A stretch of 64,000 nucleotides of DNA from Candidatus Liminaster caballi (GCA_018065085.1 JAGHUA010000031.1:2288-66287), one strand, 5' to 3'. Positions 1 through 64,000 are shown, counted from the stretch's first letter. Made by a program: numbers and translations. Notes: generated by a model from the letters alone, not told the origin.

Positions 1-78
1 AAATTCAATATTTCAGGCAACTTTTTTTGAATCTATCGACATTTTTTTTGCTAACATACTATACAGACTGGTAGGTCA

Positions 79-975
79 TCAATCTTGGGAATTCTTGTTA
101 CCAAATGGAGAGTCCACAAAAGCATCGGGATCGACTCTCGTTCCTTCCGGTATCTGTATGTCCTCTATGGCTGTATCTTCAAATGCACATACACCTATAC
201 TATTTACTTTGCCTGCAAACTCAACAATGGAAAGTTGCCTGCAACTAGCAAATGCATAATCTTCTATAACGTCTATATCCCCGGCAAAGTGAATGGCTTT
301 TAGCGTTGGGAGGCAAACAGCAAAATCAAATATGCTCTTTATGCTGGCGGGAAAGAACACCTCTTCAAGTTCCTCAGGATCAACAGTATCACTTCCATAC
401 TGTGGATCTGCAAACACATCTCCAAAACTGGTTACCTGATAGGTCGTGCCATTGTATTCTATCTGTTCAGGTACCCTCAACACTTTACCCTTGATGCAGT
501 TATCACAATTGAGTATGGCTGTCCCATCCTTTCCCAAAACATAATTCAGACCATCCACATTCGTCAGTTTAATGCGTGGCACGAAATAACGTTCCTCCTT
601 ATCGTTTGTGTCGCCGGCAGGAGCCTGGTAGAATATCTTGACAGACGAATATGCCCCCTCAATCATCTCGCGCACCTTGGGATTCTCCCAATGCTTGCTT
701 TTGAGAAGCCAGCGCAGGTATTCCTCGCCGTCGTCCGTCAATTTCCATTCAAGGGCATTGCTGTCATAGTACCAATACCCTCCAAGGTCAGCGTAGGTCA
801 GTTCGCTGCCAATGAGACGCGCAAAGTGTTCGATGTCACATGGCTCCCAATCAGAACCTTCTGCCTTCTGTTTTTCGCGAGCTGTCTGTTCTACTTGGTT
901 TATCTTACTCTCGATATCCAAGAGTTCTTCTTTACTGCCAGTCAAGGCATAATATACAGGAATCCAATTTGCCAT
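79..975 (-). CDS. Leucine-rich-repeat (BspA/LRR_5-like) protein, 298 aa
   Basis: ATG at 975. The C-terminal half shows BspA-type LRR periodicity (FPASIKSIFDFAVCLPTLKAIHFAGDIDVIEDYAFASCRQLSIVEFAGKVNSIGVCAFEDTAIEDIQIP). The N-terminal ~150 aa is a separate, unassigned domain. It is the last gene of the paralog-A string, 32 nt after the previous ORF. Confidence 0.6.
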   Translation of the reverse strand: MANWIPVYYALTGSKEELLDIESKINQVEQTAREKQKAEGSDWEPCDIEHFARLIGSELTYADLGGYWYYDSNALEWKLTDDGEEYLRWLLKSKHWENPKVREMIEGAYSSVKIFYQAPAGDTNDKEERYFVPRIKLTNVDGLNYVLGKDGTAILNCDNCIKGKVLRVPEQIEYNGTTYQVTSFGDVFADPQYGSDTVDPEELEEVFFPASIKSIFDFAVCLPTLKAIHFAGDIDVIEDYAFASCRQLSIVEFAGKVNSIGVCAFEDTAIEDIQIPEGTRVDPDAFVDSPFGNKNSQD

Positions 976-1007
976 ACTAAATATATGTTCTAGGAGTGTT
1001 TTATAAT

Positions 1008-1415
1008 TTATTTCTCTTTAATGACCCGGTGCGTGATGGTGACATTACCATCAGCATCGGCTGCGTGCTCGGTCAGGATGTCGGCGCTGTCGAGGTTGTT
1101 TGCTTTGCGGTGTTCAACGTCACGCATAATGGCGTCTTTGATGATTTTCTGTTCTTCGGGAGGCAGTTCAGACAAGCGACGGCCCTGAGGCAGAAGATTT
1201 GTGGCAGGGATACGCACGCCTTCGTAGATGAAATACTCATACGCCCCTTTCTCATCAGCAGTTAAGGTGGTGGTGATGGTGAACACATCTTTACCACTTT
1301 GGCGGATTCGTGCAACTTTCAGTTCTTTACCATTGCGCTCAAGAATCTGGAGCAGGATACATTTCTCACTTGGATAATACATTCGACCGATCTGGAATTT
1401 CGTGATTGTCTGCAT
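1008..1415 (-). CDS. Hypothetical protein, 135 aa
   Basis: ATG at 1415, 58 nt downstream of the paralog-A stop and on the same strand. No recognisable motif. Confidence 0.45.
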   Translation of the reverse strand: MQTITKFQIGRMYYPSEKCILLQILERNGKELKVARIRQSGKDVFTITTTLTADEKGAYEYFIYEGVRIPATNLLPQGRRLSELPPEEQKIIKDAIMRDVEHRKANNLDSADILTEHAADADGNVTITHRVIKEK

Positions 1416-1473
1416 AAGCTATTTTATTTATTGATTGTACAGTAATTTGCCATAATATATAGTGCATGTCATG

Positions 1474-3378
1474 TTAGTATAATTCAGAACTAATCTTCTT
1501 AACAGAGAATATCAACGCCTGATGGCTCTTGATAAACATCTGAAGGAGCTGAATGTCTGGATTCTGATCATCCACGAGCTCTATGCTGGCCAATGCAAGC
1601 ATGTTGTTGAGGTTAATCAGATTTGCTCGGTCAAAAGCTTTACGGTAGTAGAAATCTGTGCCGTCGATCCTTATATATTCATTAGTTCTTGCACTCTTAA
1701 ACGTCACAGATTCGTCTGCACTAGGGCATAATACGCAACCATTCTTCACACCACATGCATGCAGTTCGCGGAAGAGTTCTGTCGAAAGAGGCTTAATCTC
1801 ATAGTCCTTGCCGAGGATATCATTGATTACACTTAACTTATCCACTTCAATTTCCTTACGGATGTACAGCGATTCCACTTTTGATGGCTGGTAAGTCTTC
1901 GCATCGTCACAGTCTGTTGTGAAACATGGCTTAACAGCACCCTTTCTGGCATATACAGGAGCAAACATATCTACAATGTCCACAAAGCCATCATGCTCAT
2001 TGATATAATCAGACACTGCAGCATCAAGTGCATTCGAGATTTTTCTGTATGCCTTACCGCGATACTCGCAAAGATTTGTATCAAAGTAATGTAAGAACAA
2101 GTTATCTTGACATGGTTCAGGAGACCACACGAGGAAAGGCGTAGAACCATTCTGATGGCCTACCACCTTGCAGTCATCAATTTGTCGCAGGATTTCGTCT
2201 TCCAGCTTAATCAATGGCAGGAAGCGTTGCTTCATGACGTAGCAGATTAAATCATGATCAGTCAGCAGATGATGCTTATATCTGATATTCAGTTTGTCCA
2301 AATCTAAAAATGGAGTAGCAATACATTTCGGGTGGATTTCTCCTGTAGTGCGGAAAAGGCTCTCTCCATTTTGCAATGCCAAAGCATGCTCATAGATGAA
2401 CTTATTAACCGGATTCTCAAGGAATCTCCCGATCAGCTGGCGCTCATAACGGCTTGTAGCCATAATGTTGAGCGATGCCGAAGCAGCGTCTTCTCCATCA
2501 GGCATGGCAGGAAGCTCAAGGCAACTGACATAATCATCAAGCTGTGCCTTTTCTTGTGACGTATATTTGCCGATACGCAGTGGTTCAATGATAGTATCAA
2601 GAATATCCTGATAACAGATAGAGACATAGTGCGGGCACGAAGGTTTCTCGCATTCGTCGAGTTCATTATAGCGATTGATGCGCACAAGAGGCAGAGGCGA
2701 GAGATACACAAAAATCTGGAATGGTCGCTTACCTCCACCATTATAGCATTCATCGTAATAAATGTCTGTCTGGCAACTGTGTTCCTTACTCTGCACCTTA
2801 TTCTCAATAAACACCTCGATGCAGTCTCTGCCCAGAATCTTTTCCCTCAACTCCAGACGAAGATAAACGTCTATGCGTTTGTCCTTGTTGGCGGCATCCT
2901 TCAGTTGCTGGTTATTGAAACCATACTTTGTCAGGTATTTTTCAATCGTCAGTTCACATTCTCCGATGGCCTTATCAAGCGTGATGTTCCTTGTGAGAAT
3001 GGCCTTGCGCAGTTCCTCATTAATCTCATTCCGCTTATCTTGATTCTCAGCTCTGGTCAGAATGATGTCGAGCAAGTGAATGGCAGTGTTCTCTTTTTTC
3101 TTTTCGTCGAACCAATTGCCAGCAATGAGGTCTTTCAAGAATGCGCTGTGCACACCCTCGTTGCGAGCCTTACCGATGACGTCAAATGTGTTGCGGGCTG
3201 CCAGATATTCTTCTAACTCCGCATGTTCCTGCACAAATCCGTTGTACAGGGTTATAAGCTGCTCCATAGAAAGTGTGCTCAAAGCGCCCACTCTGTCCAT
3301 AGCTATAAGATGGAAACCACTACCTAAGTAGTCCTGAAAAATGCTGTTAGTGTTCATGTGTTTATTTGGTTTAATCAT
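1474..3378 (-). CDS. PD-(D/E)xK nuclease-family protein (PDDEXK_4-like), paralog A, 634 aa
   Basis: It has the N-terminal block FDVIGKARNEGVHSAFLKDLI and the D..ExK core RIDVYLRL...IEVFIENKVQSKEH. Its long C-terminal extension shares blocks with paralog B (DYVSCLELPAMPD, TPFLVWSP, DFYYR). The start is ATG 3378 or M8 at 3357; the relic copy at 9057 begins at the M8 equivalent. Confidence 0.75.
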   Translation of the reverse strand: MIKPNKHMNTNSIFQDYLGSGFHLIAMDRVGALSTLSMEQLITLYNGFVQEHAELEEYLAARNTFDVIGKARNEGVHSAFLKDLIAGNWFDEKKKENTAIHLLDIILTRAENQDKRNEINEELRKAILTRNITLDKAIGECELTIEKYLTKYGFNNQQLKDAANKDKRIDVYLRLELREKILGRDCIEVFIENKVQSKEHSCQTDIYYDECYNGGGKRPFQIFVYLSPLPLVRINRYNELDECEKPSCPHYVSICYQDILDTIIEPLRIGKYTSQEKAQLDDYVSCLELPAMPDGEDAASASLNIMATSRYERQLIGRFLENPVNKFIYEHALALQNGESLFRTTGEIHPKCIATPFLDLDKLNIRYKHHLLTDHDLICYVMKQRFLPLIKLEDEILRQIDDCKVVGHQNGSTPFLVWSPEPCQDNLFLHYFDTNLCEYRGKAYRKISNALDAAVSDYINEHDGFVDIVDMFAPVYARKGAVKPCFTTDCDDAKTYQPSKVESLYIRKEIEVDKLSVINDILGKDYEIKPLSTELFRELHACGVKNGCVLCPSADESVTFKSARTNEYIRIDGTDFYYRKAFDRANLINLNNMLALASIELVDDQNPDIQLLQMFIKSHQALIFSVKKISSELY

Positions 3379-3429
3379 TGCACATAATGCCAGTTTGAAT
3401 GCCGGGAACGCGTAGATATTGGGAGATAT

Positions 3430-4599
3430 TTAACTGTCAATGTCAAATGTTTCGACATCTTCAGGAGAAAAATCGCAGTATTTAGGAAATACCGTATAGA
3501 ACTTATCAAAATACTCACAGAAGAAATCGGCTATATCCCTGATATTGCCATTGGATGCATCGGTGTAGCGCAAGCTCTTCAAAAAGCTGATATTTGTGGT
3601 GTACTTGCCATCCTTACGATTCCAACGTAACTGGCAACCCAGTTCATCTTCTATCTGCTCCTTGTTCTTCCAGAGTGTGTCATAGTTCTCTAAGTTCTTC
3701 TGTGCACTGCTTCTGTCTCCCCAACCGACAAGTTCCACTCGGCATGTCGCTTGTGTAACAACACATTGCAATGTGGCATTAGCTATGAGTTTGGCAGAAT
3801 TCATATTCAGATAGACTGCCTTGCCCTTCTGTGGCTTCACCAACTTTCGGAATTGACTTTCGTAGTCGCTGACGCGCAAAATCTTGTTCCAAAAATCGAG
3901 CATGCTGTCATCGTTACCCTTTGGTTCATTACCGAATGGCAGCGGTTCCTTCTCCTCTGGTATCAGATAGCTACAGTACGAAAGATCCTTGAACACCTCA
4001 ACAATCAGATCAATGATATTAGCAGCAAACTCCTCTTTGTCTGCATTTAGGTTCAGGTCTCGTTGGCTTTTCTGCACATTCTTTCCTGCTATTGCATTCT
4101 GGCAGTATTGATTGTCTGCCTTGATCCTGTCTATCAACTCAGACTCCAGATATGCCATGAAGTCGCTTGTCCAGTTAGCCATCGTGGCCGGATTATCATT
4201 ATTCGGCACAAACAGCATCTGATAATCGAACCCGATCTTGCTTTCATCTTCTATCTGTCCAAGAATTATGTCACCATTCACTGATTTGCCCGCGCAGATA
4301 AAGTCATGCCCCCAGAGCAGATACACACAGTTGAATATTTGTTGCAGCTGTTTCTGGCTTCTGACATATTCGCTCCAACACCAGGCCTCTTCGGCAGGTA
4401 TGATATACACATCAAATGGCATGCATATCTGAGTTTGGAGAATCACCTTGGTTCTTTCATCAATAAGACGAGATTGGAAGGAGTCAACCTCTCGCTGGGT
4501 CACAATGTTGTCCCATGTAATCTTTTTCACACCATATCCAGCGACACGTTCCACTTTGTACGGAGCGAATTCGCGATAGTTTACTGCTGTATATGCCAT
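3430..4599 (-). CDS. Hypothetical protein with DUF4268-like C-terminal domain, 389 aa
   Basis: ATG at 4599. The C-terminal segment LVGWGDRSS...LWKNKEQIEDELGCQLRWNRKDGKYTTNISF resembles DUF4268. It lies 50 nt upstream of paralog A and has a promoter box of its own upstream. Confidence 0.55.
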   Translation of the reverse strand: MAYTAVNYREFAPYKVERVAGYGVKKITWDNIVTQREVDSFQSRLIDERTKVILQTQICMPFDVYIIPAEEAWCWSEYVRSQKQLQQIFNCVYLLWGHDFICAGKSVNGDIILGQIEDESKIGFDYQMLFVPNNDNPATMANWTSDFMAYLESELIDRIKADNQYCQNAIAGKNVQKSQRDLNLNADKEEFAANIIDLIVEVFKDLSYCSYLIPEEKEPLPFGNEPKGNDDSMLDFWNKILRVSDYESQFRKLVKPQKGKAVYLNMNSAKLIANATLQCVVTQATCRVELVGWGDRSSAQKNLENYDTLWKNKEQIEDELGCQLRWNRKDGKYTTNISFLKSLRYTDASNGNIRDIADFFCEYFDKFYTVFPKYCDFSPEDVETFDIDS

Positions 4600-4633
4600 T
4601 CAATATAAGGATTAAATTATTATTTTACGGATG

Positions 4634-4641
4634 CAAAGGTA
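4634..4641 (-). promoter_or_regulatory. Bacteroidetes -7 box TACCTTTG (minus strand)
   Basis: Plus-strand caaaggta is the reverse complement of TACCTTTG, which matches TAnnTTTG. It sits ~35 nt upstream of the ATG at 4599, inside a 170-nt AT-rich gap. Confidence 0.4.
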
Positions 4642-4768
4642 CGAACTTTTTTTCAGACACAAAGGTTTTGGCAACCCTTGCCATGCCTTTTCCTTCGTGT
4701 ATATTTTAAATAAATCAAAGATTTCAATATATCATATCGGTTAATCGAAAAGAAAGATATTGTTGTTC

Positions 4769-6718
4769 TTATTTTTTATGTTTCTTCTGTTGTAAGGCTT
4801 TGATTTTTTTAGACTCACTCTCAGCAGAGTATTCATCTTCATCAGCAAGATAAGCATCACGTGACTGCTCATAATACTTCAGTGCTTCGTCGTAGCGACC
4901 TAAACCTTCGTATGCCGTTGCCAAAGTGTCCAGATTGGCACCGTTGGAATCTAATTCAACAGCTTTCAAAGCAGGGTCTACTGCTTTATCGTATTGTCCT
5001 GTCATGCAATAACTCCACGCATAGTTATTAAAGTCTGAGGCTCCGTTTAGCGCTTCTATACCTCCAGCCTTATCGTAGAGTTCAATGCACTTTTCATAAT
5101 CTTCTCTATCAATAGCAACGTTTGCAGCTTTTATCATTTCTTTCTTCTTTCTTTCTGCTATAATCTCCCATACAATTGTCTTCGCCTTATCCGGTGAAGG
5201 CTCAATGCCCATCTTGCGCATCAGATCAAAGATGTCAGATGCGTTATTCTTATAGCATTCAAGCGCTTTGACATAGTCATGCTCAACACCAAGACCATCA
5301 AACAGGATCTCGCCATATTTATCTTTATTCCGCCAAACTCCCTTACTCCACCAACGTGCAGCCTCAGCATGCTCTTGCTTGTCGTATGCCAGACGTCCTA
5401 ATTTATCATAGACTCTATCAACGCCAGCGTCAGCTGCCTTGAGCAGATATTCATACATCTCTTCATCGTCAAGCTCTTCGTCTATGATACGCTCTAAGGC
5501 ATCCTTATATCCAGCATCAGCAGAACGCTTCAGCCACAACATCTCGTTTTCATCATCGGAAGGAGTGCGTATTTCTTCGTCTATGTTGTGGTATTTACGG
5601 TAAAGTTCATATTGGGCTTCTGCATGACCATTCTCTGCTGCTTTTATGAGCCAAGGCAAAGAAGCAGATTCGTCGTCTAAATCTAGTTTTTTATAATACA
5701 TGAACTGAGCATCCTTATGACCAGTCTCAGCTGCAATCCTTAGATATTCTGTATTCTCCGTCTCTATATATGCGAAAAGAGTATCTTCAACGTCCATTCC
5801 CCCTGTTACGGAAGCTTCAGGCTGATCCTTATAGTCCTGACCAACAAAGTAACTATCCTTAACCTCTTTACATCCAAAGCCAATGATATACTTACCCAGA
5901 AGTTCCTTCTCGATCTTGTATGCGAAGAGAAGCGTCTTACCGCTGTAGCTCAATTTGCCTCCGATTCTACAGCCTTTGCTAATGGAAATGCAAGGAGTCA
6001 CTTCGTTGTATATCTGTCTGAATAAATTATCGATGGCGGCTTCACTGTCAGCAGGTCGTGCATCTGCAAGCATCTGTTCCAAGTCAATACCACAATCTCC
6101 TCGGTCAATATTAAATGTATATCTTTTCTCTACCTCTTTGATGTCGCACTCTATTTCTTCATGTTCACACCATTCCGTTATTCCGACGATACTGCAGATG
6201 CTATCAGGAATTGAGAGTTTGTTCTTGAAGACATTAATGACATCCTGCTCATTCATAAAGTAGTCATCTACACCCGCTGTGCACACTTTGTCACAATTCA
6301 CATGATACTTCTCTGGAAAATGTCCTTCGGAACCTGTAGTCCAACAGTTAGCTCTGTCATAATATCGTGTTTGATCTACACGAATACTGTTATTCAAGAA
6401 CTTAATGATTTGATTGAGATTTGCATTGTCCGAATAGTTGGTGTTTTCCTTGACTAACATCACAGGATGCAAGAGCCCATCTTCTGTAGTAATCACCACC
6501 ATCCCTTTCACAACGGAATAAGTAGTATTCCAATCAATCTCACTATCGCTGCGCACCAAGAAAGAATTTATTCCCTCCATCATTCCGAGCTCAGTGAACA
6601 ATGCGTTCATGAAGTTTTCATTTTCATTCTCACTCTTTTGTTGTGCTATCTGAATAGCAGATTCCAAACGAGACAAATTGTCTCTTTCTCCTATCAGGAG
6701 ATACTCTATTGTTGCCAT
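4769..6718 (-). CDS. Sel1-repeat / TPR protein, 649 aa
   Basis: Sel1-like repeats are present (AAETGHKDAQFMYYKKL, AAENGHAEAQYELYRKY, SADAGYKDALERI, AADAGVDRVYDKLGRLAY), followed by a TPR-like C-terminus (LATAYEGLGRYDEALKYYEQS). The N-terminal ~330 aa is unassigned. It lies 32 nt downstream of paralog B. Confidence 0.7.
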   Translation of the reverse strand: MATIEYLLIGERDNLSRLESAIQIAQQKSENENENFMNALFTELGMMEGINSFLVRSDSEIDWNTTYSVVKGMVVITTEDGLLHPVMLVKENTNYSDNANLNQIIKFLNNSIRVDQTRYYDRANCWTTGSEGHFPEKYHVNCDKVCTAGVDDYFMNEQDVINVFKNKLSIPDSICSIVGITEWCEHEEIECDIKEVEKRYTFNIDRGDCGIDLEQMLADARPADSEAAIDNLFRQIYNEVTPCISISKGCRIGGKLSYSGKTLLFAYKIEKELLGKYIIGFGCKEVKDSYFVGQDYKDQPEASVTGGMDVEDTLFAYIETENTEYLRIAAETGHKDAQFMYYKKLDLDDESASLPWLIKAAENGHAEAQYELYRKYHNIDEEIRTPSDDENEMLWLKRSADAGYKDALERIIDEELDDEEMYEYLLKAADAGVDRVYDKLGRLAYDKQEHAEAARWWSKGVWRNKDKYGEILFDGLGVEHDYVKALECYKNNASDIFDLMRKMGIEPSPDKAKTIVWEIIAERKKKEMIKAANVAIDREDYEKCIELYDKAGGIEALNGASDFNNYAWSYCMTGQYDKAVDPALKAVELDSNGANLDTLATAYEGLGRYDEALKYYEQSRDAYLADEDEYSAESESKKIKALQQKKHKK

Positions 6719-6750
6719 ATAATTTATAAATATTGTTTGTGTTCGTGTGT

Positions 6751-8460
6751 TTATTTGTATTTCAATAACTTCTTTAGTACCCCTTGCTGCGCCTCATATC
6801 GGCTGGCATTCTGTTCATTATCTGCTTTGATTTTGTGAACAGAAAGGATTAAGCCTCGGTGACTGTCGTAGAACTTCTTCAAAAGATTCCTGTCGTCTTG
6901 AGAAAAAGTAATCTTTTCAATTTTCTTCTCTTTGAGGCATTTGTTTATTACATCTATTTTATCTTTCGAATCATGTCGATAATAGAAGTTTGTGCCTGGA
7001 ATGCGACTATACAAATCAGGATTGAAGTCCAGCAAGAAATACTTAAGTGTAGCAATGTCAGACATCAGCAAATTATGAAATGCTTCATGGCTTACATGAC
7101 ATATAGCTATCTCGGTTATACTTGCAATGGTGCAGTCCGTACCCACATCCTTTCTGATAAAGAAATCTCCTTGAATAAGTTCGTATCCATCCATAGGATC
7201 ACTCAAGAGCAAAGGCTTGCCATTGTTTCGTTTGCCGTTTCGTTTGCCATATTCAGAATTAAAGTCTGATATCACTTCCGATGGATATCTTTTTCCAATT
7301 CTCTCTGAATACGATATTATAGCATGTGCTGCGGCCTCGTAAAATTTAGAATATACTTCACCTTCTGTTTCCCAAAGGTCAAATGGCACATACTGCTTAC
7401 CATTAGGCGACCATACCACAAATGGTGTGCCGCCTTTTGTACGGGCGAAGACGTCATAAGTGCCAACCATCACACCAAGCTCTGTTTTCTCGTTCACATA
7501 GTCGGCCAATGCCAGTGGCAGTGCTTCCTCGAAAGTCAATCCTGCCTTCTCTTTGTATGTGTAAGATGGTATTCCACAAACAGATGATGTGGCCAACTGT
7601 ATGAGCTGGCGGTTGTTCTCTGTCGAGAGGAAGTTATTTATCAGACGTCGTTCATGAGCGCTTGTAGCCATAATGCTCATGTCAAATTTGTCTTGAACTC
7701 CATCCTTATTTGTATCAGGCAGAGCTGGCAGCTCAAGGCAGCTGACATAGTCGTTCAGGATGACTCGCTCTCTGTCTGACAATTCATTCCCAGCAAGAAG
7801 CGGTTCGATGACTCCATCAAGAATATCCTGATAACTGATGCAGACGAATTTATCACAAGTAGGTTTCTCCTTGGCATTACTAAAATCATCAAGGGTTCTC
7901 GCAGACATTGGCGACAGGTACAAAAAGAATTGATACTTGCCGGTCCCTTTCCCTGCCTTCAATGTCTTGTAATAAGTTTCCGTCTGGCTGTCATGCTCCT
8001 GACTTTGCACTTTATTCTCTATGATAATCTCTATCTCGCTACGACCGCTCTTGACGATGGTGTCCTTCAGTCTGTATCGCAAGTAGATATCAACACGTTC
8101 CTTGCCCCTATATGACTTATTAAGTTTAGACAGTGGCACTTCTGTCTTACACTCTTCAAGTTGCAAGTCCGGAAGGTCACGAGTCAATATAGCAGCCTTC
8201 AAATCCTCTGGAAATTTTTTTGCCTGCTGCCAACTGCGCTCAATGATGATGTCAAGCAAATGAACAATAGGCGATTCCCGACAATCAGAAGCATTATAAG
8301 CCGACAGCAAGTGTGCTATCATCTTGCTATGCGACATTTCATTACGTGCCTTGCCTATCGTATCGAAGATATTCGGACGACTTAAATATTCCAGAACCAG
8401 TGCATTCTCTTGCATATTGCCGTTGAATGCTGCTAACATAGTTTTTAAATTCATGTTCAT
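6751..8460 (-). CDS. PD-(D/E)xK nuclease-family protein (PDDEXK_4-like), paralog B, 569 aa
   Basis: It has NIFDTIGKARNEMSHSKMIAHLL and the core RVDIYLRYRL...EIEIIIENKVQSQEH. Blocks shared with paralog A: CISYQDILD, NDYVSCLELPALPD, IMATS..ER.LI, TPFVVWSP, NFYYR, LILSVHKI. Confidence 0.75.
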   Translation of the reverse strand: MNMNLKTMLAAFNGNMQENALVLEYLSRPNIFDTIGKARNEMSHSKMIAHLLSAYNASDCRESPIVHLLDIIIERSWQQAKKFPEDLKAAILTRDLPDLQLEECKTEVPLSKLNKSYRGKERVDIYLRYRLKDTIVKSGRSEIEIIIENKVQSQEHDSQTETYYKTLKAGKGTGKYQFFLYLSPMSARTLDDFSNAKEKPTCDKFVCISYQDILDGVIEPLLAGNELSDRERVILNDYVSCLELPALPDTNKDGVQDKFDMSIMATSAHERRLINNFLSTENNRQLIQLATSSVCGIPSYTYKEKAGLTFEEALPLALADYVNEKTELGVMVGTYDVFARTKGGTPFVVWSPNGKQYVPFDLWETEGEVYSKFYEAAAHAIISYSERIGKRYPSEVISDFNSEYGKRNGKRNNGKPLLLSDPMDGYELIQGDFFIRKDVGTDCTIASITEIAICHVSHEAFHNLLMSDIATLKYFLLDFNPDLYSRIPGTNFYYRHDSKDKIDVINKCLKEKKIEKITFSQDDRNLLKKFYDSHRGLILSVHKIKADNEQNASRYEAQQGVLKKLLKYK

Positions 8461-8506
8461 ATTTGGTTATAGGAATTTGATTATGCTGTTAATTCGCTCA
8501 CGCGTA

Positions 8507-8548
8507 TATATAATATGGTATCTTTCTCGTAAAAATTCAAAGATTCTG
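8507..8548 (-). repeat. Diverged third copy of the promoter/leader cassette
   Basis: tataatatggtatctttctcgtaaaaattcaaagattc aligns with tataatatagtatgatttctcaaaaaattcaaagaattg from the 65-bp cassettes at 11368 and 12018. It lies upstream of paralog B and overlaps the stop of ORF 8537-9013. Confidence 0.55.
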
Positions 8549-9013
8549 GCTGTAATCTCGCCAATACTCGTGAACATGGTGATTGCGGCTATAGATTCGG
8601 AGGACATTAAAAACCTGGTTCTCTTCCAGATCTTCATGACACACATCTTCAACAAACATTTCATAGCGCACATCAGCCAAATCGGTTGTAATAACTGCTT
8701 TAGCTGTACCATATTGCACCGTAGCATCCACAACACGCTCCTCTTTGCCCCAATGACGATAACGTGCTGCAGTCCGTACAATGAATGTAACCTTGTCGCC
8801 ATCAACACTCTTTACGTATGCTTCGATAAACTTCGGATCACCTGCCGAGATCCACATTCCGTCTTCCTTTCTTAACTTCTTCGGCATTAATAGTCCAATA
8901 TAGCGACCCCCAACGATAAATTCCGAGTACGTCTCATTAATCCATTGGCTGGCCTCAAGCTTTTCTTCGGGACTCATTCTATCCCAATTCTCTATGATTT
9001 CCTTTACTGTCAT
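8537..9013 (-). CDS. Hypothetical protein, 158 aa
   Basis: ATG at 9013. No recognisable motif. It sits immediately downstream of the relic PD-(D/E)xK 5' end. Confidence 0.45.
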   Translation of the reverse strand: MTVKEIIENWDRMSPEEKLEASQWINETYSEFIVGGRYIGLLMPKKLRKEDGMWISAGDPKFIEAYVKSVDGDKVTFIVRTAARYRHWGKEERVVDATVQYGTAKAVITTDLADVRYEMFVEDVCHEDLEENQVFNVLRIYSRNHHVHEYWRDYSQNL

Positions 9014-9018
9014 ATATG

Positions 9019-9064
9019 TTATCCTAAGTAGCCCTGAAAAATGTTGTTTGTGTTCATGTGTTTA
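9019..9064 (-). pseudogene. Relic 5' end (leader plus 12 codons) of a PD-(D/E)xK paralog
   Basis: Positions 9023-9064 match 3323-3364 (the 5' end of paralog A) at 39 of 42 positions. The relic reads MNTNNIFQGYLG then TAA, against MNTNSIFQDYLGSG in paralog A. Confidence 0.65.
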
Positions 9065-9121
9065 ATTCTATCTGAGGCTTCCCTTGGTCAAGCCTCTACG
9101 ATACGGATATCAGCGAAGACA

Positions 9122-9499
9122 TCATCCATACTGAATACGGTTCCTCCGTCTGGATTCAGCTGATGGCTTGGCAGTACCTTCAGGAGCAAGGTAAATCTCG
9201 ATAGGCAGACACTTCGCCCCAGACAAGTTCTTACGCTGGCAGAATGTATCCATAGCCTCATGATAGGCCTTGGTCTGATCGCCATTCTCTGAAGCATACA
9301 CCTTATTCTCAACGATGACAGGCACGACAAGTTTCTCTTCACCCACAGCAATGGAAACATTCATCCAGATATCAATTCTTCGCAGTTCCTTGCCATTTGT
9401 AATATCCCGCACGACCTTCTCTGTGGTGCATTCATCCACACTCTGATAAAGAGGATCCTTAAAAAGATCCATAATTGCTTTCTTGTATTCGAAATTCAT
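9122..9499 (-). pseudogene. Truncated PD-(D/E)xK fragment (paralog C), 125 codons
   Basis: The D..ExK core is kept (RIDIWMNV...VPVIVENKVYASENGDQTKAY) and the sequence continues to IEIYLAPEG (compare YLSP in A and B). The ORF then stops where the paralogs continue for more than 300 aa. Confidence 0.55.
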
Positions 9500-9533
9500 T
9501 GTCTTATTTCGGATAATTAAAAGTAAGTATACT

Positions 9534-9611
9534 CAAGTTTCGCAAGTTCCTCTTGATTCGGAAGTTAAAGAATTTAAGGAAGTTAAAAGAGTTAAAGACT
9601 TGCGAAACTTG
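9534..9611. repeat. 14-bp perfect inverted repeat enclosing three GAAGTTAAAG-like direct repeats
   Basis: CAAGTTTCGCAAGT (9534-9547) pairs with ACTTGCGAAACTTG (9598-9611). The 50-nt interior contains ggaagttaaag, ggaagttaaaag and agttaaag. Confidence 0.7.
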
Positions 9612-9681
9612 AATTAGTGTATTTCAGAGCTTATCTTCTAAGCAGAGAAAATCAAGGACAGATAGCCTCTGTTGTGAAGCT

Positions 9682-11367
9682 TTAACATTTTTTCAAAGCT
9701 GCCTCTAATAAATTTTTTCTGCCATTAATGAATGTGCTGAAATCAGCTACACCATTCGGTAAAGTTCCTAAGAAATGTGAATCTTGCATTTTTTGTGCAT
9801 CAGAGGCAGACATACCGCCAAGCCAGGCTGCTAGTTCCTGCTTGTTCTTCGAACGGTTGGTACTTGGATCAAGAAGTTCAAGATTGGCAACTGTATCGAA
9901 TGTCACGCCATCACTGGCCAAAGCCTGATCTTTCGGTGTCGTGAACTTGATAATGGAAACATTTGAGAACTGCTGCTTTGGGTGGATATGGTCAACGTCA
10001 TAATCCGTATTTGGCGAGATGCAGCAATTGGTCAGCCCATTGTCATAACCAATCGCATAAGCAATGTTTAAGATCGGGAAAGACTGGGACTTCTTTGTTG
10101 ACAAGGCCTTGTCAATGTCAGAAGGGGTTAACAATGGTTTATAGCAGAACGAAGCTCCGCCTTGCTGAAGTGCTTTGCGAATGTCAGCAAGAGTATTATC
10201 CGTGCCACTCTCAAACAGATTTGTTATGATAGCACGGAACAGATAACTGCGCATGTCATTAAAGATTGTCTGCTGCCCGTTGGTCGAAAGGATGGCGCTA
10301 TTCCAAAGATTGTTCTTATAAATAAAATACACAATCGGAATAACTGCCAACTTGGTGCTCAAGCCCTTTTCATGCATGTGCCAGTCACTTACAAGTTCAA
10401 AGGCTTTCTTAATGCTTGCCCGAACATCTGCTTTGTTGTTATAAATCTCATCAGGTGCGGAACCCGACATAAATACGCCGACATTCGAGTTTAGCGGTTC
10501 ATCGGCCAGCATCACAAAGCACTTAAGCACCCAGTCCTTATCTACCTTATAACCGATCCGCTTGACATCGTCAATGATATCTTCTACAAAACTTCTGGCA
10601 TTTTCTACAGGAGTCTTTGATGACCAATGGGCAGTAAGGGCAGAAAGCAGAAGATCTCCCTTAGACAAAGTGCATCCACCGCTATTGGTACGGACAAAGA
10701 TATCAAGGACAGTATCGATATCATTTGCCGTAATGTTGTAGTAGTTTATAATATCAGTATTATTGAACAATGCCATCAGCTTCATCAAAGTAATCTGAGC
10801 CCATTCATTATTCTGAAGACCAAGCTGATTAATGTAGTGCACAAGATTAAATGCTGGATGGAAAGCCTCCTTGACAAGGAACCATATCTCATTTTTCTGC
10901 TTAACAGAGAGTTGTCGGACATTCATAAACTTGAAATCATACTTCCCATCAGGGTTTGTGCCAGGCTGGTCCAAACGGAGATAAAGTTCCTGCGGAAGTT
11001 GTGCCTTAGGAGTCTTATAAGATCCACACAATGCAATGTAAAGACTGGTAATGCGCTGCTGACCGTCGATCACAACCTTAAAATTCTGAGTCATAGGACA
11101 AGCAGCAGCAACAAATGGCTGATTCATGTTTCCTTCCGTGTAATTTGGATTGAGGAACTGGTAGAAACCAATTGGTTGAGATGGAAGGTTGCATGTATCC
11201 CAAAACATCATGGTATTGATTGGATACTCTTGCATCAAAGAATCAAACAATTGAGCAATATCTTTTCCTTTCCATACATACTCACGCTGTAAGGCAGGTA
11301 AGATTAACTCCTGATTAACTTTACTCAGAATGTCACGAATTGACAAATGTTGAATAGGATAACTCAT
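9682..11367 (-). CDS. DUF262/DUF1524 (GmrSD-like) nuclease, 561 aa
   Basis: DUF262 motifs are ILPALQREYVWKGKDIAQLFDSL and VIDGQQRITSLYIAL. The C-terminal His-Me-type motif is DYDVDHIHPKQ ... NLELLDPSTNRSKNKQ. Confidence 0.8.
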   Translation of the reverse strand: MSYPIQHLSIRDILSKVNQELILPALQREYVWKGKDIAQLFDSLMQEYPINTMMFWDTCNLPSQPIGFYQFLNPNYTEGNMNQPFVAAACPMTQNFKVVIDGQQRITSLYIALCGSYKTPKAQLPQELYLRLDQPGTNPDGKYDFKFMNVRQLSVKQKNEIWFLVKEAFHPAFNLVHYINQLGLQNNEWAQITLMKLMALFNNTDIINYYNITANDIDTVLDIFVRTNSGGCTLSKGDLLLSALTAHWSSKTPVENARSFVEDIIDDVKRIGYKVDKDWVLKCFVMLADEPLNSNVGVFMSGSAPDEIYNNKADVRASIKKAFELVSDWHMHEKGLSTKLAVIPIVYFIYKNNLWNSAILSTNGQQTIFNDMRSYLFRAIITNLFESGTDNTLADIRKALQQGGASFCYKPLLTPSDIDKALSTKKSQSFPILNIAYAIGYDNGLTNCCISPNTDYDVDHIHPKQQFSNVSIIKFTTPKDQALASDGVTFDTVANLELLDPSTNRSKNKQELAAWLGGMSASDAQKMQDSHFLGTLPNGVADFSTFINGRKNLLEAALKKC

Positions 11368-11432
11368 AATTTTAGGTTATTATGTTTATAATATAGTATG
11401 ATTTCTCAAAAAATTCAAAGAATTGAGCAACT
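11368..11432 (-). repeat. 65-bp promoter/5' leader cassette, copy 1
   Basis: Identical over 65 bp to 12018-12082. It abuts the start codon of the GmrSD-like gene. Confidence 0.9.
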
Positions 11433-11536
11433 TTTTTTCAAATTACCCAGAATTCGCTTTATTTTTACAAGGTTCGGCTCGAAATCTGCTTGCACGACGA
11501 ATCGTAGCTTCTTGCAAGGGAAAGACTTTCTCTGTC

Positions 11537-12013
11537 TCAGCAATCGTAATGGATTGCAGGTCTAACGAGGGAATACGTTGTAGTATGTTTCAGATCGCGG
11601 GTGGTGTCCGTACAGATGAGCGCAACGAAATAATCTTCGCCATGTCGTTCCACGAATGACTTCAAGCCATTGATTAGACGGTCATCAGCTTGGTCAATAT
11701 TGAAAATGACAAGAGATTTCTTCTCCGAGTTCTCTACAGCCTTCATCCATTCCACCTCATATTCAAAGTAGTTAAGTCCAGACTGTTCGTCGTTCTTAAC
11801 GATAGGTGTACCACGTAGGTCATCGAGAGTCTGTAGTTTCACACAGACGACATTTAAGTTAAAGGCAGGTGCAATCTCTTCAATGAAAGACATAGCATCA
11901 CCTACAACAAGGAAATCTTCTTCACTGTACAGTTTTTCGGCAATTTCTGCTTTAGAGTCAGGCAAGCCTTCTTGGTTTAACAACCATTCTGGGTCAATTT
12001 GTTCTGTAGCCAT
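11537..12013 (-). CDS. Hypothetical protein, 158 aa
   Basis: ATG at 12013. Preceded by cassette copy 2. No recognisable motif. Confidence 0.5.
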   Translation of the reverse strand: MATEQIDPEWLLNQEGLPDSKAEIAEKLYSEEDFLVVGDAMSFIEEIAPAFNLNVVCVKLQTLDDLRGTPIVKNDEQSGLNYFEYEVEWMKAVENSEKKSLVIFNIDQADDRLINGLKSFVERHGEDYFVALICTDTTRDLKHTTTYSLVRPAIHYDC

Positions 12014-12017
12014 TTTT

Positions 12018-12082
12018 AATTTTAGGTTATTATGTTTATAATATAGTATGATTTCTCAAAAAATTCAAAGAATTGAGCAACT
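12018..12082 (-). repeat. 65-bp promoter/5' leader cassette, copy 2
   Basis: Identical to 11368-11432. It sits 4 nt upstream of the ATG at 12013. Confidence 0.9.
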
Positions 12083-12110
12083 ATTTTTTTCTCAATCACA
12101 CTCATTCCCC

Positions 12111-12602
12111 TTATTCTTCTTCACAGAACCAACCTTTGATGCTATCTGCCTCAAACATTTCAGACAGCGGTTTCTCTGGATCAAGTTCCAAGATCTTTCC
12201 GTATGAATCAAGGCTTCCGTAACTGCTGCGAACCTGATACTTCTCTGCAAATTTTGCCAGTGGCATGAAGCCATCTTCATCTGTATCAATGTCGCCATCG
12301 TCATCAAGCCATTCGTCAGGAATCGATTCCACCCCAAGGCTGTCTGCAAGGTCCTGACGTTCTTCCTCATCGCTCATGTCATAGTCATAAATGAATTCAT
12401 AGGCGCTCGAATAATCTACACCCATCTGCACGATAGGAGCCATTGCTTCTCCAACTTTCTTCTTATTGGCATCAAAGACTTCAAGTTCATAGTCGCCACA
12501 ATAGCGGATATTCACGCAACTAGAGATCAAATCCTGATTATCCAGATTCTCTGCTATCAATGCCGATAACTGAATCAGCAAGTCTTTATCTGCGGGTTCC
12601 AT
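12111..12602 (-). CDS. Highly acidic hypothetical protein, 163 aa
   Basis: ATG at 12602, 3 nt after the stop of the HExxH protein. It contains Asp/Glu-rich runs (DYDMSDEEERQDLADS, DEWLDDDGDIDTDEDG). Confidence 0.5.
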   Translation of the reverse strand: MEPADKDLLIQLSALIAENLDNQDLISSCVNIRYCGDYELEVFDANKKKVGEAMAPIVQMGVDYSSAYEFIYDYDMSDEEERQDLADSLGVESIPDEWLDDDGDIDTDEDGFMPLAKFAEKYQVRSSYGSLDSYGKILELDPEKPLSEMFEADSIKGWFCEEE

Positions 12603-12605
12603 GCT

Positions 12606-13700
12606 TTACAATAAATTACCTTGGTCATCAGTTCTCTGTATGTATGTCAACTGAGCAATACTCAAAATTGCATTTGTTCGTAGTCGCTCAAGAATATCAG
12701 AGGAGATAGCACCTGTCTCGCACTTTCTTTCCGCACGTTTACAATCTTTCCACATTTTAGCAAGAAGGAATGCTGTTTCATAGCAGAATGATGCTTTAAC
12801 ATTCATCCATTCGGCAGCAATGTTTCGCAGTCCTTTCAATATTCGCACTACATCTATGCCAATTCTTCTAGCCTTCATCTTATTAAACTGATTATAGAAA
12901 TCCAGACCTACTGCATAGCCATCGCTCTGTTCCGCCACAAAAGAAGTAATAAACATCTCTATTTCCCTAACTTTGTTACTGTCCGAATATGGGTTATCAT
13001 AATAATTATTACTTGTCAGCAACGCCATAAAATTTGCCAATGCCTCTTCCACATATTTATACATAGGATTAGTATAGTTGAAATATGGGCATGGAGCGAT
13101 GCCATAAGCAGCAACATCCATAAGCACATGCATTATTTCATGACGCAGTACTAAATTGTAAAGCGCCTCTATCTTTTGGTTATCATCAATATGATAGTAC
13201 TTGCGAGAAGTATTATTCTTGACAAAATCTACAATCTTGTCTGCCCAAATGAAAATACGGCAAGGTATAACATTGTCAAGCCCCTCAAAAACATACACGC
13301 CAAGGAGATCTGATATGGCATGACCTCTGCAGACCCATTCGCGACGATCCCTATGTATGCCATGTTCATCATTCTCCATGTCGTCCAACCATTCGTCAAT
13401 ATCAAAATCTATGGTTTCGCTAATATACATATCCGCAGGAACCTTGACAGAACAATCATTACCTGGTACAGCAATATATTCGTTAGCCATGGATGACTCT
13501 ACCAGAAAGACAGGAACATTGTCTATAAGTCTGATTGCATCTTCCTTGTGAAGTCCATGCGATTCTAGAAATCTTTCTAATATAGTCTCTGGTCCTATAA
13601 TGTTTGATTCAATCAGTTCGTTACTGACCACATCCTTTGAGGAAGAATATTTTGTTATTGTAGTGGAATACTTACCACGTGTCAGATCATGAATTATCAT
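12606..13700 (-). CDS. Putative zinc metallopeptidase-like protein (HExxH), 364 aa
   Basis: A single HExxH motif sits in a helical context (LVLRHEIMHVLMDVAAYG). ATG at 13700. No family assignment is possible by eye. Confidence 0.5.
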   Translation of the reverse strand: MIIHDLTRGKYSTTITKYSSSKDVVSNELIESNIIGPETILERFLESHGLHKEDAIRLIDNVPVFLVESSMANEYIAVPGNDCSVKVPADMYISETIDFDIDEWLDDMENDEHGIHRDRREWVCRGHAISDLLGVYVFEGLDNVIPCRIFIWADKIVDFVKNNTSRKYYHIDDNQKIEALYNLVLRHEIMHVLMDVAAYGIAPCPYFNYTNPMYKYVEEALANFMALLTSNNYYDNPYSDSNKVREIEMFITSFVAEQSDGYAVGLDFYNQFNKMKARRIGIDVVRILKGLRNIAAEWMNVKASFCYETAFLLAKMWKDCKRAERKCETGAISSDILERLRTNAILSIAQLTYIQRTDDQGNLL

Positions 13701-13725
13701 ATTATTTTAATTTACTAATGCCAAT

Positions 13726-15066
13726 CACTAGTGTCCAACAAAAGTTGGAAAGTTGAGTTTGTAAACAACTGATATCCATAAAATCAAGTCTCGATTTTTC
13801 AACCGGAGGATTTGAAATCGCAGCCGAATGATTATCTTTGCGCCCAAATAGCAAAATGAAAGCAAAAGGGCAATAAGATGAACAAAGGCAGATATGTATT
13901 TCGCCAGATGTGCGACTTCCTTCCGTCTGACAAGATTGAATGAATAATAGAGAAATATAACGGAGACCGTTATACAAAGACCTTTTCCTGCTGGCAGCAT
14001 TTGCTGGTAATGATACTAGCTCAGCTGTGGCAATGTAGAAGTCTGAGAGTGCTTGTGAATGTACTGAATTCACAAAAGGCCAAACTCTATCAGATGGGGA
14101 TAGGCAAAGGTGTTAGCCGAAGCACATTGGCTTGGGCAAATGAACATCGAGACTACCGCATCTTCGAAGAGATAGCCAACTTGATGATCAAGATGGCGAG
14201 AGAAGTGAGATCTGGCATATGCCTGGACAAGTTCCTTGATGATAAGGTTGTCTATGCATTCGACTCCTCGACAATCTCTCTTTGTCTTAGTATCTTCAAG
14301 TGGAGCAAGCTACATCATGACAAGGGTGGCATCAAGATGCACTCCTTGTATGAAGTAAAGACTGATGTTCCGGCATTTGTTTACATATCGGATGCCAGTC
14401 TTCATGATTCTAAGGCAATGGTTCAAATTACCTATGAATCAGGCACATTCTATATTTTCGACCGTGCGTACATGGCTCTTTTCAATCTGTATGCAATACA
14501 TCAGTTGGGTGCCTTCTTTGTTGTACGCGAGAAGCGTAATATGCGCTTCAGGTTCGTGGAAGACAAGTATTATAACAATCCTGAATCTGGAATACTTGTC
14601 GACCAATTGATTGAGTTTACAGGATACCTAACCCATAAGCGCTATCCTGAGGTTCTCCGCAGAGTGGTATTCTATGACATTGAAGGTTCTCGCCGATTTG
14701 TCTTCTATACCAATAATCTGCAGGCTACGGCAGAAGGCATTGCCCTCCTTTATAAATATAGATGGAGAGTGGAGCTCTTCTTCAAATGGATCAAACAGCA
14801 TCTATACATCAAAGTGTTTTATGGGACCTCTGAGAATGCTGTGAGAATCCAGATCTATTGTGCTATCATCGCATATTGTCTTGTCGCTATCCTCGAGAGG
14901 AAGATGGAACTCAACATGGATATCTTCTCTGTCCTTCAGATTCTGGAGAAAGGCGCTATCGACAAGACTCCACTTCGGGAACTTTTTGAAAATAGCAAAA
15001 TGTCAGAAACGGACACCCTCGATGATAGCCTTCAACTAACTATTCAATTTTAATTGGACACTAGTG
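13726..15066 (+). mobile_element. IS4-family insertion sequence (~1.34 kb)
   Basis: Terminal inverted repeats are CACTAGTGTCCAA (13726-13738) and TTGGACACTAGTG (15054-15066). They may be flanked by a 3-bp AAT duplication. The element encodes a DDE transposase with the IS4 YREK signature. Confidence 0.8.
13878..15053 (+). pseudogene. IS4-family DDE transposase (DUF4372 N-terminus) with an in-frame TGA
   Basis: ATG 13878 (MNKGRYVFRQMCDFLPSDKIE) is in the same frame as the ORF-track ORF at 14001. A single in-frame TGA at 13941-13943 interrupts it. The YREK signature is YKYRWRVELFFKWIK. Confidence 0.75.
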
Positions 15067-15246
15067 AATCGGCAACATCAATGGATCTTTGTCTCGCAAT
15101 GCAACTAATTGTTTAATTGCTGTATTCAAAATAGCAGTTGCTTGTAGTTTGAAATGGTCAATCTGCGAATTATCAAGTTTTGAAATGCTACTTTTTACAT
15201 CGCTGACAAGAGTTTCGATTTTCTTGGGGATGGTTGATTCTTTCAT
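15061..15246 (-). pseudogene. Small coiled-coil ORF (61 codons), 3' end truncated by the IS
   Basis: Its stop codon (TAG, 15063-15061) lies inside the IS terminal repeat. Removing the IS restores ...MLPIGISKLK, then TAA, one nucleotide, and the ATG of the HExxH gene. Confidence 0.45.
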
Positions 15247-15341
15247 AAATATAGAATTTAAGTATTTTTTGTTCGATTCGGATAGGTTGTCTTAAAACAT
15301 TGAACGGTTTACAAGTAAACGTCTTTATGCTTTTCGCCCCA

Positions 15342-15349
15342 CAAAGTTA
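15342..15349 (-). promoter_or_regulatory. -7 box TAACTTTG (minus strand) upstream of the small ORF
   Basis: Plus-strand caaagtta. About 95 nt upstream of the ATG at 15246. Confidence 0.35.
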
Positions 15350-15465
15350 GTATAACTTTATGTGAGGGACAAAACCAGAAGCCCGAAAAATGCAACAAAT
15401 TGAGGTTGGTTCAAGTTAAAAAAGGTAAATGAACCTGAATGAACCTAATTAAGCACAAAAAAAGA

Positions 15466-15497
15466 CGCGGGCAACTGCATTATTGTCAGTTCCCGCG
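15466..15497 (-). terminator. Rho-independent terminator-like hairpin (minus strand)
   Basis: The stem is CGCGGGCAACTG / CAGTTCCCGCG (11 bp with one bulge). On the minus strand it is followed by a 7-T run (plus-strand A-run 15457-15463). Confidence 0.5.
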
Positions 15498-15799
15498 AAC
15501 TAGGCCTACCACAGCCAACAACCAGAACTATACAAACAGCTGTCCACGTCTGGCTGGGTATATCTATCTTAGTAGAATATACTATCAAACCAGAAATGGT
15601 CATCTATCTGCCTTGCTCTTCGGTTGTGAAATAAAGTGGTAGTTTAGTTCGCAAAGAAGCAAGACGCAAATGACGTCTCTTTTACAATAAAATCAATATG
15701 TTAGTCCACCGTCGTGGCATATTGATGGTGCAAAGTAACAAAAAATATTCGTCCTAACAAAAGATTATGTCTAAAAACTGCATCACTGCACGAAAAAAA

Positions 15800-15832
15800 C
15801 TTGATTTTGCTCTTTTATGAAGCAAAATCAAG
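15800..15832 (-). terminator. Rho-independent terminator downstream of the HipT-like gene
   Basis: Perfect 11-bp stem CTTGATTTTGC / GCAAAATCAAG. On the minus strand it is followed by a T-run (plus-strand A-run 15793-15799). It lies ~60 nt after the stop at 15893. Confidence 0.6.
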
Positions 15833-15892
15833 TTAAAAAAAGATGAAAAATATTTATGAAAAGTATCAAAAGAACCTGAATGAACCTAAAAT

Positions 15893-16834
15893 CTATTTTA
15901 ATCTCGCAACTCGAGATTCAAGCATCTCTATATATTTTGCTTTTAAGTCGTTATTCAAAAAAGAGTTTTGAACAAAGGCAATGAACGAAGGCAATAGCTT
16001 GATATATTTAGCAATGAGCCTTTCCACAATAATTGCATCAATCTCCAAGCTTTCTGCTGCAAGAATAAAGTCTTCGCGACTAATTCTCTTTTTCTTCCCA
16101 TTCAAAGTCAAAGCGAGTTCTTCGTTATCCTTCGGATTGAGAATAGCGGCATTCAGCAAATCATAAGCTGGGGTCAGTCTTATTGTCTTATATTGAGGTT
16201 CATAGAGCGAGAAGTTCTTCAGATGCATATCATTATTTCCTGTCAACCAGGCAAACAAGACCTCCTCGAAGAAATTGACAACATCCATCTTTGGCACAGA
16301 TGAATGCTGTGCAATGGTCTTTCCAATGCGCTCGTAGCTACTTTTATACTTATGCTCTGTCTGTCGTTGAGTCAACTGGCACATATCCTCCATCGGGAGT
16401 TTATTACCTTTGGCAGTACGGTCAATACGGCGCGAAAGGTAACAAAGCGTGTTATCGGCCATACGCATCAAGGTGTGAGGAACTGTTTCTATGCGAGCCA
16501 ATTCTGCCAGGTGCATTGTAAGATCTTCAACTTCGGGCATCATAGCAAATAACTGTGTCTGAGGTTTACATATATAGCCTCCCCAAAGACCTACAATGGT
16601 CAGTCGCTTTGTTCCTTCGTGATCGTTGAGGTGTAAAGACAACTTGGGTTGTACGCCAGTCAGGGATGTCTGTTCCAAAATAACCTGACCAGCAAGCTCA
16701 TCGAGCTGACTGATTGTATAATCTAATGAAGGGATGCCGTCCGAACCGAAAAACTTCTTAGCACAGGCAGGGTGCATATCGGTCATCCCCTCAGCAAGCG
16801 GACGGTAACAATAGAGACAATTACAAGGCTTCAT
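15893..16834 (-). CDS. HipT-like kinase (HipA C-terminal domains only), 313 aa
   Basis: GVQPKLSLHL and TGNNDMHLKNFSL are HipA kinase motifs. The HipA N-terminal subdomain is missing and is instead encoded by the preceding ORF, with which it shares an ATGA overlap. Confidence 0.85.
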   Translation of the reverse strand: MKPCNCLYCYRPLAEGMTDMHPACAKKFFGSDGIPSLDYTISQLDELAGQVILEQTSLTGVQPKLSLHLNDHEGTKRLTIVGLWGGYICKPQTQLFAMMPEVEDLTMHLAELARIETVPHTLMRMADNTLCYLSRRIDRTAKGNKLPMEDMCQLTQRQTEHKYKSSYERIGKTIAQHSSVPKMDVVNFFEEVLFAWLTGNNDMHLKNFSLYEPQYKTIRLTPAYDLLNAAILNPKDNEELALTLNGKKKRISREDFILAAESLEIDAIIVERLIAKYIKLLPSFIAFVQNSFLNNDLKAKYIEMLESRVARLK

Positions 16835-17166
16835 TGCTCATCATTTTCTTTAGGTACAACACTCACGGCTCCGATGCAGTCTTTGCAACAGAGCAACAAT
16901 AATGACATACGGTCAAGGATGCTAATGTCTGTATTTCTCAATGCCACATCAAGCAACCATCCTTCGGGAATCAAGCCGTCAAAAAAAGGAAAGAGTACCT
17001 GACTCTTGAATACTGCCTCTTGTAATGGCAATGTAAGACTGATGGCATGAGCATTGAAAGAGGCTAAATAGTCTGGCAGATATACAAACTCATAACCTTC
17101 GTCATTCTCTGTCAAAAGTCCAGCCTCCTGATCCTGATAGAATATCTTTGCCTGTCTCATTATCAT
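16831..17166 (-). CDS. HipS-like protein (HipA N-terminal subdomain), 111 aa
   Basis: YQDQEAGLLTENDEGYEFVY ... FFDGLIPEGW resembles the HipA N-terminal (couple_hipA) domain. It has 4-nt overlaps with both neighbours. Confidence 0.8.
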   Translation of the reverse strand: MIMRQAKIFYQDQEAGLLTENDEGYEFVYLPDYLASFNAHAISLTLPLQEAVFKSQVLFPFFDGLIPEGWLLDVALRNTDISILDRMSLLLLCCKDCIGAVSVVPKENDEQ

Positions 17167-17366
17167 TCGGAAGTTTTAGGTGTGGCCGCCATCTCATAAT
17201 TAAAGAAATCAAGGAGCTGATTGACCTTATCCAAACGCAATGACTGCTTGCCCTGCTCAAGATCTCGCACGAAACGCAAACCTACGCCCGACTTCAGACA
17301 CAAGTCCTCCTGTGTCATCCCATATTGCTTGCGTAGTGTTTTTACCGTTGATGATAGATTACCCAT
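17163..17366 (-). CDS. HipB-like Xre-family HTH protein, 67 aa
   Basis: HTH segment TQEDLCLKSGVGLRFVRDLEQGKQSLRLDKVNQLL. It is the first gene of the three-gene module. Confidence 0.8.
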   Translation of the reverse strand: MGNLSSTVKTLRKQYGMTQEDLCLKSGVGLRFVRDLEQGKQSLRLDKVNQLLDFFNYEMAATPKTSE

Positions 17367-17392
17367 AGTTTCTTTTTATATCATTTCGGGTA

Positions 17393-17400
17393 CAAATGTA
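17393..17400 (-). promoter_or_regulatory. -7 box TACATTTG (minus strand) for the hipBST-like operon
   Basis: Plus-strand caaatgta, 27 nt upstream of the ATG at 17366. Confidence 0.4.
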
Positions 17401-17546
17401 GGAATATTTCTTAAAACTATATCACAAAAGGTATAAAATGATTCCTTTATGATTAAAATATCCCCTTTAAGGTATAATTTGACACCTTTACAAGTCATAT
17501 AGACATACAATTATGTCCTTCGAATGCTTTCAAATAAAGCTGGAGT

Positions 17547-18146
17547 TTACGGCACTATCAGATCGAACTGGATGCCGTAGGTGCGACCGATAGAATAAGT
17601 GGAGGCAACTCCCTTGCCGGCGATGAGGACATGATCGAGCACAAGAGGCTGGTCGGCAAGGATGAGGGAGCAGGAGAAGGTGGTGCCTGCCACGAGACGG
17701 GTGTGCTCGGAACGGAGGACCTCGAAATTATTGTTACCTCGATAGAGACAAGAGCAAATGCGATCGGGAGCCCAAGTGAAACGAACGATGGAGTTGACTG
17801 GCAACTGACTGACTTCGAGCTTACGGGCATTGACGAAACCGCTGCTTGGAGAAACAATCTCTGATTTGCCCTGAGCTTCGCAGAAATGCGTCCAATCGGC
17901 ATAACCGACAAAGAGAGTAAGAAGATCGAGCGTGCTCTGGCGAGCTTCGACCTCTCCGCCGACATAACCATATATGCGCTTGAGGGTGGAAACACTTATG
18001 CTTTTACCCGTGCGACGGAATATCTCTGAACTCAAGAGCTGAAATCCTTTGCTGGTGCTGATCTTTTGGCCCATGGCCTGATTGATGGCAACAAACAATG
18101 CCTCGCGGTTGTTGAGAAAGGATGATTGCAATTCGTCTTTTGTCAT
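17547..18146 (-). CDS. Hypothetical protein, 199 aa
   Basis: ATG at 18146. GC-richer than the island to its left. No recognisable motif. Confidence 0.5.
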   Translation of the reverse strand: MTKDELQSSFLNNREALFVAINQAMGQKISTSKGFQLLSSEIFRRTGKSISVSTLKRIYGYVGGEVEARQSTLDLLTLFVGYADWTHFCEAQGKSEIVSPSSGFVNARKLEVSQLPVNSIVRFTWAPDRICSCLYRGNNNFEVLRSEHTRLVAGTTFSCSLILADQPLVLDHVLIAGKGVASTYSIGRTYGIQFDLIVP

Positions 18147-18207
18147 GATAAAACAGTTTATTTGGACGACGCAAAGATAAATACTTTTTTTGAATTATCC
18201 AAATTTC

Positions 18208-19749
18208 CTACCTGTCGCGCGAATAGACCATACGGACGGGGAAGCGTTGGCTGCGAGGTGCGTAGTTCCAGACCTGTCCGTCGGACGAAAAGGTATAATT
18301 GGCAGCGCAGTCGACCATATCGGATGGGATATCGGAAGCCCAATAGAAACCAAGCTGCCCAAGATGTTCGAGGCCCGATGATGTAAGTACGCCCGATGCC
18401 GGAAGGAAAATGGACACATTGCTGTATGCAAAACTTTCTTTCGGACCAAACACTTCGCAACCTGGCACACCATCGCGCTCGGTCCAGACCACATGGCAGT
18501 CGTTGAGCAAGGTGGCTATTTCCTGACTGGTGGGCAATCGCCAGTGTCCGCCCCAATCAAGGCGCGAAGCTTCGTCCCAAGTAAAATAGTCGCCATAGTC
18601 GGATGGCGATTCGGCTCCTACATTCATTGTGGCCCACCAAAGATGGTTGCTGACTCCAAGATCGACGTAAGCGTGGTTAGGATGCGAGGAGTCAATAACC
18701 CGGACCTTGCAGGTGGACTGCATGCAGGTGCCGTCTTTCGAGATGGCTGAGATGTAGCATTCGCCTTCGGTCAGAGGCTTGATGTAGCCTGTGACAGGAT
18801 GAACGCTGGCAACACGATTGTCGGTCGAGAACCAGAACAGATTGGTATTGGTGGCATCGGATGGAAAGACCGTGGCCTGAATAGAGAGCGAGTCAGAGAG
18901 CACGTCGATGGTAAGTTCGGAGGTCTCGAGGCTGACTTGCGAAACCAATTTCTCGCCCGGCAGCATTACGGCTCGCACGCCCTGCGCATAATATCGGTAA
19001 TAATATGTGGCGCACATATATTCGGGATTGAGGCGCACTCCGATGCAATTGTGGCAACCGTGAGTCATCAGCGAACGCGAGAAATAGAATCCGGAATTGC
19101 GTCCATCCATGAGCGATAAACCCAGATAGGCGCCATTGTTTGGGAAGAATATGGAATTGCCAGAACATTCGCCCCTGCCATGAAAGCGATAGCCAGGAAC
19201 GCCATTTAGGGTGTCGGCCTCATATTTGCAAAGCATCAACAGGGAATCGAACTCCGATCTGTAAGGCATGCGCCAGCCTCCACCCCATCGCACATGAGCA
19301 ACATCGTCTTCGGGCTGAAGCGTAATGAAGCCGTCAAGTCCCAACTCGTTCTTCACGTTGGTATTGTACTTGAGCATAGTAGGGAAATTGGCATCATTAG
19401 CATTATCAATGTTCGTGAACCGATAATCATTCCACACGCTTCCATTGACTGGCGGGACTTCACGGCCCAAATTGACGTTGACGGCCACGGTATCTCCCCA
19501 AGCATAATGATTGCCAACCTGTTCAGGACTTGTGGCTCCGATGTTCATTGTGGCCCAAAGCAAATGGTTGCAAATGCCTAGATCGACGTATTCATGGCCG
19601 TTGGCAAGGCTGTCGATATTTATAGGCGCAACAATGTGGCCGACGGAACCGTTGGGAAGAGCTGCAGAACCATCGGCTTCGATATTGTGCCTGCACGAAG
19701 AAAAAAGGCACAACACAATTATTATATATATGTGGAGGTAACGTGACAT
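18208..19749 (-). CDS. Lipoprotein with two DUF1566/FISUMP-like modules flanking a Big_2-like Ig domain, 513 aa
   Basis: It has a signal peptide with a lipobox (LCLFSSC). Two modules repeat (YVDLGICNHLLWATMNIGATSP...WRMP and YVDLGVSNHLWWATMNVGAESP...WRLPTSQEI). The central segment LSIQATVFPSDATNTNLFWFSTDNRVASV is Big_2-like. Confidence 0.7.
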   Translation of the reverse strand: MSRYLHIYIIIVLCLFSSCRHNIEADGSAALPNGSVGHIVAPINIDSLANGHEYVDLGICNHLLWATMNIGATSPEQVGNHYAWGDTVAVNVNLGREVPPVNGSVWNDYRFTNIDNANDANFPTMLKYNTNVKNELGLDGFITLQPEDDVAHVRWGGGWRMPYRSEFDSLLMLCKYEADTLNGVPGYRFHGRGECSGNSIFFPNNGAYLGLSLMDGRNSGFYFSRSLMTHGCHNCIGVRLNPEYMCATYYYRYYAQGVRAVMLPGEKLVSQVSLETSELTIDVLSDSLSIQATVFPSDATNTNLFWFSTDNRVASVHPVTGYIKPLTEGECYISAISKDGTCMQSTCKVRVIDSSHPNHAYVDLGVSNHLWWATMNVGAESPSDYGDYFTWDEASRLDWGGHWRLPTSQEIATLLNDCHVVWTERDGVPGCEVFGPKESFAYSNVSIFLPASGVLTSSGLEHLGQLGFYWASDIPSDMVDCAANYTFSSDGQVWNYAPRSQRFPVRMVYSRDR

Positions 19750-19755
19750 GGAGGG

Positions 19756-21324
19756 TTATCTGTCAGAAAGAGGATAATAATGAGTCAGGAAATAGGCAAA
19801 CTCAGGCAGACTCCAGTCGCTGAACATGCTATAGCTGTCGTGCACACGAATCAGGAGACCGTTAGTGAGCCTTATGTCACCGTCAGGAGCATATTTGTGA
19901 CGCATCTCGGCATCTGGCACAAGTCGCTGCACGATGACATTGAGCTGCTGATAATCGATAATTGGCAAATAGCGACTCGGATAATAAACCGCCAAAAGAC
20001 GCTGACTAAGAGGAGAATCGCCCATCAGAAGACGTTTCCTGTGCATGTCGTCAACATAGCCATAACCGATAACCTGACTGATACTGCGCCTCATGTCAAG
20101 GCATTCTTCTTCTGAAAGACCACGGCCAAAGCAAGTGGAAACCGGATAAGCGAGCATATCGCCAAGCAGGGGCATCTCGTTGCGCAGGCGGAAACAGAAA
20201 CCCTGCGGATTGCTGATGTCGTAATCGGTTGTGGTCATGCGCAAGATACTATCCGGCCTGAAATCATGGACGAACCGCTGTCTCTGTTCCATACTGAGAG
20301 TGAGTTCATCGGCCATTTTGGGCCTATACTTTGTGAACGACTGAAGTGCGCGAATCAGCTGCATGCGCTGTCCGGGAGTATAGCCGACGGTGAAGCGGTC
20401 AATCTCTTCGTATGGAATGTTGGTACCCTCAACGAAATGCTCGTCTTTAGGCCGCAAGAACAATATGCCACAGACTATTAGCAAAACACAGGCAGCCACA
20501 GCCGACACAACCGGCAAGATATTAGCAGGATGTTCGGCTGAACGAATGAGCCGCAACAATTCGTCGGCATCCGGGATACGTTTGTCAATGGAGAGTGTGC
20601 ATTTGCTGGCAATGTTTCGATAGCGACGACCAACACGTCCGAGACGCTTGTCGGCAAACAGTTCTTTCAGAATGACTCCGAAGCTGTAAATATCAGCACG
20701 CACATCTGTCGAGGCTCCATGATATTGCTCGGGCGCGATGTACTGTGCCGTTCCGGCTGCCTGCTTCAAGATAACATAGACATCTGAGTCGGAGAATCCG
20801 AAGTCGATGATCTTTGGGTTGTTGCCGTTGTCTGTGATGAGGATATTTTCTGGCTTGAGATCGCGATGTACTACCTGCAACGAGTGCATGTAGGCCATGC
20901 CCTCTGCCACCTCGCGTGCAATGCGCTGGGCTCGGGGCAGATAAGTCTCGACCGGCATGTACTGCCCTTCGGTCATGAACTGGCGCAAGGACTTTCCCTG
21001 CACGTATTCCATGACGATGCAGGTGCCAAGCCCTTCGACCTCCTCCAACCCGTAGCACTGAGCAATGTTGGGATGGGTGAGCGAACGATGAAGCTCATAT
21101 TCCTTCTTGAGCATCTGGCGAAACAGAGGAATCCCTGCATAGTCGGGCTTCAGGCCTTTGAGCATGTACCATTTTCCCTCACGGCAGGCTCGGACCAAAC
21201 GGTTATATCCCTGACTGACCACTTCGCTTCGGATTACGAACTGCGAAGAAAGGTCAGCCACGGACTGTCCGTAGTTTTCGTTGTCTATAAAACCTGATAT
21301 CAGGTCATCATCATTGGTTATCAC
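19756..21324 (-). CDS. Membrane-anchored Hanks-type Ser/Thr protein kinase, 522 aa
   Basis: HRDLKPENILI, DFGFS and APEQ motifs are present. One TM helix (ILPVVSAVAACVLLIVCGILFL) is followed by a ~230-aa C-terminal domain. The only available start is GTG 21324, inside the att repeat. Confidence 0.85.
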   Translation of the reverse strand: MITNDDDLISGFIDNENYGQSVADLSSQFVIRSEVVSQGYNRLVRACREGKWYMLKGLKPDYAGIPLFRQMLKKEYELHRSLTHPNIAQCYGLEEVEGLGTCIVMEYVQGKSLRQFMTEGQYMPVETYLPRAQRIAREVAEGMAYMHSLQVVHRDLKPENILITDNGNNPKIIDFGFSDSDVYVILKQAAGTAQYIAPEQYHGASTDVRADIYSFGVILKELFADKRLGRVGRRYRNIASKCTLSIDKRIPDADELLRLIRSAEHPANILPVVSAVAACVLLIVCGILFLRPKDEHFVEGTNIPYEEIDRFTVGYTPGQRMQLIRALQSFTKYRPKMADELTLSMEQRQRFVHDFRPDSILRMTTTDYDISNPQGFCFRLRNEMPLLGDMLAYPVSTCFGRGLSEEECLDMRRSISQVIGYGYVDDMHRKRLLMGDSPLSQRLLAVYYPSRYLPIIDYQQLNVIVQRLVPDAEMRHKYAPDGDIRLTNGLLIRVHDSYSMFSDWSLPEFAYFLTHYYPLSDR

Positions 21325-21339
21325 TTCTCGCGCATGAAG
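21320..21339. repeat. attL: 20-bp direct repeat ATCACTTCTCGCGCATGAAG
   Basis: Perfect copy of 29547-29566, which is the 3' end of der. Confidence 0.9.
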
Positions 21340-21493
21340 TTATACTTGTCACACATGCTCTTGGTTTCCATATCTATGAGTTAGTACTTTTTTTATCGAA
21401 CAACAAAATCTGGCAGGCAAAAGCTAGTCATTGACAGATTTGTCTTCGTCATTCACAAGAGAATTATCTTGCTGTATCGCCTTTTAGTCGGTG

Positions 21494-21501
21494 CAAAGAT
21501 A
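21494..21501 (-). promoter_or_regulatory. Outward-facing -7 box TATCTTTG at the island edge (minus strand)
   Basis: Plus-strand caaagata. It lies just after the S8 stop and 170 nt upstream of the kinase GTG. Confidence 0.3.
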
Positions 21502-21510
21502 AAAATAAAA

Positions 21511-23922
21511 TTAACCGATAACAATTCCTATCTTTTGAGCTATTGAAGTATATATATCTACTTCTGGCACTTCAAGAGAAACGACAAGCGAATACTTAAT
21601 GATACTATCTTTCTTGTTCTTTCTTGATTTCCACCACCCTGTTGCTGGATAAATCGCTATCATATTGCAAGCGGCTATATTGACTGCCGTATCAACAATA
21701 GAATCCGAATGGATACTACCATGATTCCTTCTATTTATGCCGATATCCCATCTAGAAGTATCATTCTTTAGCTTGTCGATACCCTCTTGTGCGACATTAG
21801 AAACCCTTACTTTAAAATGCTCTTCGTCTTCCAATGGTCGATTAACATCAAATCTCAACACAGTTGAAGGATACTTGTATTTATTTAAGACCTCACGATT
21901 TCCAGGAGATGGCTCTACGTAATATGATAATGTTACTTTCAGTTTTACCGACAATTCTCCCAATTCTTGTAATATCTCTTTTGGCCAAGGGAGTTTATAC
22001 AAATGCATTTGAGCAAAAGAAAGTTCAGACGTATTAGCTTTCAAAGTATATGGTTTTATTACTTCTTCGCTAATAAAAGTGACATTAGAATTTGTTGTCA
22101 TTAATGCTTTTTCTCTATTCGGTGTACCATATCCACAAACATGCATCAATGCATCTTTATCGAGGATACCGTCAACATCAGTATAGAGAGTCTTCATTGT
22201 ATCTGTCCATTCTGCAGAATGTACCATCAATGCTCGAATAGAAAGAGCTGATATCCCAGGATTATAGTATTTAATTTCCCCTGCCAATTTGGTCGCCAAA
22301 GCAACGGCAGCACTTGTCGCATTAAATGAACTGAATTTTCTAATAATGGGCTGAGCATTAGTTGAAACCAAATCTAAATCATCATGATAAGAAAAAGAAT
22401 TCTCGCTTTGCCAATACGCATTTCCACCTTCCATCACAATTTCTGGTTTTATCGCATTTGAGTCTCCCCATAGAGAACTTGATGTAGTCATTGGTGATGG
22501 TCCTCCACTAGGAGCAACTATCCTTACACCAGCCATTTGCGGGTCATTCACAGCAACTTTTTGGGTCATTGCCCCAACAGTAAGCGCATTCCAAGCCTGA
22601 GCCGGATCATGCAAGACTTCCGTATCTAGAAAATAAGGGTACTCAAGACCGTTATCATTCCTACGATTGCCAGCAGAAAGCATCAGCATACTATCTGCTT
22701 CAACAGAGTCAAAGAGTTTTTTGTCAATAGCTGCAGAAGTAGCAGTTGCCATACCAGACAAACAATCTTCAGCGGTAACACTACACATCATAATATTACC
22801 CCCTAGATCTATACTACTGTCAATTGCATTTAAGGTAATGACAGCCTTATGTTCTTGGTCTGTCTCTGCTGTCGCTCTATCATGATACATTTTGACAGAA
22901 ACAAGTTCATTGGTAATCGATGAAATTACAGGGCGACAAATAAGCTCAGATAAATCACCATATAGAACTAAACCTGCCGAGAAAGTCCCATGTTTAGCTA
23001 CATCTTTTAGACCTAAAGCCGGATTCTTAACTGATTTGCAGCGATCATTAGGTAAGAAATCTGACAAAAGGGAATGGCTGTTATTCACACCAGAATCTAA
23101 TAAACCTATTCTTGAAAGATGCCCAGCGGCAACCTCTACATTCTGACGAATCAGTTCCTCCCATTCTCGATCTTCAGCCATGGTAGCAGAAGTCAAAACC
23201 GAAGGACAATGATATTTTCTGATTTCTAGGATTGGTTTTACGACATGAATAAGCTGTTCTAACTGACGTTTATTAGCTTTGACTAAAAGTACTTTTTCAT
23301 CTTCAAAAGCCAAAACTCCATTTCCGACAGTCACTTGCAGTTCCTGAATCTTTGTTTTGACTACATCAATATCCGAAGTCGATGGAATCCAAAGCTCATA
23401 GTCTGATACTACATCTGTAACTTGCTCGAACTCTTCTTCATTCTTAAAAAAGGAGGAAAGACTTGTTGCATGAATATCTTTGATGGCGTTTACTATAGCC
23501 GAAGACTTCCTATTTTTCCCTTGATCAGGTTCGACATCATACGCATCTAACTTGTCGTTCATCCAAGAGTCTTTGCTTGCTGGGATAAAAACAGTTGCCA
23601 CAGAGCTATTATCCTCATGTCTCCTTACATTCATGAGTTGGACACATCTCTTAGTATCAAGCTGCTTCCATGATTCCAAAGGAGAGTTTTTGTCCATAGA
23701 AATATCAACGTATGCTCCAGCATTGGCAACAACACCCTGAGGAAGGACTGAACCCGCAGCCTCTCTCAAGGTGTCTAAAGCTGAACAATACGCTAAACGA
23801 AGATTTGCCGAATGTTCCAAAGGATTGGCTGGAGGAACCAGTTTTCCGCCACCTCCACCTTGGCCTTTAAATTCTATCGATTCTGCAAAATCATGTAATG
23901 CTATATGAGGATGATTCGCCAT
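21511..23922 (-). CDS. S8 (subtilisin-family) serine protease, IetS-like, 803 aa
   Basis: Catalytic-triad contexts are IGLLDSGVN (Asp), AKHGTFSAGLV (His) and FNATSAAVALAT (Ser). It has a ~270-aa N-terminal region and starts 11 nt after the ATPase stop. Confidence 0.85.
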   Translation of the reverse strand: MANHPHIALHDFAESIEFKGQGGGGGKLVPPANPLEHSANLRLAYCSALDTLREAAGSVLPQGVVANAGAYVDISMDKNSPLESWKQLDTKRCVQLMNVRRHEDNSSVATVFIPASKDSWMNDKLDAYDVEPDQGKNRKSSAIVNAIKDIHATSLSSFFKNEEEFEQVTDVVSDYELWIPSTSDIDVVKTKIQELQVTVGNGVLAFEDEKVLLVKANKRQLEQLIHVVKPILEIRKYHCPSVLTSATMAEDREWEELIRQNVEVAAGHLSRIGLLDSGVNNSHSLLSDFLPNDRCKSVKNPALGLKDVAKHGTFSAGLVLYGDLSELICRPVISSITNELVSVKMYHDRATAETDQEHKAVITLNAIDSSIDLGGNIMMCSVTAEDCLSGMATATSAAIDKKLFDSVEADSMLMLSAGNRRNDNGLEYPYFLDTEVLHDPAQAWNALTVGAMTQKVAVNDPQMAGVRIVAPSGGPSPMTTSSSLWGDSNAIKPEIVMEGGNAYWQSENSFSYHDDLDLVSTNAQPIIRKFSSFNATSAAVALATKLAGEIKYYNPGISALSIRALMVHSAEWTDTMKTLYTDVDGILDKDALMHVCGYGTPNREKALMTTNSNVTFISEEVIKPYTLKANTSELSFAQMHLYKLPWPKEILQELGELSVKLKVTLSYYVEPSPGNREVLNKYKYPSTVLRFDVNRPLEDEEHFKVRVSNVAQEGIDKLKNDTSRWDIGINRRNHGSIHSDSIVDTAVNIAACNMIAIYPATGWWKSRKNKKDSIIKYSLVVSLEVPEVDIYTSIAQKIGIVIG

Positions 23923-23933
23923 AATATACTATC

Positions 23934-24896
23934 TTAATTTGCATAGGCAAGGTATCTTTGCGCAACAACTGATGAGATTAATTCATAATCCACAATCTTA
24001 TCCATCAGCAAAGATTCCTTCATTACATCACGGCACACAAGGGTAATCTCTGCATGACTCATTTTATCAAATAAAGGAATGATCATTTCTAAACATATCG
24101 AAGCTGGCAAGAAACCGTCCATTTGTCTGAGTATAAGTGCCTCTATTTCTTGCGGGCTTGGCAACTGATAGTTAATCACCTCATCAAATCTACGGAATAA
24201 GGCTTTATCAAGAGATTCAACACTATTGGTTGCAGAAATGATTATACTGTCAGAATCGTCACGTTCCATAAACTGAAGGAAAGAGTTCAATATGCGTCGT
24301 TGTTCTCCAACTTCATTATCTAGACCTCGTTGCGTACCAATGGCATCAAACTCATCAAACAAATAAACACCAGGCTCTTGCGCGATCAAGTCGAAAATCT
24401 TACTTAATTTCAAGCTTGTCTCGCCCATAAATTTAGTTACCACCTTTTCCATAAGAACCACATACAAAGGCAATCTTACTTCATTTGCAATAACAGAGGC
24501 TGTCATCGTTTTGCCTGTTCCAGAAGGTCCTGCAAGGAGAAGTTTTCTTCTGTTTTGGAGACGATATTCTGCCAATTTTTCTTTATGATGATATTCTCTT
24601 ATTACACGATTCACTTTATCTGTTACTGATGATGGCGAAACCAAATCTTTCATAACAAAGCCTTTGTCAACCTCTAAAACCATCTCTGACAACTCTGCAT
24701 TTACTGCGTTCACCCTACGCATCCTCACAGAAAGAACCGGCTTCGCATTAAGTTCCTGCTTAATCGAGGATGACACGACTTTATGTCCCGCCTTTGATTC
24801 TGCAGCAGCAATCTGTGCAGCTATAAGACGGAATCTTTCATCGTCACCAGACATGTGGCTTTTGATAAGTGCTAATATTTGGTCAGAACTAGCCAT
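23934..24896 (-). CDS. AAA+ ATPase (classic AAA, PF00004-like), IetA-like, ~320 aa
   Basis: Walker A is GPSGTGKT, Walker B is VYLFDEFD, and the sensor-1/Arg region is ISATNSVESLDKALFRRFD. The ORF track starts at TTG 24965. I prefer ATG 24896 (MASSDQIL), which lies downstream of a promoter-like box. Confidence 0.85.
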   Translation of the reverse strand: MASSDQILALIKSHMSGDDERFRLIAAQIAAAESKAGHKVVSSSIKQELNAKPVLSVRMRRVNAVNAELSEMVLEVDKGFVMKDLVSPSSVTDKVNRVIREYHHKEKLAEYRLQNRRKLLLAGPSGTGKTMTASVIANEVRLPLYVVLMEKVVTKFMGETSLKLSKIFDLIAQEPGVYLFDEFDAIGTQRGLDNEVGEQRRILNSFLQFMERDDSDSIIISATNSVESLDKALFRRFDEVINYQLPSPQEIEALILRQMDGFLPASICLEMIIPLFDKMSHAEITLVCRDVMKESLLMDKIVDYELISSVVAQRYLAYAN

Positions 24897-24926
24897 AAAC
24901 TCGTAAATCGTATAATTTTTGCTGTG

Positions 24927-24934
24927 CAAAAATA
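24927..24934 (-). promoter_or_regulatory. -7 box TATTTTTG (minus strand) upstream of the ATPase
   Basis: Plus-strand caaaaata, ~30 nt upstream of ATG 24896. Confidence 0.35.
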
Positions 24935-25098
24935 TGCACATCTTCGGACATATCCAAATTTTCAACCAACTTGTTTATTTTTATAATGATTATTTAACCT
25001 CTTTTTGCGCGATTTGGTAATCTTTTTAACAAATAACCAGTAAAAGAAGTGCACTCTCTCTAAAGGACTTCCTTTCCAAAGGCAACTTATCAGAGTTA

Positions 25099-26916
25099 TC
25101 AAAAAATATTCAAACTATCATAATACATTTGTTCTGAAACTACAAGCTCAAAATATGATTTAATAAACGCCTCCATCTCTGGATATTTATTTTTGGGAAT
25201 TTTCGCTTGGACCAGAACCGCTGTGTTATTCAGTTCTTCTTCATATGGAGGGTTCCAGGGCCATTGCAAAGAAAGACCAATAGATTTCCCCTTTACTATA
25301 AAAGAAGTCTGTCCATTGATAAACTTAATATCAAAACAAATCCTCTTTAACTCCCGTGTGAGTTCTTGCTGTAAGTTGGTCCATGTTCCTGTATATTGAG
25401 TTTCTGCTATATTTATATAATGATAGGAGTCATCATGTGAATACTCTCCTACATCAAACATTCCAGAATTCCACATTGTTACAATGTCAAATTCGTATGG
25501 TTTTGATTGAGATAATTTAGAACATGTTTCCCAAATCAGACTTTTCTTAAAATCTGCTTCTAAAACATCTGTGTATTTCTTTCTTTTGGACTTATTTCGC
25601 AAAAGGTAAAATTTTCCACCTCCTGCTGTAGCACATTCTGAAATACATAGATCTTCCCTATTAAATTCTTTTATGGAATTGCTAATTGAAATAAAACGCA
25701 AATATCGATTCAATTTTTTCCAATAGGCATACCTCTTGCCAGACTTGCCTACTGCAATTCCAATCCTACCATGTTCTGATTCGAAATCTTCTAAAGATTG
25801 AGTATTGACAAACTTAAAATGTATAGAACTAGACTGATGATGATACGTACCATTAACTATATTATCATATTCTGTTCGGAGTTTTATATAAACAGGATCA
25901 GTTTCACCCTTTACCATCTTTAGATAATTCAATTTTCCCAATATGATGAGTTTGAAACCTTCCTCTCCTTTATATTCTGAAATATTATTATTTTTTCTAT
26001 ACGAACTATAGGCATCATGCACCCCATACCATTTCCAAATATACAAAATTTGTCTAATGGAACGCACATATTTTCTGCAGAGATTCACTTTCTCGCATAC
26101 AATTAATCCAGTCACTTCTTGCCTTGACCCTCTTTTTTGTAAACGAGTTTTCTTTACATTAATAGTAAATTTCTGATCTGCAATTATTCGATTCAATTCA
26201 TTACAGAAATCACTATTATCCTGAAATACATTATGATTACTACTAAAGGTAATATCATCTGCATATCTTGAATAACACAAACCGAATCGCTTAGCTAATC
26301 CCGTAAGCCTTCTATCTAAAGTATCACAAATAGCGTTTGAGAGCAAAGGAGACGTAGGGGCTCCTTGGGGTAAAATATAATCTGCTGTACTTCGGTTGTT
26401 CTTAATGGACGGTTGCATTTTTACACAACACATTCCTGCAATTGCATTTACTAAAGGTTGCCTAAAATTAAAAGGAGGCAATTGCAACCGTTTCCATACT
26501 CTAGCTTGTTGAATAGATCCAAAAAAATCTTCAAGATCTATGCTATACACATAATTATGACCAATATGGACTTTTGCATTATTTACAATAGACCGTCCGA
26601 CACAAAATGCTGTTGCGAATTCGTTTGGGGTGTACAATGCTTTAAAAACTTCATTTAGGCAATGTAGAATTACCCCCAATCGCACATTCGGAATACATAT
26701 TTGACGTGTTCCACCAGATTTCTTTGGAATGTTAACCAAAGAAAACCTTTTATATGTCAAATTAGGATTTGCATATCGCTTTATGTGGGCGAGTGTGAAA
26801 TCCATTTTACGGATATAAGTTTCCCTATCACTCTTTCTTATATCATCAAGCAACTTATAAAGCGATTCTACATCGGATATTTTGCTTACTCTTGCTACAA
26901 TTTCATTGTTTTCCAT
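25099..26916 (-). CDS. Retron-type reverse transcriptase with ~290-aa C-terminal extension, 605 aa
   Basis: RT motifs are IPKKSGGTRQICIP, NAKVH (NAxxH), LPQGAPTSPLLSN, RYADDITFS and RQEVTGLIV (VTG). The inverted-repeat-flanked ncRNA region ends 6 nt upstream of the ATG. Confidence 0.85.
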   Translation of the reverse strand: MENNEIVARVSKISDVESLYKLLDDIRKSDRETYIRKMDFTLAHIKRYANPNLTYKRFSLVNIPKKSGGTRQICIPNVRLGVILHCLNEVFKALYTPNEFATAFCVGRSIVNNAKVHIGHNYVYSIDLEDFFGSIQQARVWKRLQLPPFNFRQPLVNAIAGMCCVKMQPSIKNNRSTADYILPQGAPTSPLLSNAICDTLDRRLTGLAKRFGLCYSRYADDITFSSNHNVFQDNSDFCNELNRIIADQKFTINVKKTRLQKRGSRQEVTGLIVCEKVNLCRKYVRSIRQILYIWKWYGVHDAYSSYRKNNNISEYKGEEGFKLIILGKLNYLKMVKGETDPVYIKLRTEYDNIVNGTYHHQSSSIHFKFVNTQSLEDFESEHGRIGIAVGKSGKRYAYWKKLNRYLRFISISNSIKEFNREDLCISECATAGGGKFYLLRNKSKRKKYTDVLEADFKKSLIWETCSKLSQSKPYEFDIVTMWNSGMFDVGEYSHDDSYHYINIAETQYTGTWTNLQQELTRELKRICFDIKFINGQTSFIVKGKSIGLSLQWPWNPPYEEELNNTAVLVQAKIPKNKYPEMEAFIKSYFELVVSEQMYYDSLNIF

Positions 26917-26922
26917 AAAAAA

Positions 26923-27083
26923 GACTCCATGAGGTTAGTTAGACTTCTTTTCATTATATCAGACAACCTGGCCATTTTCCCCCTAATCTAGGGTGTTAAA
27001 CATTGCTGCCCGAAACAGAGTCTCGGGAATCTGTCGAATGCAACAGACATTTTCAAAATTATATCTATTAACCTCATGGAGTC
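26923..27083 (-). ncRNA. Candidate retron msr-msd ncRNA
   Basis: A perfect 15-nt inverted repeat (27083-27069 GACTCCATGAGGTTA on the minus strand; 26937-26923 TAACCTCATGGAGTC) encloses 131 nt containing three short hairpins. This is the a1/a2 geometry found directly upstream of a retron RT. Confidence 0.6.
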
Positions 27084-27113
27084 ATTATATGTTGCCAATC
27101 TACAAAAACTCTA

Positions 27114-27121
27114 CAAAAATA
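27114..27121 (-). promoter_or_regulatory. -7 box TATTTTTG (minus strand) upstream of the candidate msr
   Basis: Plus-strand caaaaata, ~30 nt upstream of the a1 repeat. Confidence 0.3.
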
Positions 27122-27590
27122 AAAAAATCTCTATATGCTAAGCAAATAATAGCGCACAAATATAGTTATAATTTTTGACATACTAACACTTTTGAGATAG
27201 AAAATAATTATTGCACATAAGTTGCACAGCAAAACAAGATATGCTAGATAGCAAAATAGAGCCATTTAGAGCCAATAAAAACATATTATGCAACTTTATT
27301 CTTTGCCATGATTCCATCTGATTAGAACTATAAATCCAAATACAGAGATCCAGATATCTAATGTATTTTGTAATAAGTGTGAGTGACGAGTCATAATCTG
27401 AGTTATGTCTCGCCATTCTTTTTTTTGCAATTTACAACATATACCAAGACCGTCGTATAGACTTTCCTACAAACTGCTCATATAATAGTCGATAACAACA
27501 AATGAATAAAGTTATCACATAGCATAACATCAGGGGAGAAGGCGTGAAGACACCCTTGTCCCGCATTATTAACACTAAAATCAATACGAT

Positions 27591-27923
27591 ATGATGGAAG
27601 ATCTACTTGAAAGACTTGACCAGATCAAGATGTTCACTCTTATCGGGTCAAAGAACATGCTCACACATGAAGAAGCTGCATTTTACTTGGGTATATCAAG
27701 CACCCATTTAACGAAACTCAAATCAAACCGCAAAATTCCTTATTATCAGCCTCAGGGGAAAATCTGTTATTTCGACAAGTCTGAACTTGATGAGTGGATG
27801 CGGCAAGGCAAAGTTAAAACTCTGATGGAAGTTGAAAATGATGCATTGGCACACATAGCCAATAAAGGTAAGCTCCCTATAACACTTACCAGAGACTTAT
27901 TCTGTTTAGTTTACATCATCTAA
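27591..27923 (+). CDS. HTH_17 / excisionase-like DNA-binding protein, 110 aa
   Basis: LTHEEAAFYLGISSTHLTKLKSNRKIPYYQPQGKICYFDKSELDEWM is typical of Bacteroidetes mobile-element HTH proteins. It is convergent with the integrase and overlaps its 3' end by 18 nt. Confidence 0.6.
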   Translation: MMEDLLERLDQIKMFTLIGSKNMLTHEEAAFYLGISSTHLTKLKSNRKIPYYQPQGKICYFDKSELDEWMRQGKVKTLMEVENDALAHIANKGKLPITLTRDLFCLVYII

Positions 27924-29108
27924 GACATCATTGAGAAGACTGGCCGCTTGTTTCTTCTTAGAGTCAAGTACCTTGGCATATATCTGTGTCATTCTTGTGT
28001 CTGAGTGTCCAAGCAACTCTGATACGACATAGAGGTCCGCACCTTGTGTAATTAACATCGTGGCATAAGTGTGTCTCGCTGTATGGAATGTGACATGCTT
28101 ATCGATATTAGCTTTCTTTGTCCAATCATGAATATGAAGTTCCAGGGCAGACTTCTGACACAAGTGAAACACTTTGTCAGTGTCAAGTGCATCGCCGCGC
28201 TCAGGAAGCCATCTCATAGCGGGCTTGTCAATAGGTTGGTTGATAAGCTTTTTTGTTTTCTTCATCACAATACTAGCTGTAAGGACCTCTCCATCCTTCT
28301 TTAAGTCTCCCCAAATCATTGCCATAATATCGCTGATACGAAAGCCAGAGAAGCAACTAAAGAGGAAGGCTCGTTTGGTTTCTTTATTCTTACATGGTAC
28401 CTCGACAAGTGCTTTTACCTCATCAATCGAGAGGAATGGTCTTTGCTCAGTACACTGTTTCAAAGTAATATCCATCTTATCAATCGGATTGGCCTTCAAA
28501 TAATCATGTTTCACAGCCCAAGACAAAGCAATGTTCAATACAGCAAAGTAACTGTAGGCAGTTCCTTGTGAGATAGTCTTTGGTTCAACACCCATTTTCC
28601 TTTCCTTTGGTGTTGGCAACTTAAAACGTGTGTCTCTTGCTGTCCTCAAATAGTCTTCAAATCCCTCACAGAAGGCTATATCAACATTACCGATTCTGAT
28701 ACCCTTAAGAGACTTCTCTTCAATGTAGTGATCCAGCATGACCATTGCACACTTGATGAAAATAATGCGAGCTTCACTTTTCTGTTCACTTACTTTCTTA
28801 GCAAGGAAGATCTCCATATAGTCATGCAAAGTAATCTTACTCTTGGATGTCCTTAGTACAAGTCCTGCGGAGTTATAGGAGATGTCTATGATACGTTGAG
28901 ACTTTATAGCGTTAGCAGTTAACAGTGTCTCGTCGTTCTTGTTCTTATCTGACTTAGTCACCTCGGGAATCAAGTATAAGTTCAAAAACTCATAGCTTCT
29001 TACTCCATCCTTATAGATGTCTAAGTAGATATTCTGACTCCCATCGGCCAGTTTTCTAAAACGCAGTCTTACCTGCTCCTTAACTTTACGTTGTTGGTTA
29101 TTTGTCAT
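27906..29108 (-). CDS. Tyrosine site-specific integrase, 400 aa
   Basis: The catalytic region is HTARHTYATMLITQGADLYVVSELLGHSDTRMTQIYAKV. The N-terminal Arm/SAM-like region is typical of Bacteroidetes integrases. Confidence 0.9.
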   Translation of the reverse strand: MTNNQQRKVKEQVRLRFRKLADGSQNIYLDIYKDGVRSYEFLNLYLIPEVTKSDKNKNDETLLTANAIKSQRIIDISYNSAGLVLRTSKSKITLHDYMEIFLAKKVSEQKSEARIIFIKCAMVMLDHYIEEKSLKGIRIGNVDIAFCEGFEDYLRTARDTRFKLPTPKERKMGVEPKTISQGTAYSYFAVLNIALSWAVKHDYLKANPIDKMDITLKQCTEQRPFLSIDEVKALVEVPCKNKETKRAFLFSCFSGFRISDIMAMIWGDLKKDGEVLTASIVMKKTKKLINQPIDKPAMRWLPERGDALDTDKVFHLCQKSALELHIHDWTKKANIDKHVTFHTARHTYATMLITQGADLYVVSELLGHSDTRMTQIYAKVLDSKKKQAASLLNDVLDDVN

Positions 29109-29441
29109 AAATCAATATTTTCATGTTTGTCACTCATGCAAATATACAAGAAAAGTTGTTACTTGTCTATGATTTAAGACTAATTTGCCCAGTTTTCAGT
29201 GTTTTTAGCGTAACAATAAAATAAACGATAAGCGCGTGTATCGGGTGCGAATTGTTAATGATATGTTAATGAGACTTTCATAGGCATGGTCTCTCTATGG
29301 GGTTTGCGACTGAAAATCAATATTTTGAGAAGCGATACTTTTATGTTTTGTTACTCGCTCATTTTTTTGTTGTTTTAACGTTACTTTACACTTCGAGTAA
29401 CAAGCGAACAACAAAAAAGGGTAAGACAAGAGCTAAACAAA

Positions 29442-29476
29442 AGCCAGGAAAGAAGGGTTGAGTTTCTTTCCTGGCT
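29442..29476 (-). terminator. 13-bp perfect hairpin downstream of der, on island DNA
   Basis: AGCCAGGAAAGAA / TTCTTTCCTGGCT with a 9-nt loop and T-rich flanks on both strands. It lies 72 nt after the der stop. Confidence 0.55.
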
Positions 29477-29546
29477 TTTGTCTTGAATATGTAACTTATT
29501 GAAAACCTTTAGTTTGTGAAAACTGGCACTTCAAAAAGCGGTTCAA

Positions 29547-29566
29547 ATCACTTCTCGCGCATGAAG
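29547..29566. repeat. attR: 20-bp direct repeat ATCACTTCTCGCGCATGAAG
   Basis: It covers the last codons and stop of der (FMREK, then TGA). Confidence 0.9.
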
Positions 29567-30906
29567 ATGTTGATCGGTGTGCCGGAGAATTCCCAACGCT
29601 CGCGGATCTTGTTCTCAAGATAACGGCGGTAAGGATCCTTTACCCACTGCGGGAGATTGCAGAAGAAGGCAAATGAAGGAACCTGCGGCACGTTGACATG
29701 CTCTTCGTGGCTCTTGTCATCGCTGACGGTTGTTGTGGCCTTGAGCTGGGTGACATACTTGATCTTGACGAACTTGCCCTTGTTGTTAGGCGGCGGATAG
29801 GCTCCGATAACTTCGAGCATATACTCGTTGAGCTCGGATGTCTTGATGACACGCTTGCGGTTCTCATAGACCTTGCAGGCTGTCTCGATAACCTTGTAGA
29901 TGCGCTGCTTGGTGACGGCTGAGGCGAAGATGATAGGGAAGTCGGTGAAAGGAGCAAAACGGCTGCGGATGGCGTCCTCCATGCACTTGACAGACTCCTT
30001 TGACTTGTCGGCCATGATGTCCCACTTGTTGACACACACCACAAGACCCTTGCGGTTCTTCTCGATGAGCGAGAAAATGTTCATATCCTGTGCCTCAATG
30101 CCTCGGGTGGCATCGATCATAAGGATGCAGACGTCTGAGTTCTCGATGGCACGGATGGAACGGAGCACGGAATAATACTCGATGTCCTCGCTGACCTTCT
30201 GCTTTTTGCGGATACCGGCTGTATCGACAAGATAGAATGCGAAACCGAACTTGTCGTACTTGGTATAGATGGAATCGCGTGTAGTGCCTGCAATGTCGGT
30301 GACGATGTGACGTTCCTCGCCCATAAAGGCGTTGAGAAGCGATGACTTGCCAGCATTTGGACGACCTACGATGGCGAACTTTGGCAGATCCTCAAGATCG
30401 TCGGAATCATCTTTCTTGAAACGCGAACAGATCTCGTCGAGCAGATCGCCTGTGCCCGAACCATTGGCAGACGAGATGATGAACGGATCGCCAAGACCAA
30501 GCGAATAGAACTCGGCGGCATAGACGTGCTGGTCGTAGTTGTCGGCCTTATTGCAGACAACGATTACCTCCTTGCCTGATTTGCGCAGGATGCGTGCCAC
30601 CTGATCGTCGAGGTCGGTGACGCCATTCATGATATCGACAAGGAACAGGATGACGTCGGCCTCGTCGATGGCAATCTCGACCTGCTTGTTGATCTCATCC
30701 TCGAAAATGTCTTCTGAATTGACCACCCATCCGCCTGTATCGACAAGACTGAACTCACGGCCTCCCCAAAGTACATGACCATACTGACGGTCGCGTGTGG
30801 TGCCTGCGGTGTCGCTGACGATGGCTGTACGGGTCTCGGTCAAACGGTTGAAAAGGGTCGATTTGCCTACATTAGGACGACCCACAATAGCTACTAAATT
30901 TCCCAT
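29548..30906 (-). CDS. der: Ribosome-associated GTPase Der (EngA)
   Basis: Two tandem GTPase domains ([16 protein letters not shown] and [16 protein letters not shown]) plus a KH-like C-terminus. Confidence 0.95.
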
Positions 30907-31229
30907 CTTAGTAAAAAAGTTATAAGTTAATTGTTATAAACTTTCCTTCAGCCTTGTTTCTGCCTATGGGGTGTCCGACGCCTGTTGACCGTCACGGTCA
31001 TGGCTGTCAGCCTCATGGACTATGGGTAAGGTATCCGAAGGAATACTGACTATGACTCTACGTGATATGCACGTGGTAGAATCACGTGTTAGAGTCGTGC
31101 AAAGATAATAAGTTTAATAGTAATGGCAAAATAATTAGATGAAAAAGAGGCGAAAATGAAACATTTCCGCCCCGTTTTGTTATGATTTGCAGTCAAAGCA
31201 TGATGCAAAGTGACTGATTTTTAACCTGA

Positions 31230-34200
31230 TTATCGTTCGAAAGGACTGATTGTAATCACACGGTCGAAAGGCACGGCACGCACCTTATAATCATCGAGCA
31301 CATAGACGGCTGTGCAGCCCACACCTGTAGTGGCATAGTCGAGGTTGAGCGTATAACGATCGTCCAACTGTTGCAGCTGATAGGTGAACTGGCTCTTGGT
31401 AAGATTATCGGTCGAGAACGGATAGGCATTGAAGTTGAAAAGTTCGTTCATTGAGATCTGCAGACCATGACCCTCAGCATCGAGAAGCTGGAGGTAACGG
31501 ATGTCAGTGCGAAGAGCATGATCCTGCGGGAAAAGATATGGCTCATACATGTCGGCTGCAGACTTGGACCAGATGCCTACAGGATAGCCCGTCTTGCGGT
31601 CGGGATAGTTCTCTTCAGGTCCACGGCCATACCATGTGAGCTGGTCGAACCGGCTGGAAACAGATGTAGTGAAGCCAATGCGAGGCAGGAGTTCGGGGAA
31701 CTTGCCATGCGGACTGGCATGAGTGTGGATGGTGAGCGTGCCATCGTCGAAGAACTGATAGGTGTAGTCGAGCGTATAGCCTGCCATGACAATTCCCTGG
31801 ATGTAGGGATCGAGCGAGGCAAACGAGGCGGCTCCCATCTGTACGAGCTGACGCACGGTGACCTGAGTGGAATAATCGGACTGCGAGAACTGGATATCGG
31901 CTACGCTGGTCTGCGGATTGTCAAGTCCCTTGGAATAGAACAGCGTTGCCACCATGCCGCCATAACCCTCAGCATAACCGCCATTGACACGCATGGCATC
32001 CCATTCGTCGAACTCATTGGCCAAAGGTGCACGCCACAGGTTGAAGGAGAGAGGTTCCTGAAGAACGGGGTCGCCATTGAGCATGATCTGCTCAAGATTG
32101 CCCGTCTCCTTATTTATAATATATGAGAAACCTTCGCCACTGATAGTGATCTGGCGGTCAGAAACATCGGCCTTGAGACGAGATGACGTACGCTGCACCT
32201 CGGCCTTTGCCAAATGCCATGAAGTGAGTTCGAGCTGATCCCATGCAACCTCATGATCGGCGTTTGCCCAAAGTTCGTCGTGCTTCAGCGTTGAGGTGAT
32301 GTTTACGCGATATTCACGGCCTGGCTCGATGACCGGCTTATGATATGGAATGCTTATGATCTGTTTCTGCTGAGGCGCTGCAGAGAGCTGGAGATCGCCT
32401 TCTTCGAGCACGTCGCCGTCGGACATCAGCTGCCAATGGGTGGCATAAGAACTGAGGTCGGTGAAATAGAGACGGTTGGTAACCTCGGCCTCTCCGGTCT
32501 CGGCATTGAGCAGACGTATGCTGATTGGCTGGGTAGTCCACTTCATCTGACGCATCTCGGGTTGAACTGTACGGTCTGGCCAGATGCAGCCATAAGTGCG
32601 CATGTTGCCGCCGATGGTGTAGAACGTTCCCTCATTGCCATTGCCGTCGAAAGTGAGATAGAGAACGGCATCCTCAGCCTTGCCCTCGCCATCGGCAAGA
32701 CATTTGTTATAGATTGCCACATTATCCATCTCGGCCTGTGCTGTGTAGATGGTCTGCGGTCCCTGGGCATGATTGCCGGCTAAGCGACCGATATTGATCG
32801 GATATGGGAAATTGGACATGCCTTTTGCTTTGGTGGAAGTGCTGCCAAGAAGCTGTCCATCGACATAGAGTCTCATCTCATCGTTGCCCCATGAGGCGGT
32901 GACGTGATGCCACTGATCTTCCCACTGAGCAGGCAGAGGAACTTCAAGAACGTGTTTTGTGCCTGTGTGGATATAGAACTGAAGCTTGTCGCTGCCTCGC
33001 TGAACGACTCCGAACTGTGTGCTGCCCTTGGTGACGAACGGCGCACCATCGAACATACCGCACAACCTGCCTGGCTTGACATCGAAGCTGATGGTCAATG
33101 CACGACCAGAAAGTTCGACATTCCGGCTGCGATAGACCTCCACCCACTCATCATGTCCGCTTAGGTACAACACTCCGCGCTGCACCTTGGAATTGCCCAT
33201 GAGATGAACAGGAGTATGATATGGCGAACTGTCGGTGAGCGGACGGATATGATCCTCAAGACCGGGATTGACAAAATCCCAGATTGCGCCTCCCATGAGT
33301 CGCGGATGACGACGGATGACATCCCAATATTCATCCATGCCGCCGCCGGCATTGCCTGCCACGGAAAGATATTCGTCCATAAATGACGGACGCGGATCGA
33401 CAGACTCAGGCACCATTGCCGTGTTCCGTTCGAGCTCGAAAGGCGTAGGATAACGCGGACCGATAATCTCTTCACCCGGATGGGCATAAGCATTGCCACC
33501 ATACATGAAGTAACGGGTAGGATCGTATTTCTTGCCTTCCTTTACCACCTCGGTGATATTGGGACCTTCGCCACTCTCATTGCCAGCACTCCAGAAGAGT
33601 ACGCACGGATGGTTTCTGTCGCGCATCACAAGCTGACGCACACGTTCGAGATACATCGGCAAGAATTTCGGATCGCTGGAAACAAACTCGGTGGCATGCG
33701 CCTCGTCGCCAGCTTCATCGATAATGTAAAGACCATATTCGTCGGCCAGCTCCAGATATTTGTTGACAGGCGGATAGTGTGATGTGCGTACAGCATTGAA
33801 ATTGTGCTGCTTCAAGATTTCCATATCACGGCGGATGGTCTCCTCATCGACCACATGTCCCTTGACTGGATGCTGCATGTGGGTGTTGATGGCATTGACC
33901 TTGATAGGCTGGCCATTGAGATAGAATGTCTGATGACGGATCTCGGTCTCCTTGAATCCCATGCGGCTTGTGATCTGCTGCATGACGTTTCCCGATTCAT
34001 CGAGAAGTTCGAGTTTTAAGGTATAGAGCACAGGTGTCTCGCATGTCCATTTGGCAGGCTTCTCGATGTGAGAAGCCATTTGGAATGAACGTTTGTCCCT
34101 GCCTTTGATCTGGAAAGGCTCAGTCTGCATCTCACGGACCTTCGCACCCTGGGCATCGGTCAAAGTGGCTCGTACGGAATAGTTGGCAGAACTCTCCTCA

Positions 34201-34955
34201 TAGCTCTTGACATCGACATTGAGACTGAGATCGGCATCGCGATAATCATCATCAAGATCGGTGGTCACGAACCAGTCGAACAGACGAGTGCGTGGTGTGG
34301 CATAGAGCGTGACATCGTCAAAGATGCCTGCCAGACGCCAATAATCCTGTCCCTCCAGATAGTAGCCATCGCTATATTTCACGACGCACACTGCCAGAGT
34401 GTTCTTGCCAGGCTTGACAAAAGAGGTGACATCATATTCGGCAGGTTCCTGACCTCCTTCGTTATAGCCTACCTGCTGGCCATTGATCCACACAAACGAT
34501 GCGCTCTGGACTTTCTCAAGTCGGAGGAAAATCTGCTGGCCACGCCATTGCGAAGGAATGTTGAAGGTACGACGATAAGCTCCAGTCGGATTGTATTCGC
34601 GAGGGACAAAGGGAGGATTGGCTTTGAACGGAGTCGGAACATTGCGGAACAGAGGATCTCCAAATCCCTCCATTTCCCAGTTGCTTGGCACCGAGATACT
34701 GCTCCACTTGCCGTCGCGGAAATCGGTGCGATAGAAATCATGAGGAATCTCCTCGGGCGTATTGGCAAAGAAGAAACGCCAAGTGCCATTGAGCGAGATC
34801 TGACGGTCGGCCACATAATAGGCATGAGGCTCCTCCTGATTCTCCTCGAAGACACTTGTGTTCTCTATGTAGTCATAGATATGTTCAAGATATTGAGCCT
34901 GCAACTGACATGAAAGGACAGATAGCAGACCTGCAAAAATGACTTTAAGTGACAT
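31230..34955 (-). CDS. Secreted GH2 beta-galactosidase-like glycoside hydrolase, 1241 aa, with a LamG-like insert
   Basis: It has a signal peptide, the GH2 catalytic region NHPCVLFWSAGNESGEG, and a C-terminal beta-gal small-chain-like region. A LamG-like segment contains WHHVTASWGNDEMRLYVDGQLLGS. Confidence 0.9.
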   Translation of the reverse strand: MSLKVIFAGLLSVLSCQLQAQYLEHIYDYIENTSVFEENQEEPHAYYVADRQISLNGTWRFFFANTPEEIPHDFYRTDFRDGKWSSISVPSNWEMEGFGDPLFRNVPTPFKANPPFVPREYNPTGAYRRTFNIPSQWRGQQIFLRLEKVQSASFVWINGQQVGYNEGGQEPAEYDVTSFVKPGKNTLAVCVVKYSDGYYLEGQDYWRLAGIFDDVTLYATPRTRLFDWFVTTDLDDDYRDADLSLNVDVKSYEESSANYSVRATLTDAQGAKVREMQTEPFQIKGRDKRSFQMASHIEKPAKWTCETPVLYTLKLELLDESGNVMQQITSRMGFKETEIRHQTFYLNGQPIKVNAINTHMQHPVKGHVVDEETIRRDMEILKQHNFNAVRTSHYPPVNKYLELADEYGLYIIDEAGDEAHATEFVSSDPKFLPMYLERVRQLVMRDRNHPCVLFWSAGNESGEGPNITEVVKEGKKYDPTRYFMYGGNAYAHPGEEIIGPRYPTPFELERNTAMVPESVDPRPSFMDEYLSVAGNAGGGMDEYWDVIRRHPRLMGGAIWDFVNPGLEDHIRPLTDSSPYHTPVHLMGNSKVQRGVLYLSGHDEWVEVYRSRNVELSGRALTISFDVKPGRLCGMFDGAPFVTKGSTQFGVVQRGSDKLQFYIHTGTKHVLEVPLPAQWEDQWHHVTASWGNDEMRLYVDGQLLGSTSTKAKGMSNFPYPINIGRLAGNHAQGPQTIYTAQAEMDNVAIYNKCLADGEGKAEDAVLYLTFDGNGNEGTFYTIGGNMRTYGCIWPDRTVQPEMRQMKWTTQPISIRLLNAETGEAEVTNRLYFTDLSSYATHWQLMSDGDVLEEGDLQLSAAPQQKQIISIPYHKPVIEPGREYRVNITSTLKHDELWANADHEVAWDQLELTSWHLAKAEVQRTSSRLKADVSDRQITISGEGFSYIINKETGNLEQIMLNGDPVLQEPLSFNLWRAPLANEFDEWDAMRVNGGYAEGYGGMVATLFYSKGLDNPQTSVADIQFSQSDYSTQVTVRQLVQMGAASFASLDPYIQGIVMAGYTLDYTYQFFDDGTLTIHTHASPHGKFPELLPRIGFTTSVSSRFDQLTWYGRGPEENYPDRKTGYPVGIWSKSAADMYEPYLFPQDHALRTDIRYLQLLDAEGHGLQISMNELFNFNAYPFSTDNLTKSQFTYQLQQLDDRYTLNLDYATTGVGCTAVYVLDDYKVRAVPFDRVITISPFER

Positions 34956-34987
34956 GGTTTTTTAGATTAGATGCGTAATGAAGTATA

Positions 34988-35893
34988 TTAATCGAGATTA
35001 TATCCGAACTGAGTCAGATCCTTCATGTTGTTACGCCAGTCTTTCTCGACCTTGATGAAGGTCTTGAGCATGACCTGCTTGCCGAAGAATGCCTCGATGT
35101 CCTTGCGGGCCAAGGAGCCGAGCTTTTTGAGCATTGCACCGCCACGGCCAATGAGGATGCCCTTCTGACTGTCGCGCTCGCAATAGATGACAGCTGAGAT
35201 GTCTATGAGCTTGTCTGACTCTACGAACTGCTCAACACGAACCTCGCAGGCATAAGGAATCTCCTTGTCGTAGAGCAGAAGAATCTTCTCGCGGATGATT
35301 TCGGTAACAAAGAAACGCGCCGGTTTGTCCGTGAGCTGATCCTTATCGAAATAAGGCGGACACTCGGGCAGAAGATCCTTAATCTTGCTCAAGAGGATGT
35401 CTGTGCCAAAGCCATGAAGCGCTGAGATTGGAATAATCTCGGCCTCAGGCAAACGTGTATGCCACTCCTCAACCTTTGCGACAAGTTCGCCCTGCGTGAC
35501 AAGATCCATCTTATTGAGCACCACAATCACACGCGGCGCCATCGGTCCTTTGTCCTCGCTCATGCGTGTCACGGCAGCAAGAAACTGCTCGTTCTTGTCG
35601 GGTGTCTCGATGGTGTCGGTCAGATACAGAAGGACATCGGCATCCTGAAGTGCAGACTGTGAGAATGCCAACATAGACTCATGCAGACGCGACACAGGCT
35701 TGAGTACGCCAGGCGTGTCGCTATAGACTATCTGCATATCGTCGGTGTTGACGATACCCATAATACGATGTCTGGTGGTCTGCGCCTTAGCCGTAATAAT
35801 GCTAAGACGCTCGCCCACCAGAATATTCATTAACGTGCTCTTGCCGACATTAGGATTGCCGACAATGTTTACGAATCCAGCTTTGTGTGCCAT
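34988..35893 (-). CDS. era: GTPase Era
   Basis: [12 protein letters not shown] and DTPG motifs plus a C-terminal KH domain. It overlaps the fabH stop in a TAATG arrangement. Confidence 0.95.
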   Translation of the reverse strand: MAHKAGFVNIVGNPNVGKSTLMNILVGERLSIITAKAQTTRHRIMGIVNTDDMQIVYSDTPGVLKPVSRLHESMLAFSQSALQDADVLLYLTDTIETPDKNEQFLAAVTRMSEDKGPMAPRVIVVLNKMDLVTQGELVAKVEEWHTRLPEAEIIPISALHGFGTDILLSKIKDLLPECPPYFDKDQLTDKPARFFVTEIIREKILLLYDKEIPYACEVRVEQFVESDKLIDISAVIYCERDSQKGILIGRGGAMLKKLGSLARKDIEAFFGKQVMLKTFIKVEKDWRNNMKDLTQFGYNLD

Positions 35894-36888
35894 TAAATCT
35901 TACAGTCGCCCCATGTGAGGTAAACAGCACCCCATGTGAAACCAGAACCGAAGGCAGCAAGCATCAGGCGGTCGCCTTTCTTGAGCTTGCCTTCCATTGC
36001 AGCCTCATGGAGAGCAATAGGAATAGATGCGCTTGAAGTGTTGCCTACGTGGTCGATATTGCAGATGACCTTCTCCTCAGGAGCGTTGCAATGCTCACGC
36101 ACGGCATCGATGATACGCTTGTTGGCCTGATGTGTGCAAATCCAGTCGATATCATCGAGTGTGAGGTTGCCTTCTTCCATAACCTCGCTCACAGCGCTTG
36201 TCATGAAGGTGACAGCCTGCTTGAAGACGAACTTGCCGTCCTGGAGGATGTAATGAAGACCCTCGTCAACCATCTGGTGTGTAGGAACGTTGGCCGAACA
36301 GCCGCCACGACGGATGAGATGCTCATGACCGGCACCGTCAGCATGGATCTTGGTGATCTCAACACCAAACTCCTCGCTTGGCTCAACGAGAGCAGCAGCA
36401 CCACCATCGCCGAAGAGTGCGCATGTGGTACGATCCTGATAGTTGACGAACGAAGTCAGATTCTCAGCCGAGCAGATGATGATCTTCTTGTACATGCCTG
36501 CCTTGATATAGGCCTGAGCCTGCTGCAGACAGTAAAGGAAACCTGTACATGCAGAAAGGATATCATAGCACATGGCGTTGCGGATGTCAAGGGCATCGGC
36601 AATCACGCAGGCTGTGGATGGGAAGATATAATCAGGCATAGATGTGGCGCAGATAAGGCATTCAACCTCCTCTGGCTTTGTGCCGGTCTTCTCCAACACA
36701 TCCTTGACAGCTGGGATGGCCAGACGGCTTGAACCTGTTGGCTCGTTGCGCAGGACGTGACGAGACTTGATACCAGTACGTGTAGTAATCCACTCGTCAT
36801 TGGTATCGACCATCGTTGCGATCTCATCGTTGGTGAGAACGTATTCTGGCAAATAATGACTAATGCCTGTAATAGCAGCTTTAATCAT
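35893..36888 (-). CDS. fabH: Beta-ketoacyl-ACP synthase III
   Basis: Active-site contexts are SACTGF (Cys), HQANKRI (His) and GNTSSASIP (Asn). Confidence 0.95.
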   Translation of the reverse strand: MIKAAITGISHYLPEYVLTNDEIATMVDTNDEWITTRTGIKSRHVLRNEPTGSSRLAIPAVKDVLEKTGTKPEEVECLICATSMPDYIFPSTACVIADALDIRNAMCYDILSACTGFLYCLQQAQAYIKAGMYKKIIICSAENLTSFVNYQDRTTCALFGDGGAAALVEPSEEFGVEITKIHADGAGHEHLIRRGGCSANVPTHQMVDEGLHYILQDGKFVFKQAVTFMTSAVSEVMEEGNLTLDDIDWICTHQANKRIIDAVREHCNAPEEKVICNIDHVGNTSSASIPIALHEAAMEGKLKKGDRLMLAAFGSGFTWGAVYLTWGDCKI

Positions 36889-36918
36889 AGATCAGTAGTT
36901 TTTTAGGGATAAAACGAA

Positions 36919-36965
36919 AAAGAGGTATGAGGTAGGGTTGTTACGCTCTGGCCTCAAACCTCTTT
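36919..36965 (-). terminator. Hairpin terminator/attenuator between rpmF and fabH
   Basis: 14-bp stem with one mismatch (AAAGAGGTATGAGG / CCTCAAACCTCTTT). On the minus strand it is followed by TTTTCGTTTT. Confidence 0.6.
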
Positions 36966-36989
36966 CTTTTTGTTTCTAAGAGCAAAACC

Positions 36990-37175
36990 TTAGAGGGCTG
37001 CTTCCTTCTCGATAGCGAGCTTGCCGCGGTAGTAACCGCACTCAGGGCAAACGGTGTGAGAAAGATGCCAGCCGCCACAGTTAGGGCATACTACGATTGC
37101 CGGAACTACGGCCTTGTCATGCGTACGGCGCTTGGCAGTACGGGTGTTTGATTGTCTTCTTTTAGGATGTGCCAT
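36990..37175 (-). CDS. rpmF: 50S ribosomal protein L32
   Basis: MAHPKRRQSNTRTAKRRTHDK followed by a CPNCG...CPECG zinc ribbon. Confidence 0.95.
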   Translation of the reverse strand: MAHPKRRQSNTRTAKRRTHDKAVVPAIVVCPNCGGWHLSHTVCPECGYYRGKLAIEKEAAL

Positions 37176-37193
37176 TGTTTTATGTTATTAAAA

Positions 37194-37754
37194 TTAATCC
37201 TTCAATTTTTTTAGTGCGCTCCAACGTGGGTCGATGTCTTCGTCTGAGACAGGGGCATCGTCGTCAAAGTCTTCGTCCCCAAAATCGACGTCCTCAGCAT
37301 CGACGGCAATGTGCTCGCGCAGCTTGCCAGCCATTCCCTTGTTGCACTGACCGAACGGATGGACATGCTTGATAGGGATTGCCAACTCGATAAACTCATA
37401 CAAGAACCAGCTGACATTGATGATGCCCTGCTCCTCAGGAACAATTACGATGTCATCGCCATCGTCCTTGAACTCCTTGCCGAGACGGACAATCAGATGT
37501 CCGGTGGTCTTGATGGGCTGATTCATATCCTCAAGGCAACGGTCGCACGGAACAACCACATAACCCTCGAGCTCGAAATTCAATTCAGACTGCTTCTGCT
37601 GCTTCTCAATGTTCACCTTGACGTTGATATCGCCTTTCTGAATATCGACATCTTCAAGCAAAGCAAAGAAATTGTTGTCGAGATGGTACTCAACAACATT
37701 CTTGCCAACAGGCATGGTCTTGAGTTGAATGTTATATAAATCGAACTTACCCAC
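37194..37754 (-). CDS. YceD/DUF177 family protein
   Basis: It occupies the conserved position upstream of rpmF. The probable start is GTG 37754 (VGKFDLYNIQLK), just downstream of a TATCTTTG box (37786-37779). The ORF-track start at 37841 lies upstream of that box. Confidence 0.8.
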   Translation of the reverse strand: MGKFDLYNIQLKTMPVGKNVVEYHLDNNFFALLEDVDIQKGDINVKVNIEKQQKQSELNFELEGYVVVPCDRCLEDMNQPIKTTGHLIVRLGKEFKDDGDDIVIVPEEQGIINVSWFLYEFIELAIPIKHVHPFGQCNKGMAGKLREHIAVDAEDVDFGDEDFDDDAPVSDEDIDPRWSALKKLKD

Positions 37755-37914
37755 CGTTATGAATGCGTTAATCGGGTGCAAAGATATATAAATTATCAAT
37801 ACGATGGCATGTTTTTGCACAACAAAATGCAAAAAAATCAATAAAAACAGCTATTTTGCATTTTAAAGGTGCTTTTTTAACGCCTAAAAGTGTTGATAAG
37901 TCGAGAAAACCGCA

Positions 37915-39159
37915 CTAAAGTTCGATGCGGAACGTCGTGCCCAATCCTACCGTGCTCGACTTGATAAAGATGCTTCCGTGATGATATTCCTCCACAATTC
38001 GCTTAACCAGGGCAAGTCCTAATCCCCAGCCTCTTTTCTTGGTCGTATAGCCAGGATTGAACACAGTATTCCATCTGTTCTTGGCTATTCCCTTGCCATT
38101 GTCTGTCACTTCAATGACCACTCCTGCACGCTTGGGCTTTCTGCCAAAGAATGAGAATGTCTGCTTTAGCCTTTCGTAATGGATGTCAATGCTGATCTGT
38201 TCCTTAGGCTTGTCCTGGGCATCGATGGCGTTCTTGCACAGGTTTTCGATGACCCACGCAAACAATGGCTTGCAGACATAGACCTCAACCGGGACGTCAG
38301 GCACAGATGCCGTGATGGATATACTCTTCGAAACACGGTTCTGCATATATTCGGCTGTACTGGTGACAACTTCGCGCAGGTCGCATTTCTCAAGCACAGG
38401 CTCACTTCCAATCTTAGAGAATCGTTCGGCAACAACACGGAGTCGCTGCACGTCCTTGTCCATCTCTGACGCAATGTCCAGACCTGAATTGTCAGATATG
38501 GAAACATCGGATGTGGTCTGTTGGTTGGCACGGAGGAACTCAACCCAACCCATAAGCGACTGGATAGGCGTGCCAAGCTGATGGGCTGTCTCCTTTGACA
38601 GACCGACCCACACCCTATTCTGTTCGGAACGCTTGCGGCTCAATAGCATGTAATAAAACAAAAGGGCGAGAACGATAACAGCCATGATCTGGACGTATGG
38701 ATAGTAATGCAACTGCTGGAGGAGTATCGACTCGTCATAGTAAAGATACTGCTTCCAATCGTCCATAATGTTTATCTCGATGAAGTTGCCTTTGTCTGTC
38801 AGCTCTGGAATCATCGACTGAAGATAGGCAATAGTGTCGCTGTCTGACACTGCCTTACCGAAACTGTAAAGAAATGGCAACTTAATATTCTTGAAACCCT
38901 GAACCGAACCATCGACCTCGGTATAGAAAACAGGAATGGTGGTGTTACTGCCAATAACCTGCCACTGCATCGACATGTCTGCATTCTGGTCGGCAAGGAT
39001 GAGTTGCTGGTATGCCTCTGCCCACAGCGCCATCTTCTCAGTCTCTTCCTGTCCAAGCGATTTGACCAAACCATTGGAAAAATAGAGGAACATGGAGATC
39101 AGCAATACTGACAGTATGAGAAATGTCCACTGAAGGGAACTCTTGAAATTCTGGTTCAT
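37915..39159 (-). CDS. Sensor histidine kinase (no adjacent response regulator)
   Basis: The H-box is HQLGTPIQSLMGW. ATPase boxes are NLCKNAIDA, DNGKGI and GWGLGLALV. It has two N-terminal TM segments. ATG 39159 is preferred because the ORF-track GTG 39195 lies inside the upstream terminator hairpin. Confidence 0.8.
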   Translation of the reverse strand: MNQNFKSSLQWTFLILSVLLISMFLYFSNGLVKSLGQEETEKMALWAEAYQQLILADQNADMSMQWQVIGSNTTIPVFYTEVDGSVQGFKNIKLPFLYSFGKAVSDSDTIAYLQSMIPELTDKGNFIEINIMDDWKQYLYYDESILLQQLHYYPYVQIMAVIVLALLFYYMLLSRKRSEQNRVWVGLSKETAHQLGTPIQSLMGWVEFLRANQQTTSDVSISDNSGLDIASEMDKDVQRLRVVAERFSKIGSEPVLEKCDLREVVTSTAEYMQNRVSKSISITASVPDVPVEVYVCKPLFAWVIENLCKNAIDAQDKPKEQISIDIHYERLKQTFSFFGRKPKRAGVVIEVTDNGKGIAKNRWNTVFNPGYTTKKRGWGLGLALVKRIVEEYHHGSIFIKSSTVGLGTTFRIEL

Positions 39160-39186
39160 AAATATTCTGTTTGTATATAAAGAAAA

Positions 39187-39220
39187 CGCAGCCACAGGCT
39201 TTTTATTGCCTATGGCTGCG
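39187..39220 (-). terminator. Terminator of the envelope operon
   Basis: 13-bp stem with one mismatch (CGCAGCCACAGGC / GCCTATGGCTGCG). On the minus strand it is followed by TTTTCTTTAT. Confidence 0.6.
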
Positions 39221-39247
39221 TATATTTAGTTGTGTTGTAACTTATTA

Positions 39248-42200
39248 TTACTTGTTCTTGCTCAAACGATACTTAACACCGAACATGGTGAAGAGGTTGA
39301 GCTTATCGCGCTTGGTTGGGATCATGTCACTGTCAGTAGTGAGCCATGTGAATCGTGGTTCAGCATAGAACGACAGCTTGTCTGTGAAGTTGTATGCGAA
39401 CTGAGCACCGAAGTTCAAGCCCATGTAGCTTGATGTGTGCATGATCTTGCTCAAGTCATGATCCTTGACTGCACCGCCTACACCACGCATTGTGTATGAG
39501 AGACCTGCAAGCAGGTTGACATCGAGATGACGTGTGTTGTCGTCATGACCATAGAGCATGTTGGTGAAGTTGAATACATAGTCAGGATCGATCGAGAGCC
39601 AGCGACCAGAACGTGGAACATCAACATTGCCACCTGCAAGCATCACACGTACACCATGAACAGGTGTTGCGTCATAGCCAAAGCCAAGCTCGAATGTTCC
39701 GCCCTTGACATCAAACATACCGACACCGCCCTGAACATAATAATCTGATTTCTCAGTCAGCTCAGCCTTCTTTGATGACAGGTCATACTGGATACCAAGC
39801 TGTGCTGTGACAGGAAGTGATGATGGGTTGGCGTTAACAAGATGTGAACGCATTTCGAGGAGAGCCCAGGCATTGTTGAAGACGCGATACTGAACCTGAG
39901 CAGCTGCTGTAGGACCGAATGTACGCTTCTTGCTTGTCTCGCCACGCAGACGACCGATTTCACCACCGGCAGAGAGAACAACGTTCAAGCGATTCTCGTA
40001 GTAGTCATAACGAGGGTTGAACATGTTAATGGCATTGATGCCAATCTCACCGCGTATGCCGAAGTAATCAATGTCGTTGCGGCGCTTTGAAATGCGATGG
40101 TTGTCAGCAAAGACACTACCCTGAACATTGAAGAGCTTGTTAAGACGATAGCCAAGTCGATAGTCGAAATCAACAAAGCGACCATTACCATTGGTCTTTC
40201 TGCCATCGATAGAGAACATCTGACCGCCAAGGAGGAACTGAGCATAGAGACGATCGATAGGCATGTTGAGGTTAGCCTCATGGATTGATCTACGGTTAAA
40301 GCGATAAGCAATACCGCCAAGAGCCTCAATACGAGAAGCGTAGTCATGACTCAATACTACACGTGGCTCGCCGAAGAGATCCCAGTACTCGTTGATATGC
40401 CATGCAAGCTGTGCACCTGCATCGAAGCCCCAATGCATATCCCAGTTGCTTGTGCGGATACCTGAAATGGCTGTTAATGGACCAGCGAACAGGCTGAAGT
40501 CGAAGCGACGGTATGGGTTGAAACCAAGAACCTCATTGGTGATATTGTGCATATACTCAAGAGATACCTCTGGAGTGTAGCGACGGAGATCGGCTGTCTG
40601 TGTGTAGTTGCGTACGTATATAAATGAACCGCGTGCACGTACAGACGAGTAGTTGTTGATGTGCATACCGATACCGAAGTGACCGGCTGGGTCAATGTGA
40701 TTAACAACACCACCCTTGCGTCCGCCAGGAGCGAAACTCAAACCGAGGGCTGCGTCCATAAACCATGTGCGGTGATCATCGATATCTGTAGGCATGTAAC
40801 CAAGACGTGGCAGGAGTCCGCGCTGGTTGTAGAAGATAACACCTGCATAGATATCGGCATGCTCCTTGCGATTCTTTGGAGTGAAGAATGTCTCGGCACG
40901 TGGCTCAACCATCACGTCGATATTGTCAGTGACTGAATAAGAAGCCTGGAGACCGCCCTCGAAACCAACACCGATAGTCTTCTTCTGTGTTGCGGAAAGA
41001 AGGTTCTGTGGTGAGAATGTAGGACCGGCAAAAGCACGGAGGTTGAAACGACGATATGGATCAACACCATACCAGAGGTTCAACAGGTTAGCCATATAGT
41101 CAACACCGAGGGTTACATCATATTTGCCATAAGACTTACCCTGCCATGAACGAGGCTGCTTGTGCTCATGCATTACGCGATTCCAAATGGCAGGAGTTGC
41201 ATCTGTCACATTGTTGATCCAGAACATACCGTTGAGACGGAATGAAGAAACCGGATTGAAACGATATCCAACAGCCAGCTTGCCTGTAAAGTCAGGATGC
41301 TTGAATGCATTCTTGATGCCCTGACGGTTGGAAGCAACCTGCGCGCCAAGACCTGGAGCAACCTCCATGAACCATGTGTTAGCATGCTGCTTAAGGCTGT
41401 CACGATACTGCTCGTTGAGTTCACGCCACTGATAAAGCTTGACACCGGTCATAAGATCCCAGCGAGGATACTGCTTTGAATTGATCTCATAACGAGGCTC
41501 AACAAAGACATCAAGACCAGGAAGGATACGACGTGTGAACTGGGCACCAAATTCAGCACCAGCACTCATTGATTTGAAGAAATTCTTCATGTCTGATGTC
41601 TGGCGTGGATGAACCTGAAGTGTTGGACCGGCAAAGAGATAGATGTCAGACCAACGTGTGCCGGTTACGTCATTGCCCCACCAGAGATTGGTGAGATTGA
41701 ACATATAGTCGGCACCGATTCTGGTGTTCCACTTATACTGATGCAGATAAGAGAAGTTACGCTGACCGATAAGCGAACCGCGAACACGGACTCCATGGAA
41801 ATCATTGATATTCATACCGACAGCAGCAGCAACCTGAGGAGCAAGACCATTGCGGAATGCCTCACCCCAGTGGAGAGGATGACCTGCACCAATTCCTGCC
41901 TCGAAGAACCACCGGTTAGTCATGTCGAGACGTTCAATAGAACGAGCCTCATGTGTGTCGTACTTCTTCCAGCGGGCATAGCGATCAAAGCTGCTTACAT
42001 AATATTCCATACCGGCAGCTGTTGAGAACATAGCCTCATGGATACGTTCGCCGTCAGCACCTGTAATACCTGGCTCATAGTCATACTTATAACCAGGATT
42101 AGAGATACGACCCTCAACAAACAGAGCATAGTGGTCAGAGAGGAAATACTTCAACTGTGAACCAATTGTAATGCCGAGGAATGGCGCTGTGAAGGTGTGA

Positions 42201-43363
42201 TTATCATTGCGATTGTTGAAAGCCTGACCGTGCTTACGGATCTGGCCTGCCTCGAAACCGCCTGACACTTCCCAACCGATACGGCCGATATAAGGCTTAT
42301 CGCCAAAGATTGACAATGGGTTGAAGATAAGTTCACCACGTGCACCACGCAGAGTCTGATAACGATAACCGCGATTAGCCACACGACGTGTTGTCATACC
42401 AATACCGGCAATATTCTCGAAATAACCGAGACGGGCAGCAACTGATGGGTTGAACCATACACCACCACCGAAACCGAAGTTGAGATGACGGCGACCCTTT
42501 GGCTTAAGACCATCGTATGTGAATGAAGATGCATCATTACGGGCAAGACCTGCATAAGTCTGGAAGAAAGAGTTAGCCAAAAGGCCACCATCTTCGTCGA
42601 GCACATCCATCTGAGGCTTAGTCAGACGGAAATAGAGACCGATGAGGGCATTCATGCCAGGATCAACGTCATGGAACGAAGTACGCTTGTCGTAATTGTC
42701 AGAATAGATGGTAAACTGAGGCTCGATGAAGAAACTCATGTTGTTTGCAATATTCTTACGATACTGCAAGCCCATGGCAGCAGCCACGAATATGTCATGA
42801 CCAGAGACCATGCCGCCCTTACCACCCATGGTGAGCAACCACTCGTTCTTACGATGGAGGTCGTAGCCATAATAGGTGTTAGAGATGTTCCACACATAGT
42901 CAAGGGCAAGGTTCATACGTTTCAGATTGCTGTATTGAGCAGTTTGAACCTGCGAATAGTTCAATCCGAGACGCACGGCACTTGACTTTGTGAAGTCCTT
43001 GCTTACTGCAATACCAAGACCTTTGACACTGGTTGGAATACGATGACCAAGTGCGTCGTTGATACGACCCAGACCAGTATAGCTTGAAGCAGGCCAAAGC
43101 ACGTCCGGGTTCCAGTAGAACATAAGTCCCCAGCCATCATACCAATGATCAAGATTCACCTCGTCAACATCTGGATCTCTATACAGATAACGAACCAAAT
43201 AGTTAGGTACATCCAGATCGATGACACCGTTAGCGCTCACCGCACTGGTAGCAGTCTCATCTGATGTTTCATCAGACACTGTGGCTGCCTGGGCCTCGCT
43301 CATTGAGAGTGAAGCTGCCAGGATAGCACAGCTGACTGCAATGTATTTAGTTAAATTGTTCAT
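39248..43363 (-). CDS. Giant outer-membrane protein with seven tandem small beta-barrel-like repeats, ~1371 aa
   Basis: It has a signal peptide (AILAASLSMSEAQA). Seven ~160-190-aa repeats each carry a DY[VM]xN[IL][ST]N-type motif and an [FV]xEPR-type motif, within alternating Gly/aromatic strand-like segments. ATG 43363 overlaps the upstream stop (TGATG). Confidence 0.75.
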   Translation of the reverse strand: MNNLTKYIAVSCAILAASLSMSEAQAATVSDETSDETATSAVSANGVIDLDVPNYLVRYLYRDPDVDEVNLDHWYDGWGLMFYWNPDVLWPASSYTGLGRINDALGHRIPTSVKGLGIAVSKDFTKSSAVRLGLNYSQVQTAQYSNLKRMNLALDYVWNISNTYYGYDLHRKNEWLLTMGGKGGMVSGHDIFVAAAMGLQYRKNIANNMSFFIEPQFTIYSDNYDKRTSFHDVDPGMNALIGLYFRLTKPQMDVLDEDGGLLANSFFQTYAGLARNDASSFTYDGLKPKGRRHLNFGFGGGVWFNPSVAARLGYFENIAGIGMTTRRVANRGYRYQTLRGARGELIFNPLSIFGDKPYIGRIGWEVSGGFEAGQIRKHGQAFNNRNDNHTFTAPFLGITIGSQLKYFLSDHYALFVEGRISNPGYKYDYEPGITGADGERIHEAMFSTAAGMEYYVSSFDRYARWKKYDTHEARSIERLDMTNRWFFEAGIGAGHPLHWGEAFRNGLAPQVAAAVGMNINDFHGVRVRGSLIGQRNFSYLHQYKWNTRIGADYMFNLTNLWWGNDVTGTRWSDIYLFAGPTLQVHPRQTSDMKNFFKSMSAGAEFGAQFTRRILPGLDVFVEPRYEINSKQYPRWDLMTGVKLYQWRELNEQYRDSLKQHANTWFMEVAPGLGAQVASNRQGIKNAFKHPDFTGKLAVGYRFNPVSSFRLNGMFWINNVTDATPAIWNRVMHEHKQPRSWQGKSYGKYDVTLGVDYMANLLNLWYGVDPYRRFNLRAFAGPTFSPQNLLSATQKKTIGVGFEGGLQASYSVTDNIDVMVEPRAETFFTPKNRKEHADIYAGVIFYNQRGLLPRLGYMPTDIDDHRTWFMDAALGLSFAPGGRKGGVVNHIDPAGHFGIGMHINNYSSVRARGSFIYVRNYTQTADLRRYTPEVSLEYMHNITNEVLGFNPYRRFDFSLFAGPLTAISGIRTSNWDMHWGFDAGAQLAWHINEYWDLFGEPRVVLSHDYASRIEALGGIAYRFNRRSIHEANLNMPIDRLYAQFLLGGQMFSIDGRKTNGNGRFVDFDYRLGYRLNKLFNVQGSVFADNHRISKRRNDIDYFGIRGEIGINAINMFNPRYDYYENRLNVVLSAGGEIGRLRGETSKKRTFGPTAAAQVQYRVFNNAWALLEMRSHLVNANPSSLPVTAQLGIQYDLSSKKAELTEKSDYYVQGGVGMFDVKGGTFELGFGYDATPVHGVRVMLAGGNVDVPRSGRWLSIDPDYVFNFTNMLYGHDDNTRHLDVNLLAGLSYTMRGVGGAVKDHDLSKIMHTSSYMGLNFGAQFAYNFTDKLSFYAEPRFTWLTTDSDMIPTKRDKLNLFTMFGVKYRLSKNK

Positions 43364-46300
43364 CACTTATTCTCGTTAGTCAAATAATCATTAATGTATG
43401 CTTCAACAGCCTCAAGATAGATGTCAAATCCATTAGACATGTTCTTCTGAGTACGATAGATACCGCGAATGTAGCTATCACCCTGACAACGTCCGATGAA
43501 TGTTGCGTTCTCATCAGTCTTAAAGAGTTCTACCAATGCCTCAACAGCCTTAGAGTAGTGTTCGTTCTTCTGGTCGAGATCCTTAAGGATACCCTCAGCA
43601 TAACGAGCCTCGGTAACAGCTGTGAAGTAGTTGCAGGCAGCACGATATGCAGGAACCTCCTCAGCCTCCTTCTTAAGGTCGGACAGACGGCTGTAGCAGT
43701 TGCGGAAGCAATCAACCATGCGTTCGTTAGAATAGCTGCCACCATCCTGCTGCAGGAGCTGGTTGGCAATAGACATGTTCACAACGTAGTAGTTCACAAC
43801 AGATGTCTGTGCGATGCTCTCAGCCAGACGCTCGTCGGTAAGGAAGTCGCTGGTGTAGCACTTGAGATAATCCTGAAGTGACTTACGTGCGTACTTCTTA
43901 TCGAATGCCTCGCTTGTGGTAGGAGACTGCATCAGGAACTGGATGAGTACATCGGCCTCACGGAGAGAGTTCTGATCACCCTTGCCAAGCAGACTCAGGA
44001 TCTGGTTGTAGAGGATGAAATCGGCATTGATATACTTCCAAACCTTGGTCTCGCCCTTATAGCTTGTATAGCGGGCTGAGTTACCACGCTGACTGCGTTC
44101 CTCAGCATCAATATAAGGAGCAAGAATCTCAGTGTTGTAGATCTTATAGTTGATACTGTCAGTAACAAGGAGAGTAGCAGCCATTGGCAATACGAGATCG
44201 AAATAATCGTCGTATGAACGCCAGTTGTTATTGCGTGTGAAGTTCTTTACACGCTGCTCCTTGAATTCGAGGAGGAACTTAGAAATACCGAGCTTCTCTT
44301 CCTTGGTCAGTTTATCTGTAGTAAGCATTGTCCAATAGTAGAAGGCATCGCACATACGGAGGTCACCACCGCTGCGATAGTACTTGACAACCATCTCCTC
44401 TGTAGGATCCTGAATATCCTGATAGAAGAAACGAACCTCAGTACGACGCAGTTCATTGAGAACTTCCTCAATCTTGGCATTCGAACCGTTAGTATAGCCG
44501 ATAGCGCTCTGGATGCTCTCGTAAGCAGTGTTATTCTCACAAGCTGTGCGAATCTTCTGTACGAGTTCGGCATTGCCAACAGAATCCTTTGCCCAAAGGA
44601 TATCGGCAACTTCTGACCAAGGAGCAACCTGGCCATGTGATACGATACGTGGACTCTGACCACCCATTCGGCCAATCTCACCTGAGATCCAGTTACCGAG
44701 TGACTGAGCACGCTGGTAAGAGAGTTCCTGGTTTCGCTGGAAACCACCTTCAGGAGAAGAAACACCGAGTACCATTACCGAGTCGATACGACGGCGGCTT
44801 GTTCCGTTCTCGTCGTCAACCCAGAGAATATCGTCAACAGTGCCGCTGATATAAGCGAGCAGTGAGTCATTCTTACCAAGGTGACGGTCGATAGCCGAGC
44901 TTGCCTTTGCAAACTGGAGACGAGCCGAACGGTCAACTGTATGAACCTCACGTGTAGAAGATATAGGCTTCATGTCGTCAACCGTATTGTTTGGAAGAAG
45001 CGGAGGACAATCGAACGAAGCTGCACCAGCACCGATGGTGAGGAACATGAGAGGAGTAGCGCGGTCGCAAGGACACTCTACTGTAGATGTGGTATCAACA
45101 TGTATGAAATCATGTGTATAGTTACGGTGAACCATACGATAATACTTGTTGATGTTAGGCATCTTGAACTCCCAGTTGTAGTTTGTACGCTTAGGCTCTG
45201 GCTCAAGGAATATGTTAACCTCGCTGAGATCCTGAACGTTCTGCACATCGAAGATCTTTTCGAACTCATCCATGAATGAGAATGAGTTGACACGTACCTT
45301 ATAGATTGAGTCAACGTTGTTGGCTGAAAGAATGGTAGCACGACCCTTCTCCTGCATGACATTGAATGCTGAGTCACGGAGAGCAAGGATTGAAGAGTTC
45401 TTCACCTGATAGTAAACGCTGTCAGTTGGGTTGGCAACGACATCGGTGTATGTGCTGATCCAACCGTCGATGAACTGATCAGAACTGAGACGTGGTGTGC
45501 GGTGAGCAATGTTATGACCACGTTCAACATAACGCGATAACTGACCGAAGAGAGCCGAATCAACCTCAAGAGTATAAATCTTAGACTCATTAACCTCAAG
45601 AGGACGACCGCCATCAGCAGGAAGGTCAATATGCTGGCGACGTGCATAACCGAGCAAACCGTTCTTGATCGATTCGAAGTCCTTATACTGGCATGCAGTA
45701 TTCCAGAGTGAATGATCAAGGTCGAATGACACTGTATCAGGATCAACAATCTTAAAGTCACGGGCACCCATCTGAGCTGCAAGAATCTCGTTCGTACGCA
45801 GACGGTAGTACTCCATTGTGTCGCGAGTCATCACACCGGCAGTACGACGGTAGAGTGAATGCTGGAACTTCTCGCCTGCAAACACGAATGGAATCTGGCG
45901 GAAGAGCGAGTCAGCATCCTCCTCATGACCAAGGATCTTATAGGCAAGAGACTTAGCCTCATCATTGCCTGCAAAGTCATTCTGAACGCGAACCAGATCC
46001 TCAACGAATGTACATGGCTCAACCACACGGTCGATAACCAGACGCTGGTTAGTCTTACCCTTGACCTCAATGTTCTCATTGATTGGCAGGTTAGAACCCT
46101 TTACAATGGTTGAGCGACGGATCTTACCGGTCTTCATCTTGGCAGACGTAGCCTGCTCAGCCAACTCACGGGCACCCTTATAATAGATGCATGCACGTGT
46201 GTCAGTACTGTTGTTATTCAGAATTGGCTCGATATTATGCTTCTCATACGAACCCTTGCTATCGTGATATACAACCAAAGCAACGCTGTATGGAGTCAAC

Positions 46301-46749
46301 TGATCCATAGAGTTCTCAATCCAGTAGTCGATGAGAGGCTTGAAATCGTTATACAACTCCTCTGCAATCCAGTTGGCCTCAGAGATTGAGAACACACCGT
46401 CACGGTCAGGATGGAGCAGATACTGCTTCTCCTCATAGTGCTGGATGTAGGCATTCAACTTAGCTGTCTTGGCATTGTCACGCTGGTACTGAATCAAGGA
46501 GTCAGCACCGACAGAGAACATCACATATACCTTCAGACCTTCAAGACCTGCACCTGTGAAGTGATCAATACCAAGCTTAATTTCGCCATCTAAGAGTTCC
46601 AGACTTGAGTTCTCGTCAGACGTAGCGTCCATGATGCGGAACTTCTTGTCAGGAAGCGATGACTGGGCGAAGGCTGGAACTATCTCGAAACAGCTCAAGA
46701 CAGCAACCATAGCCACAAGGCATATATTATTTATTATACGCTTCAACAT
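43363..46749 (-). CDS. Secreted 1128-aa protein with an internal OmpA-C-like peptidoglycan-binding motif
   Basis: It has a signal peptide (MVAVLSCFEIVPAFAQ). VLGVSSPEGGFQRNQELSYQRAQSLGNWI resembles the OmpA_C/DUF3868-type SPEG...N..LS..RA motif. The rest is unassigned. Confidence 0.7.
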   Translation of the reverse strand: MLKRIINNICLVAMVAVLSCFEIVPAFAQSSLPDKKFRIMDATSDENSSLELLDGEIKLGIDHFTGAGLEGLKVYVMFSVGADSLIQYQRDNAKTAKLNAYIQHYEEKQYLLHPDRDGVFSISEANWIAEELYNDFKPLIDYWIENSMDQLTPYSVALVVYHDSKGSYEKHNIEPILNNNSTDTRACIYYKGARELAEQATSAKMKTGKIRRSTIVKGSNLPINENIEVKGKTNQRLVIDRVVEPCTFVEDLVRVQNDFAGNDEAKSLAYKILGHEEDADSLFRQIPFVFAGEKFQHSLYRRTAGVMTRDTMEYYRLRTNEILAAQMGARDFKIVDPDTVSFDLDHSLWNTACQYKDFESIKNGLLGYARRQHIDLPADGGRPLEVNESKIYTLEVDSALFGQLSRYVERGHNIAHRTPRLSSDQFIDGWISTYTDVVANPTDSVYYQVKNSSILALRDSAFNVMQEKGRATILSANNVDSIYKVRVNSFSFMDEFEKIFDVQNVQDLSEVNIFLEPEPKRTNYNWEFKMPNINKYYRMVHRNYTHDFIHVDTTSTVECPCDRATPLMFLTIGAGAASFDCPPLLPNNTVDDMKPISSTREVHTVDRSARLQFAKASSAIDRHLGKNDSLLAYISGTVDDILWVDDENGTSRRRIDSVMVLGVSSPEGGFQRNQELSYQRAQSLGNWISGEIGRMGGQSPRIVSHGQVAPWSEVADILWAKDSVGNAELVQKIRTACENNTAYESIQSAIGYTNGSNAKIEEVLNELRRTEVRFFYQDIQDPTEEMVVKYYRSGGDLRMCDAFYYWTMLTTDKLTKEEKLGISKFLLEFKEQRVKNFTRNNNWRSYDDYFDLVLPMAATLLVTDSINYKIYNTEILAPYIDAEERSQRGNSARYTSYKGETKVWKYINADFILYNQILSLLGKGDQNSLREADVLIQFLMQSPTTSEAFDKKYARKSLQDYLKCYTSDFLTDERLAESIAQTSVVNYYVVNMSIANQLLQQDGGSYSNERMVDCFRNCYSRLSDLKKEAEEVPAYRAACNYFTAVTEARYAEGILKDLDQKNEHYSKAVEALVELFKTDENATFIGRCQGDSYIRGIYRTQKNMSNGFDIYLEAVEAYINDYLTNENK

Positions 46750-46763
46750 ACCTTATTTCCTTA

Positions 46764-47408
46764 TTATTTTAAAATGTATGTGATATTCACTCCGACGTTA
46801 GTGGTTGAGAAGTCACAATTGTGCGAAACTTCAGGTCCTCTGTAAGAGTAGCCTTTCTTCGACAGTTCACTTCCGTTTCTTACAGAACACTGGTTGTTCG
46901 AGAAAATCCAACCAGCACCGTAACAAAACTCCACGCTGAGCTTATGATTCAATGGCAAACTGTAGCCGAAGTTGAAACCAACAGGCAGAGCCACACCATC
47001 GTGCATAACCTTTACTTTCTTGTATTCCGTCTTATTGGTAGCTTTGTTAAGCAGATTCATGCCATGATTCAACCTCATGTTGTAATGAAGAGGAGTGGCC
47101 TGAAGACCAATAAAGAAATTTTCGTACGGCTGATGAGAGAACCAATAACGCATCTCAACCTGACCTGCCATGATTTCAGTATGACGGATGTATGAAGGGA
47201 AACCTTCAAAACTACCTACACCTGGCACAGTACCAATAAGGTTGACGTTAAATGACAGATATTCGTTAAGAACGAAATCAATACCGATATTCGGTGCACA
47301 TACAAGCCATTCAGCAGCATTTGTACGAAGTGCAAAGCTCTGAGCCTTAGCCGACTGTACGCTACATAAGCATACAATTCCCAATATTAATGACAATATC
47401 TTTTTCAT
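46764..47408 (-). CDS. DUF3575 outer-membrane beta-barrel protein, 214 aa
   Basis: It has a signal peptide. FALRTNAAEWLVCAPNIGIDFVL and QVEMRYWF fit the DUF3575 pattern. Confidence 0.75.
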   Translation of the reverse strand: MKKILSLILGIVCLCSVQSAKAQSFALRTNAAEWLVCAPNIGIDFVLNEYLSFNVNLIGTVPGVGSFEGFPSYIRHTEIMAGQVEMRYWFSHQPYENFFIGLQATPLHYNMRLNHGMNLLNKATNKTEYKKVKVMHDGVALPVGFNFGYSLPLNHKLSVEFCYGAGWIFSNNQCSVRNGSELSKKGYSYRGPEVSHNCDFSTTNVGVNITYILK

Positions 47409-47433
47409 CTTTATTGAAATTCTTTAGAAATGC

Positions 47434-49989
47434 TTATTCGCCAGCATTGTTATCGGTTGATTCTGTTGATTCACTCTCGTTCTGAGCAGCAGCCTCAGGT
47501 GCGGCGGTCTCAGAGTTTGCTTCTGCATTTGACTCAGAAGAAGACTCTGCAGAAGTTTCAGCAGCAGCTTCCGGAGCAGTCTCAGCAGCAGCAGGTGCTA
47601 CAAGACCGGCTTCTTCCTTTGTCTCGACAGGAACAATCAGGTAAGGAATAGTTGTAGAGAACATCTCGCCACGGCTGTTCTTGATCTCACGATGGAAGAC
47701 GATACGAGCCTGAGCGCGATACTTACCCTGATAGTTGCCAGTCTTATATGGAGTCTCGTTAACCTTGAAGGTAACATCATCCAACTGATATGGCTTAATC
47801 TCAGCAAAGATAATCTCCTTGACAGCCTCTACGAACTTCTGTGGGTTGACAAGCCACTTGCCTGACTCCTCGTCGAAGTAACCAGGAACCTTTGGATCAT
47901 CCTCATACAAACCTGAGTTGGTGAGCCAGTACTGACCGTCACGCCATGGACGGATAGTATCGTTCCACAAAGACTGTGCCTGAGCCTTACCGATTGAGTC
48001 TTCGATTACGAATGGAAGACTGAGATCGTTCTCAGTTACACCAAAGTGGAAGGTAACTGTTTCAGGTGCACCTGCAATAGTAAACTGGTTGATGCCATCC
48101 TCAATGCTGACGATATTTTCATCAATATCAGACAGACCAAGATTATGCATTGCAGCAATAACTTCCTGCTTGTTGATTGGGTTGACAAACGAGTCGTCAA
48201 CACCGTTCCAAGGACGCTGGATGCGGACCGTACTCTTCGAACGTGCAATATTGTTGAAGAACTCTGCTACATTATTATATAATGCGCGCGCGTCTTCAGC
48301 ACCTGCCATAGCAACACGGAAACGAGCCACACCTTCGTCCTCACCGCTCAGTGTAACCTGTGGGTGGAACTGAATGAACATAGCATAGATCTCGCGACGG
48401 TTGATCTGCTCCTGAGTAATGACACTGTCATAGTAGGTTGAGAAAGTACCGTCATCGTTCTTCTCATTGCGACCGACATAGAGTGTGCGGATCATAGCTG
48501 TGTCAAGCTTATGACCCCAGATGCTTGAGAAACGAGCAGCAATCGAATCCTTCGAGATAAACTCCTTCAGGCTGTCACGACTTGCAGGCTCACCGTAGAA
48601 GATAGGACGCTGGTTGCCATTAGCAGCATAATAGTTCTTCAAACTGTCAACGAAGCTCTTCTTCAATGAGTCAGCCTCGGCACGACCAGCGATCTCGACA
48701 CGGAAAGGAAGGTTGCGACGAGAGTTTACATATACTGAGTCACCATAGTTACGCAAGCGGTTGTTGGTGATATACTCAATATAGTAGTTATCGCTGAGCT
48801 CCTTATTATCAAGAGATGTTTGCGTATGCGCGAGCATATTAAAATTAGTAGGAAGGAGATAAGTAAGACCGGTTGACTGCTGGAAGGCAGAAACAATCAT
48901 GTTCTTATCAACATTCTCTACGAATGCAGAGTCAACACCATTGACGCTATGTACCTGAATTGCAACAGGATTAGCTTCAAGGATTGAATCAAGTTCAGCC
49001 ATGTGGATTGAATCTTGACGGTTAGCCTCGACATTCTTGGCATAAACCGAAGCATCTGGCTGCCAGTACTTCTTGCTGATAGTTGTATTGCGGAAATTAA
49101 GACCCACTTTCAACTCAGTGATGAAAGGGAAAATCTTATTGAGGCCAGCAGACTTGAAGCCATCACCGCGATAAGCATCATAGCGGAAGAACATCAGACC
49201 TGCACTTGCGCCGAGCGACCACTGGAGGAAACGCTTATGGTTGTAATTGAAACCAGGGAAGTCATAACCGCCTGTGATACCGGCACTGAATACATTACCA
49301 TTCTTGAATCCCTTAAGAATCATCTTATTATTAATGGTGACATTCATGTATTCACCGTATGCACCGATATAGTATCGGCCAGGGAACATCTCAGTGCGAC
49401 GCTTCACAGTCGAAGTAACAGTGCTGTCAATCTTTTGCTGAATGCGTGCCTCCTTCGACATTACCAACTTGGTAGCGTATGGATTACCGGCATTGATACC
49501 AGCTGTATCAGGCACCATTACCTCAATTGGCTTGGTCAGCCATTGCTCATTAACCCACATAGCAGCCTTAGTCAAACCACGGCGCTGGTCCTTACGTTCG
49601 TTGAAACGGAAATGCCAACGATACTCTGCGCGAGCACGCAAATAATAGAGAGCACTCGTAGTATAATCCTTCTTGTCAAGGAAACGCTCCTTGCCAGGAC
49701 GATACGACAACTGGAAGAAAATAGAAGGACAAGAGATGACTGTTGGGTCCTTCAGATCGTACTCGAAACCGATGTTCGGTGCGAAAATCATCCATTCCAG
49801 CAAGTTCGTAGACCAAGTGATGTTGGAGAACTTCTTAACAGTGTCGTTCGGCAAATCAAGTGGTTTGTAGTTACTACGACTCTCTGAGAGGTTCAGCTTC
49901 TTATACTGCGACTGGTCTGCCTTGACAACGCCTGCTGACATTGCCATCATTCCAATCACGCACAAGAGTGAAAAGAAAACCTTCTTCAT
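47434..49989 (-). CDS. DUF3575-barrel fusion protein, 851 aa, with an acidic Ala/Glu/Ser-rich tail
   Basis: It has a signal peptide. The N-terminal ITWSTNLLEWMIFAPNIGFEYDL ... RAEYRWHF is DUF3575-like. This is followed by a ~500-aa unassigned region and a ~60-aa low-complexity tail (APAAAETAPEAAAETSAESSSESNAEANSE). Confidence 0.7.
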   Translation of the reverse strand: MKKVFFSLLCVIGMMAMSAGVVKADQSQYKKLNLSESRSNYKPLDLPNDTVKKFSNITWSTNLLEWMIFAPNIGFEYDLKDPTVISCPSIFFQLSYRPGKERFLDKKDYTTSALYYLRARAEYRWHFRFNERKDQRRGLTKAAMWVNEQWLTKPIEVMVPDTAGINAGNPYATKLVMSKEARIQQKIDSTVTSTVKRRTEMFPGRYYIGAYGEYMNVTINNKMILKGFKNGNVFSAGITGGYDFPGFNYNHKRFLQWSLGASAGLMFFRYDAYRGDGFKSAGLNKIFPFITELKVGLNFRNTTISKKYWQPDASVYAKNVEANRQDSIHMAELDSILEANPVAIQVHSVNGVDSAFVENVDKNMIVSAFQQSTGLTYLLPTNFNMLAHTQTSLDNKELSDNYYIEYITNNRLRNYGDSVYVNSRRNLPFRVEIAGRAEADSLKKSFVDSLKNYYAANGNQRPIFYGEPASRDSLKEFISKDSIAARFSSIWGHKLDTAMIRTLYVGRNEKNDDGTFSTYYDSVITQEQINRREIYAMFIQFHPQVTLSGEDEGVARFRVAMAGAEDARALYNNVAEFFNNIARSKSTVRIQRPWNGVDDSFVNPINKQEVIAAMHNLGLSDIDENIVSIEDGINQFTIAGAPETVTFHFGVTENDLSLPFVIEDSIGKAQAQSLWNDTIRPWRDGQYWLTNSGLYEDDPKVPGYFDEESGKWLVNPQKFVEAVKEIIFAEIKPYQLDDVTFKVNETPYKTGNYQGKYRAQARIVFHREIKNSRGEMFSTTIPYLIVPVETKEEAGLVAPAAAETAPEAAAETSAESSSESNAEANSETAAPEAAAQNESESTESTDNNAGE

Positions 49990-50040
49990 AATAGTCTTAT
50001 TCTTTTACTTATTTTTTTCTTATTAAATGCGATGCTTCCA

Positions 50041-51510
50041 TTAATATTCAGTCAATGGAGCCGACAGACGGATGTCGCCCGACTGCATCATGTAGTTCTG
50101 ACCAACACTCAGACCCTTCATAAAGAGCTGACCCTTGGCAAGCACATATTTATGACCCAGCTTCTTGGCGTTCTGTATATTAGTCTCAGCCTTTTCGAAC
50201 TCGCTTGCTTGATCGTCCTTCGAACACTGGCGCTTACCCTGGTTGACAGTCATGATAGCATTTGTGACAAGTACGTTAATATCAAGGGCCAAATCAATAC
50301 CAGCGCTCTTCACTGTCGATGCAACGGCAAGAATGATTGTACTCTTAAGATTATAGAAACGCATATCATTGTCGATAAGTTCTATAGCCTTGTTGATTGT
50401 AGTGTTTCCAAGGCTGTAACGCTTCTGCAAATGATATGTGAGTGCCTGATAGTAATAAGCCTCAGCATGCTGGTTGTCATTCTCAGCCAGTTCGTATGCA
50501 CGCTCATAATTGCGGAGGGCTGTGTCAAAGTCCTTCTGGTCGAGTGCACGGTTACCCAATGTACGGAACTTGGCATAAGTTGCACCGATGTTGGCATAGT
50601 AGGTATCAACCTTACGGGTCAATGCCTCCTTTGGCCAGCGTGAGCTCATCTCTTCACTGCGCTTGGCAAGATAAGCCTCATCATTCTTGTGAGCCTCAAT
50701 CTCGCTCTCTGGGTGAATCTTGATATACTCAGCAAATGGAATCACAAGCATACGGCTTGACTCGCAGACCTCAATCTTACGATCCATCACATAAGCACTG
50801 TAGTTATTAGAATTCTCCTTGAGGAAAGCATCCTCACGCTCGAACTCAGTCTGGATAGCGGTAAGACGACTGTAATAGTCCTGTGACTTCTTATTGTCCT
50901 TTCGGATTGACTCGATGTTAACCTTCATCTGCTCATTGATTGGCAGCATGATACCGTTGTAGATAATCCATGGATCAGCCTTTTCGCCCTGAGCCTGGAC
51001 GAAAGCCATGATCTTAGCCGAACGAGTTTCGAAATCCACACAACTTGAGAAACGAGCATAGTCGAGCATCTGCTGCATTTCATTCCACTGATTGCCGTTG
51101 TCACGGCCTGCGTAGTTATAAGTGTCAGGATTGAGGCCTGCAGCATAGTAATCATTGTAAATCTGATCGAGCTGATCGAGATAATTCTGATTACTGCTTT
51201 CGCCGAGCAGGTTACGAAGAGCAAAACGCGCATAACCATAGACGTTACGGTTACGCGAATATTCCTTCTTAGCCTGAGGGTAGAGATCAAGCATCTCGTG
51301 CCAGCTCTTGCTGGCCTGGAGGCGCTGCATCTGCTGCAGTACACCTTCAGTCTCTTCTTCCACAACTTCAGCTCCAGGATTGTCAGACTTCAAAACATTT
51401 TCCTTATACCAGGCCTCCTGCTTCATACCAGGATACTGTGCCCAAGATTCAGACACAAATCCGGTCATCATAGCAGCAAGCGCCATTACTACAAGAAGAT
51501 GTTGTTTCAT
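50041..51510 (-). CDS. Secreted all-helical TPR-like protein, 489 aa
   Basis: It has a signal peptide (MALAAMMTGFVSESWAQ) and a TPR-like segment (ALRNYERAYELAENDNQHAEAYYYQALTYHLQKRY). It is the first gene of the operon. A TATATTTG box on the minus strand lies at 51613-51606. Confidence 0.65.
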   Translation of the reverse strand: MKQHLLVVMALAAMMTGFVSESWAQYPGMKQEAWYKENVLKSDNPGAEVVEEETEGVLQQMQRLQASKSWHEMLDLYPQAKKEYSRNRNVYGYARFALRNLLGESSNQNYLDQLDQIYNDYYAAGLNPDTYNYAGRDNGNQWNEMQQMLDYARFSSCVDFETRSAKIMAFVQAQGEKADPWIIYNGIMLPINEQMKVNIESIRKDNKKSQDYYSRLTAIQTEFEREDAFLKENSNNYSAYVMDRKIEVCESSRMLVIPFAEYIKIHPESEIEAHKNDEAYLAKRSEEMSSRWPKEALTRKVDTYYANIGATYAKFRTLGNRALDQKDFDTALRNYERAYELAENDNQHAEAYYYQALTYHLQKRYSLGNTTINKAIELIDNDMRFYNLKSTIILAVASTVKSAGIDLALDINVLVTNAIMTVNQGKRQCSKDDQASEFEKAETNIQNAKKLGHKYVLAKGQLFMKGLSVGQNYMMQSGDIRLSAPLTEY

Positions 51511-51876
51511 ATCTAAAAATTTTTTAATTAATTTTCAAATTTAGAGTTTTGAAATAACCATAGGTTCACTATACCTTGAACATGAATAATTCACAAAACT
51601 GCGCGCAAATATATAGATAAATCACATACGCGCGAGAAATATTTGGCAATAATTTAAACAAAAAGCGTAAAAAATTATAAAAATCTCAAAAATTACAACT
51701 TTACATAGCAAAATAAGTCATCAAAATTTAACTTACATGCTAATAGAAATAATCAAAAATCAAGCAATTTTTATCAATTGTGCAATCGTTATTCTTATGT
51801 ATATTTTTATAACAAAAAAAGTGTTGAAAACTCTCAAAATAACTATATTCAATGAAGAGTTTTCAACACTGTATTT

Positions 51877-53277
51877 TCAGTTGTTTACCACCAGATAAAC
51901 CTTGTCTGAAGGTCTGATTTTGGTTGGCACTTTGATAGAAAATCTATCGCCTTTATTGACTTTTTCTACCACTTTATAATCAACCTGAATTTCGTCGAGC
52001 GTAATTTCTACCACACCTGTCGTTGGTCCGATGATGAGTATTTTGTCGCCCTTATTGAGTTCATGAGCCTCGCAAAGGAAGTCGCCTATACCTATCTTAC
52101 TGAACCATCCCATGGTCTTTGCAGCATATTCTTTGTGTTCTTTTGCCAGCGATCCGTATTCATGACTCCATTCGCCCAAACGCTGACCGAGGTAATATCC
52201 ATTCCAGAATCCACGGTTGAAGACACGTGCCAGTTCCTTGTCCCAGACGTTGACAAGTTCCTGCCAGTTGTCAGGCAAAACGCAATGACCCGACTGATCG
52301 ATGTCGCTCTTCTCAATGATACGTGCTGCCTCACTGTAGCATCCAACAACAGTTTTCACATATTCAGGACCACGTGCTCGGCCCTCAATCTTGAACACCT
52401 CCACACCTGCATCGACCATCTTATTCATGAAATGGATGGTCTTGAGATCTTTTGGCGACATTATATATTTATTATCTATGGTGAGCTGTATGTCGTGATC
52501 CAGATCGTCGAGCAGATAACGGTCTTCTTTATTATTAATAATGTTCGCGTCGTACGCGTGACGGCAAACCTGTGCACAAGCACCACGGTTTGCACTCCTT
52601 CCGTATTCATGAAGGCTCATATAGCATTTGCCCGACACAGCCATACACAGAGCTCCATGGGCGAACATCTCTATACGCACCAGTTCTCCCTTTGGTCCGC
52701 GTATATTCTGCTTTATGATCTCTTCATGAATATGTGTTACCTGCTCCATATTAAGTTCACGAGCCAGTACCACCACATCGGCAAACTGGGCATAGAACTT
52801 TAATGCCTCGACATTGCTTATGTTCAACTGTGTGGAGAGATGCACCTCTATGCGAGGTTTATGATCGGTTCTGTCCCATCCGCGCGCATAGGTCATTGCT
52901 GCCACATCGCTGGCAATGATGGCTGTAATGCCGGCTTCTGATGCAGCATCGATTATTCGGCGCATCTTATCCAGATCTCCGTCATACATGATGGTGTTGA
53001 CAGTCAGATAGCTGTTCAGCGGCTTACCCTTATGAGTGCCTGTAACCGTCTCTGGATAAATAACTTCCTGAGGCGACACATAGTTTTCTGGCATCTGTCC
53101 GTTTCGGCAAATCTCAGCAATCTTAGGCAGATCATCGATTGTGAAATTATTGGCAGAACCCGAACGCATATTCAGACCCTGAATACCAAAATACACACTG
53201 CCTGCGCCTGCCTGTATAGCGGCTGCCAACGACTCATAGCAACCCACAGGAGCCATTATCTCCAATGACCTTTTCAT
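51877..53277 (-). CDS. Peptidase U32 family protein
   Basis: The N-terminal LEIMAPVGCYESLAAAIQAGAGSVYFG and overall length are typical of U32 collagenase-like proteins. Confidence 0.9.
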   Translation of the reverse strand: MKRSLEIMAPVGCYESLAAAIQAGAGSVYFGIQGLNMRSGSANNFTIDDLPKIAEICRNGQMPENYVSPQEVIYPETVTGTHKGKPLNSYLTVNTIMYDGDLDKMRRIIDAASEAGITAIIASDVAAMTYARGWDRTDHKPRIEVHLSTQLNISNVEALKFYAQFADVVVLARELNMEQVTHIHEEIIKQNIRGPKGELVRIEMFAHGALCMAVSGKCYMSLHEYGRSANRGACAQVCRHAYDANIINNKEDRYLLDDLDHDIQLTIDNKYIMSPKDLKTIHFMNKMVDAGVEVFKIEGRARGPEYVKTVVGCYSEAARIIEKSDIDQSGHCVLPDNWQELVNVWDKELARVFNRGFWNGYYLGQRLGEWSHEYGSLAKEHKEYAAKTMGWFSKIGIGDFLCEAHELNKGDKILIIGPTTGVVEITLDEIQVDYKVVEKVNKGDRFSIKVPTKIRPSDKVYLVVNN

Positions 53278-53288
53278 AATTTGTCTTA

Positions 53289-54242
53289 TCAGCTAAGTTC
53301 GAGCATACGGTCGATAGGGAGCTTGGCTCTTTCGATGATATTCTCGTCAACATGAATCTCCGGGGTCTCATCGCGCAGACATGCATACAGTTTCTCAAGT
53401 GTATTGAGGCGCATGTAGGCGCATTCATTGCATGAGCAACCCACACTTCCCTCGGTAATCTCTGGAGGCACAGGTATGAAGGTCTTGTCTGGTGCCTGAC
53501 GCTGCATCTCGTGCAGAATGCCACTCTCGGTGGCAACAATGAATTCATTGCAGCTGTCTTCAACGGCAAACTTAAGCAATACGGCAGTAGAACCAACCTT
53601 ATCGGCCAGCAGCACTACCGGACGCTTACACTCAGGGTGTACCAGCACCTTGGCGTCAGGATGTTCGGCCTTAAGTTTGAGGATAGCTTCTGTAGAGAAC
53701 TGTTCGTGTACGTGACAAGCACCGTCCCAAAGCAACATATCCCTGCCTGTCACGGCATTTATATATGAACCAAGGTTACGGTCAGGAGCAAAGATGATCT
53801 TCTCATCCTTTGGCAGTGAGTTGACAATCTTCAGTGCATTGCCAGAGGTCACTACGATGTCAGTATGATATTTCACGGCTGCTGTAGTATTCACATAGCT
53901 CAACACCGTGTAGCCGGGATGTTCGCCAACAAACTTGCCGAAGTCGTCAGCCGGACATGAGTCAGCCAACGAACAGCCTGCCTCAAGATCTGGCACCAGC
54001 ACCTTCTTCTGCGGACAGAGAATCTTACATGTCTCACCCATGAAGTGCACACCGCACATCACAATCACATCGGCATCCGACTTGGCAGCTTTCTGTGCCA
54101 ATGCCAGTGAGTCACCCACAAAGTCGGCTATATCCTGAATATCTCCAATCGTATAGTAGTGAGCCAGGATCACTGCGTTCTTTTCGCTCTTCAGTCGTTT
54201 GATTTCCTCAATCAGTTCTTTCTTATCCATAGTTTTCAACAA
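53289..54242 (-). CDS. nadA: Quinolinate synthase A
   Basis: NAVILAHYY near the N-terminus, three-fold internal architecture and length of ~315 aa. A TAACTTTG box on the minus strand lies at 54444-54437. Confidence 0.95.
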   Translation of the reverse strand: MLKTMDKKELIEEIKRLKSEKNAVILAHYYTIGDIQDIADFVGDSLALAQKAAKSDADVIVMCGVHFMGETCKILCPQKKVLVPDLEAGCSLADSCPADDFGKFVGEHPGYTVLSYVNTTAAVKYHTDIVVTSGNALKIVNSLPKDEKIIFAPDRNLGSYINAVTGRDMLLWDGACHVHEQFSTEAILKLKAEHPDAKVLVHPECKRPVVLLADKVGSTAVLLKFAVEDSCNEFIVATESGILHEMQRQAPDKTFIPVPPEITEGSVGCSCNECAYMRLNTLEKLYACLRDETPEIHVDENIIERAKLPIDRMLELS

Positions 54243-54682
54243 ATTCTATAATTATTATATTTCTTTTTTTGAAAAAAAATTTTTAATCAAAAAACTCTAA
54301 TGCTTATTATGGTAGCAGTGTTGAAAAGTTAATAACTTTGTGCCTCAGAAGTTATGAATGTTTATAAACATCGTTTTCCATATCATAAAAACACTATAGT
54401 CCTTTATCAACATATCAACATATATGCTTTCGGGCGCAAAGTTAATAAATATTTTTCAAACTTGGTGATGAAAACCCTACTTTTTTCAGTTAAAAAGATT
54501 TTTACAAATTGTGAATAAAAAATTTGGCAGTTATAAAAAACATATTATGCCGCATAAATATCATATCTCCAAATTATCTGGCAATTATTTATAAAAAAGT
54601 TTTCAATGATAATTATCAACATTTTCAACACTTTTTGAACATCTTATTTGTTTATCTCAAAAAATAAATATATCTTTGCGGC

Positions 54683-55225
54683 ATGAAAAAGTTGACAATG
54701 CTCGAAATGGGTCGTATCAACGCAACCGAATTTAAGGCTGCCAGCAAGATGCCTCTCATTATTATATTAGATAATGTGCGTTCGCTGAACAATATAGGTT
54801 CGGTGTTCCGCACCAGCGATGCTTTCCGCGTTGAGAGCATTTATCTGTGCGGCATTTCTGCCACTCCCCCATCGCCTGAGATTCATAAGACTGCCCTCGG
54901 TGCAGAGGATTCTGTCGATTGGCAGTATTTTGAGGATACTCACGAAGCCGTGCGTCAGTTGCAGCAGGCAGGATACCGAGTCATGTCCATCGAGCAATGC
55001 CAGGGTTCTACCATGCTTGATACCTGGACACCTGACTTTAGCCAGTATCAGGGTTATGCGGTTGTTATGGGCAACGAGGTGAAGGGCGTACAGCAATCAG
55101 TGGTTGATATGTGCGACGGTTGTCTTGAGATTCCTCAGTTTGGCACAAAACATTCGCTCAATGTAAGTGTCACCACAGGTCTTGTCATCTGGGACTTCTT
55201 CAAGGCTTATAAAGATAAACTCTGA
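54683..55225 (+). CDS. TrmH/SpoU-family RNA 2'-O-methyltransferase
   Basis: Motifs are [21 protein letters not shown] and [26 protein letters not shown] box at 54671-54678 ends only 4 nt before the ATG, so the mRNA is nearly leaderless or the true start is M6/M9. Confidence 0.85.
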
Positions 55226-55233
55226 ATAATGTT

Positions 55234-57891
55234 ATGGCAAAAGCACAAGATCCGAAAGACACTCCGCTGCTGAAACAATATTTCGAACTCAAGGCAAAAT
55301 ATCACGATGCAATTATCCTGTATCGTGTAGGTGACTTCTACGAAACTTTCTGCGACGATGCTGCCACAGCTCATGATATTCTCGGAATCACTCTTACCTC
55401 TCGTGCCGGAAGTCCATTGGCTGGTTTTCCCTATCATGCTCTTGATACATATCTGCCTAAACTTGTCCGTGCCGGCAAGCGTGTGGCTATATGCGAACAG
55501 CTTGAGGATCCTAAGCTGACCAAGAAACTGGTGAAACGTGGAGTCACCGAACTTATCACTCCGGGTCTTACTCTTGGCGATAATGTGCTCAATGCACGTG
55601 AGAATAATTTCCTTGCTGCCGTGACTTTCGGCAGTGTCACCGGACGTTCGTCACGCCAGAATCCGACTGCTCAGGTAGGTCTTACTCTTCTTGACATTTC
55701 TACAGGCGAATTTCTCACAGCCGAAGGTACTTTCGACTATATTGACAAACTCATTGCCAACTATTCTCCTAAGGAGATGCTGTTTGTCAAAGGTATGCGT
55801 CAGCATTACAATGATCATTTCACTACTCATCCCTACTGTTACGAACTCGAAGATTTCTATTTCAGCTACGACAATGCACGTCGTCTGCTGCTCGATCTCT
55901 TCAATACGCAGTCACTTAAGGGATTCGGTATTGACGAGATGTATCTGTCGATAACATCTGCCGGTGCAATATTGCGTTATCTTGATGCCACACAGCATAA
56001 GAACATCCGCCACATCACTACCATCCGCCGCATAGACAATGAGGCATACATGCGTCTTGACAAGTTCACCATCCGCAGCCTTGAACTCGTCTATCCTATG
56101 AACGAAGGCGGCACTTCGCTGCTCAATGTCATTGATGCCACCACTACCCCGATGGGCAGTCGTCTGCTGCATCGCTGGATACTTTTCCCGTTGATTCACT
56201 CCGAGAGCATACGCGAGCGTCTCAATGTTGTGGAATATTTCTTCCGTGATCCTGATATGGCCGAAACTGTCGAAGAGAGTCTTAAGCATCTTGGCGATAT
56301 GGAACGTATCATCGGCAAGGTGGCTGTAGGTCGTGTCACTCCGCGCGAGATTGTCCAGCTCCGTGTGGCTCTTGAGTCATTGAAAGAAATTAAGAACGTA
56401 TGCCAACAGGCCGATCTGCCACAGTTGCAGAACATTGCCGAACAGATCAACACCTGCGACCGCATTGCCGACCGTATCTACCGTGAGATAGAACCGGAAC
56501 CTCCTGTTCAGATTGGCAAGGGTAATGTGATCCGTGCCAATGTCAATACCGAACTCGACGAACTGCGTGCCATTGCCTACAGCGGTAAGGATTATCTGCT
56601 GGCTCTGCAGCAGCGCCTGTCAGAGGAGTATGGCATTCCATCGCTCAAGGTTGCCTACAACAGTGTCTTCGGCTATTATATTGAGGTACGCAACACGCAT
56701 AAGGACAAAGTGCCTGCCGAATGGATTCGCAAACAGACACTCGTTGGTGCCGAACGCTACATCACTCAGGAACTTAAGGAATATGAGGAGAAGATACTCA
56801 CTGCCGAAGAACGTATCCTAAGCCTCGAAACCCAGATCTATCAGGATCTGCTCAAAGCCCTTGAGGAGTATATTCCTATCATTCAGATCGATGCACAGCT
56901 CATGGCTCGTATTGACTGTCTGCTGGCTTTCAGTCGTGTGTCAGCGCGTTATCATTACGTGCGTCCTGATGTTGACGACAGTCTTGTGCTCGACATCCGT
57001 CAGGGTCGTCATCCTGTCATCGAACGTCAGATGCCAGTCGGTGAGTCGTATATTCCTAACGATGTACTGCTTTCGTCCGATGAAGACGGTTCGCAGATTA
57101 TGATGATCACCGGTCCTAATATGGCAGGTAAGTCTGCTCTCTTGCGTCAGACGGCTCTCATCGTGCTCATGGCTCATATCGGCTGTTTCGTTCCTGCCGA
57201 TGCTGCCCATATCGGTATTGTCGATAAGATTTTCACCCGTGTAGGTGCTTCTGACAATATCTCGCTCGGCGAATCTACGTTCATGGTCGAGATGACAGAG
57301 GCTTCTAACATCCTCAATAATCTTTCTCCGCGTTCGCTTGTGCTCTTCGATGAGCTTGGACGTGGCACATCGACCTATGATGGCATCTCCATTGCATGGT
57401 CCATCGTCGAATATGTTCACGAACGTGCTGAGGGTCATCCAAAGATGCTTTTTGCCACTCACTATCATGAGCTCAACGAGATGGAGAAACTCTTCTCACG
57501 CATTCATAACTTCAATGTGAGTGTACGTGAGGAGAATGGCAAGGTTCTGTTCCTTCGCAAACTCAAGCCAGGCGGCAGTGAACATTCATTCGGTATTCAT
57601 GTGGCACGTCTGGCAGGTATGCTGCCTGAGGTTGTGAAGCGTGCCGACGAGGTTCTCAAGACTCTTGAGTCATCTGCTCCTTCTGCCAATAATATGCAGT
57701 CGGCCACAGCTCCAGTCGAAAACATTCGTCCTGCTGGTGCTCCTGCCGGCTATCAGTTCCAGATCTTCGAACTCGATGACCCTGTGCTCAGTCAGATTCG
57801 CGACGAGATCAAGAATCTCGACCCGAACAACATGACTCCGATGGAGGCCCTCAACAAACTTGCAGAGATCAAGAAGATCTGCGGAATATAA
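55234..57891 (+). CDS. mutS: DNA mismatch repair protein MutS
   Basis: The N-terminal mismatch-binding region is [28 protein letters not shown]. Walker A is GPNMAGKS, followed by [12 protein letters not shown]. Confidence 0.97.
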
Positions 57892-57924
57892 GCACCTTTT
57901 TATTTTCTTCTTCAATGCCACCTA

Positions 57925-58938
57925 CTACAAAAGTCTCAAAGAGAAAGCTTCTGTATAAGCTATGAAACTATGAGACTTTTGGTTGTGTATCCACGCATCT
58001 TCGGCATGACTGGCTTCTACTAACTTTGAAGTGGTCATTGGTCTAAGAATTGTTTCTACATAACTAATTGTATGAAGTTCTTCCTCTGAAAATATAGATA
58101 GTAGATTTTCAGTAGATTCATCACAGTATAGGCGTACAGTCTCTGCTTCATGTACAATGCGACTTTCTTTGTATAGTCCGTCTATATTGTCATATATGGT
58201 ATCAAAATGCTCAGGTACAGGACCATATTGAATTGCACGATAAGTAAGGCCAGAGATACTTGTGCCATACTGGCGGAAGTGACAGAAATCTACATAGAAT
58301 AATTCCTTATTCAGTTTTGTAGGACAGATACCACCTTCAGTAGTCACAAGATATTTGATCAGATTGATGAGTTTATGTGTATTCATCTCACCGAATCCGT
58401 TCATCACAGACCTACTCATTTTACCATAGTACAGATTCTGTTCGGCTGTTTTATCATTGTATTCAGTACAAGCCATCACTCGTTCAGATACTTTTACGAA
58501 TTCCTCTTCGTCAAACACACCACGACTTGCCGACAGCAAAGTTAACAATCCTTGTTTGCTATGGATCATCTGTATCATCTTTCCGTTCGACTCAGAAGGA
58601 ACAGTTCCTTTCTCATACTCTTTATACATATTGATGCCGAAACCCAATATGCGACTTATTTGACTATAGTTTAATCCATAGTGAATGCGTATAGCTTTGA
58701 TTTCCTCAGGGAATGGTATTCCATGTTTCACTCTGTACTGACCATACAGGTCGTTGCACATCAGCGTGTCCTGCTCATCGGTTGTAAACTGCTCGCCTGT
58801 ATCGCAACACTGGTAGTATCGTACATGCACCATGTACTTTTCCTTGCGGAATTCTTTTTCTTCTACATCGCATACCTCCACGACCTTTCCTCCTGTGAAA
58901 GGGCTCTGTATGTCTTTAACTTCTCTTTCTGTGCGCAT
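57925..58938 (-). CDS. MqsA-like zinc-ribbon/HTH protein fused to a Panacea (DUF4065) domain, 337 aa
   Basis: The N-terminal SPFTGGKVVEV...YYQCCDTGEQFTTDEQ plus the HTH IRIHYGLNYSQISRILGFGINMYKEYEKG resemble MqsA. The C-terminal KLNKELFYVDFCHFRQYGTSISGLTYRAIQYGPVPEHF resembles DUF4065/Panacea. Confidence 0.75.
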   Translation of the reverse strand: MRTEREVKDIQSPFTGGKVVEVCDVEEKEFRKEKYMVHVRYYQCCDTGEQFTTDEQDTLMCNDLYGQYRVKHGIPFPEEIKAIRIHYGLNYSQISRILGFGINMYKEYEKGTVPSESNGKMIQMIHSKQGLLTLLSASRGVFDEEEFVKVSERVMACTEYNDKTAEQNLYYGKMSRSVMNGFGEMNTHKLINLIKYLVTTEGGICPTKLNKELFYVDFCHFRQYGTSISGLTYRAIQYGPVPEHFDTIYDNIDGLYKESRIVHEAETVRLYCDESTENLLSIFSEEELHTISYVETILRPMTTSKLVEASHAEDAWIHNQKSHSFIAYTEAFSLRLL

Positions 58939-59329
58939 AAATCAAACCTCCTTTCCTTTGACAGAAAGCTTTGGCATAAATTGATTGAGGAAGGCTTCCA
59001 CTTCCTGTCTGGTCTTGATCATTGGTGAGCGATTGGTTGTTGATATTTGGCGCAAAGATAGTATAAAAGATTTTAAAAAGCAAATGATATCACGAAAAAG
59101 TGAAGATATAACATAAAATAAATAATATAAAACACGAAATAATACATATGACTAACAATTAAGGAGATGAAATAATCTATGATCTCATCGATGATAAGAC
59201 GGTCGAATAACCTTCAGCAGGTAAACGATCTTCGGCGAGTTCCTCTGCTGCTAAAGGATATGTGAGAAAGCGTAAATTGCAGAAACTACCGACATTGAGC
59301 ATTATCCAAATGTTTTAGATATTTTTCTT

Positions 59330-59411
59330 TCATTCCCGCAATTTAATTTGATAAAGATTCTATCATTCCCCGAATTTTATTTATATGTTTTAATATCATT
59401 CCCTGAATTTT
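59330..59411. repeat. Three 33-bp-spaced direct repeats TCATTCCCnnAATTT
   Basis: Copies start at 59330, 59363 and 59396, in the AT-rich gap between the Panacea-domain gene and blaI-like gene. Confidence 0.6.
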
Positions 59412-59640
59412 GTTACAAGACATACTAAATTGACATCAGTGGATTTCGACGTAAAGTATCAAATAAAGAACAATCTTTCACAACGGTATATTGTAAAACC
59501 TACTACAAAAATCGTATTTACCAACAAATATATATACTATTTTTTACGTAGAAACATTAATAATCCTTAAAACCAACGAGAAATGGAGAGAAAAAAGTCA
59601 ACTACTATTAAATGGATTTGGAAGATATTTTTAGAACTAC

Positions 59641-59648
59641 TATCTTTG
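59641..59648 (+). promoter_or_regulatory. -7 box TATCTTTG (plus strand) for the BlaI-like gene
   Basis: It lies 43 nt upstream of ATG 59691. Confidence 0.4.
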
Positions 59649-59690
59649 CCGTACGAAAATCGCATTATTAACCATAAAATAATAGTTGAT

Positions 59691-60074
59691 ATGAGTAACG
59701 AACCAAAGACCAAACAGTTGACCAAAGCAGAACTGCACCTGATGAATATCCTCTGGGACAAAGGTGAAGCTACCGTGCAACAGTTGCACGACGTTTTGGA
59801 GGAACCTAAGCCTGCCTACACTACCACTCTTACAGTGATGCAAGTGCTGACCAAGAAGAACATCGTGACCTTCGAGAAGCGAGGTAAGGCCAATGTATAT
59901 AAGCCACTCCTTACGCGCGAAGAATATATAAATGAGTTTATGGACGATGCCAAGGAAAATGTCTTCGGTGGTTCTATCCGCTCATTCTTCTCATTCTTTG
60001 CCAAGAGCGAGAAGATTGACAAAGAGGAGCTCAAGGCTATTCTCAAGGAGATGATCGAAGAGGATAATTTATAA
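59691..60074 (+). CDS. BlaI/MecI/CopY-family transcriptional repressor
   Basis: LTKAELHLMNILWDKGEATVQQLHDVL...YTTTLTVMQVLTKKNIV is a winged-helix segment. ATG 59691 (MSNEPKTK) is preferred over the ORF-track start at 59583. Confidence 0.85.
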   Translation: MSNEPKTKQLTKAELHLMNILWDKGEATVQQLHDVLEEPKPAYTTTLTVMQVLTKKNIVTFEKRGKANVYKPLLTREEYINEFMDDAKENVFGGSIRSFFSFFAKSEKIDKEELKAILKEMIEEDNL

Positions 60075-60085
60075 ATGATAAAGTT

Positions 60086-62695
60086 ATGACTGAATTACTG
60101 ATTACTTACGCCCAATTCCTGGGTGCATCCGCCTTACTTGTGACTTTCTATTGGGTGGTGCTTCGTCATCGTGCCAGTTACAAACTTAGCCGACTCTATC
60201 TGATCGGGGTGCCGATGCTGAGTGCTATGATGTGTGGGTTGAAGTTCGAAGTGGAAGTGCCAGCAATGCCTTTCCTGACAGAAACCGAAGCTATGACATC
60301 TAAAATTACACAAGCGTTAATAATCAATGAGCCGCAATACAATAGCATAACAGAAACCGTCAGCGCGCCAGAGTCGTCATCTGCCATTGAGGTCCCAATG
60401 ATAAAGGAGCCACAGGCGGAAAAGTCACAGGTCAATATAGACTATGCAGCCATTATCCGCATCATCGTTCCTCTAATTTCTATCATCTTCTTGCTCATAG
60501 CTGCATTCCATATCATCAAACTGCTTTGCATCAAGCAGAAGTTACCTGTCGAAACTACCGCAGAAGGCTATGAACTGATACATTCCTCAGCCGTGCAGAC
60601 GCCATTCTCATTCGGCAAGACCATCTTCCTGCCTGAAGGGCTGGATGCCGACCGTGAATCGTATATCGTCTGTCATGAAAAGGCTCACATCACTCACGGC
60701 CATTATATAGATGTGTGGATCGCAGAAATCCTCGCGCGTATGTTCTGGTTTAATCCTTTTGTGTGGTTCTGCCGCTCGGAACTGAGTAACGTCCACGAAT
60801 TCGAGGCTGACAATGACGTTATCGTGAGTGGCGCAGATATTCTTGCCTATCAGACCACTTTGCTCGAAATGGTTATGAACGAAAGTTCGCCAGTGGTCAG
60901 TGGGTTCAATCATTCTTTTATACGACAAAGATTCATCGAGATGAAAAAATCAACTGTCAATACCCTCGGCCGAATGGGTAAGTTCGGCACTGCAGCATGG
61001 GTCATTGCACTCATCTGCCTTTTTACGATCTCGTTCAAGCCTGTAAAGGCAAATACTGTCCCTGAGCTCAAAGATCCGCAGCTATTCACCATCATCGGTC
61101 ATGTGGATGAGAATATCACTGACTCATGCTACAACATCTACCTGTCGGACGAGTATTTCCACATCGATGGAGAAAAGCCGGTGGCATGTGTTCCTGTGGT
61201 CGATAAGCAGTTCCGCTATGAGATTCCACTCACCAAGACCCTCGCAGGACGCTTACGCTGTATCTTCCCAGGAGGAGAGCTTTGTGAGTCATGGATCGAT
61301 CTCTTCTTTGTCCCTGGCACAACGGTTGATCTGACAGTGCACAATGGCAACTATACCCTCCTTTATCCCGATGATAACTATGAGAACTATGATAATCGTC
61401 TCCGTCGTGCTATTTATGCCACACGTAAAGCCACAAACTGGGAGTCGCCACACATAGAGAAAATAGATGGCCAGCGTTGGGTGAAGCCTGAGCAGAGCTG
61501 TCAGAACGGATACATGGGCCTTCACGTTCAGGAGGTGATCTTCAATGACAAAGAGACTGTCCTCCGTCTTGTAACTGACTTTAATACAGGTAATCTGAGT
61601 TTCTCCAGTCGTTCATATCTGACTGATGAACAGGGTAATCAATATAAGCTCCTGCGTGCCATCTCAGGCAGCGAACTCGATGAGAACTGTAGCAAGCAGG
61701 CACATGTGTTTGGCGGACTCTATGCCTTCGAACCACTGCCAAAAGGTATTAAGACCTTCTCATTCTTCAATGGTCCTGATGGAGTAAGAAATGTGACTCA
61801 TATCACAGAGGCAAAGCCAACAGATGAGACTCCGAACTTTAAGCTCAACATCACCGCTACGCCTGGAATCGGTGATTCTGGCTATCTGATCATCTGCAGG
61901 AACAAATGGGGATCTTATGAGCAATTGGACGATATCGCTCTGGACGGCAACCGACAGTGCTCATTCAGCATGCACCTCGACTCACTCTTGGAAGGTGTCG
62001 TTCAGGCCACTTTTCCCGACGGATCGGTATGTCGTTACGTAATGTCATTCCCATTCATCCCAGGTGAAACAGCCGAGCTGACAGTCAAAAATGGTGTCTT
62101 CAGCCTCACGGGTACAAACTTCTATAAGCGATGGTACGATGCAGATGAACTCTTTGAGAATGCCAAGCGTTTCCATACACCCGAAGAGACCCATAAGATC
62201 GTCATCGATTACATCAAGGAGCATTCGTCTGATGAGGCTTGCTTCCGCTACTTCCAGAAAGAGTACTTGTCCTGTCAGGAACTCGTAACACTCGCCTCAG
62301 AATCACTACTCGCCACGGATTACGGCCAGCAGTTGAAAAGAGTTGCTGCACATGAAGCCAAACTTCAGAGCGAAGCCAACGAACCATTAGTCATCCTTTT
62401 CAAGAAGACAAATGAAGACATGTACTCCGCAGATATAATAGATATAGAGGAATATGAAGCATATCTTGCTAATCCGATACCTGGCTATGCTATTTTCCGA
62501 TACGAGCCTGGCGATCCAGACATTCCATTTTATATAGCAGATCATCCAAGGGTAATAAACCATGGCTTGATTCAGATTCAGCCAAAGGATTGGCCAAAGG
62601 CAGAACGATTCAAACCGCAGGAACCTGCCACAAAGAATGGCCAGCGTTCAACTGAGCCACAACAGGTCGGTTGGTCGAAAGCTGCTGTCCAATAA
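60086..62695 (+). CDS. BlaR1/M56-family membrane metalloprotease sensor, 869 aa
   Basis: It has N-terminal TM helices, the HExxH motif HEKAHITHGH, and a downstream EFEAD. The ~540-aa C-terminal extracytoplasmic region is unassigned. Confidence 0.85.
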   Translation: MTELLITYAQFLGASALLVTFYWVVLRHRASYKLSRLYLIGVPMLSAMMCGLKFEVEVPAMPFLTETEAMTSKITQALIINEPQYNSITETVSAPESSSAIEVPMIKEPQAEKSQVNIDYAAIIRIIVPLISIIFLLIAAFHIIKLLCIKQKLPVETTAEGYELIHSSAVQTPFSFGKTIFLPEGLDADRESYIVCHEKAHITHGHYIDVWIAEILARMFWFNPFVWFCRSELSNVHEFEADNDVIVSGADILAYQTTLLEMVMNESSPVVSGFNHSFIRQRFIEMKKSTVNTLGRMGKFGTAAWVIALICLFTISFKPVKANTVPELKDPQLFTIIGHVDENITDSCYNIYLSDEYFHIDGEKPVACVPVVDKQFRYEIPLTKTLAGRLRCIFPGGELCESWIDLFFVPGTTVDLTVHNGNYTLLYPDDNYENYDNRLRRAIYATRKATNWESPHIEKIDGQRWVKPEQSCQNGYMGLHVQEVIFNDKETVLRLVTDFNTGNLSFSSRSYLTDEQGNQYKLLRAISGSELDENCSKQAHVFGGLYAFEPLPKGIKTFSFFNGPDGVRNVTHITEAKPTDETPNFKLNITATPGIGDSGYLIICRNKWGSYEQLDDIALDGNRQCSFSMHLDSLLEGVVQATFPDGSVCRYVMSFPFIPGETAELTVKNGVFSLTGTNFYKRWYDADELFENAKRFHTPEETHKIVIDYIKEHSSDEACFRYFQKEYLSCQELVTLASESLLATDYGQQLKRVAAHEAKLQSEANEPLVILFKKTNEDMYSADIIDIEEYEAYLANPIPGYAIFRYEPGDPDIPFYIADHPRVINHGLIQIQPKDWPKAERFKPQEPATKNGQRSTEPQQVGWSKAAVQ

Positions 62696-62701
62696 AAAAG
62701 T

Positions 62702-62739
62702 GTCAACCGAAACGAAAACTTATTTTCGTCCCGGTTGAC
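62702..62739 (+). terminator. Compound hairpin after the BlaR1-like gene
   Basis: Outer stem GTCAACCG / CGGTTGAC and inner stem ACGAAAA / TTTTCGT. It starts 7 nt after the stop. Confidence 0.55.
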
Positions 62740-62913
62740 ATTATTGTCTTCAATAGTTTGCATAGATTGATAAATATATTTTATTCACAAATTACCTAAA
62801 TATTTGTGAGTGCAAAGGTAATAATTATTTTTTGGAAAACAACCAATGAAGGCAAAGAAAATACACTTTCACTCGTCTTTTAGTGTCCTTTTTTGTTCAA
62901 ATAATGAAAATTT

Positions 62914-63414
62914 TTATCTTATCTGATACGTCGCGTTGACCTCTGACGTGCATTTCTGATGCGAGGCTCTCACATCTTTGAAACGTACCTTTTCTACGCG
63001 ATTGAAGTAGTTATTCAGACAGTTAACGCTGGCGAAACCGGTGCGTTGTGCCACCTCTGCTGGCGTGAGACTGGTCTTGATGATAAGTTCGAAAAGCAGT
63101 CGATGGCGGTAATCGCGCAATAGTTTGATGAGATTACATCCGAAATGTACGTGAACGCACACGTTGAGTTCTTTTTCATTTACTCCCATTCGGTTTGCTA
63201 CTGTCGATGATGAAAAGTCATTCAATGTGCATAGTGTGCGCATCAGTTCGTCCATCAGACGGCTTTCTGTGGCCGGGCGGATGCTCGAAAGGATTTCGTA
63301 GTCATTCATCAATGTGTAAAGTCCATTGCCGAGAGGTTTTAACGGACTTACATAAACGTGGTCAAGGGTCAGATAAGGCTTAAACATAGTGCTTAATATT
63401 GTTGAAGTGTTCAA
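62914..63414 (-). CDS. AraC-type HTH domain protein, ~157-166 aa
   Basis: The C-terminal half resembles HTH_18 (LIKLLRDYRHRLLFELIIKTSLTPAEVAQRTGFASVNCLNNYFNR). The ORF-track start is TTG 63414. The first ATG is at 63387. Confidence 0.7.
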   Translation of the reverse strand: MNTSTILSTMFKPYLTLDHVYVSPLKPLGNGLYTLMNDYEILSSIRPATESRLMDELMRTLCTLNDFSSSTVANRMGVNEKELNVCVHVHFGCNLIKLLRDYRHRLLFELIIKTSLTPAEVAQRTGFASVNCLNNYFNRVEKVRFKDVRASHQKCTSEVNATYQIR

Positions 63415-63420
63415 ATAATG

Positions 63421-63660
63421 ATTTTTTACATCACAAGTATACTAGGAGTGTCGAAAATTTAATTTTTTACATCGCAAGTATACTAAGAGTGTCGAAAATT
63501 TATTTTTTTACATCGCAAGTATACTAAGAGTGTCGAAAATTTGATTTTTTACATCGCAAGTATACTAGGAGTGTCGAAAATTTGATTTTTCACATCACAA
63601 GTATACTAGGAGTGTCAAAAAAAGATTTTTTTACATCGCAAGTATACTTGGAATGATTTT
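63421..63660. repeat. Six tandem copies of a 41-bp unit
   Basis: TACATC anchors lie at 63427, 63468, 63509, 63550, 63591 and 63632, an exact 41-bp period. The unit is TACATCGCAAGTATACTAGGAGTGTCGAAAATTTGATTTTT and contains the palindrome AGTATACT. Confidence 0.9.
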
Positions 63661-63747
63661 TTTATATTCTGCGGCAAAGATAAGCTTTTATTATCAAACC
63701 AGAACATTTTTTTCGATATTTCTGCACTATTGGTAGCTATTCCATCA

Positions 63748-63999
63748 TTAATTTACGCTGATATCACCACTTCCGCGTACATTTTTGTTCAGATTTTTGA
63801 TATTTCCCTTAATTCGGATGTCTCCGCTGCCGGTCACGTTGGCATTTACCAGTTCGCAGTCATTGCAACGCACTTCGATGTCACCTGATCCCACAACAAG
63901 AAGGTCGGTCGCTTTCACTCTCTGCTGGTTTACCTTGATGTCGCCTGAACCGCGCAGTTCGTAGTTAGCTATGATACTCTCGATGCTTTTGATATTCAC
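63748..63999 (-). CDS. DUF2807 / head-GIN-like repeat protein, C-terminal part only
   Basis: GSGDI repeats about every 20 aa (RGSGDIKV, VGSGDIEV, TGSGDIRI, RGSGDISV). The gene continues beyond the window edge. Confidence 0.55.
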   Translation of the reverse strand: MNIKSIESIIANYELRGSGDIKVNQQRVKATDLLVVGSGDIEVRCNDCELVNANVTGSGDIRIKGNIKNLNKNVRGSGDISVN

Positions 64000-64000
64000 G

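Follow-up and report, generated by a model that had tools for sequence, protein, structure and literature searches.

Multibarrel outer-membrane proteins built from tandem eight-stranded barrels have been described computationally as the poly-8 superfamily (Solan, Pereira, Lupas, Kolodny and Ben-Tal, PNAS 2021; PMC8346858). Its members carry 2-11 barrels per chain, the (8)7 and (8)11 architectures included, and are found in Bacteroidetes only, mainly in gut genera, with linkers of a median length of 22±13 aa (PMC8346858). Their copy number changes through the amplification or deletion of whole barrels, and the assembly of several barrels from one chain by BAM was posed as an open question (PMC8346858). 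Experimental work on poly-8 proteins was not found in the literature searched, in agreement with a preliminary description of the locus studied here, which regarded such proteins as essentially uncharacterised experimentally. This multibarrel class is already described, and the seven-barrel protein analyzed below is not a new kind of protein.

The gene lies in a 64,000-nucleotide stretch of DNA (the window) whose source is an uncultured gut Bacteroidales bacterium. The ORF at 39248-43363, previously noted to encode ~1371 aa, was recovered; it is on the minus strand, which had been left unstated. The protein is identical to database cluster P0001. The features of the gene and its product are as follows:

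39186..39221, minus strand: terminator-like hairpin, ~27 nt past the multibarrel stop codon (consensus scan, pattern match only)
39248..43363, minus strand: multibarrel CDS, 1371 aa (ORF list and translation; stop codon 39248-39250, ATG at 43363)
43286..43363, minus strand: signal peptide, aa 1-26, SPI type, A-Q-A/A (read from the sequence)
43166..43285, minus strand: pre-barrel N-terminal segment, aa 27-66, with the conserved helix LDVPNYLVRYLYRDPD (invariant residues and AF2 helix)
42626..43165, minus strand: repeat R1, aa 67-246 (repeat HMM E 6.8e-34; eight strands in AF2)
41999..42580, minus strand: repeat R2, aa 262-455, divergent type (repeat HMM E 1.3e-27; weak OMP_b-brl_2 match)
41429..41926, minus strand: repeat R3, aa 480-645 (repeat HMM E 7.6e-43)
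40826..41389, minus strand: repeat R4, aa 659-846 (repeat HMM E 9.4e-54; Pfam OMP_b-brl E 2.4e-5; AF2 pair model; Foldseek)
40301..40780, minus strand: repeat R5, aa 862-1021 (repeat HMM E 2.7e-53; Pfam OMP_b-brl E 4e-4; AF2 pair model; Foldseek)
39782..40261, minus strand: repeat R6, aa 1035-1194, divergent type like R2 (repeat HMM E 3.2e-27; R2-R6 phmmer E 2.5e-4)
39266..39760, minus strand: repeat R7, aa 1202-1366 (repeat HMM E 1.9e-33; Pfam OMP_b-brl E 1.2e-4)

The protein begins with a Sec/SPI-type signal peptide (MNNLTKYIAVSCAILAASLSMSEAQA, with A as the residue after the cleavage site), as had been proposed, and both A24 and A26 are invariant across 17 orthologues. It is followed by the pre-barrel segment, presumably periplasmic, in which the orthologue alignment contains the invariant residues L50, D51, V52, L56, V57, R58, L60, Y61, R62, D65 and D67 and the AF2 model places a helix at model residues 25-35 (aa 52-62). 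The hairpin 3' of the gene has a 14-bp stem with nine G-C pairs and a T-rich tail and likely represents the end of an operon. None of the RNA runs searched for the multibarrel gene contains it.

An iterated repeat HMM detected exactly seven domains in the protein (each with E 1e-27 to 1e-54), separated by gaps of 15, 24, 13, 15, 13 and 7 aa between the HMM envelopes. The repeat length is ~160-195 aa, close to the seven repeats of ~160-190 aa claimed before. In an all-against-all phmmer comparison of the repeats, R3, R4 and R5 gave mutual scores of E 1e-13 to 1e-17, R1 and R7 matched at E 1e-9, and R7 and R3 at E 1e-11; R2 and R6 are divergent, each being the other's best likeness (E 2.5e-4). 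On these scores, homology among the seven repeats is far in excess of chance. The landmark motifs on which the seven-fold division was originally based could all be located: the mid-repeat motif in seven of seven repeats (starting at aa 154, 344, 551, 754, 935, 1107 and 1260), the E-P-R-type motif likewise in all seven (aa 211, 414, 619, 817, 996, 1167 and 1332), and all five quoted closing strands (aa 242, 640, 1017, 1190 and 1362).

The whole protein matches Pfam OMP_b-brl (PF13505) with 43.6 bits (E 4.7e-11), above the curated gathering cut-off of 28.7 bits. When queried singly, R4, R5 and R7 match PF13505 positions ~17-157 of 175 with E 2e-5 to 4e-4 (R4 alone covers profile positions 24-151 of 175), and no significant Pfam match was obtained for R1, R2 and R6. 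The consensus from 175 repeats comprises eight period-2 amphipathic strands, and 21 of the 56 strands of the seven-barrel protein have a significant 180-degree hydrophobic moment, compared with a chance expectation of ~3. AF2 predicted eight strands in every repeat modelled, with coil or helix between neighbouring barrels; the models, of repeats 1-6 (pLDDT 64) and of the R4-R5 pair (pLDDT 77, pTM 0.59), are of moderate confidence and were built from alignments only 17 and 27 rows deep. Foldseek analysis of the R4-R5 model showed that single small barrels (147-190 aa), some of them named 'Outer membrane protein beta-barrel', 'COG3637 Opacity protein' or 'OmpA-like', cover about half of it with TMt 0.60-0.72 and rmsd 3.2-5.4 Å, and that 14-16-stranded barrels align end to end with a TM of only 0.12-0.31 and rmsd 18-25 Å. 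An architecture of seven discrete eight-stranded outer-membrane barrels in one polypeptide is supported by these models and profiles.

Two other folds were weighed against these data. The repeats might be fused into a single very large barrel (up to 56 strands) or into several barrels of more than eight strands, for example 16-stranded pairs; according to Arnold et al., as cited in PMC8346858, a 2-residue linker between two OmpX barrels can turn them into one larger barrel, and the leading PDB matches of Foldseek by local 3Di pattern are indeed large barrels. However, these PDB matches superimpose poorly (TM 0.07-0.31, rmsd 18-42 Å), whereas half of the R4-R5 model fits single small barrels. 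Moreover, the linkers are ~7-24 aa long and conserved, the repeats match a single-barrel profile almost end to end, and copy number shifts by whole repeats (7 vs 11, and from 3 to 15 in the superfamily), all of which makes fusion very unlikely. It is less probable still, to the point of being hardly credible, that the protein is a soluble beta-rich repeat protein (a beta-sandwich or beta-solenoid) of the periplasm or secreted. Although the failure of R1, R2 and R6 to match a Pfam barrel singly would suit such a fold, the whole protein exceeds the OMP_b-brl cut-off, its strands have an alternating hydrophobic face, its AF2 units superimpose onto membrane barrels, and the repeats display both a loop/turn asymmetry as in membrane barrels and a beta-signal-like end on every copy.

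The discrete-barrel reading is also the one that the preliminary description had put forward, together with the outcomes that would speak against it. Neither a large barrel nor a soluble solenoid was seen in the predicted structure, in which R4-R5 fits small barrels, and the membrane-facing hydrophobic periodicity is present both in the 175-repeat consensus and in 21 of 56 strands; these refuting outcomes did not appear. The profile, periodicity, conservation, AF2 and Foldseek results all favour barrels. Barrels of the eight-stranded OMP_b-brl type, as originally suggested, agree with the PF13505 score above cut-off, the eight strands per modelled repeat and the superposition on small barrels. 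The small-barrel architecture of the earlier interpretation is supported; its view that a seven-fold chain is extreme does not hold, and the link of the repeats to DUF3575 that it named for checking is not supported.

As to the length of the chain, the profile search recovered 594 related clusters with 3-15 repeats each, a set that agrees with a single large superfamily, which may be the published one. The multibarrel family itself consists of 17 clusters, all from uncultured Bacteroidales; relatives were located in three uncultured Bacteroidales MAGs, and the reads derive from gut metagenomes. According to the repeat HMM, the closest relatives have 11 repeats, as do most close relatives in general, and the difference between the 7- and 11-repeat proteins corresponds to two additional R4/R5-type pairs; more distant superfamily members have 12, 13 and 15 repeats. 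A chain of seven barrels is therefore not extreme, the (8)7 architecture having also been published in 2021 (PMC8346858).

The prevalence of 11 repeats among close relatives, along with the metagenome assembly from which the sequence comes, could also mean that a gene with seven repeats arose as an artefact of assembly, or that it is what remains of a decaying 11-repeat gene. We give this only the slightest chance: the repeats are too divergent for assembly collapse (self-BLASTP gave the full-length identity match only), the frame is intact with seven strong repeat scores, the missing part consists of whole repeats, and four independent 7-repeat proteins are known, namely P0002, P0017 and L006 (69%, 43% and 33% identity, respectively) and P0036.

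Mean orthologue conservation is 0.51-0.58 in odd inter-strand segments and 0.74-0.83 in even segments (Mann-Whitney p 3e-19), a pattern that fits a topology in which the odd segments would be extracellular loops and the even segments periplasmic turns, and the surface loops L1-L4 of each barrel are predicted to be long and variable. The most conserved turn, NLxNLWYGxNPYRRF, joins strands 4 and 5; this periplasmic turn is unusually long and partly helical, and the inter-barrel linkers are moderately conserved. The properties of an integral outer-membrane barrel were all observed: hydrophobic alternation, outer loops that are long and variable, and periplasmic turns that are mostly short and are conserved. 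As far as the alignments indicate, the conserved face of the multibarrel is the periplasmic one, which is a new point of this study. In addition, all but one of the 175 repeats keep a Gly in the last strand, and 168 of these 174 carry an aromatic or hydrophobic residue at +3. It seems that a beta-signal-like motif (G-Phi-x-Omega) has been kept in each single barrel, which is likewise a new point. The beta-signal of Bacteroidetes is poorly defined, and the G-Phi-x-aromatic repeat ends are candidates for recognition by BAM.

Seven discrete barrels could instead form a surface adhesin, the variable loops of adjacent barrels giving high-avidity binding to repeated epitopes, for instance host glycans or polysaccharides of the gut. 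Solan et al. suggested adhesion through surface loops as a role of the poly-8 proteins found in gut Bacteroides and Prevotella (PMC8346858), and it would be in keeping with the long predicted outer loops, the gut metagenome source, and a loop variability that could stem from diversifying selection. Nevertheless, if the loops contained a conserved site for a ligand, one would expect the reverse of the observed pattern, in which outer loops are the least conserved (0.51-0.58) and periplasmic turns the most (0.74-0.83), and the operon partners are envelope proteins with no glycan-utilisation genes among them. Adhesion therefore appears to us a rather unlikely role.

The partners in question are encoded by the following genes:

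43363..46749, minus strand: gene B, 1128 aa, signal peptide, no known family (directly upstream of the multibarrel gene)
46764..47408, minus strand: gene C, 214-aa DUF3575 small barrel, signal peptide (Pfam PF12099 E 2.4e-25)
47434..49989, minus strand: gene D, 851 aa, whose N-terminal barrel is DUF3575-like (weak PF12099 match, E 3e-4); it also has a long extension and an acidic tail of Ala/Glu/Ser
50041..51510, minus strand: gene E, 489-aa TPR-containing protein, signal peptide, first in the cassette (sub-threshold TPR_16/TPR_2 matches)

In the string TGATG, the stop codon TGA of gene B runs into the ATG that starts the multibarrel gene, and the two genes are adjacent in every locus compared; the position of gene E is also conserved among these loci. 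Signal peptides were found on all five cassette products, and the five-gene cassette is retained, with 28-40% protein identity, in a genome that has other flanking genes. Judging from gene order and overlap, the multibarrel gene closes a five-gene envelope cassette that is conserved and translationally coupled, which is reported here as new. Protein B is 75% identical in relatives whose multibarrel shows just 37-42% identity, and orthologues of gene D encode 1404-1418 aa.

Two DUF3575 barrels are thus encoded in the same operon, but a link of the repeats themselves to DUF3575 was not borne out: hhalign of the repeat profile vs the neighbouring DUF3575 proteins gave E 0.15 and a probability of 0.4%, and no Pfam DUF3575 match was detected in the multibarrel, either whole or as single repeats. 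Membership of the OmpA family was also considered and rejected, since the Pfam search of the multibarrel revealed no OmpA_C-like peptidoglycan-binding domain (PF00691); a weak, sub-threshold OmpA-like motif occurs only in the neighbouring protein B (aa 652-688; best E 0.003; 5 of 11 family members).

We consider a poly-8 protein that is inserted barrel by barrel and acts as a scaffold within its operon to be a likely account of this locus as a whole. The preprotein would be exported via Sec and cut by signal peptidase I after A26, and the seven ~165-aa units would each fold separately in the outer membrane as an OmpX/Opa-like eight-stranded barrel. Insertion through BAM would most likely proceed one barrel at a time because each unit ends in its own G-Phi-x-Omega motif, and the product would be seven barrels connected by short periplasmic linkers (~7-24 aa). 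The conserved periplasmic face may dock periplasmic partners from the operon, and an envelope complex would therefore be held in the outer membrane. The numbers of 7 and 11 barrels probably arise as barrel pairs of the R4-R5 type are gained or lost. Judged only by gene context and conservation pattern, the function of the multibarrel is most likely that of a multivalent outer-membrane anchor or scaffold. More tentatively, the five-gene cassette could specify an undescribed Bacteroidales-specific envelope complex with the poly-8 chain as an anchor of tunable length, whose turns and linkers might dock the 1128-aa protein and thereby link outer membrane and cell wall; this extended version is possible rather than probable.

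The value of the locus is incremental, as it adds context and testable hypotheses to a known class. The seven-barrel member and its close 11-barrel relatives constitute a natural copy-number series, and the conserved five-gene operon supplies candidate partners of the multibarrel. With a beta-signal-like motif apparently present in each barrel, the protein would lend itself well to the question of whether BAM inserts such a chain barrel by barrel.

Among known systems, YjbH/GfcD (12-12) and further multibarrels for which some experimental context exists share with this protein the presence of several barrels per chain and their encoding in envelope operons, but they differ in barrel size, phylum and operon, and a sequence relationship was not found. 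DUF3575 proteins (PF12099) are also small predicted outer-membrane barrels of Bacteroidetes, although the repeats show no detectable kinship with them. Single barrels of the OMP_b-brl (PF13505; Opa/Omp25/COG3637-like) and OmpX/OmpA-TM-like types resemble the repeats in their eight amphipathic strands, profile match and fold (TMt 0.60-0.72), whereas here seven copies occur per chain and the periplasmic turn from strand 4 to strand 5 is unusually long, conserved and partly helical. The closest system is the poly-8 superfamily, with which the protein shares tandem eight-stranded barrels in one chain (7 here, 11 in relatives) and an origin from Bacteroidales MAGs. The features that define poly-8 proteins recur at this locus: at least two non-overlapping, near full-length barrel-family matches per chain (seven HMM domains), real linkers rather than hairpin turns (gaps of 7-24 aa), separate rather than fused barrels in the R4-R5 prediction (small-barrel TMt 0.60-0.72), and restriction to Bacteroidetes (relatives in three Bacteroidales MAGs). 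The published account contains no analysis of operon context, per-barrel beta-signals or loop/turn conservation (PMC8346858), all of which are provided here, and the relatives found in this study reach 12, 13 and 15 barrels, exceeding the published maximum of 11.

The gene under study lies on the minus strand, which the preliminary description had left out while giving the coordinates correctly. All 19 of the 19 motifs quoted there were found in its product (the multibarrel protein) and are evenly spaced. A Sec/SPI signal peptide of typical form begins the protein; it ends in A-Q-A, with A as the next residue, and A24 and A26 show no variation across the 17 orthologues. It is followed by a highly conserved stretch that contains a predicted helix, LDVPNYLVRYLYRDPD, with 11 invariant residues and might serve for docking or for binding a chaperone.

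39248..43363, minus strand: intact ORF of the multibarrel protein, 1371 aa, ATG at 43363
43166-43285, minus strand: pre-barrel stretch, aa 27-66, joining signal peptide and barrel 1

Self-BLASTP of the multibarrel protein returned the identity match only. Because the repeats are too divergent for this search, phmmer and an iterated repeat HMM were used. In phmmer comparisons among the seven segments, repeats R3, R4 and R5 matched one another with E-values of 1e-13 to 1e-17, R1 matched R7 (1e-9), R7 matched R3 (1e-11), and R2 and R6 formed a divergent pair (2.5e-4). The iterated repeat HMM detected exactly seven domains (each with an E-value of 1e-27 to 1e-54), spaced 7-24 aa apart, and the proposed seven tandem repeats are confirmed. 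The HMM borders are as follows.

R1: aa 67-246
R2: aa 262-455
R3: aa 480-645
R4: aa 659-846
R5: aa 862-1021
R6: aa 1035-1194
R7: aa 1202-1366

The close relatives comprise only 17 clusters (90% identity clustering). Seven repeats are present in three of them (the window protein, P0002 with 69% identity and P0017 with 43%) and 11 repeats in the other 14 (2079-2128 aa), whose approximately 730 extra residues lie within R4 and correspond to two additional R4/R5-type pairs. A seven-repeat gene produced by misassembly of such a longer gene is unlikely; the ORF is intact, and the same repeat number recurs in P0002 and P0017. Scanning of contigs with patterns from the single multibarrel protein gave no locus, and an alignment-based scan gave three MAG loci. 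The hosts of the relatives are uncultured Bacteroidales MAGs; reads with the gene were found in gut metagenomes (horse among them), and none of the RNA runs searched carries it. When 1.84 billion representatives were searched by profile, 594 clusters proved related at E ≤ 0.001. In the family itself and the best 150 of these, repeat counts range from 3 to 15, with modes at 4, 5, 7 and 11, the exception being one 146-aa sequence with a single repeat. The repeat HMM counted 12 tandem barrels in P0035 (2427 aa), 13 in P0042 (2559 aa) and 15 in P0037 (2889 aa). Seven barrels are therefore ordinary for the superfamily, and the view of a seven-fold chain as extreme does not hold, given both these three relatives and the prevalence of 11 repeats among close clusters.

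The whole multibarrel protein scored 43.6 bits against Pfam OMP_b-brl (PF13505), for which the cut-off is 28.7 bits. Taken singly, R4, R5 and R7 cover most of this 175-position single-barrel profile (E 2e-5 to 4e-4), and R1, R2 and R6 gave no significant match to it. A repeat consensus, built on 175 aligned repeats from the window protein and 16 relatives, contains eight segments of strict period-2 hydrophobicity; in the window protein, the 180-degree hydrophobic moment is significant for 21 of the 56 strands when these are compared with their own shuffles, where about three would be expected. The hydrophobic periodicity expected of membrane strands is thus present. Conservation among orthologues differs between inter-strand segments: odd ones are long and variable in sequence (0.51-0.58), and even ones are short and, like the strands (0.74), conserved (0.74-0.83; Mann-Whitney p 3e-19 for odd versus even). 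As judged from sequence, such a split is classic for a barrel with extracellular loops, periplasmic turns and both termini in the periplasm, and it marks the periplasmic surface as the conserved side of the chain. The turn between strands 4 and 5, NLxNLWYGxNPYRRF, is unusual in being long, highly conserved and, in the models, partly helical. Gly is invariant in the last strand of 174 of the 175 repeats, and 168 of these 174 have an aromatic or hydrophobic residue at +3 from it, so every barrel appears to retain its own beta-signal-like end. The earlier reading as small outer-membrane barrels is therefore supported by profile score, strand periodicity and loop/turn conservation, and a soluble fold, for which the three singly unmatched repeats might speak, is unlikely.

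The repeats might alternatively be fused into one giant barrel. AlphaFold2 predicted eight strands for each repeat in R1-R6 (aa 28-1195; pLDDT 64, from an alignment of 17 rows) and 8+8 strands in R4-R5 (aa 649-1024; pLDDT 77.3, pTM 0.59, from 27 aligned R4/R5-type pairs taken out of the family). The first-listed Foldseek matches in the PDB were large barrels (OmpG, OmpF, LptD and TonB-dependent transporters), which superposed very poorly on both the R4-R5 model (TM 0.14-0.31, rmsd 18-25 Å) and the R1-R6 model (TM 0.07-0.28, rmsd 19-42 Å). Only long barrels appear in this list because the ranking favours long alignments, and for both models it was used as negative evidence only, on the basis of TM and rmsd; such matches imply a common up-down meander and a different global shape. 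Large porins are few in the viral structure library, and there single small barrels (147-190 aa; some of them named 'Outer membrane protein beta-barrel', 'COG3637 Opacity protein' or 'OmpA-like') cover about half of the R4-R5 model (159-206 columns) with TMt 0.60-0.72 and rmsd 3.2-5.4 Å, whereas the porins of this library fit it badly (TM 0.12-0.19, rmsd 19-23 Å). Since small barrels fit half of the model and large ones fit badly, R4-R5 is predicted to form two discrete 8-stranded barrels rather than a 16-stranded one, and a giant barrel is unlikely. [quoted passage not shown]

The multibarrel gene closes a run of five genes on one strand. An intergenic region of 366 nt lies upstream of the run; within it, the first four genes are spaced by 51, 25 and 14 nt, and the last two share a TGATG stop/start overlap. 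Each of the five products carries a signal peptide.

50041..51510, minus strand: E, 489 aa, TPR matches below threshold
47434-49989, minus strand: D, 851 aa, N-terminal DUF3575-like barrel and long extension
46764..47408, minus strand: C, 214 aa, DUF3575 (E 2e-25)
43363-46749, minus strand: B, 1128 aa, no family
39221-39186, minus strand: strong terminator-like hairpin, 27 nt 3' of the multibarrel gene

The cassette order is common to the window and close MAGs and recurs in a distant genome with other flanking genes (28-40% identity), where its conservation is more telling. The DUF3575-like barrel region of D is broken by an insertion and followed by a long non-barrel region; its tail (aa ~795-851) is acidic, Ala/Glu/Ser-rich and of low complexity, and related MAGs encode D orthologues of 1404-1418 aa, extended C-terminally by ~570 aa. 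A kinship of the multibarrel repeats with DUF3575 is not supported, as hhalign of the repeat profile against neighbours C and D detected no relationship. The multibarrel protein, B, C and D all lack an NCBIfam family; B has none in Pfam either, nor a match among PDB sequences (profile and sequence searches). Within the same clade, B shows 75% identity versus 37-42% for the multibarrel protein, and it was found only adjoining multibarrel genes (17 clusters). It contains a weak OmpA-like motif, VLGVSSPEGGFQRNQELSYQRAQSL (aa 652-688), and PF00691 matches five of the 11 members of its family below threshold, with an E-value of 0.003 at best; a Radical_SAM match (E 0.007, one of 11 members) was taken as chance. 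B is probably the most informative uncharacterised protein of the locus.

A histidine kinase gene downstream (longest ORF 37915-39195, minus strand, GTG at 39195) was left out of the system because the hairpin lies between it and the cassette and because no such kinase is seen 3' of the cassette in the distant genome, whose contig ends soon after. The hairpin overlaps the first codons of this ORF, and alignments with kinase orthologues begin at residue 13. The true start of the kinase is probably more downstream, and the gene is probably a separate transcription unit. Elsewhere in the window, a GH2 beta-galactosidase of 1241 aa with a Laminin_G_3 (concanavalin-like) insertion (31230-34955, minus strand) appears typical of gut Bacteroidales; one of the related MAGs has a PPDK_N-like gene at the corresponding position, between the same housekeeping genes.

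The analysis shows how the repeats are arranged, that their sequences have barrel-type features, that discrete barrels are predicted, how the operon is built and that the cassette is conserved. We propose that the multibarrel protein may be exported via Sec, inserted by BAM one barrel at a time, and act in the outer membrane as a multivalent anchor or scaffold; its conserved turns and linkers on the periplasmic side would hold the operon's periplasmic products; B would perhaps link the outer membrane to peptidoglycan via this scaffold.

Multi-barrel outer-membrane chains were searched for systematically by Solan et al. (PNAS 2021; PMC8346858), who described a 'poly-8 MB-superfamily' of 289 proteins in 28 families, with 2 to 11 eight-stranded barrels per chain, restricted to Bacteroidetes and chiefly found in Prevotella and Bacteroides. 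They reported an (8)11 protein arising by amplification and (8)6 proteins arising by deletion in (8)7 and (8)9, and contact maps back separate barrels where sequences suffice (PMC8346858). The function suggested for the class is adhesion by avidity (PMC8346858), and a surface adhesin is a live rival to the anchor or scaffold proposed here; the variable loops would face outward and the conserved side would face the periplasm. The literature searched contained no experimental work on any poly-8 protein, in agreement with the preliminary description. Compared by class features, the multibarrel protein has all the testable defining features of the poly-8 class, and P0035, P0042 and P0037 exceed its 2021 maximum. 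The seven-barrel chain is real and was read correctly; it belongs to a kind known from earlier computational work, and its barrel number is not extreme. Solan et al. left open whether there is one BAM signal per chain or one per barrel (PMC8346858); the signal-like motif in each barrel and the operon context are useful, testable additions to this known class.
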